In this document: piece by piece, positions 1 to 64,000 of the stretch
How the letters are laid out: each line of letters opens with the position of its first letter
How positions within the stretch are numbered: position 1 is the stretch's first letter
Source: an uncultured Chloroflexia bacterium
GTDB taxonomy: Bacteria > Chloroflexota > Limnocylindria > Limnocylindrales > CSP1-4
Direction: 5' to 3'
Assembly (NCBI GenBank): GCA_963809215.1
Contig: CAWEIJ010000002.1
Coordinates: 2,283,228-2,347,227 of the forward strand
Length of the DNA: 64,000 nucleotides
Position numbers and translations under genes: made by a program
Notes under the pieces: generated by a model
Seen by the model: only the letters and a program-made list of their open reading frames with translations
What the model was told of the DNA's origin: nothing
Databases searched by the model: none

Positions 1-329
1 GCGTCCCCGTCGCCGGTGACCACCCACACCATGAGCTCGGGGCGGGCCTCCTTGAGCCCGGTCGCGATCGTCGGCGCGCGACCGTGGATCGAGTGGAAGC
101 CGTACGTGTTCATGTAGTACGGCAGGCGCCCGGAGCATCCGATCCCGGAGATGAAGACGATGTTCTCCTTCGGCACGCCGAAGTCGGGCATCACCTTCTG
201 GGTCTGGGCGAGGATCGAGTAGTCGCCGCAGCCCGGGCACCAGCGGACCTCCTGGTCGCTGGCGAAGTCCTTTCGGGACAGCCTGATGGGAGACGCCTCG
301 AGGACGGACGGTGTGCGCTGGTCGGTCAT
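1..329 (-). CDS. korB: 2-oxoacid:ferredoxin oxidoreductase beta subunit (KorB-like), N-terminal part; continues past window start
   Basis: Reverse translation from ATG at 329 gives [51 protein letters not shown]...[30 protein letters not shown]. This has the CPGCGDY and GIGCS motifs typical of KorB. It starts 10 nt after the korA stop. Confidence 0.85.
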
Positions 330-339
330 CTCTGTCGCC

Positions 340-2194
340 TCACCGGTCTCCGAGCACCTGCTCGGCCTTCGCCTGGATCTCGCGGATCGTGAACGGCTTG
401 CCGCGGACGAGGTTGAAGCCCTCCGCGTCCACGAGGAACATCGACCGGATCAGCATGCGGAGCTGGCCCATGTTGAGCTCGGGGATCAGGACGTGGTCGA
501 AAGCGCGGACCACGTCGCCGGTGTTCGCCGGGAACGGGTTCAGGTGGCGCAGGTGCGCGTGGGCGACCTTTCGGCCCGAGTCCTGGAGTCGCTCGACCGC
601 GCTCCGGATTGCGCCGTAGGTGCTGCCCCACCCGAGGATCAGGAGCTCGCCCTCGGGCGGCCCGAAGACCTCGAGCGGCGGGATGTCGCGAGCGATCCGC
701 GCGATCTTCTCCGCGCGCAGCTGCTGCATCCGGTGGTGGTTCTCCGGGTCGTAGCTGATCGTGCCGAGTCCGTCGAGCTTCTCGAGCCCGCCGATCCGAT
801 GCTCCAGGCCTGGGGTTCCCGGCACCGCCCAGGGCCGGGCGAGCGTCTGGGGGTCGCGCTCGTACGGGAAGAAGCCCGCCCGGTCCGTGCGGTTGGGGAC
901 GCGCAGGTCCGGCAACGCGTCAAGGTCCGGGATCCGCCACGGCTCGGAGCCAGTGGCCAGGAACGCGTCGGACAGGTAGACCACCGGGGTCATGTGGTGG
1001 AGCGCGATCCGCCAGGCCTCGATGGCGTAGTCGAAGCACTCGGCCGGCGTCGCCGGGGCGACCACGGGTATCGGCGAGTCGCCGTTGCGGCCGAAGAGCG
1101 CCTGCAGCAGGTCGCTCTGCTCGGTCTTCGTGGGCATCCCGGTCGACGGACCCGCGCGCTGGACGTCGATGACGACGAGCGGCAGCTCCACCATCACGGC
1201 CAGGCCGAGCATCTCTGCCTTGAGGGCCATCCCCGGGCCCGACGTCCCGGTGAGGCCCATCGCGCCACCGTAGCTGGCGCCGAGCGCGGCCCCGATGGCC
1301 GCGATCTCGTCCTCCGCCTGGAACGTCTTCAGCCCGAAGTTCTTCCAGCCCGAGAGCTGGTGGAGGATCTCCGAGGCCGGCGTGATCGGATACGAGGCAT
1401 ACACGAGCTGTCGGTCGGCGAGCTTCGCGGCCGTGAGCTGGCCGAGCGCCGTGGCCTCGTTGCCGGTGATGTTGCGGTAGGTTCCGGGCGCCAGGTTCGC
1501 GGGTGCGACCCGGTAGGTGGTGTGGAAGATCTCGGTCGTCTCGCCGAAGGCGTACCCGGCATTGAGCGCCCGGCGGTTGGCTTCGGCGATGATCGGCCGG
1601 CCGCCGAACTTCTCCTCGATCCAGGCGAGGGTGGTCTCCATGCTCCGCCCGTAGAGCCAGAACATGATCCCGAGCGCGAAGAAGTTCTTGGTCAGGTCGA
1701 CCTGCTTGGAGGTCATGTCCAGCCCGTCGAGCGCCCGCGCGTTGAGGGTCGAGACGGGGATGTCGAAGACCGTGAAGGAGCGCAGCGAATCGTCGGTCAG
1801 CGGGTTCATCGCGTAGCCGGCCTTTGCCAGGTTCGGGGGCGTGAACGCGTCGCTGTTGACGATGATCGCGCCGCCGGGCGCCAGGTCGCGGAGGTTGGCA
1901 CGCAGGGCGGCAGGGTTCATGGCCACAAGGACGTCCGGGGCGTCGCCAGGCGTGTGGATCTCGCTCGAGCTGAACGAGATCTGGAAGCCCGAGACGCCGG
2001 GGATCGATCCGGCCGGCGCGCGGATCTCCGCCGGGTAGTCCGGGCAGCGTGCTGATGTCGTTGCCGAACACGGCCGCGGTCCGGGAGAACTGCGTGCCCG
2101 TGAGCTGCATCCCGTCGCCGGAGTCGCCGGCGAAGCGGATGGTGACGCGGTCCAGCTCCTGGACCGGCACCTCGTGGCCCTTCGTGATCGTCAC
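340..2194 (-). pseudogene. korA: 2-oxoacid:ferredoxin oxidoreductase alpha subunit (KorA-like), one frame break near 2041
   Basis: The 340..1926 frame carries the body (..[47 protein letters not shown]..). The N-terminus [51 protein letters not shown] is in the 920..2194 frame. The two join as ..STLP|[15 protein letters not shown].. only if 1 nt is removed near 2041. Confidence 0.85.
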
Positions 2195-2429
2195 GGGACC
2201 TCGCGCTCCTCCTGCGTGTCACGCCGGCGCACCCGCGGGATCGGCGAGGCGCGGGCCGGTCCGCCAAGGGTACCGTACGGATGATCGTGCGTCCGGCGGG
2301 CGTCGGGCGCCGACTCGGTCGTCCGTCGCACCCGCTCATGCTGGCGGTGGCGTGCCCGCGCCCCGGACCCACCGCAGCTGCGCTGCGGGGACCGTTCGGG
2401 CGCTCGCGCGCTTTGCTAGGCTCGGACCG

Positions 2430-3392
2430 ATGGACCGTCGCCGCCTGCTGGGGATTGCCCTGGCGGCAATCTCCGCCTGCGGCTATGGGTCGGGTCCCCT
2501 CTTCGCGAAGAGCGTCTACGGGTCCGGCCTCGACTGGCTCGCCCTCCTCTACTGGCGGTTCCTGCTCGGGGGCCTGCTCGTCTGGGCGTGGACGCTCCTT
2601 TCGCCGGCGAATCGTGCCGGCCTGCGGGCACTGCCGCGGCGACGCGCCGTCGCGCTCCTCGGGCTCGGCGCGTTCTTCGTGGGCAACGCGGGGACGTACT
2701 ATGCCGGGCTCCAGTACATCTCGGCGTCGCTGGCGTCGCTCATCGTGTACATCTACCCGGCCCTGGTGGCGGTCCTGTCCATCCGCTTCGGGCACGGGCT
2801 GCAGGGTCGGCGACCGTGGGCCGCGCTCGGCGTCGTGACGCTCGGGGTCGCGCTGACGCTGGGCGGGATCGAGACGCGGGCCGATCCCGTGGGGCTCACC
2901 CTGATCGTCGCGTCCCCGTGCATCTACGCCGTCTACATCATCCTGGCGGCCCGCCTGGCCGGTGAGCGGCGCGGCGAGACGGCCAACGACCGGACGGGTG
3001 GCGACGGCGCCGAGACGCGCCCGGCCGTGGCGGCGGCCGTCATGCTCAGCGCGACGTTCGCCGTCGTCGCGCTGATGGCCGCCGCTGCCGGCGAGCCGAC
3101 CGTCCCGTGGCTCGTTCCCGGCGAGGCCTGGTTCGGCCTGGCGGGGATCGCCGTCTTCTCCACGGCCGTGGCGATCTCCGCGTTCTACGCGGGAACCGCC
3201 CGGATCGGTGCCGCCCAGGCCGCGCTCGTCTCGACCGTGGAGCCGGTCTGGACGATCACGCTGGCCACGCTCCTGTTCGGCGAGCGCCTCTCGTCCGTGC
3301 AGCTGGTCGGGGGCTTCCTCGTGATCCTGGGCGTCATCGTGGCCCAGACGACGCCCGGCGCAACGCCGTCGGCGGTCCTCGAGGAGGCCTGA
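2430..3392 (+). CDS. EamA/DMT-family membrane transporter
   Basis: It runs from MDRRRLLGIALAAISACGYGSGPLFAK within ORF 2049..3392. It has about 10 hydrophobic segments and a two-fold EamA-like architecture. The upstream part of the ORF is Arg/Pro-rich junk. Confidence 0.75.
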   Translation: MDRRRLLGIALAAISACGYGSGPLFAKSVYGSGLDWLALLYWRFLLGGLLVWAWTLLSPANRAGLRALPRRRAVALLGLGAFFVGNAGTYYAGLQYISASLASLIVYIYPALVAVLSIRFGHGLQGRRPWAALGVVTLGVALTLGGIETRADPVGLTLIVASPCIYAVYIILAARLAGERRGETANDRTGGDGAETRPAVAAAVMLSATFAVVALMAAAAGEPTVPWLVPGEAWFGLAGIAVFSTAVAISAFYAGTARIGAAQAALVSTVEPVWTITLATLLFGERLSSVQLVGGFLVILGVIVAQTTPGATPSAVLEEA

Positions 3393-3412
3393 GCGGGCGT
3401 AGGCTTGGCGGC

Positions 3413-4240
3413 ATGGTCGAGATCGAGACGCTCCCGGCGCGCGACGGCACCCCGCTCCTGACCCGGCATTGGCCGGTCGCGAGCGTCCCGTGGGCGACGA
3501 TCCTGGTGGTGCATGGCCTGGGCGAGCATTCGGGGCGCCACGAGGCCACGGCCGGCCGATTCGCAGCAGCCGGGATCGCCGCTGCCTCGTACGACCACCG
3601 CGGATTCGGCGCGTCCGCCGGGCGGCGCGCGGACATCGAGCGGTGGCCGAGCTACCTCGACGACATCGAGGACCGACTCGCCGCGTCGCGGCGGCCGGGC
3701 CTCCCGTCCGCGATCTATGGCCACTCCCTCGGCGGCCTCCTCGTCGCCGACTTCCTGCTCGACGGCCGCGGGCTTCCGGACGTCGCGATCCTCTCGTCCC
3801 CCGCGCTCGGATCGAAGGTCGGCCCGGCGCTCCGGCGGGCGTCGCCGCTCCTCGGCGCGATCCTGCCGCGGATCGCCGTCGACAACCCGTGGGACGGGGC
3901 CGAGCTCTCGCGCGACCCCTCGATCGGGGCGGCCGTGGATGCCGACCCCCTGTGCGAGTCACGGACGACGTTCCGCCTGGCCCGCGGCGTCTTCTCCGCG
4001 ATGGACCGTGTCGAACGCCGGCTCGCCGCGCAGGGCGGCTTCCCGCTCCCCGTCCTCCTGGTCCACGGCGGCGCGGACCTGCTCGTCCCGACCGCGGCGA
4101 CCGCGTACGCGGGAGGGTACCCGTCCGTCGAGCGCCGGGTCTACCCGGACGTGCGCCACGAGCCGCACCACGACCCGATCGTCGGGGGACGGATCGTCGA
4201 CGACATGATCGGCTGGCTCCGGGAGCGCCTGGCGCCCTGA
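3413..4240 (+). CDS. alpha/beta hydrolase (lysophospholipase / monoacylglycerol-lipase-like)
   Basis: It runs from MVEIETLPARDGTPLLTRHW within ORF 3107..4240. Motifs seen: HGLGEHSGR, the GHSLGG nucleophile elbow, and a C-terminal VHGGADLLV..HEPHHD. Confidence 0.75.
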   Translation: MVEIETLPARDGTPLLTRHWPVASVPWATILVVHGLGEHSGRHEATAGRFAAAGIAAASYDHRGFGASAGRRADIERWPSYLDDIEDRLAASRRPGLPSAIYGHSLGGLLVADFLLDGRGLPDVAILSSPALGSKVGPALRRASPLLGAILPRIAVDNPWDGAELSRDPSIGAAVDADPLCESRTTFRLARGVFSAMDRVERRLAAQGGFPLPVLLVHGGADLLVPTAATAYAGGYPSVERRVYPDVRHEPHHDPIVGGRIVDDMIGWLRERLAP

Positions 4241-4258
4241 GGCGGCGACGCTGTGCGG

Positions 4259-4291
4259 GCACGGGCGCGGCACGGGCGCGGCACGGGCGCG
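4259..4291. repeat. 11-nt tandem repeat GCACGGGCGCG x3 in the convergent intergenic region
   Basis: Direct reading; it lies between the hydrolase stop (4240) and the proline dehydrogenase stop (4353). Confidence 0.7.
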
Positions 4292-4352
4292 GGCGAGGCG
4301 CGGCGCGAGGCCGCGGGCGCGGCGCGGCCTGACGCCACGCTCGCGTCGGTCC

Positions 4353-5321
4353 TCAGGCCGCCGGCCGACGACCTTCCTTGAGCAGGCTCCGGAGGAGGAA
4401 GGCAACGTTCGCCGGCTTCTCCGCCAGGCGCCGCATGAAGTACGGGTACCATTCCGTCCCGTACGGCACGTAGACGCGGACATGCTGCCCGCGGCGCAGC
4501 AGCTCTGCCTGGAGGTCGCGCCGGACACCGTAGAGCATCTGGAACTCGTACCGGTCGGGCGCGATGCCCTCCGCGTCGGCGAAGCGGAGCAGGCGCCCGA
4601 TCAGCCGCCCGTCGTGGGTCGCAAGCGCGGGGTGCGTCCCGTCGCGCATGAGCCGGCGGGCCAGCGACTCGTACGCCTCGTCCACGCCCTCGCGCTCGCG
4701 AAACGCGACGGAGGCCGGCTCGTTGTACGCGCCCTTGCAGAGCCGAACCTGGGCGCCCTCGGCGATGAGCGCGTCGACGTCAGCCGCGCTCCGGCGCAGC
4801 GCGGCCTGGATCACCACGCCGGTCGCGGGGTTGACCGATCGCAGGTCGCGCCAGACGCGCAGCGTCCGATCGGTCTTCGTGTGGTCCTCCATGTCGATCC
4901 GCACGAACGCCCCGAGCTCGGCCGCGGCCCGCATCACGCGGGCGACCGTCTCGCGGCAGATCTCCTCCGAGATGTCGAGGCCCATCTGGGTCAGCTTGAG
5001 GCTCACGTTCCTGTCCAGGTCGCGACCCGCGAGCGCCGCGAGCGTCTCCTCGTACCGACCGGCGGCTGCCGCGCAGGCCTCCGCCGACGAGACCGACTCG
5101 CCCAGGACGTCGACCGTCGTCGCGAATCCACCATCGCGGAGCCGCTGGAGTGCCTCGACCACTTCGGGCAGCGTCTCGCCGGACACGAACCGGCCGACCA
5201 TCGGGCGCGTGATCGGGACGCGGACGGCGAGGCGGCCAAGGGACCGGCGGTGCGAGAGGCCGGTGAAGATCGAGCGCAGCGCACGCTCGGGAGCGTCGCG
5301 GAACGCGCCGGTCGCGGTCAT
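4353..5321 (-). CDS. proline dehydrogenase (monofunctional PutA-like)
   Basis: It runs from MTATGAFRDAPERALRS within ORF 4353..5861. Diagnostic tail: ..RLCKGAYNEP..ATHD..EFQMLYGVRRDLQ..RVYVPYGTEWYPYFMRRLAEKPAN. Confidence 0.85.
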   Translation of the reverse strand: MTATGAFRDAPERALRSIFTGLSHRRSLGRLAVRVPITRPMVGRFVSGETLPEVVEALQRLRDGGFATTVDVLGESVSSAEACAAAAGRYEETLAALAGRDLDRNVSLKLTQMGLDISEEICRETVARVMRAAAELGAFVRIDMEDHTKTDRTLRVWRDLRSVNPATGVVIQAALRRSAADVDALIAEGAQVRLCKGAYNEPASVAFREREGVDEAYESLARRLMRDGTHPALATHDGRLIGRLLRFADAEGIAPDRYEFQMLYGVRRDLQAELLRRGQHVRVYVPYGTEWYPYFMRRLAEKPANVAFLLRSLLKEGRRPAA

Positions 5322-5455
5322 CGTCCTGCCCCGGGCGCCCGGGCGACGAGCCCGGCGGCGGCGCGGGCCGCGCGCCAGGTTCGCAGCGACATCGGGACGC
5401 CTCCTTGGTCGGCGGTCATTGCCGCCGTTGCCGTGCAAGGCTACCGCGCTGCGGC

Positions 5456-5896
5456 TCAGCGATCCGGGTCCATCCGCACGCTGCCGACGAGGGCGACCAG
5501 CACGGCACCCATCGCCAGGAGCCAGCTGACGAGCGCGAGCGCACCGCCCGCCCACAGGAGGATCACGAGCCCGCCGGTCGTCATCCGGGCCCGCGCGCCG
5601 AACGGCGCCGCGACCATCCCGGCCAGCACCGCGGTCGCGACCAGCAGCCCGATGCCCCCGACGCGCAGGCCCGTGGCAAGCATCCCGGCGTCGAGCGTGC
5701 CGGCCCCGGTGATCGCCGCCCCGCCGGCCAGGAGCGCGTAGCCCGCGAGCGCGGCGGGCACGACACCGGGCAGTCCGACCGCGCCTCCGCCCCGGGCGCG
5801 AGGGCCCGCCGGATGCGGTCGCGCGACGAGGGCCAGGAGCGCGCCGGCTGCCGCGGCACACGAGAGCAGGACCGCGAGGCGGGCGATCGTCCCCAT
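5456..5896 (-). CDS. hypothetical integral membrane protein
   Basis: ORF 5456..5896 has four Ala/Gly/Leu-rich hydrophobic segments. It sits in an operon between the S9 peptidase stop (5902) and the proline dehydrogenase. Confidence 0.5.
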   Translation of the reverse strand: MGTIARLAVLLSCAAAAGALLALVARPHPAGPRARGGGAVGLPGVVPAALAGYALLAGGAAITGAGTLDAGMLATGLRVGGIGLLVATAVLAGMVAAPFGARARMTTGGLVILLWAGGALALVSWLLAMGAVLVALVGSVRMDPDR

Positions 5897-5901
5897 GCCG
5901 G

Positions 5902-8179
5902 TCAGCCCGACGGCGGCGGCAGCTCCCCGGCGAGGTGCAGCTTCAGCCAGCCGAGGATCCGGCCGAAGGCGTCGCGGCGGTTCTCGCGCCGCTCCCAGCC
6001 GTGCGCCTCGTCGGCGTACCAGTGCACCTCGTGGTACTTGCCCTCGATCTCGAGCGCCTCGACCATCTTCTCGGTCATGAGCGGGACGACCCGGCGATCC
6101 TTCCGCCCATGGAGCAGGAGGAGTGGCGCCTCGATGCGCTCGGCGCGATAGAGCGGCGAGCCACGCCGGTAGAGCTCGGCCTTCTCGGGATCGTCCGGCG
6201 TCCCCATCATTCGCTCCAGGTCGATGCGGCCGACCCGGTCGCCGTGTCGATAGCTCTCCGCGATCTCGGAATCACCGAAGAGGTCGACGCCCGCAGCCCA
6301 CATGGACGGCTCCTCCACGAGCGCGCAGAGCGTCAGGTAGCCACCGTACGACCCGCCGTACATGGCGAGCTTGCCGTTCGACCAGGGCTGGGCGCTGGCC
6401 CAGCGCGCCGCGTCGATGACGTCATGGACGTCGGCGTGGCCCCATTCGTCCGCGGTTCGCGTGGCGGAATTCGCGCCCGTACCCGGTGGAGCCGCGGAAG
6501 TCGACGGACAGGTACGCGAAGCCTTCCTGGACCAGCAGCTCGCGGAACGGGACCCACTCCCGGAACGCCTGCCACGTCGGCCCACCGTGAACATGGACCA
6601 CCGTCGGAACCGTGATCCCGCCCCGCCGCCCCGTTGCGGCCGCAGGCCGCCAGAGCGTGACGGGGACCTGGAGCCCGTCGCGCGCCCGGATTCGGCGATG
6701 CTCCGCCTCGACGAAGCCACGCTGCGGAAGCGCGGCCGGGCGACTCTGGGTCAGGCGCCGGGGACGCCGAGCGATGATCCCGTCCGGGCCGGGGGCCGGC
6801 AGGATCCAGAGGTCCTCCGGCTCGCGGGTCGACTCGCCGATCGCGAGGATTCCGCTGCCGTCGGGAAGCCAGTCGACCGCCAGCCAGACCCCGTCGAACG
6901 GGTCGATGCGGACCGGGGCGCCGGCGCCGGGCGGGAGGGCGGCGACCGGATGCTTCGGCGGTCGGCCCGGTCTCCGCTTCACCGGGACCGCGGCCGCAAT
7001 CGGAGCCACGTGGAGCTCCTGGAGCCCGTCGCGGATGACCGCGTGGACGAACCGGGTCCCGTCCGGTGACGGGATCGGGGCGATCCCGAAGATCGCGCCC
7101 GGGGCGCCATGCTCGACGGCGCCCGAGGTGAGGGCGATCCGGCCCGTGCCGTCCGCGTTGATGCGCGCGACCTGGAACCAGCCGTCCGCGTCGCCGACGA
7201 AGAGGAGTCCGCTCCCATCCGGGAGCCATCGTGCCCCTGTCGCCCACTCGGCGGCCCCGGCGATGGTCCGTTCCTCGCCCGATGCGAGATCGAGGATCGT
7301 GACCTGGTTCGTGAGGAGGTCCGGCTGGCGCTGCGCGGTGATCGCCAGGCAGCTCCCGTCGGGCGACCAGGCGATGGCGTCCACGTCCACCCCGATGGGC
7401 GTGATCGCGCGCGCGTCGGGCGCGACCGGGCGCGTAGCCGGCCGGCCCCGGTGCGGGAGGTTCGCGTCCTGGATCCAGACCTGGCTCCATCCGCGACGGC
7501 GCGAGATGAAGGCGATCCGGCGCCCATCGGGCGCCCAGCGTGGCGCCCGGCTGCCCGCCGGGTGATCCGTCACGACGGCCGGCCGGCTGCCGTTCGCGCC
7601 GATCACCCAGACCGTGTCGTCCCGCACGTAGGCAAGGTGCGCGCCGTCGGGCGCCCACTGGGGATCCGAGACGGCCTTCTCCGATGCCGTGAGCTGGCGG
7701 GTCGCGCCGTTCCGCAGGTCGAGGATGAAGACCTGCCGCGCCCCGCCCGCCTCCGCCGTGTACGCCACGCGCCGCCCATCGGGTGACAGCCGCGGCTCGC
7801 GCGGCGAGTCGCTGGCCACGATCTGCTCGATCGTCAGTCGGTCGCGACGCGGGGCGGGCGCGGGCACCGATCCCGACCGCCCGGCGGGAGGCTGTCGGGC
7901 GACCCGCCGACGTCGCTGCGCATCGGCGGGACCGGGAGTCGTGGCCGCAGGCGTCGCGTCGGCCCGCGGCCCGGACGCCGGGAGAACCGGAGCGGCCGGC
8001 ACGCCATCGGGAGCCGGCTTCGGGCGGTTCTTCGAGCCGGGTGGCCGTCCCCGGCGCCGTTGCGGCGGCGCGATCGTGCCGGTGACCGCTGCCACGATAT
8101 CGATGCCGGCGGCTTCGAGCGCGGTCTCTGCGCTCGGGAGGAGGTCGTCGTCGGAGGGCTCGGAGCGTCCGGGAGGCAT
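5902..8179 (-). pseudogene. S9-family serine peptidase (prolyl oligopeptidase / dipeptidyl aminopeptidase-like) with beta-propeller, one frame break near 6445
   Basis: It has propeller repeats (SPDGRRVAY, APDGAHLAY, APDGRRIAF, SPDGSCLA, LPDGSGLLF), the GGSYGGY nucleophile elbow, and HGRKDRRV / DEAHGW. Frames 6422..8740 and 5902..6720 join as ..GYGREFRHANRG|EWGHADVHDV... The ATG at 8179 (MPPGRSEPSDDD) is in frame. Confidence 0.8.
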
Positions 8180-8187
8180 CGGCCGGG

Positions 8188-9081
8188 TTATACCACGCCG
8201 CGGAGGTCCGTCTCCCGCTCCCCGCGCACGGGCGGAGGGTCGACCCGCACGAACGTCTCCCAGCCCAGGAACCGCTCCACCATCTCGCGCGGCGCGTCGG
8301 CCCAGCTGCCGTCGCGCATCTGGCTCGCGTGCGCGGCCAGCGCGGCGAGCTTGCGGTCGAGGACGCTCCGGACGTCGACGATCGTCGTGACCTCCTCGTC
8401 GGGACGGGCGAGCTCCACGAAGCGCCGCTGCTGGAGGAGGTCGTCCTCGCTCGGCGGCGGGGCCTCGGTGCCACCGCGCATCGCCGCGAACGCCTCCTGG
8501 ACGCGCCCCATCTCCTCGAGACCGCTCCGCGGGATCGCCTGGTGGTAGAGGACGCGGGGACCGCCCGGCCTGCGCGCGGCGCGCCGATACGCCTCGGTCG
8601 CCCGGGCGGACGCCGTCACGTGGTCGGGGTGGCCGTAGATGCCGCCCGGATCGAAGGTGAGGACGACGGCGGGACGGAGCTGGTCGAGGATCGCCTCGAG
8701 GCGAGCCACGACCTCCTCTGCGTCCGCGGTCGCGAAGCACGCCGCCGGCCGGGGCCAGTTCTCCATCCCGCTGTCGCGGTAGCCCAGGAAGATCGGCTCA
8801 GCGACGCCAAGGGCGGCCATCGCCGCCCGCAGCTCGCCGCGGCGCAGCTCCCGGTCGAGCTCCCGCGCGCCTTCGACCCCGCCGAGGTCGCCATCCGTCG
8901 CGCAGACAAGGTTCGTGGGCACGCCGCGCGCAGCCGCCAGGGCCAGGACGCCGCCGACGCCGAACGACTCGTCGTCCGGGTGGGCGAAGATCGCCAGGAG
9001 ACCGCGTGGGGGGCGGGTTCCCGCGTCGCTCACGTGCTCGCGCGCCCTCGACGGTCGAGCGTCACCGGGCCGGCCGGCCAT
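8188..9081 (-). CDS. PIG-L / LmbE-family N-acetylglucosaminyl deacetylase-like protein
   Basis: It is the C-terminal part of ORF 8188..9303. Motifs: LLAIFAHPDDESFGVGG and GHPDH. The start is uncertain: ATG at 9081 (20-nt overlap with proC) or GTG at 9033. Confidence 0.75.
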   Translation of the reverse strand: MAGRPGDARPSRAREHVSDAGTRPPRGLLAIFAHPDDESFGVGGVLALAAARGVPTNLVCATDGDLGGVEGARELDRELRRGELRAAMAALGVAEPIFLGYRDSGMENWPRPAACFATADAEEVVARLEAILDQLRPAVVLTFDPGGIYGHPDHVTASARATEAYRRAARRPGGPRVLYHQAIPRSGLEEMGRVQEAFAAMRGGTEAPPPSEDDLLQQRRFVELARPDEEVTTIVDVRSVLDRKLAALAAHASQMRDGSWADAPREMVERFLGWETFVRVDPPPVRGERETDLRGVV

Positions 9082-9925
9082 CGCCCGAGTTGACCGACGC
9101 CTCGAGCTCCTCGCCCAGCTCGACGGTCCGCCGGTACGCCGCCCAGACCGCCTCGGAAAGGACCGTCCGCAGTCGCCCGGATTCGAGCTCGTGAAGCGCC
9201 GCTGCGCTGGTCCCGCCGGGCGACGTGACCATGTTCCGCAACACGGCAGGGTGCGTGCCGGACGCCTTGGCGAAGAGCGCGCTCCCCTCGAGCGTCTCGA
9301 CAACGAGGTCGTGGGCGACGTGGCGCGGGAAGCCGAGGTGGACGGCGGCGTCCACGAGCGCCTCCATCACGAGGAAGACATACGTCGGGCCCGTCCCGGA
9401 GACGGCCGTGGCCATCGCCACGAACCGCTCGTCGTCGACCTCGATCTCCACGCCGAGCGCGGACAGCAGCGCCTTCGCCTGGGCGCGCTGGTCGAGCGTC
9501 GTCTCCGGCGTCGCGTACCAGACCGTCATCCCGCGGCCCAGCTGGGCAGGCGTGTTCGGCATGCTCCGCACCAGCTCACGGTGGCCGAGGAGGCCGGCGA
9601 GCGCGGTGGTCGTGGCGCCCGCGATGATGCTCAGGACCAGCTGCCCGGGGCGGAGGTGCGGCCCGATCTCGCGGCCGACGCGGGCGAGCATCTGCGGCTT
9701 CACCGCCAGGACGACGATGTCCGCTCCCTCGACGGCGGCCACGTTGCTCGCCGTGACGCGGATGCCGTGGGCGGCCGCAAGCTCATCGCGGCGATCGGCG
9801 CGGGGGTGGCTCGCGACGACGTTGCCGGGATCCACGAGCCTTCCGCGGATGAGCCCGGCGATCATGGATTCCGCCATCACGCCCGTCCCGACCGTGGCGA
9901 GCGTGCGTCCTTCGAGCGGTGACAT
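9062..9925 (-). CDS. proC: pyrroline-5-carboxylate reductase
   Basis: ORF 9062..9925: ..VGTGVMAESMIAGL..VLAVKPQ..RSMPNTPAQLGRGMTVW..TAVSGTGPTYVFLVMEAL..MVTSPGGTSAAAL. Confidence 0.9.
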   Translation of the reverse strand: MSPLEGRTLATVGTGVMAESMIAGLIRGRLVDPGNVVASHPRADRRDELAAAHGIRVTASNVAAVEGADIVVLAVKPQMLARVGREIGPHLRPGQLVLSIIAGATTTALAGLLGHRELVRSMPNTPAQLGRGMTVWYATPETTLDQRAQAKALLSALGVEIEVDDERFVAMATAVSGTGPTYVFLVMEALVDAAVHLGFPRHVAHDLVVETLEGSALFAKASGTHPAVLRNMVTSPGGTSAAALHELESGRLRTVLSEAVWAAYRRTVELGEELEASVNSGDGRPAR

Positions 9926-9951
9926 CCGCGCGAGTGTACCCGGCGCGCCCG

Positions 9952-11151
9952 TCAGCCGGCGATCGCTCGGACCAGGAGGAAGAAGCGGCCGCTGGAGCCG
10001 ACCTGGACATCGATGAACCCGGCGGCGCGAAGCCCGTCTGCCAGCTCATCGGCGCCGTAGAGGACCTTCGGGATCGTGAACTCGCGGCCGTCGGCCAGGC
10101 GGCGCCGGGCGAGGCCAGGCGCGGGAGGGGGCAGCCGGTCGACCGTCCCCGACGCGGGATCGGGCCGCGAGTCGATGGCCGCGTAGATCCCTCCCGGCCG
10201 CAGCCATGCCCGGGCGATCCGCAGGAACTCGGCGAGTCGAGGACGCGGAACGTGGCTGAGCCAGAACCCGGTGAAGAGCGCGTCGACCGCACGGTCCGGC
10301 GCGGCCCACGCGTCGCGCACGTGGAGGTGCGCCCGAAGCCCGTGGGCCACGAGGCGGGCGCGGGCACGGTCGAGCGGCGCGCCCGCGGCGTCGTATGCGT
10401 GCAGGTCGCCCTTCGCGGCAAGGAGCGCGGTCCACCAGCCCGTGCCGGCGGCGATCTCCACGATCTCGCCGCCGAGCGGCAGTGCGTCGAGCCACGCGGT
10501 CGCAGCGGCGAGCTCCATCTCCCAGGCCATGTCCTGGACCACGCCGTGCGAGTAGCGGCCGCGTCGGAGGTACCACTCGTCGTATTCGGCCGCCCGCGCC
10601 TCGTAATACGGGACGAGCTCGTCCTCGTGCGTGGTCGATGCGGGCGTCGCCGCGCCGGCAGGCTGGGGGGCCGGCGGCGTCGCGGCCCTCGCCACGGCGC
10701 TGGGCCGCGCACGGTCCGCAGGCTCGGCCGGCGCCCGGTCCGGCGGCCCGTGCGGGGCTTGATCCGCCGGCCCGTGCAGGGCATGGTCCGCAGGCTCGGC
10801 CGGCGCCCGGTCCGCCGGCTCACGCGGGGCCTGATGCGCCGGCCCTGGCCCCGCATAGTCGGCCGGCCCTGGCCCCGCAAGGTCCGCAGGCTCGGCTCGC
10901 GGAGCCGGCGCCTCGGCGGCCCGTCGCGCACGCTCGTCGAGCGCAGCGCGAAGCCGGAACCGGAGGAACTCGTTCGCGCCGGCCCGCCCGAGGCAGTCCG
11001 GGCAGAGCCGGGCGAGGGCCTCCAGGTCGTCCGCGTCCCGCGGCTGCCAGGACCGCCCGCACCAGAGGCAGTCGAACGGGAGCAGGCTCGCGGGCGTCAC
11101 GCTCGGCGCGGGCGTCTCCCTCCGCGCCGGGACCGCGTTCGGCTCGCTCAC
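9952..11151 (-). CDS. class I SAM-dependent methyltransferase with N-terminal CxxC..CxxC zinc ribbon and Pro/Ala/Asp-rich repeat linker
   Basis: The GTG at 11151 overlaps the upstream stop (GTGA). The N-terminus is FDCLWCGRSW..LCPDCLG. The linker is EPADLAGPGPADYAGPGPAHQAPREPADRAPAEPADHALHGPADQAPHGPPDRAPAEPAD. The C-terminus has the VEIAAGTGWWT SAM motif. Confidence 0.7.
   Translation of the reverse strand: MSEPNAVPARRETPAPSVTPASLLPFDCLWCGRSWQPRDADDLEALARLCPDCLGRAGANEFLRFRLRAALDERARRAAEAPAPRAEPADLAGPGPADYAGPGPAHQAPREPADRAPAEPADHALHGPADQAPHGPPDRAPAEPADRARPSAVARAATPPAPQPAGAATPASTTHEDELVPYYEARAAEYDEWYLRRGRYSHGVVQDMAWEMELAAATAWLDALPLGGEIVEIAAGTGWWTALLAAKGDLHAYDAAGAPLDRARARLVAHGLRAHLHVRDAWAAPDRAVDALFTGFWLSHVPRPRLAEFLRIARAWLRPGGIYAAIDSRPDPASGTVDRLPPPAPGLARRRLADGREFTIPKVLYGADELADGLRAAGFIDVQVGSSGRFFLLVRAIAG
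10713..10900. repeat. nested imperfect tandem repeats (30-nt core GGTCCGCAGGCTCGGCCGGCGCCCGGTCCG at 10713 and 10785, partial at 10881) encoding the methyltransferase linker
   Basis: Direct reading of the sequence; the repeats are in frame within the CDS. Confidence 0.7.
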
Positions 11152-12032
11152 CCGACGGGCACCCACCCGCCGGCCGGCGCCACGTCGACGAAGCCCGCCG
11201 GGTCGAAGATCTCCGCGAGCAGCTCGATCCCGTCGATCACGCGCGGCCCCGGGTCGGCGAAGTAGGCGGCCGCATCGAGCGCGAAGACCTGGCCCCGGCG
11301 CACGGCGTGGATCTCGCCCCAGCCCGGCGGGCGCGGCGCCCGCGCCCACGCCGCCTGCGTGCCCGCCAGGTCGTGATCGCGCGGCATCAGGAGCAGCATC
11401 TCGGGGTCGAGGTCGGTGACCGCCTCCCAGCTCGTGGGCGTCGCCGCCTCCCCGTGAGATCCAAGCAGGTCCCAGCCGCCCGCGCGCCGGATCTGCTCGG
11501 GCACCCAGCGGCCCGCCGCGAAGAGCGGGTCCAGCCAGTCGAGCGCGACGACGCGCGGCGGCGCGTGGCCGCCCGCCCGCCGCTGCTCGACCATCTCCTC
11601 GACGCCCGCAAGTCGCTCGCGCAGCGCCTCCACGAGGTCCAGCGCGGCGTCCTCCGCGGAGGTCATCGCCCCGACCGTCGAGATCGCGTGGAAGATGCCC
11701 TCGATGCTCGATGGGGCCAGCACAACGATCGTCGGCTCGTCCGAGCCGTCGTCGGCGGTGCCGCCGGGGCGGTGGATCGAGGCCCGCTCGGGCCGCCACC
11801 AGCCGGGCGCCAGGATGAGGTCGGGGCGCAGGTCCGCCACGCGGGCCTCGTCCACCTCGAACGGCGGAGTTGCGGCCCCGGCCGGGGACCAGCCCGCGAT
11901 GCGGCGGGCAACGATCGGGATGCGCGACGTCTCGGGCGCCCCGGCGGAGTCGGTCACGCCGACCAGGTCGTCGGCAAGCCCGAGGGCGACGACGATCTCG
12001 GTCGCCGCGCGGAGGAGCGAGACGATGCGCAT
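11148..12032 (-). CDS. periplasmic-binding-protein type 2 (BtuF / cobalamin- or siderophore-binding-like) protein without signal peptide
   Basis: It runs from [27 protein letters not shown] within ORF 11148..12419. Motifs: ..[10 protein letters not shown].. and ..[28 protein letters not shown]. No hydrophobic leader is visible. Confidence 0.6.
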
Positions 12033-12154
12033 GGCGCTCCAGGAACGACGCGACCGGCCACCCGGGGCGGGGGCCGGTCGTCGAGTCTGCGGGGGCGGCG
12101 GGATCGGCGCCGGACGGCCGCCCGGTTCGCCGCGGGACGCTCCCGTGGGCAGGC

Positions 12155-12442
<288 letters not shown>

Positions 12443-12940
12443 CTGGGGCTGCTCCTCCGCTTGGTCGGATCTGCGTTCATGCCGGCCCACGGCGCCACGG
12501 GTGCCGGTGAAGCTCGCGCGCGCCGAGCGTATCACCTCGGACCTGCGCGCGACCATCCTGCCCGCCGGGTCAGGGAGGCCCCCGGCGGGGCGGCCGGCGC
12601 GGCCCGGACGCGGGGCGCCAGGGCATCCCATCCGAGCCGATCGCGGACGATGCCGGCCATTCCGCGCTCGTCATGGTCGGAGCTACGGCGCCCCGGGGAG
12701 GATGCTGCGGGCGTCGTCAGCGACCGTCCACGCCTGTGCGTGCCGAGGCCCGAGACGCTCTGCCATCGGCGGCCGGAATCCGTTGACACCCGGCGAAGGG
12801 CCAGCGCACAGTACCGCCCCGATCGGGCGGATTCAGGAGGGTTCGCGAGATCCGGTGCCGGGACGGCGCTTGCCCCGGGTTCGATCCGTGGGGGTCTCGT
12901 TCGGCCCGCTCGTTCGAGGAGACACGTGGCCACCAACACC

Positions 12941-14033
12941 ATGTCCCGCGCGGACTCGGGTCGCACGACGCTCGGGGACCAGATCCCGGCGATCCGGCTC
13001 GTCGGCCTCCAGAAGCGGTTCGGCGACGTCGTGGCCGTCGACGGGATCGACCTCGAGGTCGCCGAGGGCGAGTTCTTCTCGATGCTCGGACCGTCGGGGT
13101 CCGGCAAGACCACGACGCTCCGCATGATCGCCGGGTTCGAGCACCCGACGGGCGGCCGGATCGAGCTGCACGGCCAGGAGGTCGACGGACCTCCCGCCGT
13201 TCGAGCGCAACGTGAACACGGTCTTCCAGGACTACGCGCTGTTCCCCCACATGAGCGTCGCCGAGAACGTGGGCTACGGGCTCCTGGTGCGCAAGGTCCC
13301 GAGGGCAGAACGGGGCAGGCGCGTCTCCGATGCGCTGGCCATGGTCCGGCTGGGCGGCTACGAGCGGCGTCGGCCGTCGCAGCTCTCGGGCGGGCAGCGC
13401 CAGCGGGTCGCGCTTGCGCGCGCGCTCATCAACCGGCCGCGGGTGGTCCTCCTCGACGAGCCACTCGGCGCGCTCGACCTGAAGCTCCGCGAGGAGATGC
13501 AGATCGAGCTCAAGACGATCCAGCGCGAGGTCGCGATCACGTTCATCTACGTGACCCACGACCAGGAGGAGGCGCTCACGATGAGCGACCGGATCGCCGT
13601 CTTCAATCACGGCCGGATCGAGCAGGTGGGCTCGCCGGCGGACGTGTACGAGCGACCCGCGACCGCGTTCGTGGCGGGATTCGTCGGCACGTCCAACCTG
13701 CTCTCCGGGCAGGCGGCGCGGGCCGTGCTGGGCGCGGACGGGACGTACACGGTGCGGCCCGAGAAGATCCGTCTCGCGGCGATCGAGGACGCCGTGCGCG
13801 ACGACGAGACGTCGGCCGTGGGCAGGATCACCGACGTCATCTACCTGGGGTCGGACACGCGCTACATCGTGGAGCTCGACGCTGGGGGCGCCCTCGTCGT
13901 GACCCAGCAGAACCTGGTGACCTCGTCGACCGAGGCGCTCGAACGCCAGGGCGACCGGGTACGACTCGTCTGGAAGCGGCAGCACAGTCTCCCCGTCCAC
14001 GGCGGCGGGGAGGATCGAGGAGGAGCACGGTGA
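12941..14033 (+). pseudogene. ABC importer ATP-binding protein (PotA / spermidine-putrescine type), one frame break near 13187
   Basis: [58 protein letters not shown] (Walker A) is in the 11870 frame. [40 protein letters not shown] is in the 13212..14033 frame. The join is ..HGQEVD|[12 protein letters not shown]... Confidence 0.85.
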
Positions 14034-15394
14034 GGACAAAGGGTCTCGCGGCCGCGCTGGGCGCGATCGCCATCATCGCGGGCGCGTGCAGCGGCAGCTC
14101 GACGCCCGCTCCGTCAGTCGCGCCGTCGGTCGCGGCATCCGTGGCTGCGTCCGTCGCGGCATCGTCTGCGCCGTCCGCGGCCGCCTCGAGCGCGCCCTCG
14201 GCCGCGGCGTCGAGCGCCCCGTCCGCGGCGCCGTCCTATTCAACCGGGTCCTACGGGACCATGACGCCGCTCAAGCCCGCGGTCGACCTGAGCAAGGTCG
14301 GCGGGCCCGGCGAGGGCGCGCTGAACATCATCATCTGGGCCGGCTACGCGGAGGATGGCTCGAACAACAAGCAGTACGACTGGGTCCATCCATTCGAGGC
14401 CGAGACCGGCTGCCAGGTCCAGACGAAGATCGGCAACACGTCGGACGAGATGGTGACGCTCCTCCGCCAGGGCGGCGGCACCGTCTACGACGGCGTGTCC
14501 GCCTCGGGCGACGCCACGAACCGGCTGATCGCGAACGGCGACGTGGCCGCGGTCGACCCGACCCAGATCCCCGGCTTCGGCGACATCGCCCCGTTCCTCC
14601 AGAACGCTCCCCATTACGTCGTCAACGGCATCCACTACGGCGTCCCGCACGGGTGGGGCGGGAACAGCCTCATGTACCGCACCGATGTCGTGAAGCCGGC
14701 CCCCACGAGCTGGAACGTCGTGTTCGACGCCACCGCGTCGAAGCCGTACCAGGGCAAGATCACGGCATACGACAGCCCGATCTACATCGCCGACGCGGCG
14801 CTCTACCTCAAGGCGCACAACCCGGAGCTGGGGATCACCGACCCGTACGAGCTGACCCAGCCGCAGTTCGACGCGGCGGTCGCCCTCCTGAAGACGCAGC
14901 GCCCCTGGGTCGGGAAGTACTGGGCGCTCTTCTCGGACGAGATCGACAACTTCAAGAACGCGGCGACGGTGGTCGGGACGACGTGGCCCTACCAGGTCAA
15001 CACCCTCAAGGGCGAGAACGTGAAGGTCGCGGCCGTCGTGCCGTCCGAGGGGATGACCGGCTGGGCCGACACGTGGATGATGTCGGCGCACGCTCCCCAT
15101 CCGAACTGCATGCTCAAGTGGATGGCCTGGATGATCACGCCCGAGGTCCAGGCGCAGGTCGCGGAGAACTTCGGCGAGGCCCCGGCCAACCCGATGGCCT
15201 GCAAGTACCTGGACGCAGGCTACGGGCCGTACGCGTTCAAGAACTTCTGCACGCTCTTCTCGGTCAACAACCCGAACTACTACTCGAAGATCGCGTTCTG
15301 GAAGACGCCGCTCGCGGACTGCGGGGACACCCGCGGCCAGACCTGCGTCGACTACTCCATCTGGTCCCAGAAGTGGACCGAGATCAAGGGCTGA
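14030..15394 (+). CDS. ABC importer substrate-binding lipoprotein (PotD/PotF polyamine-binding family)
   Basis: The GTG at 14030 overlaps the potA-like stop (GTGA). It has a lipobox AIIAGAC and an Ala/Ser/Pro repeat linker, then ..[36 protein letters not shown].. in the 11870..15394 frame. Confidence 0.8.
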
Positions 15395-15492
15395 CGACCG
15401 GTTCCTGACGTGGCGGGCGGCGGGGTCCCGGCCGGGGATCCGCCGCCGCGTCGGGCCAGCCGGACGCTCGCAACCATCCGCTCACCGAACCG

Positions 15493-16398
15493 ATGACAGC
15501 TGCGGACGCGCACCCCGAGGGCGGCCCAGGCGTCGCGCGCCGCCTCCAGACGGCCCTGTATCGCCACCGGGCCACCCAGGTCCTGCTCCTGCTCGCCCCG
15601 CCGATGGGCTGGTTCGGCGTGATCTACCTCGGGTCGCTCGCCATCCTGTTCGTCTCGGCGTTCTGGTACCTCGACCCGCTCACCTCCGCCGTCAAGCACG
15701 AGTTCACGCTGCGCAACTTCCAGCTGCTCCTCGGCGACCCCGTCTATCGGACCGTGGCGATGCGCACGATCGGGGTGGCCGCGATCGTGACCGTGCTGGA
15801 CATCGTCCTGGCCTTCCCGATCGCCTTCTTCATGGCCCGCGTCGCGGCCGGCCGCCTGCGCGCGGTGCTCTTCGCGCTCGTGCTGCTCCCCCTCTGGTCC
15901 AGCTACCTCGTCCGCGTCTACGCCTGGCGGGTCATCCTCGGCAAGGGCGGGCCGCTCGACTGGTTCTTCGGGCTCATCGGGCTGCCTGACGTCTCGCTCG
16001 GCTATTCCGACCTGTCGATGGTGATCGTCTTCACCTACCTCTGGCTGCCGTACATGATCCTGCCCATCTTCGCCGGCCTCGAGCGAATCCCGTCGTCGCT
16101 GCTGGAGGCCTCCGCGGACCTGGGAGCCCGGTCCGGGATGACCTTCCGGCGCGTGGTCCTGCCGCTCGTCGTGCCCTCGGTCGCCGCGGGATCGATCTTC
16201 ACGTTCTCGCTGACCCTCGGCGACTACATCACGCCGCAGCTCGTCTCGAACTCGCAGTTCATCGGCAACGTCGTGTACGAGAGCCAGGGCGTCGCCGGCA
16301 ACGTGCCGCTCGCGGCGGCCTTTGCGACCGTGCCGGTCCTCGTGATGGGCGTCTTCCTCCTGCTGATGCGCCGGCTCGGCGCCTTCGAAGCGCTGTGA
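15493..16398 (+). CDS. ABC importer permease (PotB-like)
   Basis: ORF 15493..16398 has six hydrophobic segments and the EAA-like loop LLEASADLGARSGMTFRRVVLP. Confidence 0.8.
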   Translation: MTAADAHPEGGPGVARRLQTALYRHRATQVLLLLAPPMGWFGVIYLGSLAILFVSAFWYLDPLTSAVKHEFTLRNFQLLLGDPVYRTVAMRTIGVAAIVTVLDIVLAFPIAFFMARVAAGRLRAVLFALVLLPLWSSYLVRVYAWRVILGKGGPLDWFFGLIGLPDVSLGYSDLSMVIVFTYLWLPYMILPIFAGLERIPSSLLEASADLGARSGMTFRRVVLPLVVPSVAAGSIFTFSLTLGDYITPQLVSNSQFIGNVVYESQGVAGNVPLAAAFATVPVLVMGVFLLLMRRLGAFEAL

Positions 16399-16408
16399 GG
16401 GCCGCCTG

Positions 16409-17197
16409 ATGAGCCGCTTCGGCCTGCGCCTCGCGACGGTCGCCGTCCTGCTTTTCCTCTACATCCCGATCGCGATCATCGCGCTCTATGCGTTCAACGC
16501 CGACCGGGGGCAATCCTGGCCGATCACCGACTGGACGACCCAGTGGTTCGGTCTTGCCCTGGACAACCCAACGCTCCGGAGCGCGCTCTTCCTCTCGCTC
16601 GAAGCTGCCTCGGGCGCGACGATCGTCGCCCTGGTGCTGGGCACCCTCGCCGCGCTCGTCGTGCACCGCTTCCGGTTCTTCGGGCGCGAGACGGTTTCCC
16701 TGCTGCTCGTCCTCCCGATCGCCCTGCCCGGGATCGTCACGGGCATGGCGCTCAACGCCACGTTCAACACGCTCCATGTCCCGTTCAGCGTGTGGACGAT
16801 CGTGGCCGGCCATGCGACGTTCTGCGTCGTGACGGTCTACAACAACGTCGTCGCGCGCATGCGCCGCTCGTCCAGGTCGATCGAGGAGGCCTCGATGGAC
16901 CTGGGCGCCACCACCTTCCAGACGTTCCGCTACGTGACCTTCCCGGTCGTGCGCACGGCCCTGGTCGCGGGCGCGCTGCTCGCGTTTGCCCTCTCCTTCG
17001 ATGAGGTCATCGTGACGACGTTCACGGCAGGAACGCAGGAGACGATCCCGATCTGGATCCTCAACAACCTGCGCCTGCCGAACCAGCGGCCGATCGTCAA
17101 CGTCGTGGCGGTCTTCCTCGTGCTCCTCTCGCTGCTGCCGCTCTACCTCGCGCAGCGGCTGACCCGTGACGGGTCACCGGGGGGCGGGCGCGTCTGA
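16409..17197 (+). CDS. ABC importer permease (PotC-like)
   Basis: ORF 16409..17197 has the EAA loop IEEASMDLGATTFQTFRYVTFP. Confidence 0.8.
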   Translation: MSRFGLRLATVAVLLFLYIPIAIIALYAFNADRGQSWPITDWTTQWFGLALDNPTLRSALFLSLEAASGATIVALVLGTLAALVVHRFRFFGRETVSLLLVLPIALPGIVTGMALNATFNTLHVPFSVWTIVAGHATFCVVTVYNNVVARMRRSSRSIEEASMDLGATTFQTFRYVTFPVVRTALVAGALLAFALSFDEVIVTTFTAGTQETIPIWILNNLRLPNQRPIVNVVAVFLVLLSLLPLYLAQRLTRDGSPGGGRV

Positions 17198-17230
17198 CGG
17201 TCCGGCTTTGGGTGGTGCCGGGCCTGCCGA

Positions 17231-17407
17231 TCACCAGCGCTTGCCGAGAAGCGGCGTCACCACGTGCGCGGCGGTCGGCGATGGGGCGGCCGCCCGACGG
17301 CCGCCCGGGTCGGGAGACGGGCTCGCGCCGGACTGCGCGGCGGCGACGAGGACGACGCCGAGGACGATGGAACGGAGCAGGGCAGCGGCACCCGGCAGGC
17401 AGCGCAT
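17231..17407 (-). CDS. candidate small secreted protein (58 aa)
   Basis: It is not in the ORF track (under 60 aa). GGAGG lies 6 nt upstream of the ATG. Translation: MRCLPGAAALLRSIVLGVVLVAAAQSGASPSPDPGGRRAAAPSPTAAHVVTPLLGKRW. It has a signal-peptide-like N-terminus and G/C-dominated third positions. Confidence 0.35.
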   Translation of the reverse strand: MRCLPGAAALLRSIVLGVVLVAAAQSGASPSPDPGGRRAAAPSPTAAHVVTPLLGKRW

Positions 17408-17608
17408 GACACGCCTCCACGCGATGGCCGCCGGGCCGGCGGTGGGCGTGCCCCACGCGAGGGAGTCTGCCGCTCACCGCTTATCGCGGGCTTATCGGCC
17501 GCGTCCACCCATGGGCCGCGACCGGGCAACCGCGACCGGTCGGACGCGTCAATCGCCGGGCGCGACGGCGCCGGACGGCTCGGACCCCATTGCAGCCCCG
17601 TGTCCCGC

Positions 17609-17782
17609 CTACATGCCCTCGGGGGTGTAGCCCGGGTCGAGATACGTTTCCGGGTCCTCGTCGAAGTCGAGCTTGCAGCCCTTGCCGCAGAAGTAGTACG
17701 TCGTCCCGTCGTGCTCGCTCGTGAGCGTCGCCGTCTCCATGACGACCTCCATCCCGCAGACCGGGTCGATCGCGATCGCCAT
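17609..17782 (-). CDS. YHS/TRASH-domain metal-binding protein (57 aa)
   Basis: MAIAIDPVCGMEVVMETATLTSEHDGTTYYFCGKGCKLDFDEDPETYLDPGYTPEGM. GGAGG lies 7 nt upstream. The rest of ORF 17609..19369 is antisense junk. Confidence 0.8.
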   Translation of the reverse strand: MAIAIDPVCGMEVVMETATLTSEHDGTTYYFCGKGCKLDFDEDPETYLDPGYTPEGM

Positions 17783-17818
17783 GTTGCCGCCTCCTCGATT
17801 CCACCGGGCGCGATCCGG

Positions 17819-17833
17819 TACTCCCGGGGAGTA
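17819..17833. promoter_or_regulatory. 15-bp palindrome TACTCCC-G-GGGAGTA overlapping a TATACT -10-like box (17830..17835, minus strand) upstream of the YHS gene; candidate operator
   Basis: Direct reading. It has perfect 7-1-7 dyad symmetry and lies in the 89-bp divergent intergenic region between the YHS gene and the DksA/TraR gene. Confidence 0.4.
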
Positions 17834-17871
17834 TATGCGGCGGGCTGCGCATCGCGCCGGGCGAGCGTAGG

Positions 17872-18219
17872 ATGCAGGGCGTGACCGCCCCGCTCGATCC
17901 GACCGCCAGCGCCCGCGCCCGCCTCGAGGAGGTCCGTGCGGCCCTCCGGGAGGAGCTCGGGGAGGAGATCGAGGCGCCGGGGCAGATGACCTATGGGTCG
18001 CAGGCGGCCGCGGCCGCGCACGTCTTCGCCCAGCAGCGCGACCTGGCCCTCCGCGAGCAGGCCGAGCGCCGGTACCACGCCGTGGACCACGCCCTCGCTC
18101 GCCTCGCGGCCGGGACGTACTCCACCTGCGAGTCGTGCAACGGTGAGATCCCCGTGGAGCGCCACGATCTCCTGCCGTGGGCGACGACCTGCGTCGCGTG
18201 CGGCACCCGTTCGAGGTGA
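17872..18219 (+). CDS. DksA/TraR-family C4 zinc-finger protein
   Basis: ORF 17872..18219 has a coiled-coil region and then CESCNGEIPVERHDLLPWATTCVAC. Confidence 0.8.
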   Translation: MQGVTAPLDPTASARARLEEVRAALREELGEEIEAPGQMTYGSQAAAAAHVFAQQRDLALREQAERRYHAVDHALARLAAGTYSTCESCNGEIPVERHDLLPWATTCVACGTRSR

Positions 18220-18259
18220 GCCGGCGAGTCGCCCGGCGACGCACTGCGACCCCGCTCCG

Positions 18260-19252
18260 GTGAAGGCCGGGGAGGCGCTCGTCGGCCTCGACCGCATTCG
18301 CGCGGCCGCGCTCGTGCTCAGGGGCGTCGCTGCGCGGACGCCGCTCGTCGCGTTCGGCGACCCGGCCCGGCGACAGCTCCTGAAGGCCGAATCCCTGCAA
18401 CCGATCGGGGCCTTCAAGCTGCGCGGCGCCTACGTCGCGATCGCGTCGCTCGGCCCGGACGAGCTGCGACGGGGCGTCATCACCTACTCGTCGGGCAACC
18501 ACGCCCAGGGCGTGGCCCGGGCGGCGCGGCTGCTGGGCTGCCACGCGGTGGTCGTGATGCCCGCGAACGCGCCGGCGATCAAGCGCGCGCGGGTCGTCGC
18601 GGACGGCGCCGAGGTCGTCACCGTCGGAAATGCGAGCGCCGAGCGCCAGGCCGTCGCCGAGCGCCTCGCGGCCGATCGCGGTCTCGCGATCATCCCGCCC
18701 TACGACGACGACCGGATCATCGCCGGCCAGGGCACGTGCGGCCTCGAGATCGCGGAGGACGTCGACGACCTGGGCCTGGTCCTGGTCCCCATCGGCGGCG
18801 GCGGGCTCGCCAGCGGGGTCGCGGCCGCCGTGAAGGCTCTCCGCCCGGCGGCGCGCGTCATCGGGGTGGAGCCGGAGCTCGCCGCCGATGCGAAGGAGTC
18901 GCTGGCGGCGGGTCGCATCGTGGAGTGGTCCGCCGAGGACGTGTCGCGGACCATCGCCGACGGCACGCGGACACAGGCGCTTGGAATCCGCACGTTCGCC
19001 CATCTGCGTGCCCACCTCGACGGCATCGTCACGGTCTCGGAGGCGGAGATCGCGGCCGGCGTGCGCCTCGCGGCCGAGGAGGCGCGCCTCGTCGTGGAGC
19101 CGTCGGGTGCCCTTCCGATCGCGGCCCTGCGCTTCCACGCCGACGAGATCGGGCTGTCGCTGCTGCGCGGCACCGCCGTCGCCATCGTCTCTGGCGGCAA
19201 TGTCGACCCCGAGCAGTACCGGGCCCTTCTCGCGGCGCCGATCCCCGCCTGA
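18260..19252 (+). CDS. PLP-dependent threonine/serine dehydratase (threonine ammonia-lyase-like)
   Basis: It runs from the GTG at 18260 (VKAGEALVGLDRIRAA) in frame 17993..19252. Motifs: ..QPIGAFKLRGA.. (PLP Lys), ..SSGNHAQGVA.., ..PIGGGGLASG... Confidence 0.8.
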   Translation: MKAGEALVGLDRIRAAALVLRGVAARTPLVAFGDPARRQLLKAESLQPIGAFKLRGAYVAIASLGPDELRRGVITYSSGNHAQGVARAARLLGCHAVVVMPANAPAIKRARVVADGAEVVTVGNASAERQAVAERLAADRGLAIIPPYDDDRIIAGQGTCGLEIAEDVDDLGLVLVPIGGGGLASGVAAAVKALRPAARVIGVEPELAADAKESLAAGRIVEWSAEDVSRTIADGTRTQALGIRTFAHLRAHLDGIVTVSEAEIAAGVRLAAEEARLVVEPSGALPIAALRFHADEIGLSLLRGTAVAIVSGGNVDPEQYRALLAAPIPA

Positions 19253-19256
19253 GTCC

Positions 19257-20289
19257 CTAGCCCGGCGACGCGGGCGCGGCGTCCGGCGCGGCCTCGGCCA
19301 CGGCGGCCGCCCCGATCGCGGCCCGGGCGTCCTCCGCGGACTCGCGGCGCCGCGTGGCCGCCTCGTCATGACGCATCCAGGCTGCCGTCATCAGGAGCAG
19401 GGCGACCAGGAATCCGGCGTCGCCGAGGCCCCACATGATCGCTCCGGCAGCCTGCTGGTCCTCGAGGGGCGTCGGGCCCCACAGGCGTCCGGTGGTCGCG
19501 TAGTGCGGGTAGAGGACGGTGCTGGAGAAGAGGATGGCCACGCCGAGGAACGAGTTGAACGGCATCTCCAGGAACATGAAGAGGAGCCGGGCCGGGTGGC
19601 TCATTCGCCAGGGACTGGGATCGCGGCCGACCATCGGCCACCAGAAGAGGATCGAGCTCCCCAGGTAGAGCAGGTGCTCGAGGTCGTGCAGCCATGGGTT
19701 CACGAGGGCGGCGTCGAAGAGGGGGGAGAAGTGCGTTCCCCACATGACCCCGGTGAAGAGGAGCCACGCGACGAGCGGATGCCCGATGATCCGCACGACG
19801 CGCGAGTGGAGGACCGGCAGGATCCACCGCCGCCGGACTTCGGGCGTCGCGACCCGCAGCGCGAGGGTGATCGGGGCGGCCATGCACGATCGCCGGCGCG
19901 GCCAGGAAGATCAGGATCACGTGCTGCACCATGTGGACCGAGAACAGGGTCGTGTCGTAGCGCTCGATGCCCGACTGGAGGGCGACCGCGATCGCCGCCA
20001 GGCCCAGCAGGAAGAACGCCGGCCGATCCCGGGGAACGGGGTTGGCCGGATGGGCGGCGTCGACCCGTCGCACGGCCCACAGGTACGCCGCCGCGGACGC
20101 GGCGAGCGGAATCCAGATCGTCGGGTCGAATGACCAGCCGAGCACGAAGGCGGCGGCGTCGGGCGCGGCCGGTACGACGCCCCCGTGCGCCGAGGCGGCA
20201 GGGGCACCGGCCAGCAGCGCGAGCACGACCGGCGCGGCACCGAGCAGGCGACGCGTGACCGGGTGGTCTCGCCGGCGGCCGGCAGCCAA
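19257..20289 (-). pseudogene. ctaG: cytochrome c oxidase assembly factor CtaG (caa3-type), one frame break near 19884
   Basis: The N-terminal half (..RRLLGAAPVVLALLAGAPAASAHGG..FSVHMVQHVILIFLAAPAIV) is in frame 19366..20541. The C-terminal half (MAAPITLALRVATPEVRRRW..FWWPMVG..) is ORF 19257..19883. The start is uncertain (TTG 20289 or GTG 20307). Confidence 0.75.
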
Positions 20290-20553
20290 TGGTTCCGACG
20301 CCGGCACGCCCGCCGAGGGGGGCGCGTCGGGGTCGGCGGCGATGCGCCCGGCGGCGGTGCGCCTGTCGGCGGTGCGCCCGGCGGCCTGCACCCGTCGGCG
20401 GCCAGGCCGGCCCGGGACGGCCGGCGGGCATCCGACGTCCTGGTCTCGGCGCGAGTCCTGACCCTTCACGGGCGCGATTGTCGCGCGAACCCGGCCCGAT
20501 CGCGACCCTCGGAGGACCAGACGTCCCGGGGGCGGGAACACCTTCCGCGAGGG

Positions 20554-20569
20554 GTGCGCATCTGCGCAC
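20554..20569. promoter_or_regulatory. 16-bp palindrome GTGCGCA-TC-TGCGCAC upstream of ctaC, 19 nt before a TATCAT box (20588..20593); candidate operator
   Basis: Direct reading; it lies in the ctaG/ctaC divergent intergenic region. Confidence 0.3.
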
Positions 20570-20704
20570 CTTTGAAGGCGCTTCGGGTATCATGCCCGCG
20601 CTTTGGGCCACCGCGTCCCGGGAGCCCCGAGCGAGGCGAGGGAGAGGCCACCGGACGCGACCCGATGGAGCGCCTCCGACGCGAGCACGAGGTCGAACGC
20701 ACCC

Positions 20705-21895
20705 ATGGGTCTGACCGGGAAGAGATGGGCTCGCCACGCGGGAATCATCGCGGCCCTCGCGGCGCTGGCGATCCTCCTCTCCGCCTGCACCGACTTCAAC
20801 GTGCGCACCGCCGTTCCCCCTGACGCGGCGTCCGTCCAGGGCCAGGCCACCCGCAACCTCTACGACATCGTCTTCGTCATCGGCGCTGCGATCTTCCTGA
20901 TCGTCGAGGGGCTGATCCTCTTCGCGGTCCTGCGCTACCGCCGCCGGAAGGGCGACGACGAGCTGCCGCCACAGATCCATGGCAACAACCGGCTCGAGAT
21001 CATCTGGACGGCGATCCCGATCGCCCTCGTCCTCGCCCTGTTCGTCCTGTCGTGGCAGACGCTCAACACCGTCGATGCGCACACCCCGACCCCGACCGTC
21101 CGCATCGGCGTCGTCGCCTACCAGTGGCAGTGGCAGTTCGTCTATGCGCCGGACGGCGTGAACTGGGAAGACTGCGGGGCGGCCGCGAACAAGGGCAAGT
21201 GCGTGACGGTGATCGGAACGCTTCCCGCCGGCGGCGACCGCGCGGGCTGGACGCCGCCCACGATGCACGTCCCCGTCAACGAGACCGTCGAGCTCCAGAT
21301 GCACTCGATCGACGTCATCCACTCGTTCTATGTCCCGGCGTTCCTCTACCAGCGCGACATCACGCCGCGCAAGGACCAGGTCATCCAGTTCACGGCCGAC
21401 AGGGTCGGCGTCTACCGCGGCCAGTGCACGCAGTTCTGCGGCCTCTACCACCAGCTCATGCAGTTCCAGGTGCAGGTGGAGCCGCGGGCCGACTACGTGG
21501 CCTGGCTCCAGCAGCAGCTGACCCCGCCCGCCTCGCCCTCGCCCGCTCCCGCTGCCTCGGCCGGCGCCGGCGCCCCGGCCGGCTCGGCGGGTGCGAGCCC
21601 GGCGGCGGGCTCGGTCTCGCTCGCGCTCACGGCGCAGGGCATCGCCTACGACAAGACCGACCTCAGCGCACCCGCCAACACGCCCTTCCAGATCGTCTTC
21701 ACCAACAACGACGCGGGGATCCCCCACAACGTCTCGATCCACACGGGCTCGCCCACCGGGCCGGAGGTCTTCAAGGGCGAGATCTTTGCCGGGACGGACT
21801 CCCGCACCTACGCCGTGCCGGCCCTGCCGGCCGGCACCTACGCCTTCGTCTGCTCGGTCCACCCGAACATGACGGGGACGCTCACCGTCAAGTAG
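20705..21895 (+). CDS. ctaC: cytochrome c oxidase subunit II (CuA) fused to a C-terminal amicyanin/plastocyanin-like type-1 copper domain
   Basis: It runs from MGLTGKRWARHAG (lipobox LLSAC). It has two TM segments and the CuA pattern H-x34-C-x3-C-x3-H-x2-M (IHSFYV...GQCTQFCGLYHQLM). An Ala/Pro/Ser linker follows, and then FQIVFTNNDAGIPHNVSIH...YAFVCSVHPNMTGTLTVK (His, C-x2-H-x2-M). Confidence 0.9.
   Translation: MGLTGKRWARHAGIIAALAALAILLSACTDFNVRTAVPPDAASVQGQATRNLYDIVFVIGAAIFLIVEGLILFAVLRYRRRKGDDELPPQIHGNNRLEIIWTAIPIALVLALFVLSWQTLNTVDAHTPTPTVRIGVVAYQWQWQFVYAPDGVNWEDCGAAANKGKCVTVIGTLPAGGDRAGWTPPTMHVPVNETVELQMHSIDVIHSFYVPAFLYQRDITPRKDQVIQFTADRVGVYRGQCTQFCGLYHQLMQFQVQVEPRADYVAWLQQQLTPPASPSPAPAASAGAGAPAGSAGASPAAGSVSLALTAQGIAYDKTDLSAPANTPFQIVFTNNDAGIPHNVSIHTGSPTGPEVFKGEIFAGTDSRTYAVPALPAGTYAFVCSVHPNMTGTLTVK
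21534..21895 (+). repeat. copy A of a 362-bp perfect direct repeat (linker plus cupredoxin domain plus stop codon)
   Basis: It appears identical by eye to 25243..25604 (constant offset 3709). The translated segments are identical in ORFs 20603..21895 and 24408..25604. Confidence 0.9.
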
Positions 21896-21905
21896 GAGAG
21901 CCCCG

Positions 21906-23543
21906 ATGGCCACCACCGTGCTCCGGCCCGCGGCGACCTACCGCACCGGGCTCTACGAATGGCTGACGACCACCGATCACAAGAAGATCGGGATCCTCTA
22001 CACGTTCAACTCGCTGATCCTCTTCCTGATCGGGGGACTCTTCGCGCTCGCCGTTCGGACCGAGCTGGCCCAGCCGGGGCTCCAGTTCATGGACGAGGCG
22101 ACCTACAACCAGATGTTCACGATGCACGCCTCGGTGATGATCTTCTGGGTCGTCATCCCGTTCCTGGCGGGCTTCGGCAACTACCTGGTCCCGCTCATGA
22201 TCGGCGCGCCGGACATGGCGTTCCCCCGGATCAACGCCCTCTCGTTCTGGCTCCTGCCGCTCTCGGCCCTGATCGCGCTCATGGGCTTCCCGCTCGGCGG
22301 GGCGGCCGCGGAGGGATGGACCAGCTACAGCCCGCTGGCGCAGTCGGCCTTCTCGAAGGGTCCCGGGACCGACCTCTGGATCGTGGCCCTGATCCTGGTG
22401 GGCACGAGCTCCATCCTGGGCGCGGTCAACTTCCTGGTCACGATCTTCAAGATGCGTGCGCCGGGAATGACGCTCTTCCGGATGCCCGTCTTCGTGTGGA
22501 CGATCATGGTCACGAGCGTCCTTGTGCTCATGGGCACGCCGGTGCTGACGAGCGCCCTGATCATGCTCTACATCGACCGCAACTTCGGCGGGAGCTTCTT
22601 CAACACGGCGCTCGCGGGCGGCAACGCGATCCTCTGGGAGAACGTCTTCTGGTTCTACAGCCACCCCGCGGTCTACATCATGATCCTGCCGGCGATGGGG
22701 ATCGTCTCCGAGGTCCTGCCCACCTTCAGCCGCAAGCCGCTCTTCGGCTACAAGGCGTTCGTGTTCGCGACCGCCGGAATCGGCGCCCTCGGCTTCTCCG
22801 TGTGGGCCCACCACATGTTCACCACGGGTTCGGTCTACCTGCCGTTCTTCAGCCTGATGACGTTCCTGATCGCCGTCCCGACCGGCGTCAAGATGTTCAA
22901 CTGGATCGCCACCCTCTACCGCGGCAAGCTCCGCTTCACGACGGCGATGCTCTTCGCGGTGGGCTTCCTGTCGCTCTTCCTCATCGGCGGGATCAACGGC
23001 GCCTTCCTCGCCGCGGTGCCCGTGGACTACCACGTCCACGCGACCTACTTCATCGTGGCCCACATCCACTACGTGCTCTTCGGCGGCTCGATCATGGGCG
23101 TCTTCGCCGGCCTCTACTACTGGTGGCCGAAGATGTTCGGACGGAAGCTGAACGAGGGCCTCGGCAAGGTCCACTTCGTCGGGATCTTCATCGGGATGAA
23201 CCTGACGTTCTTCCCGATGCACCTGCTCGGCCTGTCGGGGATGCCGCGCCGCATCGCCGACTACAGCCCGACGGCCGGCTGGAACGACCTGAACCTCCTC
23301 GCGACGATCGGCGGCTTCACGATCGCCGCCGCGATGCTGCCGTTCCTGTGGAACATCCTCGTGACGTTCCGCGGCGGAGAGCCGGCGGGTGACGATCCGT
23401 GGGAGGCGAACACGCTCGAGTGGGCGACCTCGTCGCCGCCACCGCCATACAACTTCGACCACCTGCCGCCGATCCGCTCCGAGCGACCCGTCTTCGACCA
23501 GCGCCACGCGGCCGATCCGCCGGCAGTCGCGGCAGGGCACTGA
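21906..23543 (+). CDS. ctaD: cytochrome c oxidase subunit I
   Basis: ORF 21906..23543: ..WLTTTDHKKIGILY..FWFYSHPAVYIMILPAMG..VWAHHMFT..HYVLFGG... Confidence 0.95.
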   Translation: MATTVLRPAATYRTGLYEWLTTTDHKKIGILYTFNSLILFLIGGLFALAVRTELAQPGLQFMDEATYNQMFTMHASVMIFWVVIPFLAGFGNYLVPLMIGAPDMAFPRINALSFWLLPLSALIALMGFPLGGAAAEGWTSYSPLAQSAFSKGPGTDLWIVALILVGTSSILGAVNFLVTIFKMRAPGMTLFRMPVFVWTIMVTSVLVLMGTPVLTSALIMLYIDRNFGGSFFNTALAGGNAILWENVFWFYSHPAVYIMILPAMGIVSEVLPTFSRKPLFGYKAFVFATAGIGALGFSVWAHHMFTTGSVYLPFFSLMTFLIAVPTGVKMFNWIATLYRGKLRFTTAMLFAVGFLSLFLIGGINGAFLAAVPVDYHVHATYFIVAHIHYVLFGGSIMGVFAGLYYWWPKMFGRKLNEGLGKVHFVGIFIGMNLTFFPMHLLGLSGMPRRIADYSPTAGWNDLNLLATIGGFTIAAAMLPFLWNILVTFRGGEPAGDDPWEANTLEWATSSPPPPYNFDHLPPIRSERPVFDQRHAADPPAVAAGH

Positions 23544-23545
23544 CC

Positions 23546-24181
23546 GTGGCCGCGAACAGCAGCGCCCTGACCCCGCACGTGACCGCCCTGGGCGAGAGCC
23601 GGGCCCACGGCCAGCGCGGGATCAGCAACCCGATCCTCGGGATGATCCTGTTCATCGTCTCCGAGGTGATGTTCTTCTCGGGCCTCTTCGCGGCGTACTT
23701 CAACGTCCGGCTGAACGCGACCCAGTGGCCGCCGCTGGTCAACGAGGCACCGTTCGAGCCGTTCCAGATCCACCACGAGGTCGTCCTCCCCGCCATCCTC
23801 ACGACGATCCTGGTGCTCTCGTCGGTCACGATGCAGCTCGGCGTCTCCGCGATCCGCCGCGGCGACCGGACCGCCTTCCTGCGGAACACCGGCATCACGC
23901 TCGTCCTCGGGGTGACGTTCCTGGTCGGCCAGATCTACGACTACACGCAGCTTGGCTTCGGGATCACCGACACGGCGTTCGGCAGCACGTTCTACACGAT
24001 GACCGGCTTCCATGGCGCGCACGTGCTCGGCGGTGCGATCATGCTCAGCGTCGTGCTCTACCGTGGCATGGCCGGGCAGTTCTCGGCCCGGCACCACGAC
24101 GCGGTGGAGGCGACCTCGATCTACTGGCACTTCGTGGACGTCGTCTGGATCGCGCTCTTCTCCACGCTCTACCTGCTCTGA
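23546..24181 (+). CDS. ctaE: cytochrome c oxidase subunit III
   Basis: The GTG at 23546 lies 3 nt after the ctaD stop. Motifs: ..LGMILFIVSEVMFFSGLFAAYF..TGFHGAHVLGG..YWHFVDVVWIALF... Confidence 0.9.
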   Translation: MAANSSALTPHVTALGESRAHGQRGISNPILGMILFIVSEVMFFSGLFAAYFNVRLNATQWPPLVNEAPFEPFQIHHEVVLPAILTTILVLSSVTMQLGVSAIRRGDRTAFLRNTGITLVLGVTFLVGQIYDYTQLGFGITDTAFGSTFYTMTGFHGAHVLGGAIMLSVVLYRGMAGQFSARHHDAVEATSIYWHFVDVVWIALFSTLYLL

Positions 24182-24200
24182 CCGCCGGAGGACCCCGTTC

Positions 24201-24383
24201 ATGATCATGCGGCCCCGCCGGGCGATGCTCATCGGCCTCGTCTTCATCGGGCTCGGCATCGTCTACGGCTCCCTCAGCCGGGACTGGGGCGGCACGACGA
24301 TGCTCTTCGCCCTTGGCGTGGCGATGGGCCTGATGGGTTACACCCTGATGGCGGCCTCGCCGCGCGGCGACGAGACCGAGTAG
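24201..24383 (+). CDS. small two-TM protein resembling the N-terminal half of actinobacterial cytochrome oxidase subunit IV (CtaF)
   Basis: MIMRPRRAMLIGLVFIGLGIVYGSLSRDWGGTTMLFALGVAMGLMGYTLMAASPRGDETE. The DWGGTT motif sits between two hydrophobic helices, as in CtaF. Confidence 0.6.
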   Translation: MIMRPRRAMLIGLVFIGLGIVYGSLSRDWGGTTMLFALGVAMGLMGYTLMAASPRGDETE

Positions 24384-24407
24384 CACGGCCGAGGCGATCG
24401 CGCGCGC

Positions 24408-25604
24408 ATGTCGCCCTGGAGCTCGTTCCTGGACTTCGTCAACAAGCTCGTCTCGCCCGACTGGGGCGCGCTCGTCGCGCTGGTCCCGCTCGCGCTCGCC
24501 GTTCTCGTCGTCGGCTACCTGGGCTGGGTCGCGCGCCGCGCCCTCACCGCGCCGCCGACGCGGACCCGTCCGCTCCCGACCGCGCCGATGCCGCCCAACG
24601 TCCACATGCCGGGACCGAGCCTCGCCCCGTTCCTGGCGGCTACCGGGTTCGCCTGCTTCTTCCTGGCGCTTCTCTTCGTCCACGTCGGCCCTCGCCTGGA
24701 CCCGGCGAGCAGGCAGCCGATCGCGGACTCGACGAGCTGGACGATCGCGCCGTTCGGCCTCCTCGCGATCGCGATCGGGCTGGTGGCGCTGGTCTCGGGC
24801 CTGCTCTACTGGGGGCGCGAGTCGAGCCGGGAGTACGACGCCCTGGCCGGATCGCTCACCCTCCCCGCGGTCCGCGAGGCACCGCCGCCGGGCGTCCACG
24901 TCCCGGGCCCCAGCTTCCGCCCGTTCGTGCTCGCGGTCGGAATGGCGGTGATGGTGCTCGGCGGCGTGCTGAACGTCACGATCTTCCTCGGCGGTCTCCT
25001 CATGCTGGTCATCGCGCTCCTCGGCTGGCTGCGCGATGCGCGCGCCGAGTACGGCAAGACGGTCCGCGCCGACGCGACGGGGCACCTCGAGAACATCCCC
25101 GCTCCGGGCTACCCGGTGGGAACGCTCCTGCTGTTCGCGGCGATCCTCGCGGGGAGCATCCTCATCGCGGCCGGGATCGTCCCGCCGCGGGACAGCTCCG
25201 CGACCATCTCCGCATCGGCAAAGCCGCCGGCCGCTGCCTCGGCGCCCTCGCCCGCTCCCGCTGCCTCGGCCGGCGCCGGCGCCCCGGCCGGCTCGGCGGG
25301 TGCGAGCCCGGCGGCGGGCTCGGTCTCGCTCGCGCTCACGGCGCAGGGCATCGCCTACGACAAGACCGACCTCAGCGCACCCGCCAACACGCCCTTCCAG
25401 ATCGTCTTCACCAACAACGACGCGGGGATCCCCCACAACGTCTCGATCCACACGGGCTCGCCCACCGGGCCGGAGGTCTTCAAGGGCGAGATCTTTGCCG
25501 GGACGGACTCCCGCACCTACGCCGTGCCGGCCCTGCCGGCCGGCACCTACGCCTTCGTCTGCTCGGTCCACCCGAACATGACGGGGACGCTCACCGTCAA
25601 GTAG
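24408..25604 (+). CDS. membrane protein with two CoxIV-like modules (H-x-PGPS-x-x-PF + 2 TM + EY) fused to a C-terminal type-1 copper (cupredoxin) domain
   Basis: ORF 24408..25604. Module 1 is PPNVHMPGPSLAPFLAATGF...YWGRESSREYDAL. Module 2 is PPGVHVPGPSFRPFVLAVGM...WLRDARAEYGKT. The last 119 aa are identical to the ctaC C-terminus. Confidence 0.75.
   Translation: MSPWSSFLDFVNKLVSPDWGALVALVPLALAVLVVGYLGWVARRALTAPPTRTRPLPTAPMPPNVHMPGPSLAPFLAATGFACFFLALLFVHVGPRLDPASRQPIADSTSWTIAPFGLLAIAIGLVALVSGLLYWGRESSREYDALAGSLTLPAVREAPPPGVHVPGPSFRPFVLAVGMAVMVLGGVLNVTIFLGGLLMLVIALLGWLRDARAEYGKTVRADATGHLENIPAPGYPVGTLLLFAAILAGSILIAAGIVPPRDSSATISASAKPPAAASAPSPAPAASAGAGAPAGSAGASPAAGSVSLALTAQGIAYDKTDLSAPANTPFQIVFTNNDAGIPHNVSIHTGSPTGPEVFKGEIFAGTDSRTYAVPALPAGTYAFVCSVHPNMTGTLTVK
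25243..25604 (+). repeat. copy B of the 362-bp perfect direct repeat
   Basis: See copy A. It is followed by a 15-nt imperfect echo of the junction (GTCAAGTAGCCGCAC / GTCAAGCAGCCGCAC at about 25590..25630). Confidence 0.9.
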
Positions 25605-25695
25605 CCGCACGAACCGTCAAGCAGCCGCACGCGCCGGCGACTCGTCGCGACCATCGGGGTCCGGCGGCGCCCTCCCGGCACCCGGGACACATGTC

Positions 25696-26271
25696 ATGAT
25701 CTCGCACCGTCCATCCAGCGCCCGTCAGCGCGGCGCCCGGCTCGTCGTCCTGGCCACGATCGTCGTCGTGCTCGGCGGGTGCGCGACCGGCGGCGTGGCG
25801 ATCACGCCGCCTGGATCGCCGGGCGCCTCGGTGATCCAGATCGGCTCGCCGCTCATTGGCAAGGCCGCCCCGGCGCTCGTCGGCACGACGCTCGACGGGA
25901 CGCCGTTCGACCTCGCCTCGCTGCGCGGGTCGCCCGTCCTCGTCAACTTCTGGGCCTCGTGGTGCGGGCCATGCCGGGACGAGTTCCCGCTCCTCGCGGC
26001 CGCGGAGAAGCGCCACGCGGCGCAGGGCCTCAAGGTGATCGGGGTCCTCTTCAAGGACGATGCCGCCCCGGCGCGCGTCTTCGTGGCCCAGGAGAAGGCC
26101 GACTGGCCGACGGTCACGGACCCGTCCCGGACGATCGCCCAGCCGTGGGCCGTCCTCGCCCCGCCCCAGACCTACTTCATCGACCGCGCCGGGATCGTCC
26201 GGGACCTCCAGATCGGGCAGGTCCGTGACGCCGCTGAGCTCGACGCGATCCTCGCCGCGATCCTGACGTGA
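25696..26271 (+). CDS. TlpA/ResA-like thiol:disulfide oxidoreductase lipoprotein
   Basis: ORF 25696..26271 has a lipobox VLGGC, the redox motif FWASWCGPC, and a thioredoxin fold signature ..PQTYFIDRAG... Confidence 0.85.
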   Translation: MISHRPSSARQRGARLVVLATIVVVLGGCATGGVAITPPGSPGASVIQIGSPLIGKAAPALVGTTLDGTPFDLASLRGSPVLVNFWASWCGPCRDEFPLLAAAEKRHAAQGLKVIGVLFKDDAAPARVFVAQEKADWPTVTDPSRTIAQPWAVLAPPQTYFIDRAGIVRDLQIGQVRDAAELDAILAAILT

Positions 26272-27380
26272 CCGCACCCATCGCACCGACGGTCGCGCCA
26301 CCGGGAATCGGCGAAGCGAACCGGCGCGGGCTCGCCGGCGGCATGGGGCACGTCGATCCGACGGCGCCACTCGCGGTCGAGGTCCACGGCCTCCAGAAGC
26401 GCTACGGCACGCTCCAGGTCCTCGACAGCCTCGACCTGGCGGTTCCCAGGGGCGAGCTGGTCGCGCTGCTCGGCCCGAACGGTGCCGGGAAGACGACGAC
26501 GGTGGAGATCCTCGAGGGCTACCGCGGATTCGACGGCGGGACGGTGCGCGTCCTCGGGCTCGATCCCGTCCGGGACCGGGCCGCGCTCCACGCCCGTGTC
26601 GGCCTGATGCTCCAGAGCGGCGGGATCACGCCCCAGGGCCGGCCGCGCGAGCTGCTCCGGCTCCACGCTCGCTTCTACGCGGACCCGGCCGATCCCGACA
26701 TGCTGCTCGAGCTCCTGGGGCTGCGGGATGCGGGAGGCCGGCGCTACAAGCTGCTCTCGGGTGGCGAGAAGCAGCGCTTCTCGCTCGCGCTCGCGCTCGT
26801 GGGACGCCCTGAGCTGCTGGTGCTCGACGAGCCGACCGCGGGCATGGACCCGGCCGCGAAGGCGGTCGTTCGCTCGCTCATCGCAGACCTCCGTTCGGCA
26901 GGCCGCACGATCCTGCTGACCACCCACGAGCTCGCCGACGTCGAGCGCCTCGCCGACCGCGTCGTCGTGATGGACCACGGCCGGGTCGTGGCGGCGGGGA
27001 CACCCGCCGAGCTCGTCGCGGGATCGGGGCCGGTCCTCCGATTCCGGCTGGCCGCGGGCGACGGCTCGCTCCCCACGCTCGACCCGACGGACCTGGACGC
27101 GCTCGGCGCGACGCTCGGTGGGACGCTCGGGCCGGACGGCGCTCCCGGCCGGCTCCGCCTCGCCGGACGCGCCCCGGATCCGCGCGCGATCGCGTACCTG
27201 GCCGACTGGTGCGAGCAGCGCGGCCTGCTCCTCGCGGAGCTCCAGACGTCCGGCGGCACGCTCGAAGAGCGGTTCCTGGAGCTCATCGCCGGGCCGGACG
27301 ACGACGCGGCGGCACCGGCGCCCGCCGCGGACGAGCGCGAGCCCGCCACGGTCGCGGCCGGGACGGGCGGCGCCCGATGA
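26268..27380 (+). CDS. ABC transporter ATP-binding protein (ABC-2 exporter type)
   Basis: The GTG at 26268 overlaps the tlpA-like stop (GTGA). Motifs: GPNGAGKTTT, LSGGEKQRFSLALAL, LLVLDEPTAGMD. Confidence 0.85.
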   Translation: MTAPIAPTVAPPGIGEANRRGLAGGMGHVDPTAPLAVEVHGLQKRYGTLQVLDSLDLAVPRGELVALLGPNGAGKTTTVEILEGYRGFDGGTVRVLGLDPVRDRAALHARVGLMLQSGGITPQGRPRELLRLHARFYADPADPDMLLELLGLRDAGGRRYKLLSGGEKQRFSLALALVGRPELLVLDEPTAGMDPAAKAVVRSLIADLRSAGRTILLTTHELADVERLADRVVVMDHGRVVAAGTPAELVAGSGPVLRFRLAAGDGSLPTLDPTDLDALGATLGGTLGPDGAPGRLRLAGRAPDPRAIAYLADWCEQRGLLLAELQTSGGTLEERFLELIAGPDDDAAAPAPAADEREPATVAAGTGGAR

Positions 27381-28183
27381 GCGCCCCGGTGACACCGGAC
27401 GTGCTCCGCGGCGGCAACGGGCGGCCCTCCCCGCCGCTCGCGCGGGTCGCCTCGGCCCTGGAGATGGAGCTCCGCCTCACGAGCCGCCGTCCCGAGAACC
27501 TCTTCGTGACGCTGATGCTGCCGGCAGTCCTCCTGGTCTTCTTCGGATCGGTGCCGGCCCTGCCGGCCGCCGCCACTGCGACGCCCGGGGCGCGGCCGAT
27601 CGACGCCGTCCTCCCCGCGATCCTCGCCACGGCGATCGTCGCCGCCGGCCTCGTGAACCTGGGAATCTCGACCGGCTTCGAGCGCTCCTACGGCGTCCTC
27701 AAGCGGCTCGGCGGGTCGCCGCTGACGCGCGGCCAGCTCCTGGTGGCGAAGATCGGGACCATCGTCGTGGTCGAGGCTGTCCAGGCGGTCCTGCTCGTCG
27801 GGCTGTCGGTCGGCGCCTTCGGCTGGGGTCCGGGCCCGGGGTGGAATCCGCTCGTCGTCGTGGTCGCGGTGATCCTTGGCACGGGCGCCTTCAGCGCGCT
27901 CGGGCTGCTCCTGGCCGGAGCGCTCCGCGCCGAGGCGACGATGGCGCTCACGAACGCGCTCTTCCTGCTCGCGCTGCTGCTCGGGGGCCTCCTCGTGCCC
28001 GCCCACCAGCTGCCCGGGGCGCTCGGCGCGCTGGCCTCGCTCCTTCCCACCGCCGCGCTGGCCGACTCCCTCCGGATCGGGCTCGGCGCCAGCACCGGGG
28101 ACGCGTTCGGACCGCTCCTGCTCCTGGCGGCCTGGGCGGCCGGCACGTCGCTCCTCACCGCCCGCACCTTCCGCTGGGAGTAG
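27377..28183 (+). CDS. ABC-2 family transporter permease
   Basis: The ATG at 27377 overlaps the ATPase stop (ATGA). It has six hydrophobic segments in frame 27209..28183. Confidence 0.75.
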   Translation: MSAPVTPDVLRGGNGRPSPPLARVASALEMELRLTSRRPENLFVTLMLPAVLLVFFGSVPALPAAATATPGARPIDAVLPAILATAIVAAGLVNLGISTGFERSYGVLKRLGGSPLTRGQLLVAKIGTIVVVEAVQAVLLVGLSVGAFGWGPGPGWNPLVVVVAVILGTGAFSALGLLLAGALRAEATMALTNALFLLALLLGGLLVPAHQLPGALGALASLLPTAALADSLRIGLGASTGDAFGPLLLLAAWAAGTSLLTARTFRWE

Positions 28184-28244
28184 GCGGCAGCGGCCATCCC
28201 GCCCGGCCCGCGGCTCGTGCGGCGCGACGCGCCGCCCGCCGCCT

Positions 28245-29781
28245 TCAGCGCGTCCTCGGGAACCCCAGGTCGACCTTCGAGGTGCCCGGATCCGGCCAGC
28301 GAGCCGTGACCACCTTGGCCCGCGTGTAGAACTGGATCCCCTCGGGGCCGTACATGTGGAGATCGCCGAAGAGCGAGGCCTTCCAGCCGCCGAAGCTGTA
28401 GTAGGCGACCGGCACCGGGATCGGCACGTTGATCCCGACCATCCCGGCGTCGACCTCGAACTGGAACTGCCGTGCCGCACCCCCGTCGCGGGTGAAGATG
28501 GCGGTCCCGTTCCCGTACGGGTTGGCGTTGATGAGGGCGACCGCCTCCTCGTACGTCCCGACGCGCATCACGGTGAGGACGGGTCCGAAGATCTCGTCGC
28601 GGTAGCAGTCCATCCCGGCCTCGACGTTGTCGATGAGGCTGGCCCCCAGGTAGAACCCGTCGCTCCCGCCGTGGAGCGGATGCTGGCGCCCGTCGACCAC
28701 GACCGTCGCGCCCTGGGCGGGGGCCGACTCGAGGTACGACGCGACCCTGTCCCGATGCTGCCGCGTGATCAGCGGACCCATCTGCGAGGCCGGATCGTCA
28801 CCGGGTCCCACTGTCACCTTGGGGAGCCGGTCGCGGATCGCCTCCACGAGCGGGTCCGCGACGTCGCCCACGGCCACGATGGTCGCGATCGCCATGCAGC
28901 GCTCGCCCGCGGAGCCATATCCCGCGGAGACCGCCGCGTCGGCGGCCATGTCGATGTCGGCGTCGGGCAGGACGAGCATGTGGTTCTTCGCGCCGCCGAG
29001 CGCCTGGACGCGTTTGCCGTTCCTGGTCGCGGTCTCGTAGATGTGCCGGGCGATCGGCGTGCTCCCGACGAAGCTGACCGCCGCGATATCCGGGTGCTCC
29101 AGGAGGCGGTCGACGGCCACCTTGTCGCCCTGGACGACCGTGAAGATGCCGGCCGGGACGCCGGCCTCGGCGAGCAGCTCGGCGAGGAGGATCGAGGCGG
29201 ACGGGTCCTTCTCGGACGGCTTGAGGATGAACGCGTTGCCGCAGGCGATCGCCGTCGCGAGCATCCACATCGGGACCATGGCCGGGAAGTTGAATGGCGT
29301 GATGCCGGCGACCACGCCGAGCGGCTGGCGGACCTGGTAGACGTCGACGCCCGTCGACGCCTGCTCGCTGAAGCCGCCCTTGATGAGGTTCGGGACGCCG
29401 CACGCGAACTCGAGGTTCTCGAGGCCGCGGGCGACCTCGCCGAGCGCATCCGCCGTGACCTTGCCGTGCTCCGCGGTGAGGAGCGCCGCGAGCTCCTTCC
29501 GGTTCGCCTCGACGAGGTTCCGCATCCGGAACAGGACGTCCGTGCGCCGGGAGAGCGACGTGGCCCGCCACGCGGGGAATGCCGCCTTCGCGGCCGCCGA
29601 CCCCGGCGTCGACCTCCTCGACCGAGGCGAAGTCGACGGTCCTGGCGACGACGCCGCGGGCCGGATCGTAGACCGGTCCCGAGCGGCCCGATGTTCCGAC
29701 GACCGGCTGTCCGCCGATCCAGTGGCTGACCCGCTCCAGCGCGGCCGCCGAACGGGCGGTGGGCTCGGCGACCTGCGTCAT
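28245..29781 (-). pseudogene. mmsA: CoA-acylating methylmalonate-semialdehyde dehydrogenase, one frame break near 29600
   Basis: The body is ORF 28245..29525 (..FNFPAMVPMWM..KPSEKDP..GSAGERCMA..NVPIPVPVAYYSFGGWK..). The N-terminus MTQVAEPTARSAAALERVSHWIGGQPV...EEVDAGV is in frame 28798..29781. The join is ..DAGV|AAAKAAFPAWRATS... Confidence 0.85.
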
Positions 29782-29890
29782 CGGATCTCCCCCATCCTGC
29801 GCGACGGGCGACGGCCGCCCGGCGGTGCGGAGGGAGAGAATACCCCGGCGACCCGGGAACGGCGTCCGGGCGTCCCGGGCCGGGAATCAC

Positions 29891-29916
29891 GAACCCCGGC
29901 GGGCGGGCCGGGGTTC
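29891..29916 (-). terminator. GC-rich hairpin (10-bp perfect stem GAACCCCGGC/GCCGGGGTTC, 6-nt loop) just 3' of the tRNA-Met gene
   Basis: Direct reading. There is no clear U-tract, so its terminator function is tentative. Confidence 0.4.
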
Positions 29917-29931
29917 GCTGGTGGATTCGAT

Positions 29932-30006
29932 TGGTTGCGGGGAAGGGATTCGAACCCTTGACCTTCGGGTTATGAGCCCGACGAGCTGCCGCTGCTCCAC
30001 CCCGCC
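29932..30006 (-). tRNA. tRNA-Met (anticodon CAT), initiator-like
   Basis: The sense strand is GGCGGGGTGGAGCAGCGGCAGCTCGTCGGGCTCATAACCCGAAGGTCAAGGGTTCGAATCCCTTCCCCGCAACCA. It folds as a cloverleaf with a 1:72 mismatch (G1-A72) and three G-C pairs closing the anticodon stem (GGG/CCC). Its body is close to E. coli tRNA-fMet, and CCA is encoded. Confidence 0.9.
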
Positions 30007-30011
30007 CCGGT

Positions 30012-30040
30012 ACTATACACACTCGAGGCGGGCTGGTCAA
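30012..30040 (-). promoter_or_regulatory. sigma-70-like promoter for the tRNA-Met gene: TTGACC (30040..30035), 17 nt spacer, TATAGT (30017..30012)
   Basis: Direct reading of the minus strand. The -10 box ends 5 nt before tRNA position 1. Confidence 0.55.
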
Positions 30041-30103
30041 AGCACTGTCCACGCATCCGGGCGTTCCACGCCCGCTTCCCGCCACCGACGGAGGCCCGAC
30101 TCG

Positions 30104-30529
30104 ATGCCAACGACCGGCTCGCCCGACGACCTCCTGTCCGCCGCGATCGGCGTGCGCGAGCGGTCCTACTCGCCGTACTCCGGGTACGCCGTCGGCGCGG
30201 CGCTTCGCGATGAGCTCGGCCGGATCCACGCGGCGACGAACGTCGAGAACGCGGCCTACCCGCAGGGCCAGTGCGCCGAGGCGTCCGCGATCGGGGCCCT
30301 CGTCGCCGCCGGCGGGAGGCGGATCACCGAGGCGCTCGTGGTGGCCGACCCGGCCGCTGGGCTCCCGACCCCGTGCGGCGGCTGCCGGCAGCGGCTTCGC
30401 GAGTTCATGGCCCTCGACGCGCCGATCCACCTGGCCGGACCCGGCGGTGTGTTGCGAACCGTCACGCTCGGCGAGCTGCTCCCCCTGAGCTTCGGGCCGG
30501 AGTTCCTGCTCGGGAGGAGCGCCCGATGA
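30104..30529 (+). CDS. cdd: cytidine deaminase
   Basis: It runs from MPTTGSPDDLLSAAIGVRERSYSPYSGYAVGAAL in frame 29759..30529. Zinc ligands: ..CAEASAIG.. and ..PCGGCRQ... Confidence 0.85.
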   Translation: MPTTGSPDDLLSAAIGVRERSYSPYSGYAVGAALRDELGRIHAATNVENAAYPQGQCAEASAIGALVAAGGRRITEALVVADPAAGLPTPCGGCRQRLREFMALDAPIHLAGPGGVLRTVTLGELLPLSFGPEFLLGRSAR

Positions 30530-31393
30530 CCCTTCCGGGCTCGGACGCGTCGGGTTCGCTCGGGGATCCGCGCACGGCGGCGGCCCTGATCCGGGCGCGT
30601 GCCGGCGGCCGCACTCCGCGCCTCGGGATCGTGCTGGGGTCCGGTCTCGGCGGCCTCGCCGACCTCCTCGAGGACGCCGCGGCGATCCCGTACGCCGAGA
30701 TCCCCGGTTTCCCGACATCGACCGTCGCCGGCCATGCGGGACGCTTCGTGGTGGGCGAGCTCGACGGCGTGACGGTCGCCTGCATGCAGGGTCGCTTCCA
30801 CCTGTACGAGGGCCATCCCCCGGCGCTTATCCGGCTGCCGATCCGGACCTTCGCGGCGCTCGGCGTGGAGGCGCTCCTCCTGACGAACGCGGCGGGGTCG
30901 CTCCGCGCCGAGGCCGCGCCGGGCAGCCTCATGCTCATCACGGACCACCTCAACTTCATGTGGACGAACCCACTGGTCGGGCCGAACGACGACGCCTGGG
31001 GCGAGCGCTTCGTGGGGCTCGAGGACGCCTACGACCCGGCGCTGCGCACGCGGCTGCGGGCGCTCGCCGACGGCCTGGGCATCCGGCTCCACGAGGGCGT
31101 CTACTGCGGGCTCCTCGGACCCGCTCTTCGAGACGCCGGCGGAGATCCGCGCCTACCGGACCCTGGGGGCCGACGCGGTCGGCATGTCGACCGTTCCGGA
31201 GGTGATCGTCGCGCGCCACGCAGGTCTGCGGGTTGCGGCGATCAGCGCGATCACGAACCTCGCGGTCGGGATGAGCGACGTGCCGATCGACCATGAGCAG
31301 ACGCTCCGCGGCGCGGCGATCGCGGCCGCGGACCTGACGCGGCTCGTCCGGGCGTTCGTCGGCTCGTTCGCCGGGCAGGGATCGGACGGGTAG
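30526..31393 (+). pseudogene. punA: purine nucleoside phosphorylase (trimeric PNP-I type), one frame break near 31124
   Basis: The ATG at 30526 overlaps the cdd stop (ATGA). ..[45 protein letters not shown].. is in frame 30271. ..[33 protein letters not shown].. continues in the ORF 31184..31393 frame. Confidence 0.85.
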
Positions 31394-31397
31394 GGAC

Positions 31398-32790
<1,393 letters not shown>

Positions 32791-32883
32791 CGGGCGCAGC
32801 GCCGATCCCGGCCGACCGCGATTCGACGCGCCCGCGGCAACACGGGGGTGCGAGACCCCTATTGTTCCGCGCAAGGAGGCGGG

Positions 32884-34335
32884 ATGACGCGGCATCTCGA
32901 TGCGTCGTGGCTGATCTCTGCTCTGACCCTGGCGGTCGCGGTGGGAGGGTGCGGGACGGCTCCCGCGTCCCCCTCGGCGTCTGTCGCCCCATCCGCGACG
33001 CCAGCACGGACTGCAGTCCCGACCGCGGCAGCCTCGCCGAAGCCGTCCCAGTCATCGACGCCGGCACCCTCCGCCCCCGACATCGCCGTGGGGGACGTCC
33101 CGCGGGCGGCGGCGGCGCCGGCGGAGGCGAAGAAGGCAACCGCGGCCATCAACGCCTTCGGCCTCGACCTCCTCCGGCGCGCCGGCACGCCTGGTGCCAA
33201 CGTCGTCCTCTCGCCCACCAGCATCGCGTTCGGACTGGCGATGGCCCGCGCCGGCGCCCGCGGCGAGACGGCGGCCCAGATGGACGCGGTCATGCGATCC
33301 GCCGGGGCGCAGAAGTTCGCCGACGCCATGAACGCCCTCGACGCCGCTCTCGCCGCGCGGAGCGGTACCTTCAACGACATGGGCGGCGACGCGCTGGACG
33401 TCACCCTCCGGATGGCCAACGCCACGTACGCCCAGCAGGGGATGCCGATCGAACGGTCCTTCCTCGACGCGCTCGCCGCCCGATTCGGGACGGGCGTCCG
33501 GCTGGTTGACTACGCCGCCGACCCCGAGGCAGCCCGCCGCGTCATCAACGCATGGGTGAAGAAGCAAACGGATGATCGGATCCCGGAGCTGCTCAAGCCT
33601 CCCGACGTGACCAACCTCACCCGCATCGCGCTCGTCAACGCGATCTACCTGAAGGCGCCATGGCTCGACCCCTTCGACCCGACGGACACCGCTCCGGGCC
33701 GCTTTACGCGGGCCGACAGCTCCCGCGTCACGGTGCCGATGATGCACCTGGAGAGCTCCGGTCTGGGCCCCAACTTCCCGGTCGCCACCGGCACGGGCTG
33801 GCGCGCGGTGCGCCTGCCCTACCTGGGGTCCCGATCCGAGCGCTACGGCACCGACGAACTCGCGATGACGATCATCGTCCCCGACGACCTGGCCGCCTTC
33901 GAGCGGTCGTTGACGGCGGGGACGCTTGCCGACCTCACGAACGCGAAGGACGCGGGTGGGCTGCTCGACCTCCGCAAGGTCATCCTGACGGTTCCGCGCT
34001 TCTCCATCGACGCGCGGTTCGACCTCGGCGAGGCCCTGAAGGCGATGGGGATGCCGCTCGCCTTCAATCGGCAGCGGGCGGATTTCACCGGGATCGCGAC
34101 GCTCCCGGAAGGGCTCTATATCGCGAAGGTCATCCACCAGGCGAACATCGACGTCGACGAGAAGGGTACCGAGGCGGCCGCCGCGACGGCCGTGCTGGGC
34201 GCCACGGGCGGGCCCGGTGACACCTCGAAGCCAGTCGTGATCCGCGCCGACCGCCCGTTCCTCTTCGTCGTGACCGACATCCCGACGGGCGCGGTCCTCT
34301 TCATCGGGCGGGTGACGGACCCCTCGGCGAAGTAG
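32884..34335 (+). CDS. serpin-family protease inhibitor, lipoprotein
   Basis: It runs from [24 protein letters not shown] (lipobox) in ORF 32848..34335. The serpin core is ..[25 protein letters not shown]... The inhibitory-type hinge is [13 protein letters not shown], and the closing motif is ADRPFLFVV. Confidence 0.8.
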
Positions 34336-34467
34336 TGGGGGCGACGCGGGTCGTCGGTCGGTGTCCACAGCACGTGTCGTCGCGCCGCTGGCGGCGAGGG
34401 CCAGGCCGGCGGCGTAGATGGGCAACACGAAGGTGTCCGGGAACGACGCTCCTCGGCGCAGCGCTCC

Positions 34468-35220
34468 TCAGCGCGGCGCTGCCCCGTCCTTGAGGAACAG
34501 GACCTCCGCCCCGATCGGGCGAAAGCCCGCGCCAAGCACCGCCCGCAGGGATGCCACGTTGCCGGGTGCGACCTGCATGAAGACGCGCTCGCCGCGGGGG
34601 ACGGCGAGCATGGACACGGCAGCGAGCGTGCGGCCGAGTCCCCTGCCACGGGCCCCCGGGAGCACCTCGAACGAGGCCTCCCACCGGCCGGCGAGCCCCC
34701 GCCCCAGGACGAGGAGGCCCTTCCCGTCGGCTGTCTCCCAGGCGCGAACGTCGGAGCGGTAGCGCAGCGCGCGGCCGACCCTGCCGCGGTCGGGGTCCGC
34801 ACGGATCTCGCGGATCTCGTCGGGGAAGGGCGGCGCGTTCGCACCGGCCCGGGCGGCGAGCACGACGTCGAGCGTCCCTGGGACGGATCCGAGGCGCTCG
34901 CCGAGCCAGGAGAGGAACGGGGCGCCCATTGGCGCGGCGATGTCGTCCGGGTCCAGGTGGGCGGCGACCTCGTCGGGGTCGAGGGCGGCAACGACGACGT
35001 GGTGTGCCGTGAAGGCGAGAACGGCGTGAACGGGACCGTCCGGGGCCGGCATGACCCGTGTCGTGCCGTCGGCGGGCGGGAAGCGTCCCGCGGCAGCGGA
35101 CTCCAGGATCTGGCGGAGGGAGGCGGTTGCGGCGCCCGGTATCTCGGCGCCCGCGACGTTCGTCGCCGCGTCCGCCGGGACGGCGACGTCGGCGGCGCCC
35201 CCGTCTCCTTGGACCGTCAC
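34468..35220 (-). CDS. GNAT-family N-acetyltransferase, last gene of the BMC operon
   Basis: It is the tail of ORF 34468..35589: ..LVLGRGLAGRWEASFEVLPGARGRGLGRTLAAVSMLAVPRGERVFMQVAPGNVASLRAVLGAGFRPIG (acetyl-CoA motif R-G-x-G-x-G). The GTG at 35220 overlaps the upstream BMC-P stop (GTGA). An alternative ATG lies at 35052. Confidence 0.65.
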   Translation of the reverse strand: MTVQGDGGAADVAVPADAATNVAGAEIPGAATASLRQILESAAAGRFPPADGTTRVMPAPDGPVHAVLAFTAHHVVVAALDPDEVAAHLDPDDIAAPMGAPFLSWLGERLGSVPGTLDVVLAARAGANAPPFPDEIREIRADPDRGRVGRALRYRSDVRAWETADGKGLLVLGRGLAGRWEASFEVLPGARGRGLGRTLAAVSMLAVPRGERVFMQVAPGNVASLRAVLGAGFRPIGAEVLFLKDGAAPR

Positions 35221-35589
35221 CGCTGGCGCCGTGCCGCCCGGCGCGCGGCTGGGCGGCCCGCAGCCGCTCGGCCCTCTGCTGGCGCCGCGCTCGTCTCGGC
35301 CACTCGGTCCGGCAGAGCCGGGTCCTCGATGATCGCGTCCACGATTCCGACGACGACCGTCCGGATCGGCGCGCCGGGAGCGCCCAGGACCTGGCGGGCC
35401 CCGTTGCCCTCGTCGAGGAGGAGGACCGTCTCGCCGGCACCGGCGCCGACCGAGTCGACCGCGATGAGGTAGCCGCCGGCGGACGGCCCGACGGGTCGAG
35501 CAGGTCGCACAGCAGCAGCGTCCGGTCGTCGAAGTGCGGGGTGGTTGATCGTGGAGACGACCGTGCCCGACGACCCGCGCGAGCTTCAC
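35217..35589 (-). pseudogene. BMC-P (EutN/CcmL/PduN-family pentamer vertex protein), about 3 frame breaks
   Basis: The pieces are VKLARVVG | TVVSTINHP | FDDRTLLLCDLLDPSGRP | GGYLIAVDSVGAGAGETVLLLDEGNGARQVLGAPGAPIRTVVVGIVDAII. They are spread over three frames (34468..35589, 34301..35992, 35217..35510). Confidence 0.7.
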
Positions 35590-35922
35590 GGCCTGCGCCG
35601 CCGCGGGCGGCCGCCGGGCCCGGGCACCGCGTCATCCGACCGTTCCGCCCCGGCGAGGATCTCGACCGCGTCCACGATGCCGACGATCGCGTGGTCGACC
35701 GGGACGAACGGGTCGGGCATCGCCTGGGCGGCCTCGCGGGCCGCGACGAAGTAGACGAGCTCGCCCGGGCCGGCCATGTGGACCGCGTCGGCCGCGACGA
35801 CCTGGCCGCCCGTCGGTCGCAGGCGCGCGGTCGAGCGGCTGGATCACGAGGAGCTTCACGCCGTCGAGGCCCGGCGTCTTGACCGTGGCGACGACGGTGC
35901 CGATGACCCGCGCGAGCTGCAT
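35586..35922 (-). pseudogene. BMC-P (EutN/CcmL/PduN-family), one frame break near 35825
   Basis: MQLARVIGTVVATVKTPGLDGVKLLVIQPLDR is in frame 35632..36585. ..GGQVVAADAVHMAGPGELVYFVAAREAAQAMPDPFVPVDHAIVGIVDAVEI is in the ORF 35586..35777 frame. Its stop overlaps the next GTG (GTGA). Confidence 0.7.
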
Positions 35923-35927
35923 GTCCG

Positions 35928-36585
35928 CTATCGCCGCCGGCCGCGCGGCGCCGTGGAAGGTGCGGCGTCCGGCGCCCGCGCGCCATCTCCACGCTCGCCG
36001 GGGGCTCCCCGGACGCGTGCCCCGAACCGCGCGTCGGCCACGAGGTTCTGGGCCATCTCCGCGTGGAGGCGCGGGATGACCCGCAGCATCAGGCCCGGCG
36101 AGCCGGCGATCCGCCCGGCGCCGATCTCGACGGCCGCCTCCACGTCCGCGACCGATCCCGTCGAAGAGGAGGTAGCCCTTGCCGCCCAGGTCGTCGGCGA
36201 GGCGAAGCTCCAGGAGATGGACCGCTGCGCCCTTGAGCCCGGCGTCGGCGGCCTCGACGATGGCGGCGACCGTGGTCGTCTCGATGACCCCCAGCGCCTC
36301 CCCGGCGGCCGCGCGGCGCGCCCCGCGGATCGCGGCGACGACCTCGGGATGGACGTTGGGCAGGAAGCACGACGTCGAGGACGGAGGACGCCGCCGACCT
36401 CGCGGCCGGCCTCGAGCGCCTCCTCGACGTCGCCGACCGCGCCCGCCGACGAGGACCAGGTACTTGCCCGGGTGGACCGTGCCGGCCCGGATGACGTCGA
36501 TCGGCGCGCGCTTCGCCATCGCGTCGCCGGCCTCGATCCCGGCGGCGATCGAGTCGAGCTCGAGGAGCGCGAGCGCGGGTTCCAC
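35928..36585 (-). pseudogene. tandem two-domain BMC shell protein (BMC-T, PduT-like arrangement), at least 3 frame breaks
   Basis: Domain 1 is MEPALALLELDSIAAGIEAGDAMAKRAPIDVIRAGTVHPGKYLVLVGG | AVGDVEEALEAGREVGG. Domain 2 is EALGVIETTTVAAIVEAADAGLKGAAVHLLELRLADDLGGKGYLLFDG | SVADVEAAVEIGAGRIAG. The reading alternates between frames 35632..36585 and 35928..37133. Confidence 0.7.
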
Positions 36586-36604
36586 GGCAGGGCAGGCGCC
36601 ATCC

Positions 36605-38078
36605 TCAGACGATCCGCAGCGCGCCGACGACGGTGATCCGCCGCTCGCGCGAGAAGGTTCGCGGCCGGGTCAGGCCGTCGCCCGACGGGCTGGCGATCGA
36701 GAACGAGGTGAAGCCCTCGCCGCCCTCGCCGAGGCCCGCGACGTTCGGGCCGTTCGTCACGAAGATGCTGCAGTTCATCGCGCGGGCCATCTTCGTGATC
36801 GTCTCCACGTTCGTGGAGTGGATCGAGGCCGTGTGGCGGAAGCCGTGCTCCATCCGGACCGCGAGGTCGATCGCCTGGTCCACCGTGCCGACGCGGACGA
36901 CGGGGAGGACCGGCATCATCTGCTCGGTCCAGACCAGGCTGTGGTCGCGCGGCACATCGGCGACGAGGAGGCGCGGCGCCGGCTCGGCCTGGACGCCGAT
37001 CTCGGCGAGGATCCTGGCCGCGTCCGGCCGATCCAGGCCGGGTTGATGACGCCGGGCTTGCCGGGCTGGCCGAGCTCCCTGAAGATGACCCGCTCCAGGC
37101 GCCGCAGCTCGTGCTCCTTGAGCAGGTAGGCACCGTTCTGCGTCATCGCCCGGATGAGCCGGTCGGCGACCGAGTCCACGACGAGCACGACCTTCTCGTC
37201 GATGCACACGATGTTGTTGTCGAACGAGGCGCCGCGGACGATGTCGCGGGCCGCCCGCTCGACGTCGGCGGTCTGCGTCGACGACGGCCGGCGGGTTGCC
37301 CGGGCCGGCGGTGATCGCCCGCTTGTCCGTCCGGAGCGCCTCGCGCACGACGGCCGGGCCCGCCGGTCACGAGGAGCACGCGGACGCCGGGATGGCTCAT
37401 CAGGGCCCGCGCGGTCTCGATCGTGGGCGCGACGACCGCCGCCGACCAGGTTCGGCGGCCCGCCGGCGCCGACGATCGCGCGGTTGATGAGGCGGATCGT
37501 CTCCGCCGAGCAGCGCCGCGCGTTCGGATGCGCGTTGAAGACGACCGCGTTGCCCGGCCGAGACGATGCTGATCGTGTTGTTGATGATCGTCGAGGTCGG
37601 GTTCGTGACCGGCGTGATCGCGCGCCACCACGCCGAACGGGGCGAACTCGGTGACCATCATGCCCGGCGTCGCCGCTGACGGCCTGGACCTCGAGGTCCT
37701 CCGGGCCGGGCGCCTTGCGAGGCCACGAGGCGGTTCTTGACGATCTTGTCCTCGACGCGCCCGAGGTGCGTCTCCTGGTGGGCCATCCGGGCGAGCTGCT
37801 CGGCGTTGTCGAGCATGGATCGCCGGACGGCGTCGATGATCACCTTGCGGCCGGCCAGGCCCTGGGCCCCGAACGCCGCGGAACGCCTGCGCTGGCCGCC
37901 GCGACGGCGTCGTCGATCGTGGCGTGGATCGCCGTCGCCGAGCTCGGCGGTCGTCCGCGGCCGCCAGCTCGGCGTCGGCACGCAGGCCGGCGCCGGGGCG
38001 CTCGTCGCCCGCGGCCGCCACGCGCCGCCGGACCCGCTCGATGATCTCGCTGATCTCGTGCTCGTCGATCTCGCTCAT
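36605..38078 (-). pseudogene. CoA-acylating aldehyde dehydrogenase (PduP/EutE family) with N-terminal encapsulation-peptide-like helix; at least 10 frame breaks
   Basis: The pieces, spread over three frames, are: MSEIDEHEISEIIERVRRRVAAAG.. ; ..GRKVIIDAVRRSMLDNAEQLARMAHQETHLGRVEDKIVKNRLVA ; ..GMMVTEFAPFGVVA ; AITPVTNPTSTIINNTISIVSAGNAVVFNAHPN ; AAVVAPTIETARALMSHPGVRVLLVTGGP ; AVVREALRTDKRAITAGPGNPPAVVD ; ..ASFDNNIVCIDEKVVLVV.. (catalytic Cys) ; ..MMPVLPVVRVGTVDQAIDLAVRMEHGFRHTASIHS... Confidence 0.8.
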
Positions 38079-38091
38079 CAGTCGATGCCCG

Positions 38092-38379
38092 CTACTTGCG
38101 GTAGACCTCCGTGCCGCCGATCTCCCACGTGTCGACGATCGCCATGATCACGGCGTCGCAGGGCCGGTCCTTCGTCGTCTCCGTCTGGCGGGCGGAGCTG
38201 CCGGTGGCGTACAGGACGACCTCGCCGACGCCGCGCCCGACCGCGTCGGCGGCCACGACGTAGCCGCCCGCCTCGTGGTTCTCGGCATCGAGCTGGCGCA
38301 CGACGAGGAGCTTCCAGCCCTCCATGAGGGGCTCCTTGCGGCTCGCGACCACGGTCCCGGTCACTCGTCCGAGGAGCAT
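38092..38379 (-). CDS. BMC-P (EutN/CcmL/PduN-family pentamer vertex protein), intact
   Basis: ORF 38092..38379: [65 protein letters not shown]...[13 protein letters not shown]. Confidence 0.85.
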
Positions 38380-38442
38380 CTGTCCACCGCCTGCTGGGGG
38401 AGCGGCGCGCCGGCGCCCGGCCGGCGCGCCCGATCCCGCGTC

Positions 38443-38751
38443 CTAGCCCTTGCCGCCCTCGGCCTTCGCCTCGTCGAGCCGCCCGAGCGGCAGCACGAGG
38501 TCGACGTTGACGTGCGGCCGGGCGATGACGTGGCTGGCGACGACCTCGCCGACCTTGGCGGCGTTCCGCACGCCGGCCTCGACCGCCGCCTTCACCGCCG
38601 CGACGTCGCCGCGGACGACCGCGGTCACGTAGCCGCCGCCGGTCTTCTCGTAGCTGACGAGCTCGACCTTCGCCGCCTTCACCATCGCGTCGGCGGCCTC
38701 GACCACCGCCGCGAACCCGCGGGCCTCGATCATCCCGAGTGCTTCTGCCAT
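38443..38751 (-). CDS. BMC-H hexameric shell protein (PduA/EutM-like), intact
   Basis: [80 protein letters not shown], the tail of ORF 38443..39255. Confidence 0.9.
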
Positions 38752-38819
38752 CGATCCGTTCTCCTTCTCGATCCCTGTCTCGACCTGATCACGTACGCCG
38801 TGCCGAGCGCTGGCGGCCG

Positions 38820-39452
38820 CTATGCCTTCGCTTCGCGTCCTTCGAGCCCCTCGATCGCCGCGACGGCGGCCCGCCAGCCGACGTCGATGTCGCGCTCCTC
38901 GCCGCCCAGGTAGATGCGGCCCATCGAGCCGAAGGCCCGGACCTCGAGGATGTTGATGTGGGCCGCCTTCTCCGCCTCGTTGGCGGCCAGCGCCGCGTAG
39001 GCCGCCGGCTCGCAGCTCCAGGACGTAGAGCGTCTGGCCGGGGATGAGCATCTGGCCGTGGCGCGTCCGGTTGATGAGCTGGGCCTGGTGGTCGTCGATG
39101 CGGCGGATGATCTGGCTGGAGAGGATCCGCGGCTTGATGCGGTCGGTCTCGCCCAGGCCGATCTCGGCCAGGATCGCGGCGCCCGCGGCGCGGACCTCCG
39201 CCTGCGAGGGCGAGTGGATCTCGAGCATGCCGTAGTAGCGCTCGATGATCTGCATGCCCGGGCTTGACGGTCGTCGACTTGAGGGCGATGTCCGTCAGCC
39301 GGTTGATCTCGATGCCCGGCGAGACCTCGATCGAGAGCGAGGCGTCGCCCGGCCAGCGGCAGGAAGCCCTGGGCCACGGTCCCCAGGAACGCGGCGTACT
39401 GCGCCTGGAGGCTGTCCAGGAAGACGTACGCCCGGAGGTCAATACTGCCCAT
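38820..39452 (-). pseudogene. two-domain BMC shell protein (about 210 aa, BMC-T-like), 3 frame breaks (about 39350, 39258, 39012)
   Basis: [33 protein letters not shown] | [31 protein letters not shown] | [81 protein letters not shown] | [50 protein letters not shown]. From memory, this resembles the large BMC shell protein of mycobacterial-type BMC loci. Confidence 0.65.
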
Positions 39453-40331
39453 GCGCGCCCTTCTCTCCCGTGACGATCTTGACGCCGGCCGAGGCCCCGA
39501 TCCGGGTCGCGCCGGCCGCGATCATGTCCTGCACGTCCTCCGCGGTCCGGATCCCGCCGGCCGCCTTGACGCCCATCTTCGGGCCGACCGTCTCGCGCAT
39601 CAGCGCGACGTCGAAGACGGTCGCCCCGCCCTTCGCGTAGCCGGTCGAGGTCTTCACGAAGTCGGCCTTCGCCTGCTGCGCGAGCCGGCAGGCGACGACC
39701 TTCTCCGCGTCGGTGAGGAGGGCGGTCTCGATGATCACCTTGTTCGCGCGCGCCGGACTCGTGGCAGGCGTCCGAGACGCCGGCGATGTCCGCGCGGACC
39801 GCGTCGAGCATGCCGCTCTTGAGCGCCCCGATGTTGATGACCATGTCGATCTCGCGGGCGCCGTCGCGGATGGCGCGGCGCGCCTCGTGCGCCTTGACCT
39901 CGGCCGTCGTGGCGCCGAACGGGAAGCCGATCACCGACGCGACGGCGACGTCCGTGCCGCGCAGGTTCTCGGCAGCGCGGCGGACCCAGGTCGGGTTGAT
40001 GCAGACGGCCGCGAAGCGGTGCTCGCCTCGCCTCGGCGCAGAGCCGGTCGATGTCGGCCGCCGTGGCGTCCGGCCGGAGCAGCGTGTGGTCGATGTAGCG
40101 CGCGAGATCGCCCGGGACGTCGTCCGCCTGGCCGTGATACCCGACCCGCGAGGCGCCGCCGGCGACGACGTCGCGGACCTTGGTGGCGCAGCGCGACGCG
40201 CAGGCGCCGGTGCAGGTCAGGCACGGATCGCCCGGCTTCATCGCGCCGGCGCCCCCGGCGCCCAGGGCGGCGAGCACCTCGCGGGTGATCGACTCGACGA
40301 GGTCGGTGCGTGCGTTCGTGGTCTCGGTCAT
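39439..40331 (-). pseudogene. deoC: deoxyribose-phosphate aldolase (DERA) with about 60-aa N-terminal extension; 2 frame breaks (about 40025, 39753)
   Basis: MTETTNARTDLVESITREVLAALG...[12 protein letters not shown]...[27 protein letters not shown] | [52 protein letters not shown].. | [26 protein letters not shown] (Schiff-base Lys in FVKTSTG) ..KAAGGIRT... Confidence 0.85.
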
Positions 40332-40974
40332 CGTGCTCGATCCTCACCCGGCGACTTCATGTAGCGGCGTTCGACCTCGGTGATCTTCTCGACCCGGGCG
40401 CGCGTGGCGGCCCGGCCCCCATTCGGTCCCCAGCCAGGCGCGCACGATCTCGATCGCCAGACCCTCCCCGATGAAGCGCGCGCCGAGCGTCAGGACGTTG
40501 GCGTGGTTGTGCTCGCGGCTGTTGCGGGCGCTCGAGAGGTCGTGGCAGAGGGCGGCCCGGACGCCCGGGACCTTGTTCGCGACCATGCACGAGCCGATCC
40601 CGGCGCCGTCGAGGATGATGCCCCAGCGGCAGGTGCCGTCGGCGACGAGGCGCGCGACCGCGTGCGCGATGTCCGGGTAGTCCACCGGCTCGCTGCCGTG
40701 GGTGCCGCAGTCGCGGACCGCGAAGCCCGTCGCGGTGAGCATCTCGCCGATCCGGTCCTTGAGCACGGCCCCGCCGTGGTCGGCGCCGATGGCGATCGCG
40801 ACGCGATCCGGGCTCGGGCGCCGCATTGGTGGCAGCGGCGTCCGCGGGCCGGTGCCGCCGTGGTCGTCGCGAGGCACGGGCCGCCGGATCGCCTTCAAGC
40901 GTGGCGTCGACGATCCGGCGCACGAGGTCGCGGACCTCGTCCTCCGCGGGAAACCCGGGGCCACGTCCGCTCAT
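40329..40974 (-). pseudogene. rpiB: ribose-5-phosphate isomerase B (RpiB/LacAB family) with N-terminal encapsulation-peptide-like extension; 2 frame breaks (about 40893, 40395)
   Basis: MSGRGPGFPAEDEVRDLVRRIVDATL | KAIRRPV...RVAIAIGADHGGAVLKDRIGEMLTATGFAVRDCGTHG..VDYPDIAHAV..GIILDGAGIGSCMVANKVPGVRAALCHD..SREHNHANVLTLGARF..WLGTEWG | GRHARRVEKITEVERRYM.. The reconstructed stop overlaps the deoC ATG (ATGA). The ATG at 40974 overlaps the reconstructed sorC stop. Confidence 0.8.
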
Positions 40975-41964
40975 GCATGGCCGAGCACCCACGTCGGCGG
41001 TCGACTCGTCGGTCACGAGGACGCGGACGCACCCGACGCGGAGGGCCGCCAGCGCGATCGGGCCGCGCCCGGCGCCGGCGACGACGCCCACGGTCAGCGC
41101 CTTGGCGCGAAGCTCGTCGAGGGGCAGCCCGATCGTCCGCCGGTCGAGCGATTGAAGCGCGATCCGGCCCTCGAGCGTGACGAAGCGGCCCAGGACGTCG
41201 CCGACCGCCCCGGCGTCGGCAAGCGCCGCGAGGTCGCCGGCGCTCAGGTAGCCGGACGCGACGTGGACGCTCTCGGGCCCGAGCACGCCCATGCTGAAGA
41301 TCGCGGTCCGGGCGTCGCGCGCGGCCGCGAGCGTCTCGCCGACCGATGGATCCCGCTCGAGCGCATCGCGCAGCTCCGGCGTCCCCACGATCGCGGGTGC
41401 CGCCATCAGCCGGATCGCCGCGCCGCTCGTGGCGCCGAACCGCTCCACGATCTCGTGCGCGCGGGTCGGGCGGGCAGATCGCGAGGTCGCGCCGTTGAGC
41501 TGGACGATCTCCGTCGCGGCGGTCCAGCCCGGGCGCAGGTGCGCCGCCAGCTCCAGCATCGTGCGGCCCCACGAGACGCCGATGGCGCCGCTCGGCGCGA
41601 GCGAGGCGAGGTGCGCCGCCGCCGCCGCCGCGACGCGCTCCCGGGCGAGGAGCTCGTCGTCGGGCTCGGACCCCGTCGAGGCAACGTCCACGACGAGGGC
41701 GCCGCCGAGCCCGAACCTGCCGACGAGGGCGTCCTCGAGCTCCACCAGGCGGGCGGCCGGGTGGACGATCTCGATCCGGACGGCCGACTCGCGCAGCGCG
41801 CGGTCGAGGAGGCGCCCGACCTTGAACCGGCTGACGCCCAGCCGCGCGCCGACCTGGTCCTGCGTCAGGTGCATCCGGTAGTAGAGCTGGGCGGCGCGGA
41901 GCATCAGCCGGGTCTCACCCGAGACGGCGTCCACCACGCGCGGCCGTGCCGCGCTCACCGACAT
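40971..41964 (-). pseudogene. SorC/DeoR-type sugar-phosphate-binding transcriptional regulator; frame break in the last ~10 codons (about 40995)
   Basis: ORF 40357..41970 has the N-terminal HTH LRAAQLYYRMHLTQDQVGARLGVSRFKVGRLLDRA and the sugar-binding body ..GVSWGRTMLE..NGATS..VGDVLGRF..VGVVAGAGRGPIALAAL... The likely end ..LVTDESTA.WVLGHA* is in another frame. ATG 41964 is preferred over TTG 41970. Confidence 0.8.
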
Positions 41965-41999
41965 GCTCAAATGTGCAGGCCATTGCTCATGTGTTGTTC

Positions 42000-42028
42000 A
42001 CGCTACGCCCGGCGACGGGCGGCGTCAA
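42000..42028 (-). promoter_or_regulatory. sigma-70-like promoter of the BMC operon: TTGACG (42028..42023), 17 nt spacer, TAGCGT (42005..42000)
   Basis: Direct reading. A locally AT-richer leader follows, with two 11-nt direct repeats (ATGCTCAAATG / TTGCTCATGTG on the plus strand, 41963..41973 and 41983..41993). Confidence 0.5.
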
Positions 42029-42057
42029 GTGGGTTGGGGATCCCGACGGCCCCGGAG

Positions 42058-43254
42058 TCACGCCAGGGAGTTCACCTTCGCTCGAAGGTTGGCCCGCGCG
42101 AGCAGGCGCGCGCCAACGAGGGCGCCCGCGCACGCGATGGCGAACAGGCCCGCGCCGGCCATCCCGACGCCGAGGCCCAGGCCGGTCGAGATGAAGCCCA
42201 TCGCCGGCGGGTATGCGACGGACCCCATGACCGCCGCAGCCGTCAGGACGCCGCTCACCGCGTTCGCCCGCGCGGGGTAGAGCCCTCCCGCGGACGCGAT
42301 GATCATCGGGTAGATCGGGCCGCAGGCAACACCCGCCACCGCGAAGAGCGCGATGGAGACCGCGACCCACGGGACGACGACGGCGGCGAGGACCGCGACG
42401 CCCGTGGCGAGGCCGCACGCCGTCGCGACGGCCAGGGGCGCGAACCGGTCGGCGACCCGGCTGGCCACCAGGCGGCCGAGGGCAAGGCCCGCCCAGAAGA
42501 GCGAGAGGGCGAGCGTCGCGATCCCGATGGGTGCCGCGTCGAGGAACCGGACGAGCCAGCTGGACACGCCACTTTCCGTGGCGACATAGCTCGTGATCGC
42601 CACGGCGAGCAGCACGAGCGGCAACGGAACGTGCCGACCGGCCGACGGACGACCGACCATCGACGGGACGACGGGGCGCGGCACGCCCAGGTCGCTCGCC
42701 GCGAGCCCGAGGCCGATCGCGAGCACGACGATGCTCGATGCCGCGAAGGGGAGGCGCCATGCCACGCCGACCTCGACGAGCCCGGCGATCACGAGCGGTG
42801 CCGCCAGGGCCCCGAGGCTGAAGCAGAGGTGGAGACGGCTGAGCGCCCGCCCACGATCCTCCGAGAATCGGTCGAGGAAGAGTCCGTTCATCCCGACCTC
42901 GACGGCCCCGGATCCGAAGCCCGCGAGCGCTCCGCCCGCGACGAAGGCGATCCAGCCGGGCGCGACCGACTCCAGTGCGAGGCCCGCCGCCATCCCGAAG
43001 ACCGCGGACGGCAACGCGCGGCCCCGCCCCAGGCGCTCCATCACGAATCCGCCCGCCAGCGAGCCCGTCACGAAGAGGGCCGACGTGACGAAGTAGAGGA
43101 TGCCCACCCCGGAGTCGGGCTGCGCGAAGTCGCGCTCGATGGCCGGGACGAGGGACGGGACCAGCAGGGCGTTCCAGCCGACGAGGATGAAGCTCGCGTA
43201 GCCGAGCGCGGGCACGCGGTCCCGGAGGCCACGGAGCGGAGGCGTCGCGGTCAC
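42058..43254 (-). CDS. MFS transporter
   Basis: It runs from the GTG at 43254 (VTATPPLRGLRDRVPALGYASFILVGW) in ORF 42058..43746. It has 12 hydrophobic segments. The upstream 164 aa of the ORF are Arg/Pro junk. Confidence 0.75.
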   Translation of the reverse strand: MTATPPLRGLRDRVPALGYASFILVGWNALLVPSLVPAIERDFAQPDSGVGILYFVTSALFVTGSLAGGFVMERLGRGRALPSAVFGMAAGLALESVAPGWIAFVAGGALAGFGSGAVEVGMNGLFLDRFSEDRGRALSRLHLCFSLGALAAPLVIAGLVEVGVAWRLPFAASSIVVLAIGLGLAASDLGVPRPVVPSMVGRPSAGRHVPLPLVLLAVAITSYVATESGVSSWLVRFLDAAPIGIATLALSLFWAGLALGRLVASRVADRFAPLAVATACGLATGVAVLAAVVVPWVAVSIALFAVAGVACGPIYPMIIASAGGLYPARANAVSGVLTAAAVMGSVAYPPAMGFISTGLGLGVGMAGAGLFAIACAGALVGARLLARANLRAKVNSLA

Positions 43255-43450
43255 GGGCAGGCGGGGGTCTGTGTCATGCCTCGAGTCCTGGGCACGGGGT
43301 GCGGCGCGTGAAGGATCGCCGCCGGGGCCGGATCCGGCTCCGCCTTCCTGCTGCGCGGTCCCGGGCCTTGCGCCGCGCATCGTGCGCGAAGCATAGTGCC
43401 GGCCTCGCCGCGGACGTGCGCCCGCGATCGGCCGGCTTGCAGGAGGCCCG

Positions 43451-44095
43451 ATGGGCGAGCAGCCAGCACAAACCGGCCAGTCGCCGGGCAACGAGGTCTC
43501 GATCCCGGCCGAACCGGTCCGCTCGCGGCTGCACGGCCGGGGCGTTCCGCTGCTTCCGCGGTCGGTCGGCGTTGCGCTGGTCGTCGGGTTCGTCGCGTTC
43601 GTCGCGGGCGTCCAGCTTGCCGCACCCCGCGGAGGCGGCCCGGCCGTCACCGAGACACTGCCGAACCCGACCGATCCCGCGACCGCGAGCATGGTCGCCT
43701 CGCCTGGCGTCGTCCTGGGCCGCAGCCCGTTCGCCACCGCGTTCAACCCGCTCGCGAAGCTGCGAGACGCGGGGCTGTCGACCTGCTCAGGCAGCGACAG
43801 CGGGGGAACCGACGGCGGCCGGGCCTATGCCGTCGTCGTGCTCCGGTGTTCGGTTCCGCCCGCCGGGCAGCCGGCCCAGGTTCGCCGGCTCGAGCAGATG
43901 ATCTCGACCGCGATCGACCAGGATGCGGAGCGCCTCGACGGAGGTGTCGCCGGACCCGACGATCCGGACGGACCGACCGTCGTGAGCTGGAACTACCGCT
44001 CGGACGGATTCGACGGGAGCATCTCCCTGGCCACCACCCACACCGGGTCGAACTTCCAGGTTGTCATCGTGATCAGCGAGCAGCGCCAGGGCTGA
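43451..44095 (+). CDS. hypothetical membrane-anchored protein
   Basis: ORF 43451..44095 has a single TM (VGVALVVGFVAFVAGVQLA) followed by a non-repetitive domain. No family was recognised. Confidence 0.45.
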   Translation: MGEQPAQTGQSPGNEVSIPAEPVRSRLHGRGVPLLPRSVGVALVVGFVAFVAGVQLAAPRGGGPAVTETLPNPTDPATASMVASPGVVLGRSPFATAFNPLAKLRDAGLSTCSGSDSGGTDGGRAYAVVVLRCSVPPAGQPAQVRRLEQMISTAIDQDAERLDGGVAGPDDPDGPTVVSWNYRSDGFDGSISLATTHTGSNFQVVIVISEQRQG

Positions 44096-44102
44096 CCGGC
44101 GA

Positions 44103-45007
44103 TCACTCTCCGGCGGAACCGGCCGCACGCCGGGCGCGAAGCGCGTCCCTCCATGCGTCGAGCGCGACCGGCCACCAGGCGTCGAGGCTCGTGGGGCTGC
44201 CGTACCAGGTCGCCCGGCGTCCGGGTCCGTGGGTCGCGTCGGCGAGCACCACCTGGCGGGAGCCCGGGAGCAGCGCAGCAGCCACGGGGATCAACCCGTC
44301 GCCCGCGACCACTTCGAGGTCGGGCTGCGGATAGACATCCTCGTAGATCCGCCGGACGAAGCTCCCGCGCCCGGCCCGTCCTCGCGGCGGCCCGGCAGGA
44401 GCTCGGACCCGACGCTGACGTACCCGGTCGTCGGGGCGAACGTGGCACCCGGGACGTGGAGCTCGGCGAACCGGGCACCGGCCTCCCCGACCCGCCGTGC
44501 CCAACGGGCGCGGTCCCGCCCGACCGGCGGAGCGGCGTTCGGCGTCCCGAGCGTGACGAGCGCGCCGATGCGCCCGGCGGCGTTGAGCGTTCGCCCCTCG
44601 AACGGATCCGGCGAGGTGAGAAGCCGCCCGATCAGGCCGCCGGCGCTATGCCCGACGAGGATGACCGGGGCGCCGTGCGACGCCGTGGACGCGATCGACC
44701 GTTCGCCCGCTGCGAGCAGTGCACGCGCAACGCGGGTCGTGATCGGGCCGAGGCCGCGGACAGCGGCCAGGACCCAGTCCGGCAGGTAGACGGGCGCGAC
44801 GACGACCTCGGCGGCGCCCCGGTCGCGCAGGCTGGCCGCAAGGCCGTCGTACCACGCGGGCATCGTCAGGAAGCCCGGCGCGACCAGGACGACCGGCGCG
44901 AGCGCCTCCGGCTCGACGTCGCGCCACGTCGCCGCGACCACCGGCGGCACGCTCTGTTCGGCCGGCGCGACCCGCCCGGCGGCCGAGCCCGACACCGAGC
45001 GGCCCAT
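44103..45007 (-). pseudogene. alpha/beta hydrolase (lipase/esterase-like), one frame break near 44385
   Basis: MGRSVSGSAAGRVAP...VVLVAPGFLTMPAWYDGL..VILVGHSAGGLIGR..LVTLGTPN.. is in frame 44291..45880. ..SFVRRIYEDVYPQPDLEVVAGDGLIPVAAALLPGSRQVVLADATHG.. is in ORF 44103..44504. Confidence 0.65.
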
Positions 45008-45091
45008 GCCCGCCGCGTGATCCTGCGCCACGGAGGGAATCGTATCGCCAACCGTCGTGGGCGGCCCGGTCACGGGCCATATGATCGCTTC

Positions 45092-45397
45092 GTGCTCCCG
45101 TCGCCCTTGCTCCTGGCAGTCATGCTCGTTCTCGTCGCGGTCGCGGCCATCCCGACGCGGCGCCTGTTCGTGGCCGGCGTCGGGCGGGGCGTGCTGACCG
45201 CGTACCTCGTGGTCCTGGTCGCGCTCGGCCTCGTTGCCGTGTCCGGCCGCGTCCCGGAGCGCCTGGTCGTGCCGTCCTACGTCGTCGCATTCGTGGCGCC
45301 GCTTCTCGTATCGCCGACGCGGGTGCGGCGGGCGGTGCGGCGCCTCGGCCGGTCCGGCAGGGAAGCAGGGCCCCCGGACGCCACGCCGCGGCCGTGA
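45092..45397 (+). CDS. hypothetical small membrane protein (3 TM)
   Basis: It runs from the GTG at 45092 in frame 44153..45397: VLPSPLLLAVMLVLVAVAAIPTRRLFVAGVGRGVLTAYLVVLVALGLVAVSG... Confidence 0.4.
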   Translation: MLPSPLLLAVMLVLVAVAAIPTRRLFVAGVGRGVLTAYLVVLVALGLVAVSGRVPERLVVPSYVVAFVAPLLVSPTRVRRAVRRLGRSGREAGPPDATPRP

Positions 45398-45442
45398 CTT
45401 CGGAGGCCTAATGCTTCGATGGCTCGTAGATCGTTCGGGCAC

Positions 45443-45472
45443 TTGACAATACTTAAGACCGCCGCGTAGTAT
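45443..45472 (+). promoter_or_regulatory. sigma-70-like promoter TTGACA (45443..45448), 18 nt spacer, TAGTAT (45467..45472), 6 nt before the marR GTG (leaderless-type)
   Basis: Direct reading. It is a conspicuous AT-rich island (acttgacaatacttaagacc) in GC-rich DNA. Confidence 0.6.
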
Positions 45473-45478
45473 CTGCGG

Positions 45479-45928
45479 GTGACCATCACCGCCGCCTCCG
45501 CCGACCGGCTCGCCATCGTCATCACGGACATGGCGCATGCGTTCCACGCCCCCGGGCCGGGCCTTCCCAGCTGGCTGGCGCAGGACCTCACGCTCGCCCA
45601 GGTGCGGACCCTGTTCCTGATCGCGCACGAAGCCCCGCTGCCCATGGGCCGGATCGCCGAGATCCTGGGCGTGTCGGTGGCGTCCGCGTCGGGGATCGTC
45701 GACCGCCTGGAGCGGCACGGCCTGGTCGTGCGCCAGCACCGCACGGACGATCGGAGGATCGTCGACTGCGTGCTGACGGACGCCGGTCGGGGCCTGATCG
45801 ACGAGATGTCGGGCCGCCGCATCGAGATGGCACGGCGCGCGCTCGACGTCCTGACACCGGACGAGCTGGCGGAGTTCCACCGGCTGGTCTGCCTGATCGC
45901 GGAGCGGTCGGCGGGAGCGCCCGAATGA
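45479..45928 (+). CDS. MarR-family transcriptional regulator
   Basis: ORF 45479..45928 has the winged HTH ..LTLAQVRTLFLIAHEAPLPMGRIAEILGVSVASASGIVDRLERHGLVVRQHRTDDRRIV... Confidence 0.85.
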   Translation: MTITAASADRLAIVITDMAHAFHAPGPGLPSWLAQDLTLAQVRTLFLIAHEAPLPMGRIAEILGVSVASASGIVDRLERHGLVVRQHRTDDRRIVDCVLTDAGRGLIDEMSGRRIEMARRALDVLTPDELAEFHRLVCLIAERSAGAPE

Positions 45929-47665
45929 CCCGGATCCTCGTCCGCTACCTGCGCCCGTACAAGGGGCCGCTCGCGCTGGTGGTCACGCTCCTGCTCGTCC
46001 AGTCGCTGGCCAACCTGTACCTGCCGGAGCTCAACGCCGACATCATCAACAACGGCGTCGCGAAGGGGGACACCGGCTACATCGTCCGGATCGGCGGGCT
46101 CATGCTCGGCGTCACGCTCGCCCTGGGCGTCGCCTCGATCGTCGCGGTCTACTGGGCCGCGAAGGTCTCGATGGCCTTCGGCCGCGACGTCCGCGCGGGC
46201 GCTCTTCCGCAAGGTCGAGTCGTTCTCGCAGGTCGAGGTCAACCATTTCGGGACGGCGTCCCTGATCACCCGCAACACGAACGACGTCCAGCAGGTCCAG
46301 ATGGTGGTCCTGATGGGCCTCACGGTGATGGTCTCGGCGCCGATCATGATGGTCGGCGGCGTGATCATGGCCCTGCGCCAGGACGTGCCGCTCACCGGCA
46401 TCCTGGTGGTGATCGTGCCGATCATGGCGCTCATCATCGGCATCCTGGTCCGCCGCGCGATGCCGCTCTTCCGGGCGATGCAGACACGAAGATCGACCGG
46501 ATCAACCAGGTGATGCGCGAGACGCTCGCCGGCGTCCGCGTGATCCGGGCGTTCGTGCGCACGGACTACGAGGAGCGCCGCTTCGACGAGGCGAACCGAG
46601 ACCTCTTCGAGACCGCGCTCTCGGTCAACCGGCTCTTCGCGCTCATGATGCCGGCCCTCATCGCGATCATGAACCTCTCGACCGTGGCGGTCCTCTGGTT
46701 CGGCAGCCTCCGCGTCGACAGCGGCCAGATGCCGATCGGCAACCTGACCGCCTTCCTCCAGTACATCATCCAGATCCTGTTCGCGATCATGATGGCGACC
46801 TTCATGTTCGTGATCGTGCCGCGGGCCGCGGTCTCCAGCGACCGCATCCGGGCAGGTCCTCGACACGGAGCCGTCGATCCACGATCCCGTCGAACCGCGT
46901 CGGCCCGCCGCGCACCGGCAATCGTCGAGTTCCGCGACGTCGAGTTCGGCTACCCGGGCGCGGAGGACCCGGTCCTGCGCGGGATCTCCTTCGTCGCCGG
47001 ACCCGGGCGAGACCACGGCCATCGTCGGCAGCACCGGCAGCGGCAAGTCCACGCTCATCAACCTCCTGCCGCGCTTCTACGACGTGACCGGCGGGTGCCG
47101 TGCTCGTCGACGGCGTCGACGTGCGGGAGATGGACCGCGCGGACCTGTGGAGCCGCATCGGGCTGATCCCGCAGCGGGCATTCCTGTTCAGCGGGACGGT
47201 CGCCAGCAACCTCCGCTACGGCGACGAGTCCGCCATCCGACGAGGACCTCTGGCAGGCGCTCGAGATCGCCCAGGGCCGGGACTTCGTCGAGGAGATGCC
47301 AGAGCAGCTCGGGCGCGCCCGATCACCCAGGGCGGCACGAACGTCTCCGGCGGCCAGCGCCAGCGCCTCGCGATCGCGCGCGCCCTCGTCAAGCAGCCCG
47401 ACATCTACGTCTTCGACGACAGCTTCTCGGCCCTCGACTTCCGGACCGACGCGCGGCTGCGGGCGGCCCTCGCAGCGAGAACCTCGCCGACGCCACCGTG
47501 ATCATCGTGGCCCAGCGCGTCGGCACGATCCTCCACGCCGACCGGATCGTCGTCCTCGAGGACGGCGGGATCGCCGGCATCGGCACGCACGACGAGCTGA
47601 TGGCAACCTGCGAGACCTACCGCGAGATCGTCTACTCGCAGCTCTCCGCGGAGGAGGTCGCGTGA
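45925..47665 (+). pseudogene. ABC exporter, fused permease/ATPase (type I exporter half-transporter), about 9 frame breaks
   Basis: The ATG at 45925 overlaps the marR stop (ATGA). The pieces are: MTRILVRYLRPYKGPLALVV.. | LFRKVESFSQVEVNHFGTASLITRNTNDVQQVQ.. | KIDRINQVMRETLAGVRVIRAF.. | ..VEFRDVEFGYPGAEDPVLRGISF | ETTAIVGSTGSGKSTLINLL | VLVDGVDVREMDRADLWSRIGLIPQ | ..TQGGTNVSGGQRQRLAIARAL..YVFDDSFSALD | ..VIIVAQRVGTILHADRIVVLEDG... Confidence 0.8.
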
Positions 47666-49661
47666 GCGGCCCGGGCATGGGCGGCCCCGGCGGCGGCCGG
47701 CCGATGCGACGCGGCCCGGCGGCCCCGGCGGCGGGCGGGCCGATGCACTTCGCGTCCATGCCGGCGGCGAAGCCGCGGAACTTCCGGCGGTCGTTCCGGC
47801 GCCTGCTCGGCGAGCTCCGGCCCGAGCGCCCGCTGCGTCCTGGCCGTCATGCTCCTCGCGATCATCAGCGTGACCTTCGCGATCCTCGGCCCGAAGATCC
47901 TGGGCAACGCGACGAACATCCTGTTCGACGGGCGTCATCGGCAAGCAGATGCCGGCCGGGGTGACCAAGGCCCAGGCGGTCGACCGGCCTTCGGGCGCTC
48001 GGGCCAGGGCAACCTCGCCGACATGCTGGCGAGCATGGACGTCGTCCCCGGCGCAGGGCGTCGACTTCGGCGCGCTCGGCGGGATCCTCCTCCTCGTCGA
48101 CCGGCATCTACGTCGGTCAGCTCCGTCTTCAGCTGGGCGCAGGCCTACCTGATGGCCGGCGTGACGCAGCGAACCGTCTACCGGCTTCGGCGCCGCGTCG
48201 ACGAGAAGCTCGGCCGCGCTGCCGCTCGCCTACTTCGACCGCGAGTCGCGCGGCGACATCCTGAGCCGCGTCACCAACGACATCGACAACATCGCCCAGA
48301 CGCTCCAGCAGAGCCTGACCCAGCTGATCACGTCGCGTGTTCACGGTGATCGGCGTGCTGATCATGATGTTCTCGATCAGCCCGCTCCTGGCGGTGATCT
48401 CGCTGCTCGTCGTGCCCGCTGTCGCTGGTCGTCACGGTGCTGATCGCGAGCCGGTCCCAGAAGCAGTTCGCCGCCCAGTGGGAGCGGACCGGCACCCTCA
48501 ACGGCCACATCGAGGAGATGCACACCGGCCACGCCATCGTGAAGGCGTTCGGGCGCCAGCAGGAGGCGATCGACAAGTTCGACGGTCGAGAACGAGGCGC
48601 TCTTCCAGGCCTCGCTACAAGGCCCAGTTCATCTCCGGGACGATCCAGCCCGCGATGAACGTCATCTCGAACCTGAACTACGTCGCGATCTGCGTCATCG
48701 GCGGCGTGCGGGTCGCATCGGGCACGATGTCGCTCGGCGACGTCCAGGCGTTCATCCAGTACTCGCGCCAGTTCACGATGCCGATCGTCCAGACCGCCAG
48801 CATCATGAACGTCCTCCAGTCGGCGGTCGCCTCGGCCGAGCGCGTCTTCGAGCTCCTCGACGAGGCCGAGGAGGCGCCCGACACCGCCACCGCGCGGCCG
48901 TCCCACGAGGCCGCCGGCCGGGTCGTGCTCGACGAGCGTCTCGTTCCGCTACCTGCCGGACGTGCCGCTCATCGAGGACCTGAACCTCGTGGCGGAGCCG
49001 GGCCACACCATCGCGATCGTCGGCCCGACGGGCGCCGGCAAGACCACGCTCGTCAACCTGCTCATGCGCTTCTACGAGATCGACTGCGGCCGGATCACGG
49101 TCGACGGGGTCGACATCCGCGACATGACCCGCGACGACCTGCGGCGGCACGTTCGGGATGGTCCTCCAGGACGCCTGGCTCTTCAAGGGCACGATCCGCG
49201 AGAACATCGCCTACGGGCGCGCGGCGCCACCGAGGAGGAGATCCACGCCGCCGCGCAGGCCGCCCACGTCGACCACTTCGTCCGGACGCTCGCCGAGGGC
49301 TACGACACCGTGCTCGACGACGACGCGACGAGCGTGTCCGCGGGCGAGAAGCAGCTCCTCACGATCGCCCGCGCGTTCCTGGCCGACCCGCGGATCCTGA
49401 TCCTCGACGAGGCGACGAGCTCGGTGGACACGCGGACCGAGGTCCTGATCCAGCGGGCGATGGCCAAGCTCATGAAGGGCCGGACGAGCTTCGTCATCGC
49501 CCATCGCCTCTCCACCATCCGTGACGCCGACACGATCCTCGTCATGAACCACGGCCGGATCATCGAGCAGGGCACCCACGAGGAGCTGCTCGCCGCGGAA
49601 CGGCTTCTACGCCGACCTCTACAACAGCCAGTTCGAGGAGGCGCTCGAAGAGGCCGTCTGA
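47662..49661 (+). pseudogene. ABC exporter, fused permease/ATPase (partner half-transporter), about 15 frame breaks
   Basis: The GTG at 47662 overlaps the upstream stop (GTGA). The pieces include ..MLLAIISVTFAILGPKILGNATNILFDG | ..VFSWAQAYLMAGVTQRTVYRLRRRVDEKLGR | LPLAYFDRESRGDILSRVTNDIDNIAQ | ..LNGHIEEMHTGHAIVKAFGRQQE | ..GDVQAFIQYSRQFTMPI.. | ..[23 protein letters not shown] | ..[39 protein letters not shown].. | [20 protein letters not shown]. Confidence 0.8.
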
Positions 49662-49760
49662 CGACGGCACCAGGCGGCGCGAGGCCACGGAGGGCGGGGC
49701 AACCCGGCGGATGCCAGGCGGCCACCGGTCGCGCTATCGTCCCGGGCATGCAGAACGCGC

Positions 49761-49809
49761 CGGGCAACGAGGGACGAACCGATCCCGGGCAACGAACCGA
49801 TCCCGGGCA
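49761..49809. repeat. 18-nt tandem duplication ACGAACCGATCCCGGGCA x2 (49774..49809) with a partial third copy upstream
   Basis: Direct reading. It lies at or just upstream of the N-terminus of the 49821 hydrolase. It encodes [12 protein letters not shown] in that frame. Confidence 0.7.
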
Positions 49810-49820
49810 GCCCGATCCTC

Positions 49821-50477
49821 GTGCTCGGCCACGGGGCGTCCGGCTCCGCGGCAACGATGGCGCCGCACGTCGCCGGGCTGCGAGCCCGCGGGATCGACGC
49901 CCGGGCGATCGACCTCCCGAAGGGCCGCGCAGAGCGCGCCGTCCCGCTCTTCGCGGCGCTCCTGGCAGGCCCGCTGCCGAGTGACGGGCCGCGACGCGAC
50001 GACGGCAAGGCTGGTGAGCCCGGCCGAGGCGGCGTGAAGGCCGGCGCCGCCGACCTGCCGATCGCGGTCGGGAGGAGCGGTCTCGCCGCCGAGCCGCGGA
50101 TCGCCGTCGGCGGCCACTCCTTCGGCGGGCGTGTCGCGAGCCTGGCCGCCGCCGACGCCTGCGACGCGGGACGGCCGCCGCTCGCGCTCGTCCTGCTCTC
50201 GTACCCGCTCCACCCGCCCGGCCGCTCCGCCGACTGGGACGCGCGCACCCAGCACTGGCCGCGGCTGACCTGCCCGGTGATCCTGCTCTCGGGGACCTCG
50301 GACCCGTTCGCGGTGCCAGCATTGCTCCGGCGCGCTGTCGCGGAGCGGCTCCCCGCCGCGGAGCTGGTCACGTACCCGCGGCAGGGCCATGGGCTTGCTG
50401 CCGTGCTCGACGAGGTTCTCGACCGGGTTGCCGAATTCGTGCTCGGCGCCCGCGAATCGGGGACAGGCCGGCCGTAA
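49821..50477 (+). CDS. alpha/beta-fold hydrolase (KANL3/Tex30-like small hydrolase family)
   Basis: ORF 49821..50477: [13 protein letters not shown].., GGHSFGG nucleophile elbow, ..[12 protein letters not shown]... The true start is unclear. ATG 49748 is out of frame, so an N-terminal frame break is possible. Confidence 0.6.
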
Positions 50478-50489
50478 GATCAAGCGCCC

Positions 50490-51716
50490 CTACTTGAGGA
50501 GCGCAAGCACCTTCGGCACGAGGGTCTCGTCGGTCGTCTCCACGTCGAACGCGACCGTGGCGGTCCCGTACACGTAGTCCGCGGGTCCCTGTCGCGTAGC
50601 TCACCTTCGTCAGCGTGCGGCCGGCGATCGTCACGACCGAGCGCGTCGGCGTGTCCGTCGTGTTCGCCAGCCAGCTCGTCACGATCGCGTCCGCAAGGTC
50701 GGTCCCGGCCACGCCCTTGACGCGGAAGGCGAAGAGCCGCATCTGGAGCGCGCCGGTGGCGTCGTGCGTCTCGGCGATATCGAGGTTGGCCGCGGTCTTG
50801 CCGAGCTTCGCGAGCGATGCGATCAGCGACTGGCTGGTCGCGTCGCTCCCGAGGGCAGCCGTGCCGACGACGCTCTGGCTCGTCATGGGCGCGCCATCGA
50901 CCGCCTGCGGCAGGAGCGCCTCGAGGTCGGGCACGTCGTGGCTCACGGGAGCCGGGCTCGCGCTTGGACCGACGCTCGGGACGGTGCTCGGCTCGATCGA
51001 TGCGGCGGCGGCCGGAGAGACCGACGCGCCCGGGCTCCTGCCGGCGTCGACGATGGCCGCGGGCTCGCCGAGAGCGCCCGGCTCATCGCCGTGTCCACGG
51101 CGCCCGCGACCGACTGGAGCACCGCCAGGTCGAGCGTGGTCGGCGCGGTGATGTCGGCGACCAGGCTGCCGCGGCGGACGAAGATCGTGTTGCTGCCCAG
51201 GAGCGGGCTCGTGACGGCTGCCGTTTCGTCGCCGAGCTGCGTCACGCTCACGTTCGTGGAGCCGGCGCCCACGGCGGAGTCGTGGTCGCGCGCGAATGCA
51301 AGCTCCGCGTCGGCCCCGTAGCAGCTGATGCTGACGAACGCGGTGGGCCCCTGCGTGGCGCCGGACGGCGCCGGCCCGACGAGGGTCGTGGTCAGGACGT
51401 CGACGAGGAACCGTGTCGAGGCGATCGTCCAGCCCGACGGGAGCCCGCTGGTGCTCGGGACCGCGTACCAGGTGACGGTTCGGCAGGCCGTCGTGTCCGC
51501 CTGGGCGGGCTGGTCCGACCCGCGAACGAGCACGACCGCGAGGGCGGCGCCGGCGACCAGCGTCGCGACGATGCTCAGGATCGCCGCCAGGAGGACGGCG
51601 CGACGAAGAGACGCGTCCTGGTCGGCTGGCTGGTGGTCTCTTTGCGTCATCCCATTCACGAACGGCGGTCGCCGGGGCGGGTCGTGCGCCCGTCGGTGCC
51701 CGCGCGGGATGCTCAT
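50490..51716 (-). pseudogene. hypothetical membrane-anchored protein, 2 frame breaks (about 51090, 50595)
   Basis: The N-terminus with its TM (..LRRAVLLAAILSIVATLVAGAALAVVLV..) is in ORF 50943..51782. The middle (..DVPDLEALLPQAVDGAPMTSQSVVGTAALGSD..RLFAFRVKGVAGTDLADAIV..) is in frame 50368..51801. The tail ..ADYVYGTATVAFDVETTDETLVPKVLALLK* is in a third frame. The start is uncertain (51716 or 51650). Confidence 0.45.
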
Positions 51717-52035
51717 GATCTCGTACCGGGACAATTCGTGGGCGACTCGGGCACACCAAGCTTGGGTCCGACCGGTCGACAAGCCTTGTCGCGCAGTTCA
51801 TGCGATATCAACCGACGCGGCGTGGCGCACGTGGCGATGTGGAGGACCGTTCGCGAACGCAGGCGTCGCGAGGTATCGGCTGCGAAGCTCGTCGCGTGTC
51901 CGCCCCGGTCCAACCCAGTCCGATACCGACCGAATGCGGCTGTGCACCGTGGCCTACACTCCTGGCGGGCCACGACGGATCTGTGACGTCTGTGCGGCGA
52001 TCGCGGCCGCCTCGCAGGTGGAGGCAAGACGACCG

Positions 52036-52506
52036 ATGTCCGACCTACCCTCGACCGCCGACATCGCGGCATTCCTCCACGAGGGCCACGCCAACATGCG
52101 GGCGGTCGTGGCCGGACTGCCCGTTGCAACTCTCGACTGGAAGCCGGGCGACGAGACGAATTCGATCACTGCGCTCGTCGTCCACGCCCTCGACGCCGAA
52201 CGGCATCTGACCGCGGCCGTCGCCGACATCTCGCTCGTCCGGGACCGGGAGGCGGCGTTCCGCGTCAGCGGGCTCGCCGGCGACCAGCTCGTGGCCCTGA
52301 TCGACGCAACCGAGCGCGACGTGGATGTGCATCTCGGAACAATCACGCCCGACCGTCTGGATGCAACGGTCGTGCGCCCGAACCGCACCGAGTCCGGCGC
52401 GCGCTGGCTGATCCGGGTGGCCGCGCACAGCCGTGAGCATGTCGGCCAGGCGAGCCTGACACGCCAGCTCGCCGAACAGGCGGGTTTCGGCGGCCGGGAG
52501 GGTTGA
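52036..52506 (+). CDS. DinB-family (DinB_2) metal-dependent protein
   Basis: It runs from MSDLPSTADIAAFLHEGHANMRAVVAGL in frame 51328..52506. His residues are spaced as in the DinB four-helix bundle (..HEGH.., ..VVHALDAERH.., ..AAHSREH..). Confidence 0.65.
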   Translation: MSDLPSTADIAAFLHEGHANMRAVVAGLPVATLDWKPGDETNSITALVVHALDAERHLTAAVADISLVRDREAAFRVSGLAGDQLVALIDATERDVDVHLGTITPDRLDATVVRPNRTESGARWLIRVAAHSREHVGQASLTRQLAEQAGFGGREG

Positions 52507-52622
52507 CTGTCCCGGGACTGACCGACCCGAGCCAGCCGATGCCGACAGGCGAACCGCCGAAGCCCAGCATGGCCCCGGAAGGCATACGCCACCGGCGCGC
52601 GGCGAAGCTCGGCTCGGAACGG

Positions 52623-52697
52623 TGGTGAGCCCGCTGGGATTCGAACCCAGGACGCAGGGATTAAAAGTCCCTCGCTCTGCCGCTGAGCTACGGGCCC
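52623..52697 (-). tRNA. tRNA-Lys (anticodon TTT)
   Basis: The sense strand is GGGCCCGTAGCTCAGCGGCAGAGCGAGGGACTTTTAATCCCTGCGTCCTGGGTTCGAATCCCAGCGGGCTCACCA. It folds as a cloverleaf with one G-U pair in the acceptor stem. The anticodon loop is CTTTTAA and CCA is encoded. Confidence 0.9.
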
Positions 52698-53050
52698 ACG
52701 CGGCGTAGACGATACCCGGCCGCGGCGCGCGCGGTGCGCGGTCGCGATTGATCACACGTGCCGCGGACAAATGGTTGCGCGGATCCGCCCGGACAGGGTA
52801 TGGTCCGCCCAATGCGCTGGCATCTCTTCTCGTCCGAGGCGAAGAAGAAGCTCCGGCGGCCCTGCCGGGAGGCACGGGCCCTGGGGCTCTGACCGGCGCG
52901 CGCAGACGACCGGGGGCCTCCAGGGAACGGAGGCTCCGAGGGCCGCGGACACCGATGGTGACCGCGGCTTCTTGATTCGCCCCCACGGCGAACCGGCCTC
53001 CGGCCCCAGGCGGACCCCGCGTCACGACCACAGACGCGGAGGACACCACG

Positions 53051-53813
53051 ATGCAGGCACTGATCCTCGGGCGATGGCCCGTTCGGACGGGCGGTCGCCG
53101 ACGCGCTGGCGGCGCACGGCGTGGCGACGCGGGTCGCGGGCCGCCCCGACGGTGGGACGCACGAGTCCGGCGCCTTCGCGGGCGTGGACGTCGTCGTCGA
53201 CGCGTCGCGCGGCGGCGCGGTCCTGGGCAACGTCGCCGCGTCGATCGAGGGCGGCGTGCGGCGCTTCGCCATCGCGACGACGGCGTGGGACGCCGACCGG
53301 CGCGCGTCGCAGAGCTGCTCCGGGCGCGCGGGGCGGCCGCGGTCGCCGCGTCGAACTTCAGCCCGGGCGCGCTCGTCTTCGCGCAGCTCGTGGAGACGGC
53401 GGCGCGGCTCACGGCCCGGCTGCCCGGCTACGAGCCGTACATCGTCGAGTGGCATCGCCACGCGAAGGCCGACCGCCCGTCGGGCACGGCCCGCGACCTC
53501 GCGCGGCGGATCCTCGCGGTCGATCCCGCGCGCGACCGCATCGCCACACCGTCCGACGGCCCGGCCGAGGCCGGGCACGCTCGAGGTGGTCGGCGTCCGG
53601 GCGGGAACGAACCCGGGCCGGCACCTCGTGGGCTTCGACGGGCCCGGCGAGGCGATCGAGCTCAGCCTGACCGCCCGGGACCGCGGCGCCTGCGCCTCTG
53701 GCGTCGTCGCCGCCGTCGATTGGCTCCTCGCCGAGCCGCGGCCTGCCGGCCTCCACCCGTTCGAGATCGTGCTCGACGTGGACGAGCGGACGGAGGTGGG
53801 TGCTGTCAGCTGA
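53051..53813 (+). pseudogene. dapB: 4-hydroxy-tetrahydrodipicolinate reductase, 3 frame breaks (about 53075, 53300, 53575)
   Basis: MQALILG | DGPFGRAVADALAAHGVATRVAG..VDVVVDASRGGAVLGNVAASIEGGVRRFAIATTAWD | ..AAAVAASNFSPGALVFAQLVETAARL..YEPYIVEWHRHAKADRPSGTA.. | TLEVVGVRAGTNPGRHLVGFDGPGEAIELSLTARDR... Confidence 0.8.
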
Positions 53814-53885
53814 CGCCGCGCCCGTGACCCACCTCGACCTCGCCGACGCTCACCCCTCACCCGACGTCTCGAAAGGAACCGACCG

Positions 53886-54876
53886 ATGACCCCGATCGCC
53901 CGCTCCCCCGGCCGCGCACGCCCCGTCCTTCGCGGCGCCTTCACCGCGCTCGTCACGCCGTTCACCCCGAACGGCGCGCTCGACGAGGATGCCTTCCGGC
54001 GCCTCGTCTCCTGGCAGGTCCTCTCCGGGATCGACGGCCTGGTCCCGTGCGGGACCACCGGCGAGGCACCGACCCTCAGCCCCGCGGAGCGCGAGCGCCT
54101 CATCGCGATCACCGTCGAGGTGGCGACCGCGCGCGCGTCGCGCCGCCGCGTGACGGTCGTCGCCGGAACCGGCACGAACGATACGGACGCGACGATCCGG
54201 GCGACGCGCCGGGCCGCCGAGCTCGGCGCCGACGCGGCCCTCGTCGTGGCGCCGTACTACAACCGCCCCGACCAGCGGATGCTGGAGAGCCATTTCCGGG
54301 CCGTCGCCGACGAAGGCGGGCTTCCCGTCGTCGTCTACAACGTCCCTTCTCGGACCGGCGACGAACGTGGAGGCCGACACGTTCCTGCGCCTGGCGGCCC
54401 ACCCGCGGATCGTCGCCGTCAAGGAGGCCTCCGGGAACCTGGAGCAGATCGCCCGGATCTGCCGGGAGCGACCGCGCGACGTGGCCGTGCTCGCCGGAGA
54501 CGACGCGTGGACGCTGCCGATCCTCGCGCTGGGCGGGGACGGCGTGATCTCCGTCGCCTCGAACGAGATCCCGGGCGAGATGGCGGCGCTCTGCGCGGCA
54601 GCTGCGGCCGGCGACTGGGAGCAGGCCCGCCGGATCCACGAGCGGTGGCTGCCGCTCATGCTGGCGAACTTCCGGGGCGCCCCGAACCCGGTCCCGGTCA
54701 AGGCGGCGCTGGCCCTCATGGGGCTCTCCACGGACGCCGTCAGGCGGCCGCTCCTCGCGCTCGACGACGACGCGCGCGAGCGGCTGGGGGGCCTGCTCCG
54801 CTCGCTCGGCCTCCTGGAGCTCCCCGGCGGCCGGGCGGTACCCGAGGGCGTGATGGCCGTCGAGGGCGCGGCGTGA
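53886..54876 (+). pseudogene. dapA: 4-hydroxy-tetrahydrodipicolinate synthase, one frame break near 54358
   Basis: ..LRGAFTALVTPFTPNGALDEDAFRRLV..LVPCGTTGEAPTLS..VVAGTGTNDT..VVAPYYNRP..VVVYNVPSRTG | NVEADTFLRLAAHPRIVAVKEASGN.. (Schiff-base Lys) continues in ORF 54367..54876. Confidence 0.85.
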
Positions 54877-55748
54877 GCGCCGGCCCGCGAGCCGGGGCAA
54901 CCGGCGATGCAGCGCCCGTGGCCGGCTCGCCGGCGACGCCCGCGGAGTGGACGGCCGACGAGGTCATTGCGGCGCTCGAGTCGGGGCGCCTCCGGGCGGC
55001 CGCGCCGGATTCCGCGGCGGCAGGCGGCTGGGGGCTCGATCCCGGTGCGCGCGCCGCGATCCTCGCGCTCTTCGCGGACCGCGCGACGCGGTCGTGGTCG
55101 GCCGACGAGGCATTCGGGTTCGCGGACCGCGTCGGGCTGCCACCGAAGGACGTCACGGGCTCGCCGGACGCGCGGGCGGCCGCGGCGTCCGGCCGGCCAT
55201 GGCGGATCGTGCCCGGCGGGACGTCGATCCGGGCCGGCGCGCACCTGGAGCCCGGCGTCGTCGTGATGCCGCCCTCGTACGTGAACGTCGGTGCCTGGAT
55301 CGGGGCGGACACGATGGTCGACTCGCACGTGCTGGTCGGCTCGTGCGCCCAGGTCGGGGCGCGGGTCCATCTCTCCGCGGGCGTCATGGTCGGGGGCGTC
55401 CTGGAGCCCGCCGGCGCGCGGCCCGTGATCATCGAGGACGAGGCGTTCGTGGGCGCGGGCTGCCTGCTCCTCGACGGTGTGCTCGTCGGGCGGGCGGCGG
55501 TCCTGGCGGCGGGCGTCACCCTCACCGGCACCTCGCGCCTCTACGACCTGGTCGGCGAGCGCGTGCTCGCCGGGACGGCGGACGCGCCCCTCTGCGTGCC
55601 GCCGGGCGCCGTGGTCGTGCCGGGCACGCGCTCGCTTCCCGGCGAGTTCGCGGCGCAGCACGGGCTGGGCGGGCAGGTCGCCCTCATCGTCAAGCAGCGA
55701 GACGCGCGGACCGACGCGCGGGTCGCCCTCGAGGACGCGCTTCGATGA
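54873..55748 (+). CDS. dapD: tetrahydrodipicolinate N-succinyl/acyl-transferase (hexapeptide-repeat DapD-like)
   Basis: The GTG at 54873 overlaps the dapA stop (GTGA). In frame 53886..55748 it reads ..RIVPGGTSIRAGAHLEPGVVVMPPSYVNVGAWIGADTMVDSHVLVGSCAQVGARVHLSAGVMVGGVLEP..VIIEDEAFVGAG... Confidence 0.75.
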   Translation: MSAGPRAGATGDAAPVAGSPATPAEWTADEVIAALESGRLRAAAPDSAAAGGWGLDPGARAAILALFADRATRSWSADEAFGFADRVGLPPKDVTGSPDARAAAASGRPWRIVPGGTSIRAGAHLEPGVVVMPPSYVNVGAWIGADTMVDSHVLVGSCAQVGARVHLSAGVMVGGVLEPAGARPVIIEDEAFVGAGCLLLDGVLVGRAAVLAAGVTLTGTSRLYDLVGERVLAGTADAPLCVPPGAVVVPGTRSLPGEFAAQHGLGGQVALIVKQRDARTDARVALEDALR

Positions 55749-57075
55749 CCTCTCCGCACCGGACATCACCGCGCCCCGCCGCGGGCGGCCGCCGGCCCGC
55801 AACGAGATCCTGCGGGGCGACCTGCTGGGCGGGCTCGACCCGGCCGACCTCGCCGCGCGGTATGGCACGCCGTTCCACGTCTACGACCTCGACGTGATCG
55901 AGCGCCAGGTCGAGCACCTGCGCTCCGCTCTGCCGGCGGTCGTCGAGGTCGCGTACGCAGTGAAGGCGAACCCGGCGCTTGCGATCGTCGCCCATCTCGG
56001 CTCCCTGGGGCTCGGCGCGGATGTCGCCTCGGGCGGCGAGCTGGCGACCGCGCGCCGGGCGGGCATCCCCGCCGACCGGATCGTGGTCACGGGTCCCGGC
56101 AAGCGCGACGCAGAGCTGCGCGATGCCGTGGCAACCGGCGTCCGCGCGATCACGGTCGAGTCGCCCGGCGAGCTCGACCGCCTCGTGGAGGTGGCAGCTG
56201 CCGCCCACCGGCGCGTGCCCGTCCTGCTCCGGTCGTCGGTCGGCACCGCGGACGGCCTGGAGCGGGTCCGGCTGGTCGGCGACGACGGGGCCGGGAAGTT
56301 CGGGATGGACGAGCCGGACCTGCGGGCCGCGGCGCGGACGGCGGCTCGCTCGCCGCACCTGGAGCTGCTCGGGATCCACCGCTTCGGGGCGTCGAACGTC
56401 CTCGACGCGAGCCGCCTCGCGGCGCACGTCGCCGAGACGGTGCAGCTGGCGCGCGTGGTGGCCGGGCACGCCGGCGTGGAGCTCCGCCTGGTCGACGCGG
56501 GCGGCGGGCTCGGCATCCCGTACGAGCCGCACGAGGAGTCGCTCGACGTCGTGGGCTTCGGCCGGCGACTGGCGTCCCTCGCGGAGGGCTGGGCCGGAAC
56601 GCCGGGCCTGCGGGACATGCGGCTCCTGCTGGAGCCTGGACGCTGGCTCGTGGGGGCCGCCGGGGCGTACGTCGCCCGTGTCGTCGACCGCAAGCGCGTC
56701 GGGGACGCGGAGGTCGCGATCCTGGACGGCGGAGTCCACCACCTCGTCCGGCCGGCCCTGGTCGGCCAGGAGCATCGCGTGCGCGTCCTCGGCGCGGGCT
56801 CGCGGGCCGCGCGATCGTGGCCGGTCACGATCGCCGGGCCGCTCTGCTCCGGGCTCGACATCTTCGCGGCCAACGCACGGATGCCGGCTCCCGCGGTGGG
56901 CGACCTGATCGCGGTGCTCGACACGGGCGCGTACGGGTTCACGGAGTCGATGCCGCTCTTCCTGAGCCACCCGATCCCGGCCGAGGTCGCGATCCGCGGC
57001 GGGCGGTCCGCCCTGATCCGGCCTCGACAGGAGCCCTCGGAGTGGCTGGACCGGCAGCTGCTCCCGGCGTGGTAA
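55745..57075 (+). CDS. lysA: diaminopimelate decarboxylase (start region unresolved)
   Basis: Frame 55477..57075: ..YGTPFHVYDLDVIERQV..VAYAVKANP (PLP Lys)..DVASGGEL..GKFGMD..GIHRFGASN..DAGGGLGIPY..LEPGRWLVG..CSGLD..DTGAYGF... The ATG at 55745 overlaps the dapD stop (ATGA) but is in another frame. Either there is a frame break within the first ~10 codons or the start is non-canonical. Confidence 0.8.
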
Positions 57076-57159
57076 GCAGCAGCCGATCCCGTCGCGGTGA
57101 GGAGCTGCCGCTCAGCCCGCGCGGCGGGCGTTCGGGCGGTCTCCCGGTATGATCGTGGG

Positions 57160-57621
57160 GTGACCGACTTCTACGACATCGACCGTGCGAACGCCCGCCT
57201 CCCCGAGGTCCGCTCGGTGCTGGAGCAGCTCCGGTCCGAGCGCCGCGAGCTGGTCGAGCTGCGCGACCGGCTCATCGTGGCGCGCCGACGGGCAGGGGTG
57301 CCGGGCGACGGGCGGACGCTCGTGGACGAGGCGCTGGGCGAGGCAGCCGACGGCATGCGCCAATCGGCGACCTCCGACTCGCCCCGCGTCCTCGATGCGC
57401 GCATCCGGGCCGTGATCGACCAGATGCAGGCGGCCGTCGCTCGCCTGGACGAGTGGAGCGTGCAGCTCCGCGACATCGAGGATGGCCTCGCGGACTTCCC
57501 GGCGCTCGTGAACGGTCGCCAGGTCTGGCTGTGCTGGCAGCTCGGCGAGGACGAGATCCACTTCTGGCACGACCTCACCTCGGGCTTCGGCGGAAGGCGA
57601 CCGCTCATCGAGCTCACGTGA
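57160..57621 (+). CDS. DUF2203-family protein
   Basis: It runs from the GTG at 57160 (VTDFYDIDRANARLPEVRSVLEQLR...FPALVNGRQVWLCWQLGEDEIHFWHD) in ORF 57097..57621. A TATGAT box lies 8 nt upstream. Confidence 0.6.
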   Translation: MTDFYDIDRANARLPEVRSVLEQLRSERRELVELRDRLIVARRRAGVPGDGRTLVDEALGEAADGMRQSATSDSPRVLDARIRAVIDQMQAAVARLDEWSVQLRDIEDGLADFPALVNGRQVWLCWQLGEDEIHFWHDLTSGFGGRRPLIELT

Positions 57622-57673
57622 CCGGCGGACCCGCCGGGCGGCCGGGGATCGCGGCGGAGCCCGGGACCGCCGA

Positions 57674-57730
57674 CCCGAGCGCAGCCGCCGTCCCGAGCGC
57701 AGCCGCCGTCCCGAGCGCAGCCGCCGTCCC
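57674..57730. repeat. 18-nt perfect tandem repeat CCCGAGCGCAGCCGCCGT x3 (encodes PSAAAV x3 in the 57618 frame)
   Basis: Direct reading. Confidence 0.8.
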
Positions 57731-58062
57731 GTCCGGTCGCGTCATGGAGCGGGGCCGCTCGAAGGCGCATCGGCCGCTGCCGAGCGAGGCACGCCGCGCG
57801 GCCGTGGCCCGGGGGCTCGCCGCCTACGACCGCGGCGCGTGGTACCTCGCCCACGAGGAGCTGGAGCCTGCCTGGATGGGGACGGACGACCTGGCCGAGC
57901 GGGCGCTCCTGAGCGGCCTGATCAAGGTCGCGGCGGCGTACGTCCACGCGGCGCGCGGCAACCCGCTCGGCGTCAGGACGAACCTTCGCGGCGCGCGTGA
58001 GCGCCTCGCCTCGGCCGCGGCCGCAGCGGCCGGGCACGCGACCGGACCGAGCCGCGGGACGG

Positions 58063-58129
58063 GTGCGATGCCCGGGTCGACCATCAGTGCGACGCCCGGG
58101 TCGACCATCGGTGCGACGCCCGGGTTGCC
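58063..58129. repeat. 24-nt tandem repeat GTGCGA(T/C)GCCCGGGTCGACCATC(A/G), about 2.8 copies (encodes MPGSTISATPGSTIGATPG)
   Basis: Direct reading. Confidence 0.75.
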
Positions 58130-58346
58130 CGCGGTCGCCCGCTCGATCGACCTGCCGGCTCTGCTCTCCGCGGTGGACGACCGGCTCGTCGCGCGTCGAG
58201 GCGCTGTGCGACTCGCCGCTGCCGGCGACGACCGGCCGCGATGCCGAGGCGGCGCCGCCGCCTCACGACGTCGCCGGTCCGGCGGGCCGCTTCCGCGGGG
58301 CGCCGGTCGCAATCCCCGCGATCCCGCTGCCAAGGCGTGCGATCTG

Positions 58347-58733
58347 ATGCCGTCCGACGCCACGCTTCCCACGATCAGCCCCGCCGACGCCGACGCGGCC
58401 CGCGCGGAACGTGCCGGCGCGCCGGCCGCGGGACCGGTGCCGATCCTCGTCGACGTCCGGGAACGCCACGAGTACGTCGCGGTGCGCGTCCCGGGCGCGA
58501 TCCTCTACCCGACCTCCACGTTCCTGCAGCGCTACGCGGAGCTCCCCCGGGATCGCCCGGTCCACGTGATCTGCCACACCGGCAACCGCTCCGCGGCCGT
58601 CACCGCGTTCCTTCTCCGCAACGGCTGGGCGGACGTGTCCAACGTTGCCGGCGGGATGGACGCCTGGGAGCGGGCCGGGCTCGAGGTCCGGCGTGGACCG
58701 CTCGCCCCCGGCGAAGGTGAAGCGCCCGGCTGA
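58347..58733 (+). CDS. rhodanese-domain sulfurtransferase
   Basis: It runs from MPSDATLPTISPADADAARA in frame 57453..58733. Motifs: ..ILVDVRERHEYVAVRVPGAI.. and the active-site loop VHVICHTGNRSA. Confidence 0.8.
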   Translation: MPSDATLPTISPADADAARAERAGAPAAGPVPILVDVRERHEYVAVRVPGAILYPTSTFLQRYAELPRDRPVHVICHTGNRSAAVTAFLLRNGWADVSNVAGGMDAWERAGLEVRRGPLAPGEGEAPG

Positions 58734-58837
58734 TCCGGCGAGCGCACCCGGCAACCTCGGACGAAGCCCGCGGCGGCGAGACGGCGGTCCGGCAACCCGG
58801 GCGCGTCTGCGTCGAGCGCGGTCCCCGGCGGAACAGG

Positions 58838-60355
58838 CTAGCCGGCGCCCTGTGCGGCCCGGCGCCGCCAATTCCGAAGGTGGTGGAGGAACGCCCGGGT
58901 GCGCTCCTTGTGATTGAACGCGTAGCCGAGGAGCAGGAGCAGCACGAAGTCCCCGGTCGCGACGCCGGCCGCGGCGAGGTAGGAGAGCTGCTGGCCGACG
59001 GGGCCCTGGATGCCCATCGCCGGGACGACGATGTAGAAGAGCCCCAGCTGGAAGAACGGCGCCTGCGGGGCGAGGTTCGCCCGGGCCGTTCCTGTCGTCG
59101 GGCCGGAGCCCGTCTGGCCCCCCACGAGGAAGACGTGGGAACCCGACACGATCGGGGCGGCGTCGCGAAGGCCAAGGTCCGGCGGCAGGTCGCTGGCGGC
59201 GAGGTGCTTCCAGCTGCCGATGTTGCCCGATGTGTCCGGGATCGCCCACACGATCTCGCCGTTGGAGCCCTGGCCTCCGCCGTAGTAGAGGTTCGAGTTC
59301 GCCACCCAGCCGAACGCGCCCTCGTGGGCGGCCGGGAGGTCCTGCTGCGCGGCCGACGCGGCCGTCGGGCTGCCCCACCGGGTGACCTGGCCGAGCGTCG
59401 CCTTGTCGGTCGAGATGTCGCCGCGGAGCACCTGTGCCGTGGGACCCGACGCGTCGTCGCCGCCCCACACGAAGAGGTTCTGGCCGAGGACCGTCGCGGT
59501 CGCGTGCACGCGCGGCGCCGGCTGCGTGGCCCCGGCTGCGTCGAACAACGTCAGCGGGGCATTGGGCGTCCACGCGGTCAGCTTGCCGGTCGTCGCGTTG
59601 ACGGCGGCCTTCCAGACGGTGTCGACGGGTCCCTTGCCGTCCGTGCCACCGATCAGGAAGAGCCCGTCCGCGGCCACGGCCACCGTGGCACCGGCCCGCG
59701 GCGCGGGCAGCTTCAGGTCCGTCGATTCTGTCCAGGCCGTGATCTTGCCGGTCGTCGCGTCAGGCGTGCCGGCGAGGACCGTGTCCGTGGGCTGCCCGCT
59801 CGCGTCGAGGCCGCCGATGATGTAGGCCACGCCGGAGAAGAAGGCGGCCGCGGCCTGGGTGCGCGGTGCGGGCAGCGCCGCGCCCTGGCTCCACGCATCG
59901 AGGTTGCCGTCCGGCCGGATGACCGTCGCGAAGACGCTGGACTGGGCCGCCTTCCCGTCCGTGCCGCCGACGACGAGCGTCTGGAGGCCGGCCGCGACGA
60001 TCGCCGCGTCGGAGCGGGGCGCCGGCAGCGCCAGCTCGGCCGGGTTCGGCTCCCAGGGGAGGACCGTTCCCGCGGGCGCGGGGCACGGCACCGTCTCGTT
60101 CGATGCGGGACAGAAGTTGATCGGCGTGATGTCGAGCGCCGGGTTGAAGACCTTGAGCGCGACGCCGAGGTCGATCGTGTTCTGCACGGTGGCGTAGAGG
60201 GCACGGTCCGGGAGATAGGCCATCAGCATGATGATGAGGACGAACCAGACCGTCGCCTTGACGCCCGCCCAGCCCCAGCCGTTCGCGTCGAGCAGGCCGA
60301 AGAAGGCCCGCCTGCGAACCACCGTTCCCCCCGGACCGAGCGCCTGTTCCGCCAT
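58838..60355 (-). CDS. Kelch-repeat beta-propeller protein with N- and C-terminal transmembrane segments
   Basis: ORF 58838..60355 has an N-terminal TM (VKATVWFVLIIMLMAY). It has six repeats of the type ..LPAPR..A..V......(I/V)GG.DG... (LPAPRSDAAIVAAG..VVGGTDG; LPAPRTQAAAAFF..IIGGLDA; LPAPRAGATVAV..LIGGTDG; QPAPRVHATATV..VWGGDDA ..). C-terminal TMs follow. Confidence 0.7.
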   Translation of the reverse strand: MAEQALGPGGTVVRRRAFFGLLDANGWGWAGVKATVWFVLIIMLMAYLPDRALYATVQNTIDLGVALKVFNPALDITPINFCPASNETVPCPAPAGTVLPWEPNPAELALPAPRSDAAIVAAGLQTLVVGGTDGKAAQSSVFATVIRPDGNLDAWSQGAALPAPRTQAAAAFFSGVAYIIGGLDASGQPTDTVLAGTPDATTGKITAWTESTDLKLPAPRAGATVAVAADGLFLIGGTDGKGPVDTVWKAAVNATTGKLTAWTPNAPLTLFDAAGATQPAPRVHATATVLGQNLFVWGGDDASGPTAQVLRGDISTDKATLGQVTRWGSPTAASAAQQDLPAAHEGAFGWVANSNLYYGGGQGSNGEIVWAIPDTSGNIGSWKHLAASDLPPDLGLRDAAPIVSGSHVFLVGGQTGSGPTTGTARANLAPQAPFFQLGLFYIVVPAMGIQGPVGQQLSYLAAAGVATGDFVLLLLLGYAFNHKERTRAFLHHLRNWRRRAAQGAG

Positions 60356-60407
60356 CTGTCCTCCCTGTCGAGCGGCCGCCGAGCCCTCCCGCCGGCCGCG
60401 CCCCGCG

Positions 60408-61510
60408 CTACTTGACCGTCAGCGTCCCGGTCATGTTCGGATGGACGACGCAGGTGAAGCCGTACGTGCCGGCGGCGAGCGCCGGGACGTCGTAGGTCTG
60501 GGTGGCCACGCCGGTGATGATGGCGCCCTGCCAGACGATCGGACCGGTGGGCGAGCCCGTGTGGATGGCGACGTCGTGGGGGATGCCCGCGTCGTTGTTG
60601 GTGAACGCGATCTGGAACGGCACGCCGGCGGGCGCGGCCAGGTCGGTCTTGTCGAAGGCGATGTTCGCCGCCGCCAGCTGGATGACCGTCTCCGCGGTGC
60701 CGCCGGACGCGGCCGGGGAGCCGGCCGGGGAGCCGGGGCGCCGCGCTCGCTGGGGCGGCGCTGGCCCCTGGAGCGGCGCTGGCGCCGCGCCGGAGCGGCC
60801 GACGGTGACGCGAACGCATCCTTCCAGCAGGCAGGCACGGGCGTGGCGCCCGCGGGCGGGACATACGTCGGGTCGCGCCAGCCGGAGAGCGTGACCGTCT
60901 TGCCCGTCGCCGGATCCACGCCCTGGAACTGGACCGTGGACGGGGCCGTGATGAACGCGATCAGCTCCTGGAGGTTCCGGTAGTTGAGCGGCCCGGGCGG
61001 GTTGCCCTGGTCCGACCAGATGGGCATCAGCGAGTTGGCGTCACCGCACACGTAGCGGCCACCCACGGTGAGGACGCTCTGCAGGTAGCCCGGCGTGAGG
61101 TGGGTCAGGAGCTTGGCCTGGTCGTTGAGGACCGGCCCGATCCCGCCCTGGCCCTGGGCACCGTGGCAGCGCGCGCAGTTCGCCTCGAAGAGGGCGTAGC
61201 CCTGGGTGACGGCATTGACCTGCTGGACGGCGACCTCGTTCGTGAGCCGGCTCGAGTTCGGCACGCCCGGAACGCCCAGGTCGTAGAAGTAGTAGACGAT
61301 CACGAACAGCGCCACGATCGTGACCGCGAGGAAGGCCACCCATCGCGCGCTGGCACTCTGCGTGACGATCTTCGCGGCACGCTCGGGGGACAGCCCGACC
61401 GTGTGCGCGGTCGGGGGCGCGGTGAACCGCTCCGGCGGCGCGGCGAGCTCGGACGGGACGCGCGGAACGGGCAGGCGCTCCTCCGGCGGCGTGCCGGGCT
61501 CGTCGGTCAT
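60408..61510 (-). pseudogene. membrane-anchored mono-haem cytochrome c fused to a C-terminal type-1 copper (cupredoxin) domain; one frame break in the linker (about 60795)
   Basis: ORF 60431..61510 has the TM WVAFLAVTIVALFVIVYYF, the haem motif CARCHG and ..SLMPIW... The linker switches frame (..FASPSAAPA | AAPAPLQGPAPPQ..PGSPAGSPAASGGTAETVIQL). Then comes the ORF 60408..60623 frame: FQIAFTNNDAGIPHDVAIH...YGFTCVVHPNMTGTLTVK*. Confidence 0.8.
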
Positions 61511-61538
61511 CGAGCGGCTCGGGTCATCGTCATCCGTC

Positions 61539-62207
61539 TCAGATGCAGCCGGTCGAGCTCTTCGACGCGATCAGGCCCGGCTGGCCGAGCGCGACGGGCA
61601 GCGGGCCGAGCGTGAGCTTGCTCGTGTCAAGGGTCAGCTTCCCGTCGGCCCCCACGCTGACGGCGAACCGGTCGAGCGACCGAGGCGCGGGGCCAAGCTC
61701 CTTGACCTTGATCCCCAGGCGGTCGTAGCGCGAGCCGTGGCACGGACACTCGAACCAGTAGCTCTTGATGCAGAAGTTCGGCTTGCAGCCCAGGTGCGTG
61801 CAGCGCTGGTAGAGGGCGCGCACGTTCACGGCGGTCCCGTCGCCGGTCGCGTCGTCGCCCGGCACGAACTCCTGGCGCGTGGTGTCGACGAGCACGATGA
61901 ACGACCGGGCGTCCTGGTAGTACGCCGGGTAGCCGTCGCCGAACGGGATGAGCGCGTTGGCGTTCTTGATGTCGGTGAACGAGCCCAGGGGGACCTTGCC
62001 GCCGAAGCCGCCCGACAGGTTGGGCCACAGGAACCCGAGCGTGCCCGCCGACACCTCCAGGAGCCACAGGCCGACGCTCGCGCCGAGCGACGTCCTGATG
62101 AGCTGGCGCCGCGAGAGGCCTTTCGGCGCCTCCGTCCGCATCGACTTGAGCGCCTCGCCCGTGAGGGCCTGGGGCTTGCTTGCCGGCTCGACGTGGTAGT
62201 TGCTCAT
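61539..62207 (-). CDS. Rieske 2Fe-2S subunit of a cytochrome bc/b6c-type complex
   Basis: ORF 61539..62207 has a Tat-like SRRQLIRTSLGA, a TM, and the cluster motifs CTHLGC and CPCHGS. Confidence 0.9.
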   Translation of the reverse strand: MSNYHVEPASKPQALTGEALKSMRTEAPKGLSRRQLIRTSLGASVGLWLLEVSAGTLGFLWPNLSGGFGGKVPLGSFTDIKNANALIPFGDGYPAYYQDARSFIVLVDTTRQEFVPGDDATGDGTAVNVRALYQRCTHLGCKPNFCIKSYWFECPCHGSRYDRLGIKVKELGPAPRSLDRFAVSVGADGKLTLDTSKLTLGPLPVALGQPGLIASKSSTGCI

Positions 62208-62214
62208 GGGACGC

Positions 62215-62811
62215 TCACAGGCTGAAGTGGAAGCCGTTGACCCAGGGCAGCGAGAACGCGTACCCGGGACCCCGGAAGAAGATGCCCAGGAATGTCAGGA
62301 CCAGGCCGAGCATGCAGAAGAGGGAGAAGAGCACGACCGCGGTCTTCCGGTCCGAGGGCCGGTTGGCCCGGATGTTCTCGCGATCCACGTAGGGGATCAC
62401 GGCCGCCCCGACGAGCACGAAGAGGGGCACGAGCGCGCCGGCGACCGTCGGATGGAAGTAGGCCAGCAGCTCCTGCAGCCCGAGGAAGTACCACGGGGCC
62501 TTGGCGACCTCGGGCGTCACGTTCGGGTTGGCAAGCTCCTCGAGCGGCGCGTTGACGAAGAGGCCCATGAACAGGACGAAGATGCTCATGAAGACGGCCG
62601 CGAGGAACTCGATCGAGAGCAGGTGCGGCCAGGTCATGACCGTGTCGTCCGGCTCCTTCTGGACCCGGACCACGGCATCCTGCTTGACGAGCGCGAGCAG
62701 GCGATAGGGTCGAGCGGACATCGGCACGCGCTGCTTGTCGATCTCCGTCCGCCGGGTCGGATCCACCGGCAGGACCACGCGCCGCTCGGGCGGTGCCTTC
62801 TGGTCGGTCAT
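62215..62811 (-). CDS. cytochrome b C-terminal part / subunit IV (PetD-like)
   Basis: ORF 62215..62811: ..WPHLLSIEFL.. and ..APWYFLGLQELL.. (PEWY-type Qo motif variant), with 3 TM. Confidence 0.85.
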   Translation of the reverse strand: MTDQKAPPERRVVLPVDPTRRTEIDKQRVPMSARPYRLLALVKQDAVVRVQKEPDDTVMTWPHLLSIEFLAAVFMSIFVLFMGLFVNAPLEELANPNVTPEVAKAPWYFLGLQELLAYFHPTVAGALVPLFVLVGAAVIPYVDRENIRANRPSDRKTAVVLFSLFCMLGLVLTFLGIFFRGPGYAFSLPWVNGFHFSL

Positions 62812-62839
62812 CGCCCGTCCCCCGGGACCGCTCGGTCAC

Positions 62840-63568
62840 TCATAGCGGCCCGCTGATGCCCCCGTCTTTCCTGATCCGCCAGAAATGGACCGCGAGGAAG
62901 ACGGCTGCGACCAATGGGAAGACCATGATGTGGAGCACGTAGAAGCGCAGCAGGGTGTTGCCGCTGACCTCCAGTCCCGCCAGCAGGAGCGTCTTCGAGG
63001 GGGTGTTGAAGAGCGGCGCGTAGCCGGCCATGTTGGAGCCGATCGTGATGGCCCAGTACGCGATCTGGTCCCACGGCAGCAGGTAGCCCGTGAAGCTCAG
63101 GAAGAGCGTCAGGAACAGGAGGACGACGCCGACCACCCAGTTGAACTCGCGCGGCGGCTTGTACGCGCCGTGGTAGAAGACCCGCATCATGTGCAGGAAG
63201 ACGAAGAAGACCATCAGGTGGGCGGCCCACCGGTGGATGTTCCGGGTCAGGAGCCCGAACGGCACCTGCGACTGGATCTGCAGGATGTCCGAGTAGGCCT
63301 GCGTCGACGACGGGGCGTAGAAGAACATCAGGTAGACGCCGGTCACCGTCAGGACCAGGAACAGGAAGAACGAGAGCCCGCCCAGGCAGAACGTGTAGGC
63401 GAACTTGACCGCGTGCTGCCGGACCCGCACCGGGTGCAGGTGCAGGAAGACGTTGTTCATCACCGCGTACGCCCGCGACCGCTCGTCGTTGGGGTACGGG
63501 TTCCGGAACAGGGACCGGAAGACGGGGCTCCGCCGGATCGACTGGTCCACCCGCTCCAGGAAGCTCAC
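62840..63568 (-). CDS. cytochrome b6-like (N-terminal four-helix haem-binding part of split cytochrome b)
   Basis: ORF 62840..63568 has its GTG overlapping the upstream stop (GTGA). Haem His pairs: ..RNIHRWAAHLMV.. and ..FYVLHIMVFPLVAAVFLAVHFW... Confidence 0.9.
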   Translation of the reverse strand: MSFLERVDQSIRRSPVFRSLFRNPYPNDERSRAYAVMNNVFLHLHPVRVRQHAVKFAYTFCLGGLSFFLFLVLTVTGVYLMFFYAPSSTQAYSDILQIQSQVPFGLLTRNIHRWAAHLMVFFVFLHMMRVFYHGAYKPPREFNWVVGVVLLFLTLFLSFTGYLLPWDQIAYWAITIGSNMAGYAPLFNTPSKTLLLAGLEVSGNTLLRFYVLHIMVFPLVAAVFLAVHFWRIRKDGGISGPL

Positions 63569-64000
63569 CTGGCCCCTCCTGCGACGCCGGGCGTGCCGGC
63601 AAGCTGCGCGTCACGGTACGACTCCTTGTAGAGCCGGCCGTCGGTCGATACCTCCTGGAGCTCGAACCGCTCCATCGTAATGGCGTCGAATGGGCACCGC
63701 TTGACACAGAGCGCGCAGCGGATGCAGCGCTCCTCGTCGAGGATCATGGCGGCGCCCTGGTCCCAGCCGTAGGCCTCCTCGAGCTCCGGCAGGAACCCCT
63801 CCGACTTCATCTGGTTGACGTCGATCATGTGGATGACGCCCTCCGGGCAGACGTCCGCGCAGGCGCCGCACAGGACGCACCGGAAGGGATCGAACCAGAT
63901 GTTGTAGTTGCACATGAGGCAGCGCGTCGACTCGGCGACGGCCTGGGTCGCGCTGTAGCCGAGCTCCACGCCGGTCGTGAAGTTGACCTCGGGCTCGCGG
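63565..64000 (-). CDS. 4Fe-4S dicluster (ferredoxin-type) domain protein, first visible gene of the bc operon; N-terminus beyond window end
   Basis: The frame of ORF 63565..63969 is open to 64000. Motifs: ..CLMCNYNIWFDPFRCVLCGACADVCPEG.. and ..CIRCALCVKRCPFD... Confidence 0.7.
   Translation of the reverse strand, partial: REPEVNFTTGVELGYSATQAVAESTRCLMCNYNIWFDPFRCVLCGACADVCPEGVIHMIDVNQMKSEGFLPELEEAYGWDQGAAMILDEERCIRCALCVKRCPFDAITMERFELQEVSTDGRLYKESYRDAQLAGTPGVAGGAR

What the first reader, a model, noticed from the sequence alone, without database searches (positions are those of the whole stretch)
20705..21895. Cytochrome oxidase subunit II fused to an amicyanin-like blue-copper domain instead of a cytochrome c domain
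CtaC has a complete CuA pattern (H-x34-C-x3-C-x3-H-x2-M, with Gln in place of the usual Glu in CTQFC). It continues through an Ala/Pro/Ser linker into a roughly 95-aa cupredoxin with type-1 copper ligands (PHNV..., C-x2-H-x2-M in CSVHPNM). This closely follows the amicyanin signature (MPHNVHF ... CTPHPFM).

Known CoxII fusions carry cytochrome c (caa3 oxidases). A tethered blue-copper electron-entry module on an aa3-type oxidase is unusual. It implies that a cupredoxin, not cytochrome c, delivers electrons to CuA.
Basis: partly seen in the sequence, partly recalled or inferred. Interest (0 to 1): 0.7.

Follow-up and report, generated by a model that had tools for sequence, protein, structure and literature searches.

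The report
Oxidase subunit II with tethered blue-copper domain
An uncultivated soil and freshwater Chloroflexota lineage fuses the same small blue-copper electron-carrier domain to two subunits of its oxygen-reducing oxidase and to the cytochrome c of its Rieske/cytochrome b complex, which suggests a hard-wired copper relay where most bacteria use free or fused cytochrome c.

Summary
Window 20705-21895 encodes a 396-aa cytochrome oxidase subunit II. It has a lipobox, two TM helices, a complete CuA site, a 30-residue Ala/Pro/Ser linker and a 94-aa type-1 copper cupredoxin.

The fusion is not an assembly chimera. The same architecture and operon occur in more than 100 protein clusters and 45 or more species-level Limnocylindrales (Chloroflexota) MAGs, several on Mb-scale contigs. 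The four copper ligands are invariant.

The 362-nt exact repeat is real. A second copy of the domain ends a CtaF-like membrane subunit (24408-25604) of the same operon. Within-genome identity patterns point to gene conversion.

A third paralogous cupredoxin sits on the membrane-anchored cytochrome c of a Rieske/cytochrome b6 operon in the same window (60408-63969, minus strand; frameshifted here, intact in relatives). "Cupredoxin, not cytochrome c" is therefore only half right. The likely path is Rieske, then heme c, then tethered cupredoxin(s), then CuA.

Haloarchaea provide a precedent with a halocyanin fused to oxidase subunit IIa. Other unstudied CoxII-cupredoxin architectures exist, including CoxII-cytochrome c-cupredoxin in Thermomicrobiales.

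I found no paper describing this. I rate it a new variant of a known kind, of moderate to high interest. Function is inferred only.

The parts
19257..20541 (-). Caa3_CtaG-type oxidase assembly factor, divergently transcribed. In the window it is split over two reading frames.
   Evidence: Pfam PF09678 at 190.8 bits for 19257-19883. The N-terminal part lies in ORF 19366-20541. Relatives carry an intact 375-392-aa gene at this position.
20705..21895 (+). ctaC: oxidase subunit II fused to a cupredoxin. Layout: lipobox LSAC at aa 25-28, two TM helices, CuA domain, Ala/Pro/Ser linker, type-1 copper domain.
   Evidence: More than 100 homologous clusters share the architecture.
21320..21460 (+). CuA ligand stretch: H206 ... 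C241-T-Q-F-C245-G-L-Y-H249-Q-L-M252.
   Evidence: Regex check. H206, C241, C245, H249 and M252 are invariant in alignment A2.
21521..21610 (+). Ala/Pro/Ser-rich flexible linker (aa 273-302).
   Evidence: Read directly from the sequence. The linker residues at the start of the AF2 model have low pLDDT; residues 1-3 are below 50.
21611..21892 (+). Type-1 copper cupredoxin domain of CoxII (aa 303-396). Ligands are H341, C383, H386 and M389.
   Evidence: Pfam. AF2 mean pLDDT 94.7 with 8 strands. Foldseek matches auracyanin and amicyanin. The ligands are invariant in 72 sequences.
21906..23543 (+). ctaD: oxidase subunit I (A-type).
   Evidence: PF00115 at 548 bits. TIGR02891 at 709.6 against a cut-off of 670.75.
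23546..24181 (+). ctaE: short five-helix-type subunit III (211 aa).
   Evidence: PF00510. NCBIfam aa3_CtaE_Actin at 155.5 bits, below its 190 cut-off.
24201..24383 (+). Conserved 60-aa two-helix ORF. It may be a small oxidase subunit.
   Evidence: A 59-60-aa gene occupies the same position in L001, L002 and L079. It has no Pfam or NCBIfam hit.
24408..25604 (+). ORF-X: six-helix membrane protein with two HxPGPSxxPF repeats (CtaF-like) and a C-terminal cupredoxin (25320-25601) identical to that of CoxII.
   Evidence: Pfam Cupredoxin_1 at 38.6 bits and Cyt_c_ox_IV at 21.9 bits, below its 26.9 cut-off. Homologs carry PF12270 plus PF13473. AF2 mean pLDDT 81. The Foldseek result is not significant, though CtaF chains are among the top hits.
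21534..21895 (+). Copy 1 of the exact 362-nt direct repeat (part of the linker, the cupredoxin and the stop codon).
25243..25604 (+). Copy 2 of the exact 362-nt direct repeat.
   Evidence: In the near-identical contig L079 the CoxII-tail copy differs from the window repeat by 1 nt and the ORF-X-tail copy by none.
25696..26271 (+). TlpA/ResA-like membrane thiol-disulfide oxidoreductase. Its likely role is maturation of the copper or heme c sites.
   Evidence: PF00578 and PF08534. The position is conserved in relatives.
61539..63969 (-). Rieske/cytochrome b6-type complex III genes: the C-terminus of a 4Fe-4S protein (63565-63969), cytochrome b6 (62840-63568), subunit IV (62215-62811) and Rieske (61539-62207).
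   Evidence: Pfam. The same operon is present in relative L080.
60408..61510 (-). Membrane-anchored monoheme cytochrome c (CARCH) fused to a third cupredoxin (60411-60686). A frameshift lies in the linker, at roughly 60695-60794.
   Evidence: Three-frame translation. Pfam on both pieces. More than 100 intact homologs of 344-392 aa carry cytochrome c plus Cupredoxin_1.

Best explanation
**What it is.** The gene encodes subunit II of an A-type heme-copper oxidase. Its external CuA domain is followed, through a flexible ~30-residue Ala/Pro/Ser tether, by a type-1 (blue) copper cupredoxin on the outer face of the membrane.

**How it most likely works.** The cupredoxin is a built-in electron-entry module, the copper counterpart of the cytochrome c domain of caa3 oxidases.
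- Electrons leave menaquinol at the Rieske/cytochrome b6 complex encoded ~35 kb away.
- They pass Rieske FeS and the membrane-anchored heme c of that complex, and reach the cupredoxin fused to that cytochrome c.
- They are handed to the cupredoxins tethered to the oxidase, one on CoxII and one on the CtaF-like subunit.
- Those cupredoxins reduce CuA, and electrons continue to heme a and then heme a3/CuB.
- The two oxidase-borne cupredoxins are interchangeable. In the window's subclade they are kept (near-)identical by gene conversion.

**Shown:** the domain architecture, the intact and conserved metal ligands, the predicted fold, the conserved operons and linkage, and the concerted evolution.

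**Inferred:** copper occupancy, the direction and order of electron transfer, and physical association of complexes III and IV.
For: **Architecture and metal sites**
- Architecture and ligands.
- The WQW motif (aa 141-143) matches the position of the conserved CoxII Trp that takes electrons into CuA (identification from my own knowledge). W143 is invariant.
- H341, C383, H386 and M389 are invariant across 72 homologs at 56-92% identity.
- The type-1 copper motif is intact in 100 of 120 CoxII hits and 94 of 120 ORF-X hits.

**Fold**
- AF2 mean pLDDT is 94.7 with an 8-strand sandwich.
- Foldseek probability is 1.0 to electron-transfer cupredoxins. Top hits are auracyanins 6kol, 2aan and 1qhq (TMq 0.80-0.82), then amicyanin, rusticyanin and plastocyanin.

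**Conservation**
- The same operon sits on 2.7-Mb and 1.0-Mb contigs.
- Both fusions occur in 45 species-level genomes.

**A matching donor**
- The window holds a Rieske/cytochrome b6 operon whose cytochrome c carries a paralogous cupredoxin (70.7% aa identity).
- That fusion is conserved in more than 100 clusters.

**Topology**
- Predicted topology puts all three cupredoxins outside the membrane. For ORF-X this follows from six helices with an N-out orientation and the positive-inside rule (helices; inference).

**Precedents**
- Halocyanin is fused to subunit IIa in haloarchaeal ba3 oxidases (PMC3128077).
- Membrane-tethered auracyanin B is proposed as the respiratory carrier in Chloroflexus (PMC3150298).
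- CtaE and CtaF form the III-IV interface in the mycobacterial supercomplex (PMC8361435).
Against: - There is no biochemical, spectroscopic or expression data. The lineage is known only from MAGs.
- Some relatives have CoxII without the domain: L031 on a long contig, and L019 and L022. The CoxII-borne copy is therefore not essential.
- Heme c of the complex III subunit could in principle reduce CuA directly, which would make the cupredoxins a side branch.
- The identification of ORF-X as CtaF-like rests on sub-threshold evidence: Pfam 21.9 bits against 26.9, and Foldseek E of 0.25 or worse.
- The cytochrome c-cupredoxin gene is frameshifted in this window. This is probably an assembly indel, but that is unproven.
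Confidence: 0.62

Rival explanations
1. The cupredoxin domains are entry ports for donors other than complex III, or exits to other acceptors. Candidates include periplasmic-side dehydrogenases, Fe(II) or Mn(II), and copper nitrite reductase. They would form a branch point rather than the main link between complexes III and IV.
For: - Amicyanin, the closest sequence relative, serves a dehydrogenase.
- Rusticyanin-type folds are among the Foldseek hits.
- Multi-cupredoxin tandem proteins exist in the same homology neighbourhood.
- The CoxII copy is dispensable in some relatives.
Against: - The only conserved genomic partners are the oxidase itself and the Rieske/cytochrome b6 operon, whose cytochrome c carries the same domain.
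- No dehydrogenase or NirK gene was seen in the conserved neighbourhood.
Confidence: 0.15
2. The domains handle copper instead of electrons. They would act as a tethered chaperone or store that supplies CuA and CuB during assembly.
For: - The operon is flanked by a CtaG assembly factor and a TlpA-like thiol reductase.
- Some Cupredoxin_1 (PF13473) family members in the PDB are uncharacterised copper- or zinc-binding proteins (4hcf, 4hcg).
Against: - The full His-Cys-His-Met set with a C-x2-H-x2-M loop is the signature of electron-transfer blue copper sites. It is invariant.
- The same domain on a complex III cytochrome c has no obvious chaperone rationale.
- The best structural matches are bona fide redox carriers.
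Confidence: 0.08
3. The fusion is an assembly chimera, created because the assembler walked through the 362-nt repeat.
For: - The two copies are 100% identical, and the repeat ends exactly at both stop codons.
- The window shows indel noise, with frameshifts in ctaG and in the cytochrome c gene.
Against: - Both left junctions (CoxII-linker and ORF-X-linker) and both right junctions are present.
- The same double fusion is found in 45 species-level genomes, including contigs of 1-3.5 Mb.
- In many of these genomes the two copies are diverged (35-87% identity), so no repeat exists to mislead an assembler.
- A near-identical independent contig (L079) has the same layout. Its CoxII-tail copy differs from the window repeat by 1 nt and its ORF-X-tail copy by none.
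Confidence: 0.01
4. The cupredoxin domains are mainly structural. They would act as docking modules that hold complexes III and IV together, with redox-silent or vestigial copper sites.
For: - The CtaF-like carrier would lie at the III-IV interface by analogy with mycobacteria.
- Homogenisation of the two copies could reflect a shared docking surface.
Against: - Strict conservation of all four copper ligands over deep divergence, including the subclade where the two copies share only 35-68% identity, argues for a functional metal site.
Confidence: 0.05

Closest known systems
caa3-type cytochrome oxidase subunit II (CoxII-cytochrome c fusion; Thermus, Bacillus, Rhodothermus)
   Same: - It is an A-type oxidase.
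- An electron-carrier domain is fused through a linker to the C-terminus of the CuA domain of subunit II.
- A Caa3_CtaG assembly factor lies next to the operon.
   Different: - The carrier here is a type-1 copper cupredoxin, not a heme c domain. There is no CxxCH motif.
- A second copy sits on another oxidase subunit.
Haloarchaeal ba3 oxidase subunit IIa fused to halocyanin (Prunetti et al. 2011, PMC3128077)
   Same: - A blue-copper electron donor is covalently fused to a membrane subunit of the terminal oxidase it is thought to reduce.
   Different: - That system is archaeal and a B-type oxidase.
- There the halocyanin is N-terminal to a single helix (IIa) and is not attached to the CuA-bearing polypeptide.
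- Here the system is bacterial and A-type, with C-terminal fusions to CoxII and to a CtaF-like subunit, plus a third fusion on complex III.
Auracyanins A and B of Chloroflexus and Roseiflexus
   Same: - They give the best structural matches (6kol, 2aan and 1qhq, TMq ~0.8).
- They come from the same phylum.
- Membrane-tethered AuraB is proposed to carry electrons in respiration.
   Different: - Auracyanins are separate proteins, partnered with Alternative Complex III.
- As I recall, their ligand loop is longer (C-x4-H-x4-M). Here it is C-x2-H-x2-M.
- Here the partner appears to be a Rieske/cytochrome b6 complex.
Amicyanin (Paracoccus; TIGR02657)
   Same: - It is the best sequence match in the PDB (E = 1.9e-6).
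- It shares the short C-x2-H-x2-M loop (CTPHPFM against CSVHPNM) and the PHNV first-His motif.
   Different: - The domain scores 28 against a cut-off of 110 for the equivalog.
- No methylamine dehydrogenase gene was seen in the conserved neighbourhood examined.
- It is a fused domain, not a soluble protein.
Actinobacterial bcc-aa3 supercomplex (CtaC, CtaD, CtaE, CtaF)
   Same: - CoxII and CoxIII are closest to the actinobacterial NCBIfam models.
- Subunit III is short and is accompanied by a CtaF-like protein.
- There is no soluble carrier; electron carriers are fixed to the complexes.
   Different: - Actinobacteria bridge complexes III and IV with a diheme cytochrome cc.
- Here there is a monoheme cytochrome c plus three tethered cupredoxins.
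- ORF-X is a duplicated, ~400-aa CtaF-like protein.
CoxII-cytochrome c-cupredoxin and CoxII-2x cupredoxin proteins in public metagenomes (for example MFL5759847.1, a Thermomicrobiales MAG)
   Same: - Subunit II carries a C-terminal type-1 copper domain.
   Different: - These keep a heme c domain between CuA and the cupredoxin, or carry two cupredoxins in tandem.
- In the two cytochrome c-containing proteins (P0510, P0503) the cupredoxin has a long azurin-like ligand loop, which suggests a separate fusion event.
- They are uncharacterised and annotated only as 'cytochrome c oxidase subunit II'.

Membership tests
Heme-copper oxidase subunit II (CoxB/CtaC, A-type cytochrome c oxidase) | Two N-terminal TM helices plus an external cupredoxin domain, scoring above the curated HMM cut-offs. 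| tested here: met
   PF02790 at 44 bits (cut-off 22.8) and PF00116 at 51.9 bits (cut-off 22). TIGR02866 at 164.3 against 147.7.
Heme-copper oxidase subunit II (CoxB/CtaC, A-type cytochrome c oxidase) | Binuclear CuA ligands H...C-x3-C-x3-H-x2-M. | tested here: met
   H206, C241, C245, H249 and M252 are present and invariant in 21 aligned homologs.
Heme-copper oxidase subunit II (CoxB/CtaC, A-type cytochrome c oxidase) | Encoded alongside subunits I and III. | tested here: met
   ctaD lies 10 nt downstream and passes TIGR02891 (709.6 against 670.75). ctaE follows it.
Heme-copper oxidase subunit II (CoxB/CtaC, A-type cytochrome c oxidase) | Glu between the two Cys residues, whose side chain also ligates the Mg/Mn site (a canonical A-type feature; from my own knowledge). 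| tested here: not met
   The motif is CTQFC, with Gln243. P0019 has Ser at this position, while P0115, P0116 and P0120 keep CAELC. The partner Asp in CoxI is Ala (VHATYF). The CuA ligand itself is the backbone carbonyl, so CuA is not compromised.
caa3-type subunit II | C-terminal c-type cytochrome domain with CxxCH. | tested here: not met
   There is no CxxCH motif anywhere in the protein and no cytochrome c Pfam hit.
Type-1 (blue) copper cupredoxins (PF00127 / PF13473) | Cupredoxin beta-sandwich fold. | tested here: met
   AF2 mean pLDDT 94.7 with 8 strands. Foldseek probability 1.0 to auracyanin, amicyanin, rusticyanin and plastocyanin. PF13473 at 57.5 bits (cut-off 27) and PF00127 at 24.6 bits (cut-off 21.2).
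Type-1 (blue) copper cupredoxins (PF00127 / PF13473) | Ligand set: His (N-terminal) plus Cys-His-Met in the C-terminal loop. | tested here: met
   H341, C383, H386 and M389. They are invariant in 72 sequences. The motif is intact in 100 of 120 CoxII hits and 94 of 120 ORF-X hits.
Type-1 (blue) copper cupredoxins (PF00127 / PF13473) | Actual copper binding, with a ~600-nm charge-transfer band and narrow-hyperfine EPR signal. | not testable with these tools
   This requires purified protein.
Amicyanin (TIGR02657 equivalog) | Score above the equivalog cut-off, and association with methylamine dehydrogenase. | tested here: not met
   It scores 28.2 bits against a cut-off of 110.2. No mau genes were seen in the conserved neighbourhood.
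Auracyanin | A free-standing, lipid- or helix-anchored blue copper protein of Chloroflexota with an auracyanin fold. | tested here: inconclusive
   The fold match is the best in the PDB (TMq 0.80-0.82, E ~2e-8). Sequence identity is only 21-24%, the domain is fused, and the ligand-loop spacing differs (the auracyanin spacing is from memory).
Actinobacterial CtaF / Cyt_c_ox_IV (PF12270), for ORF-X | A match to PF12270 above the gathering score, or structural similarity to CtaF. | tested here: inconclusive
   The window protein scores 21.9 bits against 26.9. Many homologs carry precomputed PF12270 hits. Foldseek is not significant (E of 0.25 or worse), although mycobacterial and corynebacterial supercomplex chains of CtaF size (139-143 aa; 6hwh_S, 8hcr_H, 7q21_F) rank 2, 3 and 18. 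There is no PDB sequence hit.
Haloarchaeal halocyanin-subunit IIa fusion | B-type (ba3) oxidase, with halocyanin N-terminal to the IIa helix. | tested here: not met
   The oxidase here is A-type (TIGR02891). The domain is C-terminal to the CuA domain or to the CtaF-like subunit. The resemblance is functional only.

The most novel reading that the evidence does not exclude
Limnocylindrales run the high-potential end of their respiratory chain as a hard-wired 'copper relay'.
- Three paralogous tethered blue-copper domains bridge a Rieske/cytochrome b6 complex and an aa3-type oxidase within a III-IV supercomplex, with no diffusible carrier. One domain is on the complex III cytochrome c, one on CoxII and one on a CtaF-like interface subunit.
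- The two oxidase-borne domains are kept identical by gene conversion because they must fit the same donor and acceptor surfaces.
- This would be a third design for coupling complexes III and IV, alongside soluble cytochrome c and the actinobacterial diheme cytochrome cc.
Probability: 0.35. Interest if true: 0.75.

Novelty: new variant of a known kind. Interest (0 to 1): 0.58.

Why it matters
- Limnocylindria (the Ellin6529 / CSP1-4 lineages) are reported as widespread in soils, sediments and lakes (papers found) and are known only from MAGs in what I retrieved.
- If the tethered cupredoxins carry the electrons, this class uses a largely copper-based, carrier-free link between complexes III and IV.
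- That would extend the caa3 principle of fusing the carrier to the oxidase from heme to copper.
- It would give a bacterial A-type counterpart to the haloarchaeal halocyanin fusion.
- It offers a natural CuA-type-1 copper two-domain protein for studying copper-to-copper electron transfer.
- The identical domain copies are a clean case of gene conversion acting on a single domain shared by two different genes of one operon.
- Practically, these proteins are annotated only as "cytochrome c oxidase subunit II", "plastocyanin" or "cupredoxin domain-containing protein". Metabolic reconstructions can therefore miss the architecture.

Tried and rejected
- **Assembly chimera.** Rejected, for the reasons given under rival explanations.
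- **Membership in amicyanin.** Rejected on the NCBIfam cut-off.
- **Sequence search of the ORF-X membrane part against the PDB.** It found nothing. Its AF2 model gave only non-significant Foldseek hits, so the CtaF assignment stays tentative.
- **Exact-sequence look-up of the window's own CoxII.** It returned nothing. The nearest public contig, L079, is 96.8% identical with 111 gap openings over 13.8 kb.
- **Literature.** Eight full-text searches and targeted reading of two Limnocylindria genomics papers found no description of a CoxII-cupredoxin fusion. The only fusion precedent found was halocyanin-IIa.
- **My first within-genome identity table.** It used ungapped comparison and under-estimated identity for the distant subclade. 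It was redone with gapped alignment.
- **Pairing of proteins to genomes by equal contig length.** This is an inference. It was later confirmed for the loci fetched.
- **Alternative Complex III.** I did not find it, and could not search whole genomes for it. Its presence or absence in these genomes is unknown.
Full report
**1. The observation**

- A lipoprotein-type signal with the lipobox LSAC (aa 25-28) is followed by two hydrophobic helices and a CuA domain.
- The CuA pattern is H206-x34-C241-x3-C245-x3-H249-x2-M252, with Gln243 in CTQFC.
- The 30-residue linker TPPASPSPAPAASAGAGAPAGSAGASPAAG comes next.
- A 94-residue domain follows, with His341 (GIPHNV) and C383-S-V-H386-P-N-M389.
- There is no CxxCH motif.

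Pfam finds four domains above their gathering scores: COX2_TM (44 bits), COX2 (51.9 bits), Cupredoxin_1 (57.5 bits) and Copper-bind (24.6 bits). NCBIfam's CoxB equivalog is passed at 164.3 against 147.7. Downstream lie subunit I (TIGR02891, 709.6 against 670.75) and a short subunit III. A Caa3_CtaG assembly factor lies upstream on the other strand, and a TlpA/ResA-like redoxin lies downstream.

**2. The C-terminal domain is a blue-copper cupredoxin**

- The best PDB matches by sequence are amicyanin (1id2, E = 1.9e-6), plastocyanins and auracyanin A. The alignment places PHNV and the C-x2-H-x2-M loop on the amicyanin ligands.
- An AlphaFold2 model of aa 297-396, built with 71 homologs, has mean pLDDT 94.7 and eight strands.
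- Foldseek against the PDB returns only cupredoxins, at probability 1.0. The three auracyanin structures from Roseiflexus and Chloroflexus are among the top four hits (6kol, 2aan and 1qhq; TMq 0.80-0.82). Amicyanin, rusticyanin and plastocyanin follow.
- The four ligands are invariant in the 72-sequence alignment, which spans 56-92% identity.
- The domain is not an amicyanin in the NCBIfam sense: it scores 28 bits against a cut-off of 110.

**3. The fusion is not a chimera**

It ends at the TAG of both genes. The second copy is the C-terminus of the last gene of the operon, ORF-X (24408-25604). Several results exclude an assembly artefact.
- A search of 5.8 billion proteins found more than 100 clusters at 49-87% identity covering the full length, with the same Pfam architecture. 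Where named, the source organisms are Candidatus Limnocylindrales or Chloroflexi.
- The whole operon recurs on contigs of 2.69 Mb and 1.04 Mb. The order is ctaG (reverse strand), CoxII-cupredoxin, CoxI, CoxIII, a 59-60-aa ORF, ORF-X-cupredoxin, then the redoxin.
- A scan of one genome per GTDB species returned 76 loci. All full-length matches are Chloroflexota MAGs, most titled Limnocylindrales or "uncultured Chloroflexia". Many sit on contigs of hundreds of kb to 3.5 Mb. Dehalococcoidia-type hits at 30-35% identity stop before the cupredoxin.
- 45 non-redundant genomes carry both cupredoxin copies ~3.7 kb apart.
- A near-identical independent contig (L079, 96.8% identity) has the same layout. 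Its CoxII-tail copy differs from the window repeat by 1 nt and its ORF-X-tail copy by none.

**4. Concerted evolution of the two oxidase-borne domains**

- In the window's subclade (18 genomes), the two domains of one genome are 75-100% identical in protein. Twelve of the 18 pairs are 100% identical.
- At the DNA level (ungapped), 11 of 17 pairs with a DNA comparison are at least 99% identical, apart from the window and its near-duplicate L079.
- In most of these genomes the best ortholog from another species reaches only 82-96%; one species pair (L004/L023) has identical domains.
- In the deeper subclade (27 genomes), the two domains share only 35-68% identity, whereas orthologs reach up to 98%.
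- Both fusions are therefore old within Limnocylindrales. In one subclade the domain-coding tails are being homogenised, presumably by gene conversion. The tract in the window starts inside the linker and stops at the stop codon.
- Three relatives have a CoxII that ends in the linker while ORF-X keeps its domain. L031 is on a long contig and lacks the domain cleanly. L019 and L022 retain a "GTCAAGTAG" remnant of the last codons. The CoxII-borne copy can therefore be lost secondarily.

**5. ORF-X**

- ORF-X has about six helices and two HxPGPSxxPF repeats (aa 66-75 and 164-173), followed by a linker and the cupredoxin.
- Its homologs (739 hits; the best 120 listed are at 42-100% identity) nearly all keep the cupredoxin. 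Many carry a Cyt_c_ox_IV (PF12270, actinobacterial CtaF) hit. JGI calls them "plastocyanin".
- The window protein's own PF12270 score is sub-threshold, at 21.9 against 26.9.
- The PDB sequence search is empty.
- Foldseek on the AF2 model (mean pLDDT 81) is not significant. It nevertheless lists mycobacterial and corynebacterial supercomplex chains of CtaF size (139-143 aa) at ranks 2, 3 and 18.
- The identification as a duplicated CtaF-like subunit is therefore tentative.
- It would fit the short, CtaE-like subunit III. In mycobacteria, CtaE and CtaF together replace canonical subunit III and form the interface with complex III (PMC8361435).
- With the N-terminus outside and six helices, the positive-inside rule puts the cupredoxin outside, on the CuA side. 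This is my inference.

**6. A third cupredoxin on complex III**

The minus strand at 61539-63969 encodes a Rieske/cytochrome b6-type complex.
- The C-terminus of a 4Fe-4S protein lies at 63565-63969.
- Cytochrome b6 lies at 62840-63568.
- Subunit IV lies at 62215-62811.
- Rieske lies at 61539-62207.

The next gene (61510 down to 60408) begins as a membrane-anchored monoheme cytochrome c (CARCH). After a frameshift inside an Ala/Pro/Ser linker, it continues in another frame as a cupredoxin (…GIPHDV…CVVHPNM…TLTVK*). This cupredoxin is 70.7% identical in protein and 77.9% in DNA to the cox copies.

- More than 100 homologous clusters (60-95% identity, 344-392 aa) are intact cytochrome c-cupredoxin fusions. 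JGI calls them "plastocyanin/cytochrome c553".
- In the relative L080 the gene follows Rieske in the same operon. It sits on the same 1.04-Mb contig as the cox operon, ~20-35 kb away, as in the window.
- The window's frameshift is most simply an assembly indel. ctaG is also split over two frames here.

**7. How it most likely works**

All three cupredoxins are predicted to lie outside the membrane on flexible tethers. The most economical model has four steps.
1. Menaquinol is oxidised by the Rieske/cytochrome b6 complex.
2. Electrons pass Rieske FeS and heme c to the cupredoxin fused to that cytochrome.
3. They are passed to the cupredoxins tethered to the oxidase.
4. Those cupredoxins dock near the conserved WQW motif (W143 invariant). 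From my own knowledge, this corresponds to the Trp that conducts electrons into CuA.

This is the logic of caa3 oxidases, with copper in place of heme. It suits a phylum generally regarded as monoderm (my own knowledge), where carriers must be anchored. Typical potentials of amicyanin and auracyanin-type sites, and of CuA, both ~+0.2-0.3 V (my own knowledge), make the steps plausible.

Architecture, ligands, fold, conservation and linkage are shown. Copper occupancy, the direction and order of transfer, and supercomplex formation are inferred. I put ~0.6 on the electron-entry role. The rivals are a branch point for other donors, copper handling, and a purely structural role. They are less consistent with the invariant ligand set and with the presence of the same domain on complex III.

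**8. Comparison with what is known**

- The system works like a caa3 subunit II but fails that family's defining feature, because it has no heme c domain.
- It is a bona fide CoxB and a bona fide type-1 cupredoxin by every feature testable here.
- The nearest published precedent for a blue-copper protein covalently joined to an oxidase subunit is the halocyanin-subunit IIa fusion of haloarchaeal ba3 oxidases (PMC3128077). That case differs in domain of life, oxidase family, fusion partner and orientation.
- Auracyanins are the closest structures. Membrane-tethered AuraB is proposed as the respiratory carrier in Chloroflexus, where an auracyanin-like gene (Caur_2581) even neighbours a COX II gene (Caur_2582) (PMC3150298).
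- Blue-copper partners of oxidases are also known from Sulfolobus (sulfocyanin) and from Acidithiobacillus (rusticyanin, AcoP). Cyanobacteria use plastocyanin in this role. All three statements rest on my own knowledge.
- An exhaustive HMMER scan of 1.84 billion representatives shows further unstudied architectures:
  - CoxII plus one cupredoxin at 34-40% identity.
  - CoxII plus two tandem cupredoxins (P0372, P0377).
  - CoxII plus cytochrome c plus cupredoxin. One is P0510 (MFL5759847.1) from a Thermomicrobiales MAG, in a caa3-type operon. The other is P0503.
  - In P0510 and P0503 the cupredoxin has a long, azurin-like ligand loop, which implies a separate fusion event.
- Eight full-text searches and two Limnocylindria genomics papers yielded no description of any of these.

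**9. Verdict**

The fusion is real and probably an electron-entry module, but cytochrome c is still in the chain, there are three cupredoxin fusions rather than one, and a blue-copper/oxidase fusion has a haloarchaeal precedent.

I rate it a new variant of a known kind, with interest of about 0.58. The more ambitious reading is a carrier-free copper relay inside a III-IV supercomplex, with gene conversion keeping two relay domains identical. It is not excluded, and it would be of clear interest to bioenergetics if shown.

Noticed in passing
window 21534-21895 and 25243-25604; loci L001-L065: The two cupredoxin-coding tails of the cox operon evolve in concert. Twelve of 18 genomes in the window's subclade have protein-identical pairs (11 of 17 pairs at least 99% identical in DNA), while orthologs between species mostly differ by 4-18%. 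In the deeper subclade the two copies share only 35-68% identity. This looks like domain-limited gene conversion between two different genes.
   Followed up: yes
window 60408-61510 (-): A membrane-anchored monoheme cytochrome c of the Rieske/cytochrome b6 operon is fused to a third cupredoxin. The window copy has a frameshift in the Ala/Pro/Ser linker (~60695-60794), while more than 100 homologs are intact.
   Followed up: yes
window 19257-20541 (-): The ctaG (Caa3_CtaG) gene is split over two reading frames (19257-19883 and 19366-20541). Relatives have one 375-392-aa gene. Together with the cytochrome c frameshift and the 111 gap openings against L079, this points to indel noise in the assembly.
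   Followed up: partly
window 21431-21433 (CoxII Q243) and CoxI motif VHATYF (CoxI aa ~377-382, window ~23034-23051): Both side-chain ligands of the canonical Mg/Mn site at the subunit I/II interface appear to be replaced. These are Glu in CxExC of subunit II and Asp in LHDTYY of subunit I. The replacements are Gln in CoxII (Ser in P0019) and Ala in CoxI. The oxidase may lack that metal site. The identification of the canonical residues is from my own knowledge.
   Followed up: partly
window 63565-63969 (-), running off the window end; L080 2030-3865: The Rieske/cytochrome b6 operon starts with a large Fer4 plus Pyr_redox_2 (GltD-like) iron-sulfur flavoprotein, 611 aa in L080. Its stop overlaps the cytochrome b6 start. 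This is an unusual first gene for a bc-type operon.
   Followed up: no
window 58838-60355 (-); L080 7115-8605: A ~500-aa Kelch-repeat beta-propeller protein with terminal hydrophobic helices directly follows the cytochrome c-cupredoxin gene, both in the window and in the relative L080. It may be an accessory subunit or an unrelated neighbour.
   Followed up: no
L019 and L022 (~6890-6905), L031: CoxII lacks the cupredoxin in three relatives while ORF-X keeps it. L019 and L022 retain the last codons (GTCAAGTAG, 'VK*') out of frame right after the linker, as if the domain had been excised. L031, on a 252-kb contig, lacks it cleanly.
   Followed up: partly
P0372, P0377, P0503, P0510; locus L081: Other CoxII architectures exist in public data: CoxII plus two tandem cupredoxins, and CoxII plus cytochrome c plus cupredoxin (Thermomicrobiales MAG GCA_045804965.1, in a caa3-type operon). 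Tandem arrays of at least 3-5 cupredoxin domains without a COX2 match also exist (P0384, P0391, P0446, P0488).
   Followed up: partly
window 24201-24383 (+): A 60-aa two-helix ORF is conserved between ctaE and ORF-X in every relative examined. It has no family hit and may be an undescribed small oxidase subunit.
   Followed up: partly
window 32848-34335 (+) and ~35 kb (L079 20887-21197): A bacterial serpin (PF00079, 300 bits) lies next to a gene with an EutN/CcmL microcompartment-vertex domain.
   Followed up: no

Follow-up and report, generated by a model that had tools for sequence, protein, structure and literature searches.

Our analysis of one 64-kb window of the genome, that is, the whole stretch of 64,000 nucleotides, points to a Chloroflexota bacterium of the Limnocylindria lineage whose respiratory complex is of the Rieske/cytochrome b6 type, with a copper-tethered route towards the oxidase and a probably artefactual frame break in the cytochrome c gene (probability of this reading about 0.6). 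Limnocylindria are little-studied soil and freshwater bacteria, and the lineage is represented here by MAGs only. We infer, as plausible, that copper sites wire the bc complex to the oxidase; no published description of such a path was found, and tethered electron carriers as such are already known. On the minus strand, the ORFs follow the order Fe-S ORF, cytochrome b6-like subunit, subunit IV-like subunit, Rieske protein and cytochrome c (start at 61510). Every domain of the operon was backed by Pfam, and the Pfam, NCBIfam and PDB searches were concordant for each subunit. The ORF order and the Pfam domains bear out the first-pass annotation, which had proposed a b6-type operon with split cytochrome b. 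Across 81 related loci, the order was kept wherever the contig was long enough. A Kelch beta-propeller membrane protein of 505 aa (58838..60355, minus strand; Pfam Kelch families) is encoded 52 nt downstream of the cytochrome c-cupredoxin gene on the same strand. It is the immediate downstream neighbour in 77 of the 82 related loci, and its gene may be co-transcribed with the operon.

The cytochrome b6-like subunit (62840..63568, minus strand) has 242 aa and four helices (Pfam Cytochrome_B, E 7e-44), and it scored above the NCBIfam cut-off for ExtP. Sequence alignment revealed all four haem-ligand His and a CLGG motif with the cysteine binding haem cn/ci. Its best solved relative was spinach/cyanobacterial cytochrome b6 (E 2e-49), in which the four His are conserved and YCLGG aligned with CLGG. 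The subunit IV-like protein (62215..62811, minus strand; 198 aa; Pfam Cytochrom_B_C) represents the C-terminal part of the split cytochrome b; it aligned to b6f subunit IV with E 2.4e-5 and carries the Qo motif APWY, as against PEWY in b6f. The Rieske [2Fe-2S] protein (61539..62207, minus strand; 222 aa; Pfam Rieske) carries a twin-arginine-like signal anchor (SRRQLI); its boxes read CTHLGC and CPCHGSRY, and the Ser and Tyr in the Rieske box suggest the high-potential type. Its best solved relatives were Kuenenia Kustd1480 and Kuste4569 (9rk3 and 9rk4; E 6.5e-16 and 8e-15), ahead of b6f Rieske proteins.

At the head of the operon, positions 63565..64000 (minus strand; Pfam Fer4 families) encode the C-terminal 144 codons, with a 2x[4Fe-4S] ferredoxin-like domain, of a NAD(P)/FAD/Fe-S subunit that is NfnB/GltD-like and about 611 aa long. 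The window ends inside this ORF, whose translation matches residues 468-611 of a 611-aa protein in the related locus L001 at 99% identity. The full-length proteins in L001 and L002 combine Fer4_20, Pyr_redox_2 and Fer4 (2x[4Fe-4S]), and the best solved relatives were NfnA 9n5u, 9bov/9bp5, NfnI and GltD. A small ferredoxin, or the "4Fe-4S dicluster protein" named earlier, was rejected because the frame stays open to the edge, upstream of the GTG first proposed, and because of the match to the tail of the larger flavoprotein. The translational coupling that had been noted was confirmed: the TGA stop (63565-63567) and the start of cytochrome b6 overlap within GTGA at 63565-63568, and the same 4-nt overlap is present in L001. 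The flavoprotein gene was conserved in every one of the 62 loci that extend far enough. Such subunits have been described before, in the Rieske/cytochrome b complexes of anammox bacteria and in Dibrova's cytochrome b subfamily G (PMC12954380, PMC5600118), and the NfnB/GltD-like subunit is the hallmark of anammox-type Rieske/cytochrome b complexes. Furthermore, it matched 9bp5 and 5t5i, solved proteins also reported for Kuste4570 (PMC12954380).

The last gene of the operon (60408..61510, minus strand; ORFs and three-frame translation) encodes a mono-haem cytochrome c that is anchored in the membrane and ends in a cupredoxin; as given, the gene is frame-broken. The cytochrome c part, in frame 1 (60829..61510, minus strand; Pfam Cytochrome_CBB3 and Cytochrom_C), consists of a cytoplasmic N-terminus, a transmembrane helix, a single CARCH haem motif (61163-61177), a distal Met (NSLMP) and a Cys pair, and ends at CWKDAF; the distal Met and the Cys pair fall in invariant columns of alignment A2. 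The type-1 copper cupredoxin, in frame 3 (60411..60701, minus strand; Pfam Cupredoxin_1, E 1.8e-11), is complete, with its last residue at 60411 and the stop codon at 60408-60410, and its copper ligands are the His of GIPHD and the Cys, His and Met of CVVHPNM. Matches among PDB sequences were auracyanin A, amicyanin and plastocyanin, while auracyanins and amicyanin were the top Foldseek matches. Between the two domains lies a flexible Ala/Ser/Pro/Gly-rich linker (60702..60828, minus strand), which in the relatives consists of 30% A, 23% S, 18% P and 18% G. The AF2 model of P0001 showed a helix at residues 42-78 (transmembrane), the haem domain, a disordered linker (pLDDT below 30) and the cupredoxin (pLDDT about 90). 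Intact homologues, 344-392 aa long, numbered more than 100, and the 345 relatives among species-representative genomes all belonged to Chloroflexota or Limnocylindrales MAGs. All 81 related loci have cytochrome c and cupredoxin in the same frame, and CxxCH together with the His/Cys/His/Met copper ligands was retained in each of 78 complete ORFs, in agreement with the original view of the c subunit as a fusion.

About 35 kb from the bc operon, the window encodes an A-family (aa3-type) oxidase; the host is therefore taken to be an aerobe. CoxB (subunit II; 20702..21895, plus strand; Pfam COX2_TM, COX2 and Cupredoxin_1) has a lipobox, two transmembrane helices, a CuA site (CTQFCGLYHQLM) and a C-terminal cupredoxin, and it scored above the NCBIfam CoxB cut-off. 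CoxA, the haem-copper oxidase subunit I of the A family (21906..23543, plus strand), matched NCBIfam TIGR02891 with 709.6 bits against a cut-off of 670.75. An accessory membrane protein of 398 aa in the same operon (24408..25604, plus strand; Pfam Cupredoxin_1) also ends in a cupredoxin, and its DNA at 25243-25604 is 100% identical to the CoxB copy at 21534-21895. Both cupredoxins are paralogues of the one in the cytochrome c fusion and sit on linkers similar to its own. The cupredoxin of the fusion was 70.3% identical (64/91 residues) to the window copies at 21620-21892 and 25329-25601, close to the two-thirds estimated by eye. About 100 cupredoxin-fused CoxB homologues were detected, and many of them share a contig with the cytochrome c fusion. 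With two copies in the window and these fusions in relatives, the claim that the oxidase bears homologous tethered cupredoxins held. CoxB of the relatives usually carries a cupredoxin as well, though some copies do not; in L084 the cupredoxin is missing from CoxB and still present on the accessory protein (about 395 aa), where the relatives (L083, L084 and L085) always retain it.

As the sequence stands, the fusion is untranslatable. Codon-level comparison with the in-frame relatives L001-L005 placed two +1 shifts in the linker, near 60787-60790 and 60735-60738, where a single break had been assumed before; a repair needs two corrections. These shifts and the gene length of 1103 nt (2 mod 3) could mean that the break is real and that this strain has lost the cupredoxin, so that the product is unstable or is a 359-aa protein whose C-terminus is nonsense, and the cupredoxin persists as an untranslated remnant. 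The oxidase's two cupredoxins might render a third dispensable. In addition, no start codon precedes the first strand (GVPFQ) in the cupredoxin frame, where the first GTG is at 60623, and so this frame cannot be a separate full-length gene. We regard a genuine loss as improbable, however. The relatives without exception are in frame, and the cupredoxin frame shows no decay: it differs from L001 by 14 synonymous and 9 non-synonymous codons, all ligands are present and there is no stop codon. At least three other conserved genes of the window are frame-broken, namely those of the oxidase assembly factor CtaG, an S9 peptidase and a nucleoside phosphorylase, and each of these single-domain genes breaks into two parts that lie in different frames but match consecutive positions of the Pfam profile (CtaG 67|68, Peptidase_S9 36|40, PNP_UDP_1 149|150). 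Several of the junctions coincide with or adjoin runs of four C or G. This overall pattern suits indel errors better than simultaneous pseudogenisation. Because other genes of the window are broken as well, the break in the fusion most likely arose as an error in sequencing or assembly and is not biology.

For the intact complex, quinol would be oxidised at Qo, one electron passing from the Rieske protein over haem c to the tethered blue copper, and from there to the CuA of the oxidase, either directly or via the oxidase-tethered cupredoxins. The full route proposed, from Rieske, haem c and cupredoxin to the oxidase cupredoxin and CuA, would fit the anatomy of both complexes and the Ser/Tyr Rieske box. 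A relay from copper to copper to CuA has more steps than seem needed. The copper domains may instead serve side routes to other periplasmic enzymes, regulation or copper handling, while haem c reduces CuA directly in a supercomplex or an unseen soluble carrier connects the two. Direct transfer of this kind is established for the obligate supercomplexes of actinobacteria, the haem domain here is weakly similar to QcrC, and the CoxB copies without cupredoxin in some relatives point in the same direction. We nevertheless consider this alternative rather unlikely. The cupredoxin is retained on both partners, in all complete cytochrome c fusions and in the accessory proteins mentioned above; its type-1 ligand set is complete and invariant, unlike that of copper chaperones; and its nearest folds, auracyanin and amicyanin, belong to dedicated electron carriers. 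Moreover, CARCH was the sole CxxCH among the GC3-rich ORFs of the window. The earlier remark that no soluble cytochrome c was visible stands for these 64 kb, but not for the whole genome, where genes for free cupredoxins or for cytochromes c, soluble or lipid-anchored, could lie outside the window.

Another alternative concerns the other branch and is compatible with the copper wire. The complex could be primarily NAD(P)-linked instead of running a plain Q cycle, such that NAD(P)+ is reduced by quinol oxidation under the pull of the high-potential copper/oxidase branch, or NAD(P)H electrons enter the quinone pool at the N side. The NfnB/GltD-like subunit, translationally coupled to cytochrome b6 and conserved across the loci, and the Rieske protein, nearest to two Kuenenia proteins of such complexes, speak for this role, for which the proposal and the energetics in anammox complexes have been laid out (PMC12954380). 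However, the anammox model is itself only a proposal, and the organism is apparently an aerobe with other sources of NAD(P)H; we consider a primarily NAD(P)-linked complex unlikely.

Among the closest known systems are the anammox complexes Kuste4569-4574 and Kustd1480-1485 of Kuenenia (cytochrome b subfamily G, Dibrova et al.), which likewise combine a four-helix, b6-like cytochrome b with a separate subunit IV and include in the operon a large NAD(P)/FAD/poly-Fe-S subunit on the cytoplasmic side (PMC12954380, PMC5600118), and whose Rieske proteins are the nearest to ours among all solved structures. However, their c subunit is a hexa- or octa-haem or HAO-like protein and not a mono-haem cytochrome c-cupredoxin fusion, their subunit IV is five-helical whereas ours looks three-helical, and their high-potential electron sink is nitrite, here presumably O2. 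The b6f complex of cyanobacteria and chloroplasts and the b6c complex of Firmicutes (QcrABC) share with our complex the split cytochrome b, the CxGG haem cn cysteine, the four His and the Rieske protein. In Bacillus QcrC, however, cytochrome c is fused to subunit IV, from which it is separate here. The b6f complex reduces plastocyanin, a blue copper protein. It differs in its Qo motif; cytochrome f is absent here, the copper protein is held by a covalent tether where that of b6f is soluble, and a flavoprotein subunit is added. In caa3 oxidases and actinobacterial bcc-aa3, the complex III-IV carrier is also covalently built into one complex, but as a tethered haem c, whereas the oxidase here bears copper and its CoxB is without CxxCH; the bcc-aa3 c subunit is di-haem, ours mono-haem.

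Blue copper in the same position is found in two other systems. In Chloroflexus and Roseiflexus, members of the same phylum as the host, Alternative Complex III (ACIII) passes electrons over auracyanin to an oxidase or reaction centre, so that a membrane-attached type-1 copper carrier leads from quinol oxidase to terminal acceptor, as proposed here. Auracyanins are the nearest solved folds to our cupredoxin, at an identity of only about 20-26%; they are separate proteins working with ACIII and not with Rieske/cytochrome b, whereas here the domains are fused to both partner enzymes. In the SoxM supercomplex of Sulfolobus, the order is Rieske SoxF/cytochrome b SoxG, sulfocyanin SoxE, CuA SoxH and SoxM, with blue copper replacing cytochrome c between the Rieske/cytochrome b module and the haem-copper oxidase, and without haem c. 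It is archaeal, its operon is not homologous and sulfocyanin is a separate subunit; in the NCBIfam search of the window, SoxB and SoxC scored far below the cut-offs. Elsewhere, then, auracyanin and sulfocyanin take the place of a diffusible cytochrome c. In the Limnocylindria-lineage bacterium, the cytoplasmic-side flavoprotein would join NAD(P)(H) to the chain of low-potential b haems, in line with the proposal for the anammox complexes, and the blue-copper domains on both complexes probably form a built-in electron wire, in which tethered copper would stand in for the diffusible cytochrome c.

The operon lies on the minus strand of a window with about 73% GC, where Pfam backed each assignment below and the ORFs follow the gene order that the first-pass annotation had given. 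An Fe-S ORF (63565 to beyond 64000) runs off the window end and is followed by a cytochrome b6-like protein of 242 aa (62840-63568; Cytochrome_B), a subunit IV-like protein of 198 aa (62215-62811; Cytochrom_B_C), a Rieske protein of 222 aa (61539-62207) and a cytochrome c ORF starting at 61510, which carries one CARCH motif and matches both Cytochrome_CBB3 and Cytochrom_C. The intergenic gaps along this order are -4, 28, 7 and 28 nt, the first being the proposed GTGA overlap between the Fe-S and b6 genes, which is present. A scan of the window for promoters and terminators was uninformative at 73% GC.

In sequence searches against the PDB, the best match of the cytochrome b was spinach b6 (E 2e-49). 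All four His ligands of haems bL and bH were kept in the alignment, and CLGG aligned with YCLGG of spinach b6, the site of the haem cn cysteine. Subunit IV matched b6f subunit IV best (E 2.4e-5); its Qo motif is APWY at the position aligned with PEWY, with Pro instead of the acidic residue. The Rieske protein has the cluster boxes CTHLGC and CPCHGSRY, as seen in the translation aligned to 9rk3, and its closest solved chains are Kustd1480 and Kuste4569 of the Kuenenia anammox complexes (9rk3 and 9rk4; E 6.5e-16 and 8e-15), while b6f Rieske proteins followed at 3e-9. The Ser/Tyr pair in a Rieske box such as CPCHGSRY is associated with high potential. The cytochrome b6-like protein also barely passed the NCBIfam model of ExtP, a b-type cytochrome of the Geobacter selenite/tellurite reduction operon (294.4 bits, cut-off 290). 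However, the ExtQ model reached 45.4 against a cut-off of 150, which leaves the operon outside the ExtP/ExtQ pair, and the gene context is respiratory rather than that of an ext cluster. An ExtP name, which automatic annotation may give, would likely be a misannotation.

The gene upstream of b6 had been taken for a small 4Fe-4S protein. Its frame stays open upstream of the GTG assumed to be the start, and the 144 codons in the window are 99% identical to residues 468-611 of a 611-aa protein encoded at the same position in two related loci (L001 and L002), indicating that the window holds the last part of an NAD(P)/FAD/Fe-S subunit with Fer4_20, Pyr_redox_2 and a C-terminal pair of 4Fe-4S motifs. 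This flavoprotein adjoins b6 in 62 of the 62 loci long enough to show the position. Its closest solved relatives in a PDB search were NfnA (9n5u), 9bov/9bp5, NfnI large subunits and GltD. The structures 9bp5 and 5t5i, which also match the flavoprotein here, were given as homologues of Kuste4570, the NAD(P) oxidoreductase subunit of the Kuenenia Rieske/cytochrome b complexes (PMC12954380). The subunit is thus unusual against textbook complexes, as had been proposed, but it belongs to a known kind, that of Kuste4570.

With b6-type complexes the operon shares a cytochrome b6 of four helices, subunit IV in a gene of its own, the bL/bH His ligands, the haem cn cysteine and the Rieske boxes. The c subunit differs from those of both b6f and the Bacillus b6c complex: it is neither cytochrome f nor fused to subunit IV (QcrC), but a separate, N-anchored class-I cytochrome c followed by a cupredoxin. 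The presence of an NAD(P)/FAD/poly-Fe-S subunit beside cytochrome b is common to the anammox type and the operon described here. In contrast, the anammox complexes have a hexa- or octa-haem cytochrome c subunit, whereas a single CxxCH rules out a multi-haem protein here. By descent, as far as sequence comparison indicates, the b6/Rieske/flavoprotein core would group with the anammox-type complexes.

In the c subunit, CARCH is present and the Met of NSLMP, the distal Met of class I cytochromes c, is invariant in the alignment of its homologues; the N-terminal transmembrane anchor would place the haem c domain outside the membrane. Besides this one, no CxxCH occurs in the GC3-rich ORFs of the 64-kb window. 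The cytochrome c frame continues to 60431 as arginine-rich nonsense, while a complete cupredoxin (Pfam Cupredoxin_1 and Copper-bind) ends at 60411 (minus) in another frame. Two further cupredoxin copies were found by tblastn at 21620-21892 and 25329-25601, each 70% identical to the cytochrome c copy. They form the C-termini of oxidase proteins, and so the first-pass annotation was right about the anatomy, a third cupredoxin at the end of the cytochrome c, and about its identity, judged by eye as roughly two-thirds.

The fusion is widely conserved. Used as a protein query after frame correction, it retrieved more than 100 intact proteins, 344-392 aa long and each combining cytochrome c with Cupredoxin_1, the best being 88% identical; their sources are named Candidatus Limnocylindrales or Chloroflexota, and JGI automatic annotation labels them 'plastocyanin/cytochrome c553'. 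A scan of species-representative genomes gave 345 relatives, and loci were retrieved for 80; all are Chloroflexota MAGs, many of them in one long-contig series. No retrieved locus was identical to the window, the closest reaching 92.7% identity. Across 82 related loci surveyed by tblastn, cytochrome c and cupredoxin were in the same frame in 81 of the 81 with both domains. The upstream order flavoprotein, b6, subunit IV and Rieske was kept wherever the contig reached (62, 71, 79 and 82 loci, respectively). Of the 82, only one had a further cupredoxin no more than 10 kb from the bc operon. The CxxCH and the His/Cys/His/Met set were retained in 78/78 complete ORFs, with a loop of C-x2-H-x2-M or C-x2-H-x3-M. 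In the window the copper ligands are GIPHD and CVVHPNM (His ... Cys-x2-His-x2/3-Met type), and this ligand set is invariant in the alignment of homologues.

In the AlphaFold2 (AF2) model of the closest homologue, a transmembrane helix at the N-terminus is followed by a haem domain of moderate confidence. The linker is disordered (pLDDT <30), and the cupredoxin is modelled with confidence (pLDDT about 90); for the latter, Foldseek returned auracyanins of Roseiflexus and Chloroflexus and amicyanin as the nearest solved folds (E about 1e-7). By predicted fold and ligand set the domain would be a type-1 copper cupredoxin.

Directly after the fusion gene, 52 nt downstream, lies a gene for a Kelch beta-propeller protein of 505 aa (58838-60355, minus) with hydrophobic N- and C-terminal segments and no NCBIfam match. 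A Kelch-repeat membrane protein occupies the same position in 77/82 loci and therefore could be one more subunit or help in assembly. Beyond it, on the plus strand, DUF309 and rhodanese share a single stop-free frame (57615-58691), while in L002 they are two genes of 170 and 128 aa; this may reflect gene fusion, loss of a stop codon or merely an open frame in GC-rich DNA.

The fusion gene in the window (60408-61510) measures 1103 nt, which is 2 mod 3, and its linker had been described as carrying a single frame break. Codon-level comparison with in-frame relatives revealed two. Frame 1 is correct as far as ...ASPSAAPA; the following 17 codons (GASAAPGASAAPASAAP) are homologous to the relatives' linker codons but stand in frame 2; and from GSPAGSPAASGG onward frame 3 is used. 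The three segments therefore imply two +1 shifts, at about 60787-60790 and about 60735-60738. A lone -1 shift from frame 1 to frame 3 also reopens the ORF but yields the un-linker-like LQGPAPPQRARR, and two shifts fit better because the relatives' homologous DNA between the sites is read in the third frame. The cupredoxin is not an independent gene, since its frame holds no ATG, GTG or TTG from the upstream stop to the GTG at 60623, which is itself inside the domain. Programmed frameshifting was also rejected: all relatives are in frame and a conserved slippery site is absent.

The break could be a very recent truncation in this genome or an error of the sequence. As a GC3 frame plot alone was too noisy for frameshift calls, we used the continuity of Pfam profile coordinates in its place. 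Three further conserved single-domain genes were each split across two frames at consecutive profile positions: the oxidase assembly factor CtaG (19260-20478, minus; profile 1-67 at 19885-20478 and 68-236 at 19260-19889), an S9 prolyl oligopeptidase (5905-7837, minus; 9-36 then 40-211, junction about 6444-6452) and a PNP/UDP phosphorylase (30511-31378, plus; 1-149 then 150-232, junction about 31106-31116). These splits point to assembly indel errors at about one per 13 kb including the linker, and several junctions coincide with, or are close to, short runs of C or G. The syntenic relative L083 encodes an unbroken CtaG of 309 aa. Moreover, the cupredoxin codons differ from those of L001 by 14 synonymous and 9 non-synonymous changes, with no stop codon and all ligands present. 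Because three other genes are split, CtaG is whole in L083 and the cupredoxin codons show no decay, we regard the linker break as a sequencing or assembly artefact with a probability of roughly 80-85%, and a genuine truncation is improbable. In six of the related loci (L005, L015, L016, L067, L072 and L073), tblastn matches to the flavoprotein, Rieske or subunit IV genes end early, which suggests that frameshifts are common in those long-contig MAG assemblies too.

The partner oxidase belongs to the A family of haem-copper oxidases: CoxA (21906-23543, plus) scored 709.6 with TIGR02891 (cut-off 670.75) and CoxB (20702-21895, plus) 164.3 with TIGR02866 (cut-off 147.7). The translated CoxB has the CuA ligand motifs HSFYVP and CTQFCGLYHQLM. 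CoxB has no CxxCH, and its C-terminal domain is a cupredoxin by Pfam, which separates it from the caa3 type. The second tblastn copy ends a 398-aa membrane protein of the same aa3-type operon (24408-25604, plus). About 100 CoxB proteins combine COX2 with Cupredoxin_1, many of them on contigs that match in length those with the cytochrome c fusion. The locus L083, on the same 93-kb contig as L002, has the same oxidase operon as the window, in the order divergent CtaG, CoxB-cupredoxin, CoxA, CoxC, a 60-aa ORF, a 399-aa cupredoxin protein, a TlpA-like redoxin and an ABC transporter. In L084, CoxB has no cupredoxin and the 395-aa accessory protein carries one, while L085, a more distant locus, has a cupredoxin on each of the two. 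What stays constant is therefore one tethered cupredoxin per partner system.

Over 362 nt (21534-21895 against 25243-25604, plus), the DNA for linker and cupredoxin is 100% identical between CoxB and the accessory protein. In L083 the corresponding protein sequences share 98% identity, and the printed sequences of the window and L083 copies visibly differ by eye. Identity within a genome together with difference between genomes indicates that the oxidase pair evolves in concert, probably by gene conversion, while the cytochrome c cupredoxin, 68-70% identical to the oxidase copies, is a distinct paralogue. In the membrane part of the accessory protein (24408-25298, plus), about six segments are hydrophobic and an H-x-PGPS motif recurs. 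This part gave only a sub-threshold Pfam match to actinobacterial Cyt_c_ox_IV and no solved relative in a PDB sequence search, yet every relative inspected keeps it in the oxidase operon. A TlpA-like thiol:disulfide redoxin (25696-26271, plus) and an ABC transporter always follow the operon in the window and L083-L085; the redoxin may take part in the maturation of the CuA or cupredoxin copper sites.

Textbook accounts join complex III to complex IV either through a diffusible carrier, such as cytochrome c or plastocyanin, or through a haem c that is an integral part of one complex. What was observed here is the domain content, the conserved ligands, anchors compatible with the topology, the flexible linkers and the conserved co-occurrence, and from these a path can be proposed. 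Electrons would pass from the Rieske cluster to the haem c domain at the outer membrane face, and from haem c to its own tethered type-1 copper. The copper domain would then swing to the oxidase and reduce CuA directly or via the oxidase-tethered cupredoxins, and a diffusible carrier would be unnecessary. Alternatively, haem c would reach CuA by direct contact in a supercomplex, and the copper domains would then be accessory. A copper-chaperone role as the main reading was dropped, because the full type-1 ligand set and an auracyanin/amicyanin-like fold are conserved. The proposed copper relay is functionally like the tethered carriers of caa3 oxidases and actinobacterial QcrC, and like the blue-copper relays auracyanin with ACIII and plastocyanin with b6f; sulfocyanin in SoxM is another of similar function. 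At the cytoplasmic face, the NfnB-like subunit would connect the low-potential b/cn chain with NAD(P)(H), with electrons passing one way or the other.

Our literature search, which was not exhaustive, found no description of cytochrome c-cupredoxin or CoxB-cupredoxin fusions in Limnocylindria or Chloroflexi. The system is conserved and coherent and apparently undescribed, although the tethered-carrier principle is familiar and the window copy is damaged, probably by sequence error. Frame-broken copies and automatic names of the ExtP type will mislead annotation of such MAGs. On the proposed path, paralogous blue-copper domains tethered to both partners would amount to a third design of the complex III-complex IV link, conserved over a lineage of class rank that counts at least 345 relatives at species level. 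Soluble cytochrome c-cupredoxin and cupredoxin domains could be expressed and measured, so that the path and the potentials are within experimental reach even without cultures of the organisms.

With an NfnB-like NAD(P) oxidoreductase joined to a b6-type complex in an aerobe, the anammox-type architecture, itself puzzling, would reach into a different physiology. A bolder and rather doubtful reading is that in Limnocylindria, a lineage abundant in soil and fresh water with almost no cultured members, this aerobic, copper-wired complex of anammox type acts as a Q-cycle-type electron-bifurcating quinol:NAD(P)+/O2 oxidoreductase. One quinol electron would run downhill to O2 by way of Rieske, haem c, the tethered blue copper and the aa3 oxidase, and that drop would drive the other up to NAD(P)+ through b haems of very low potential and the NfnB-like subunit with its Fe-S and FAD centres. 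If this were true, the disputed anammox mechanism would become testable in aerobes.
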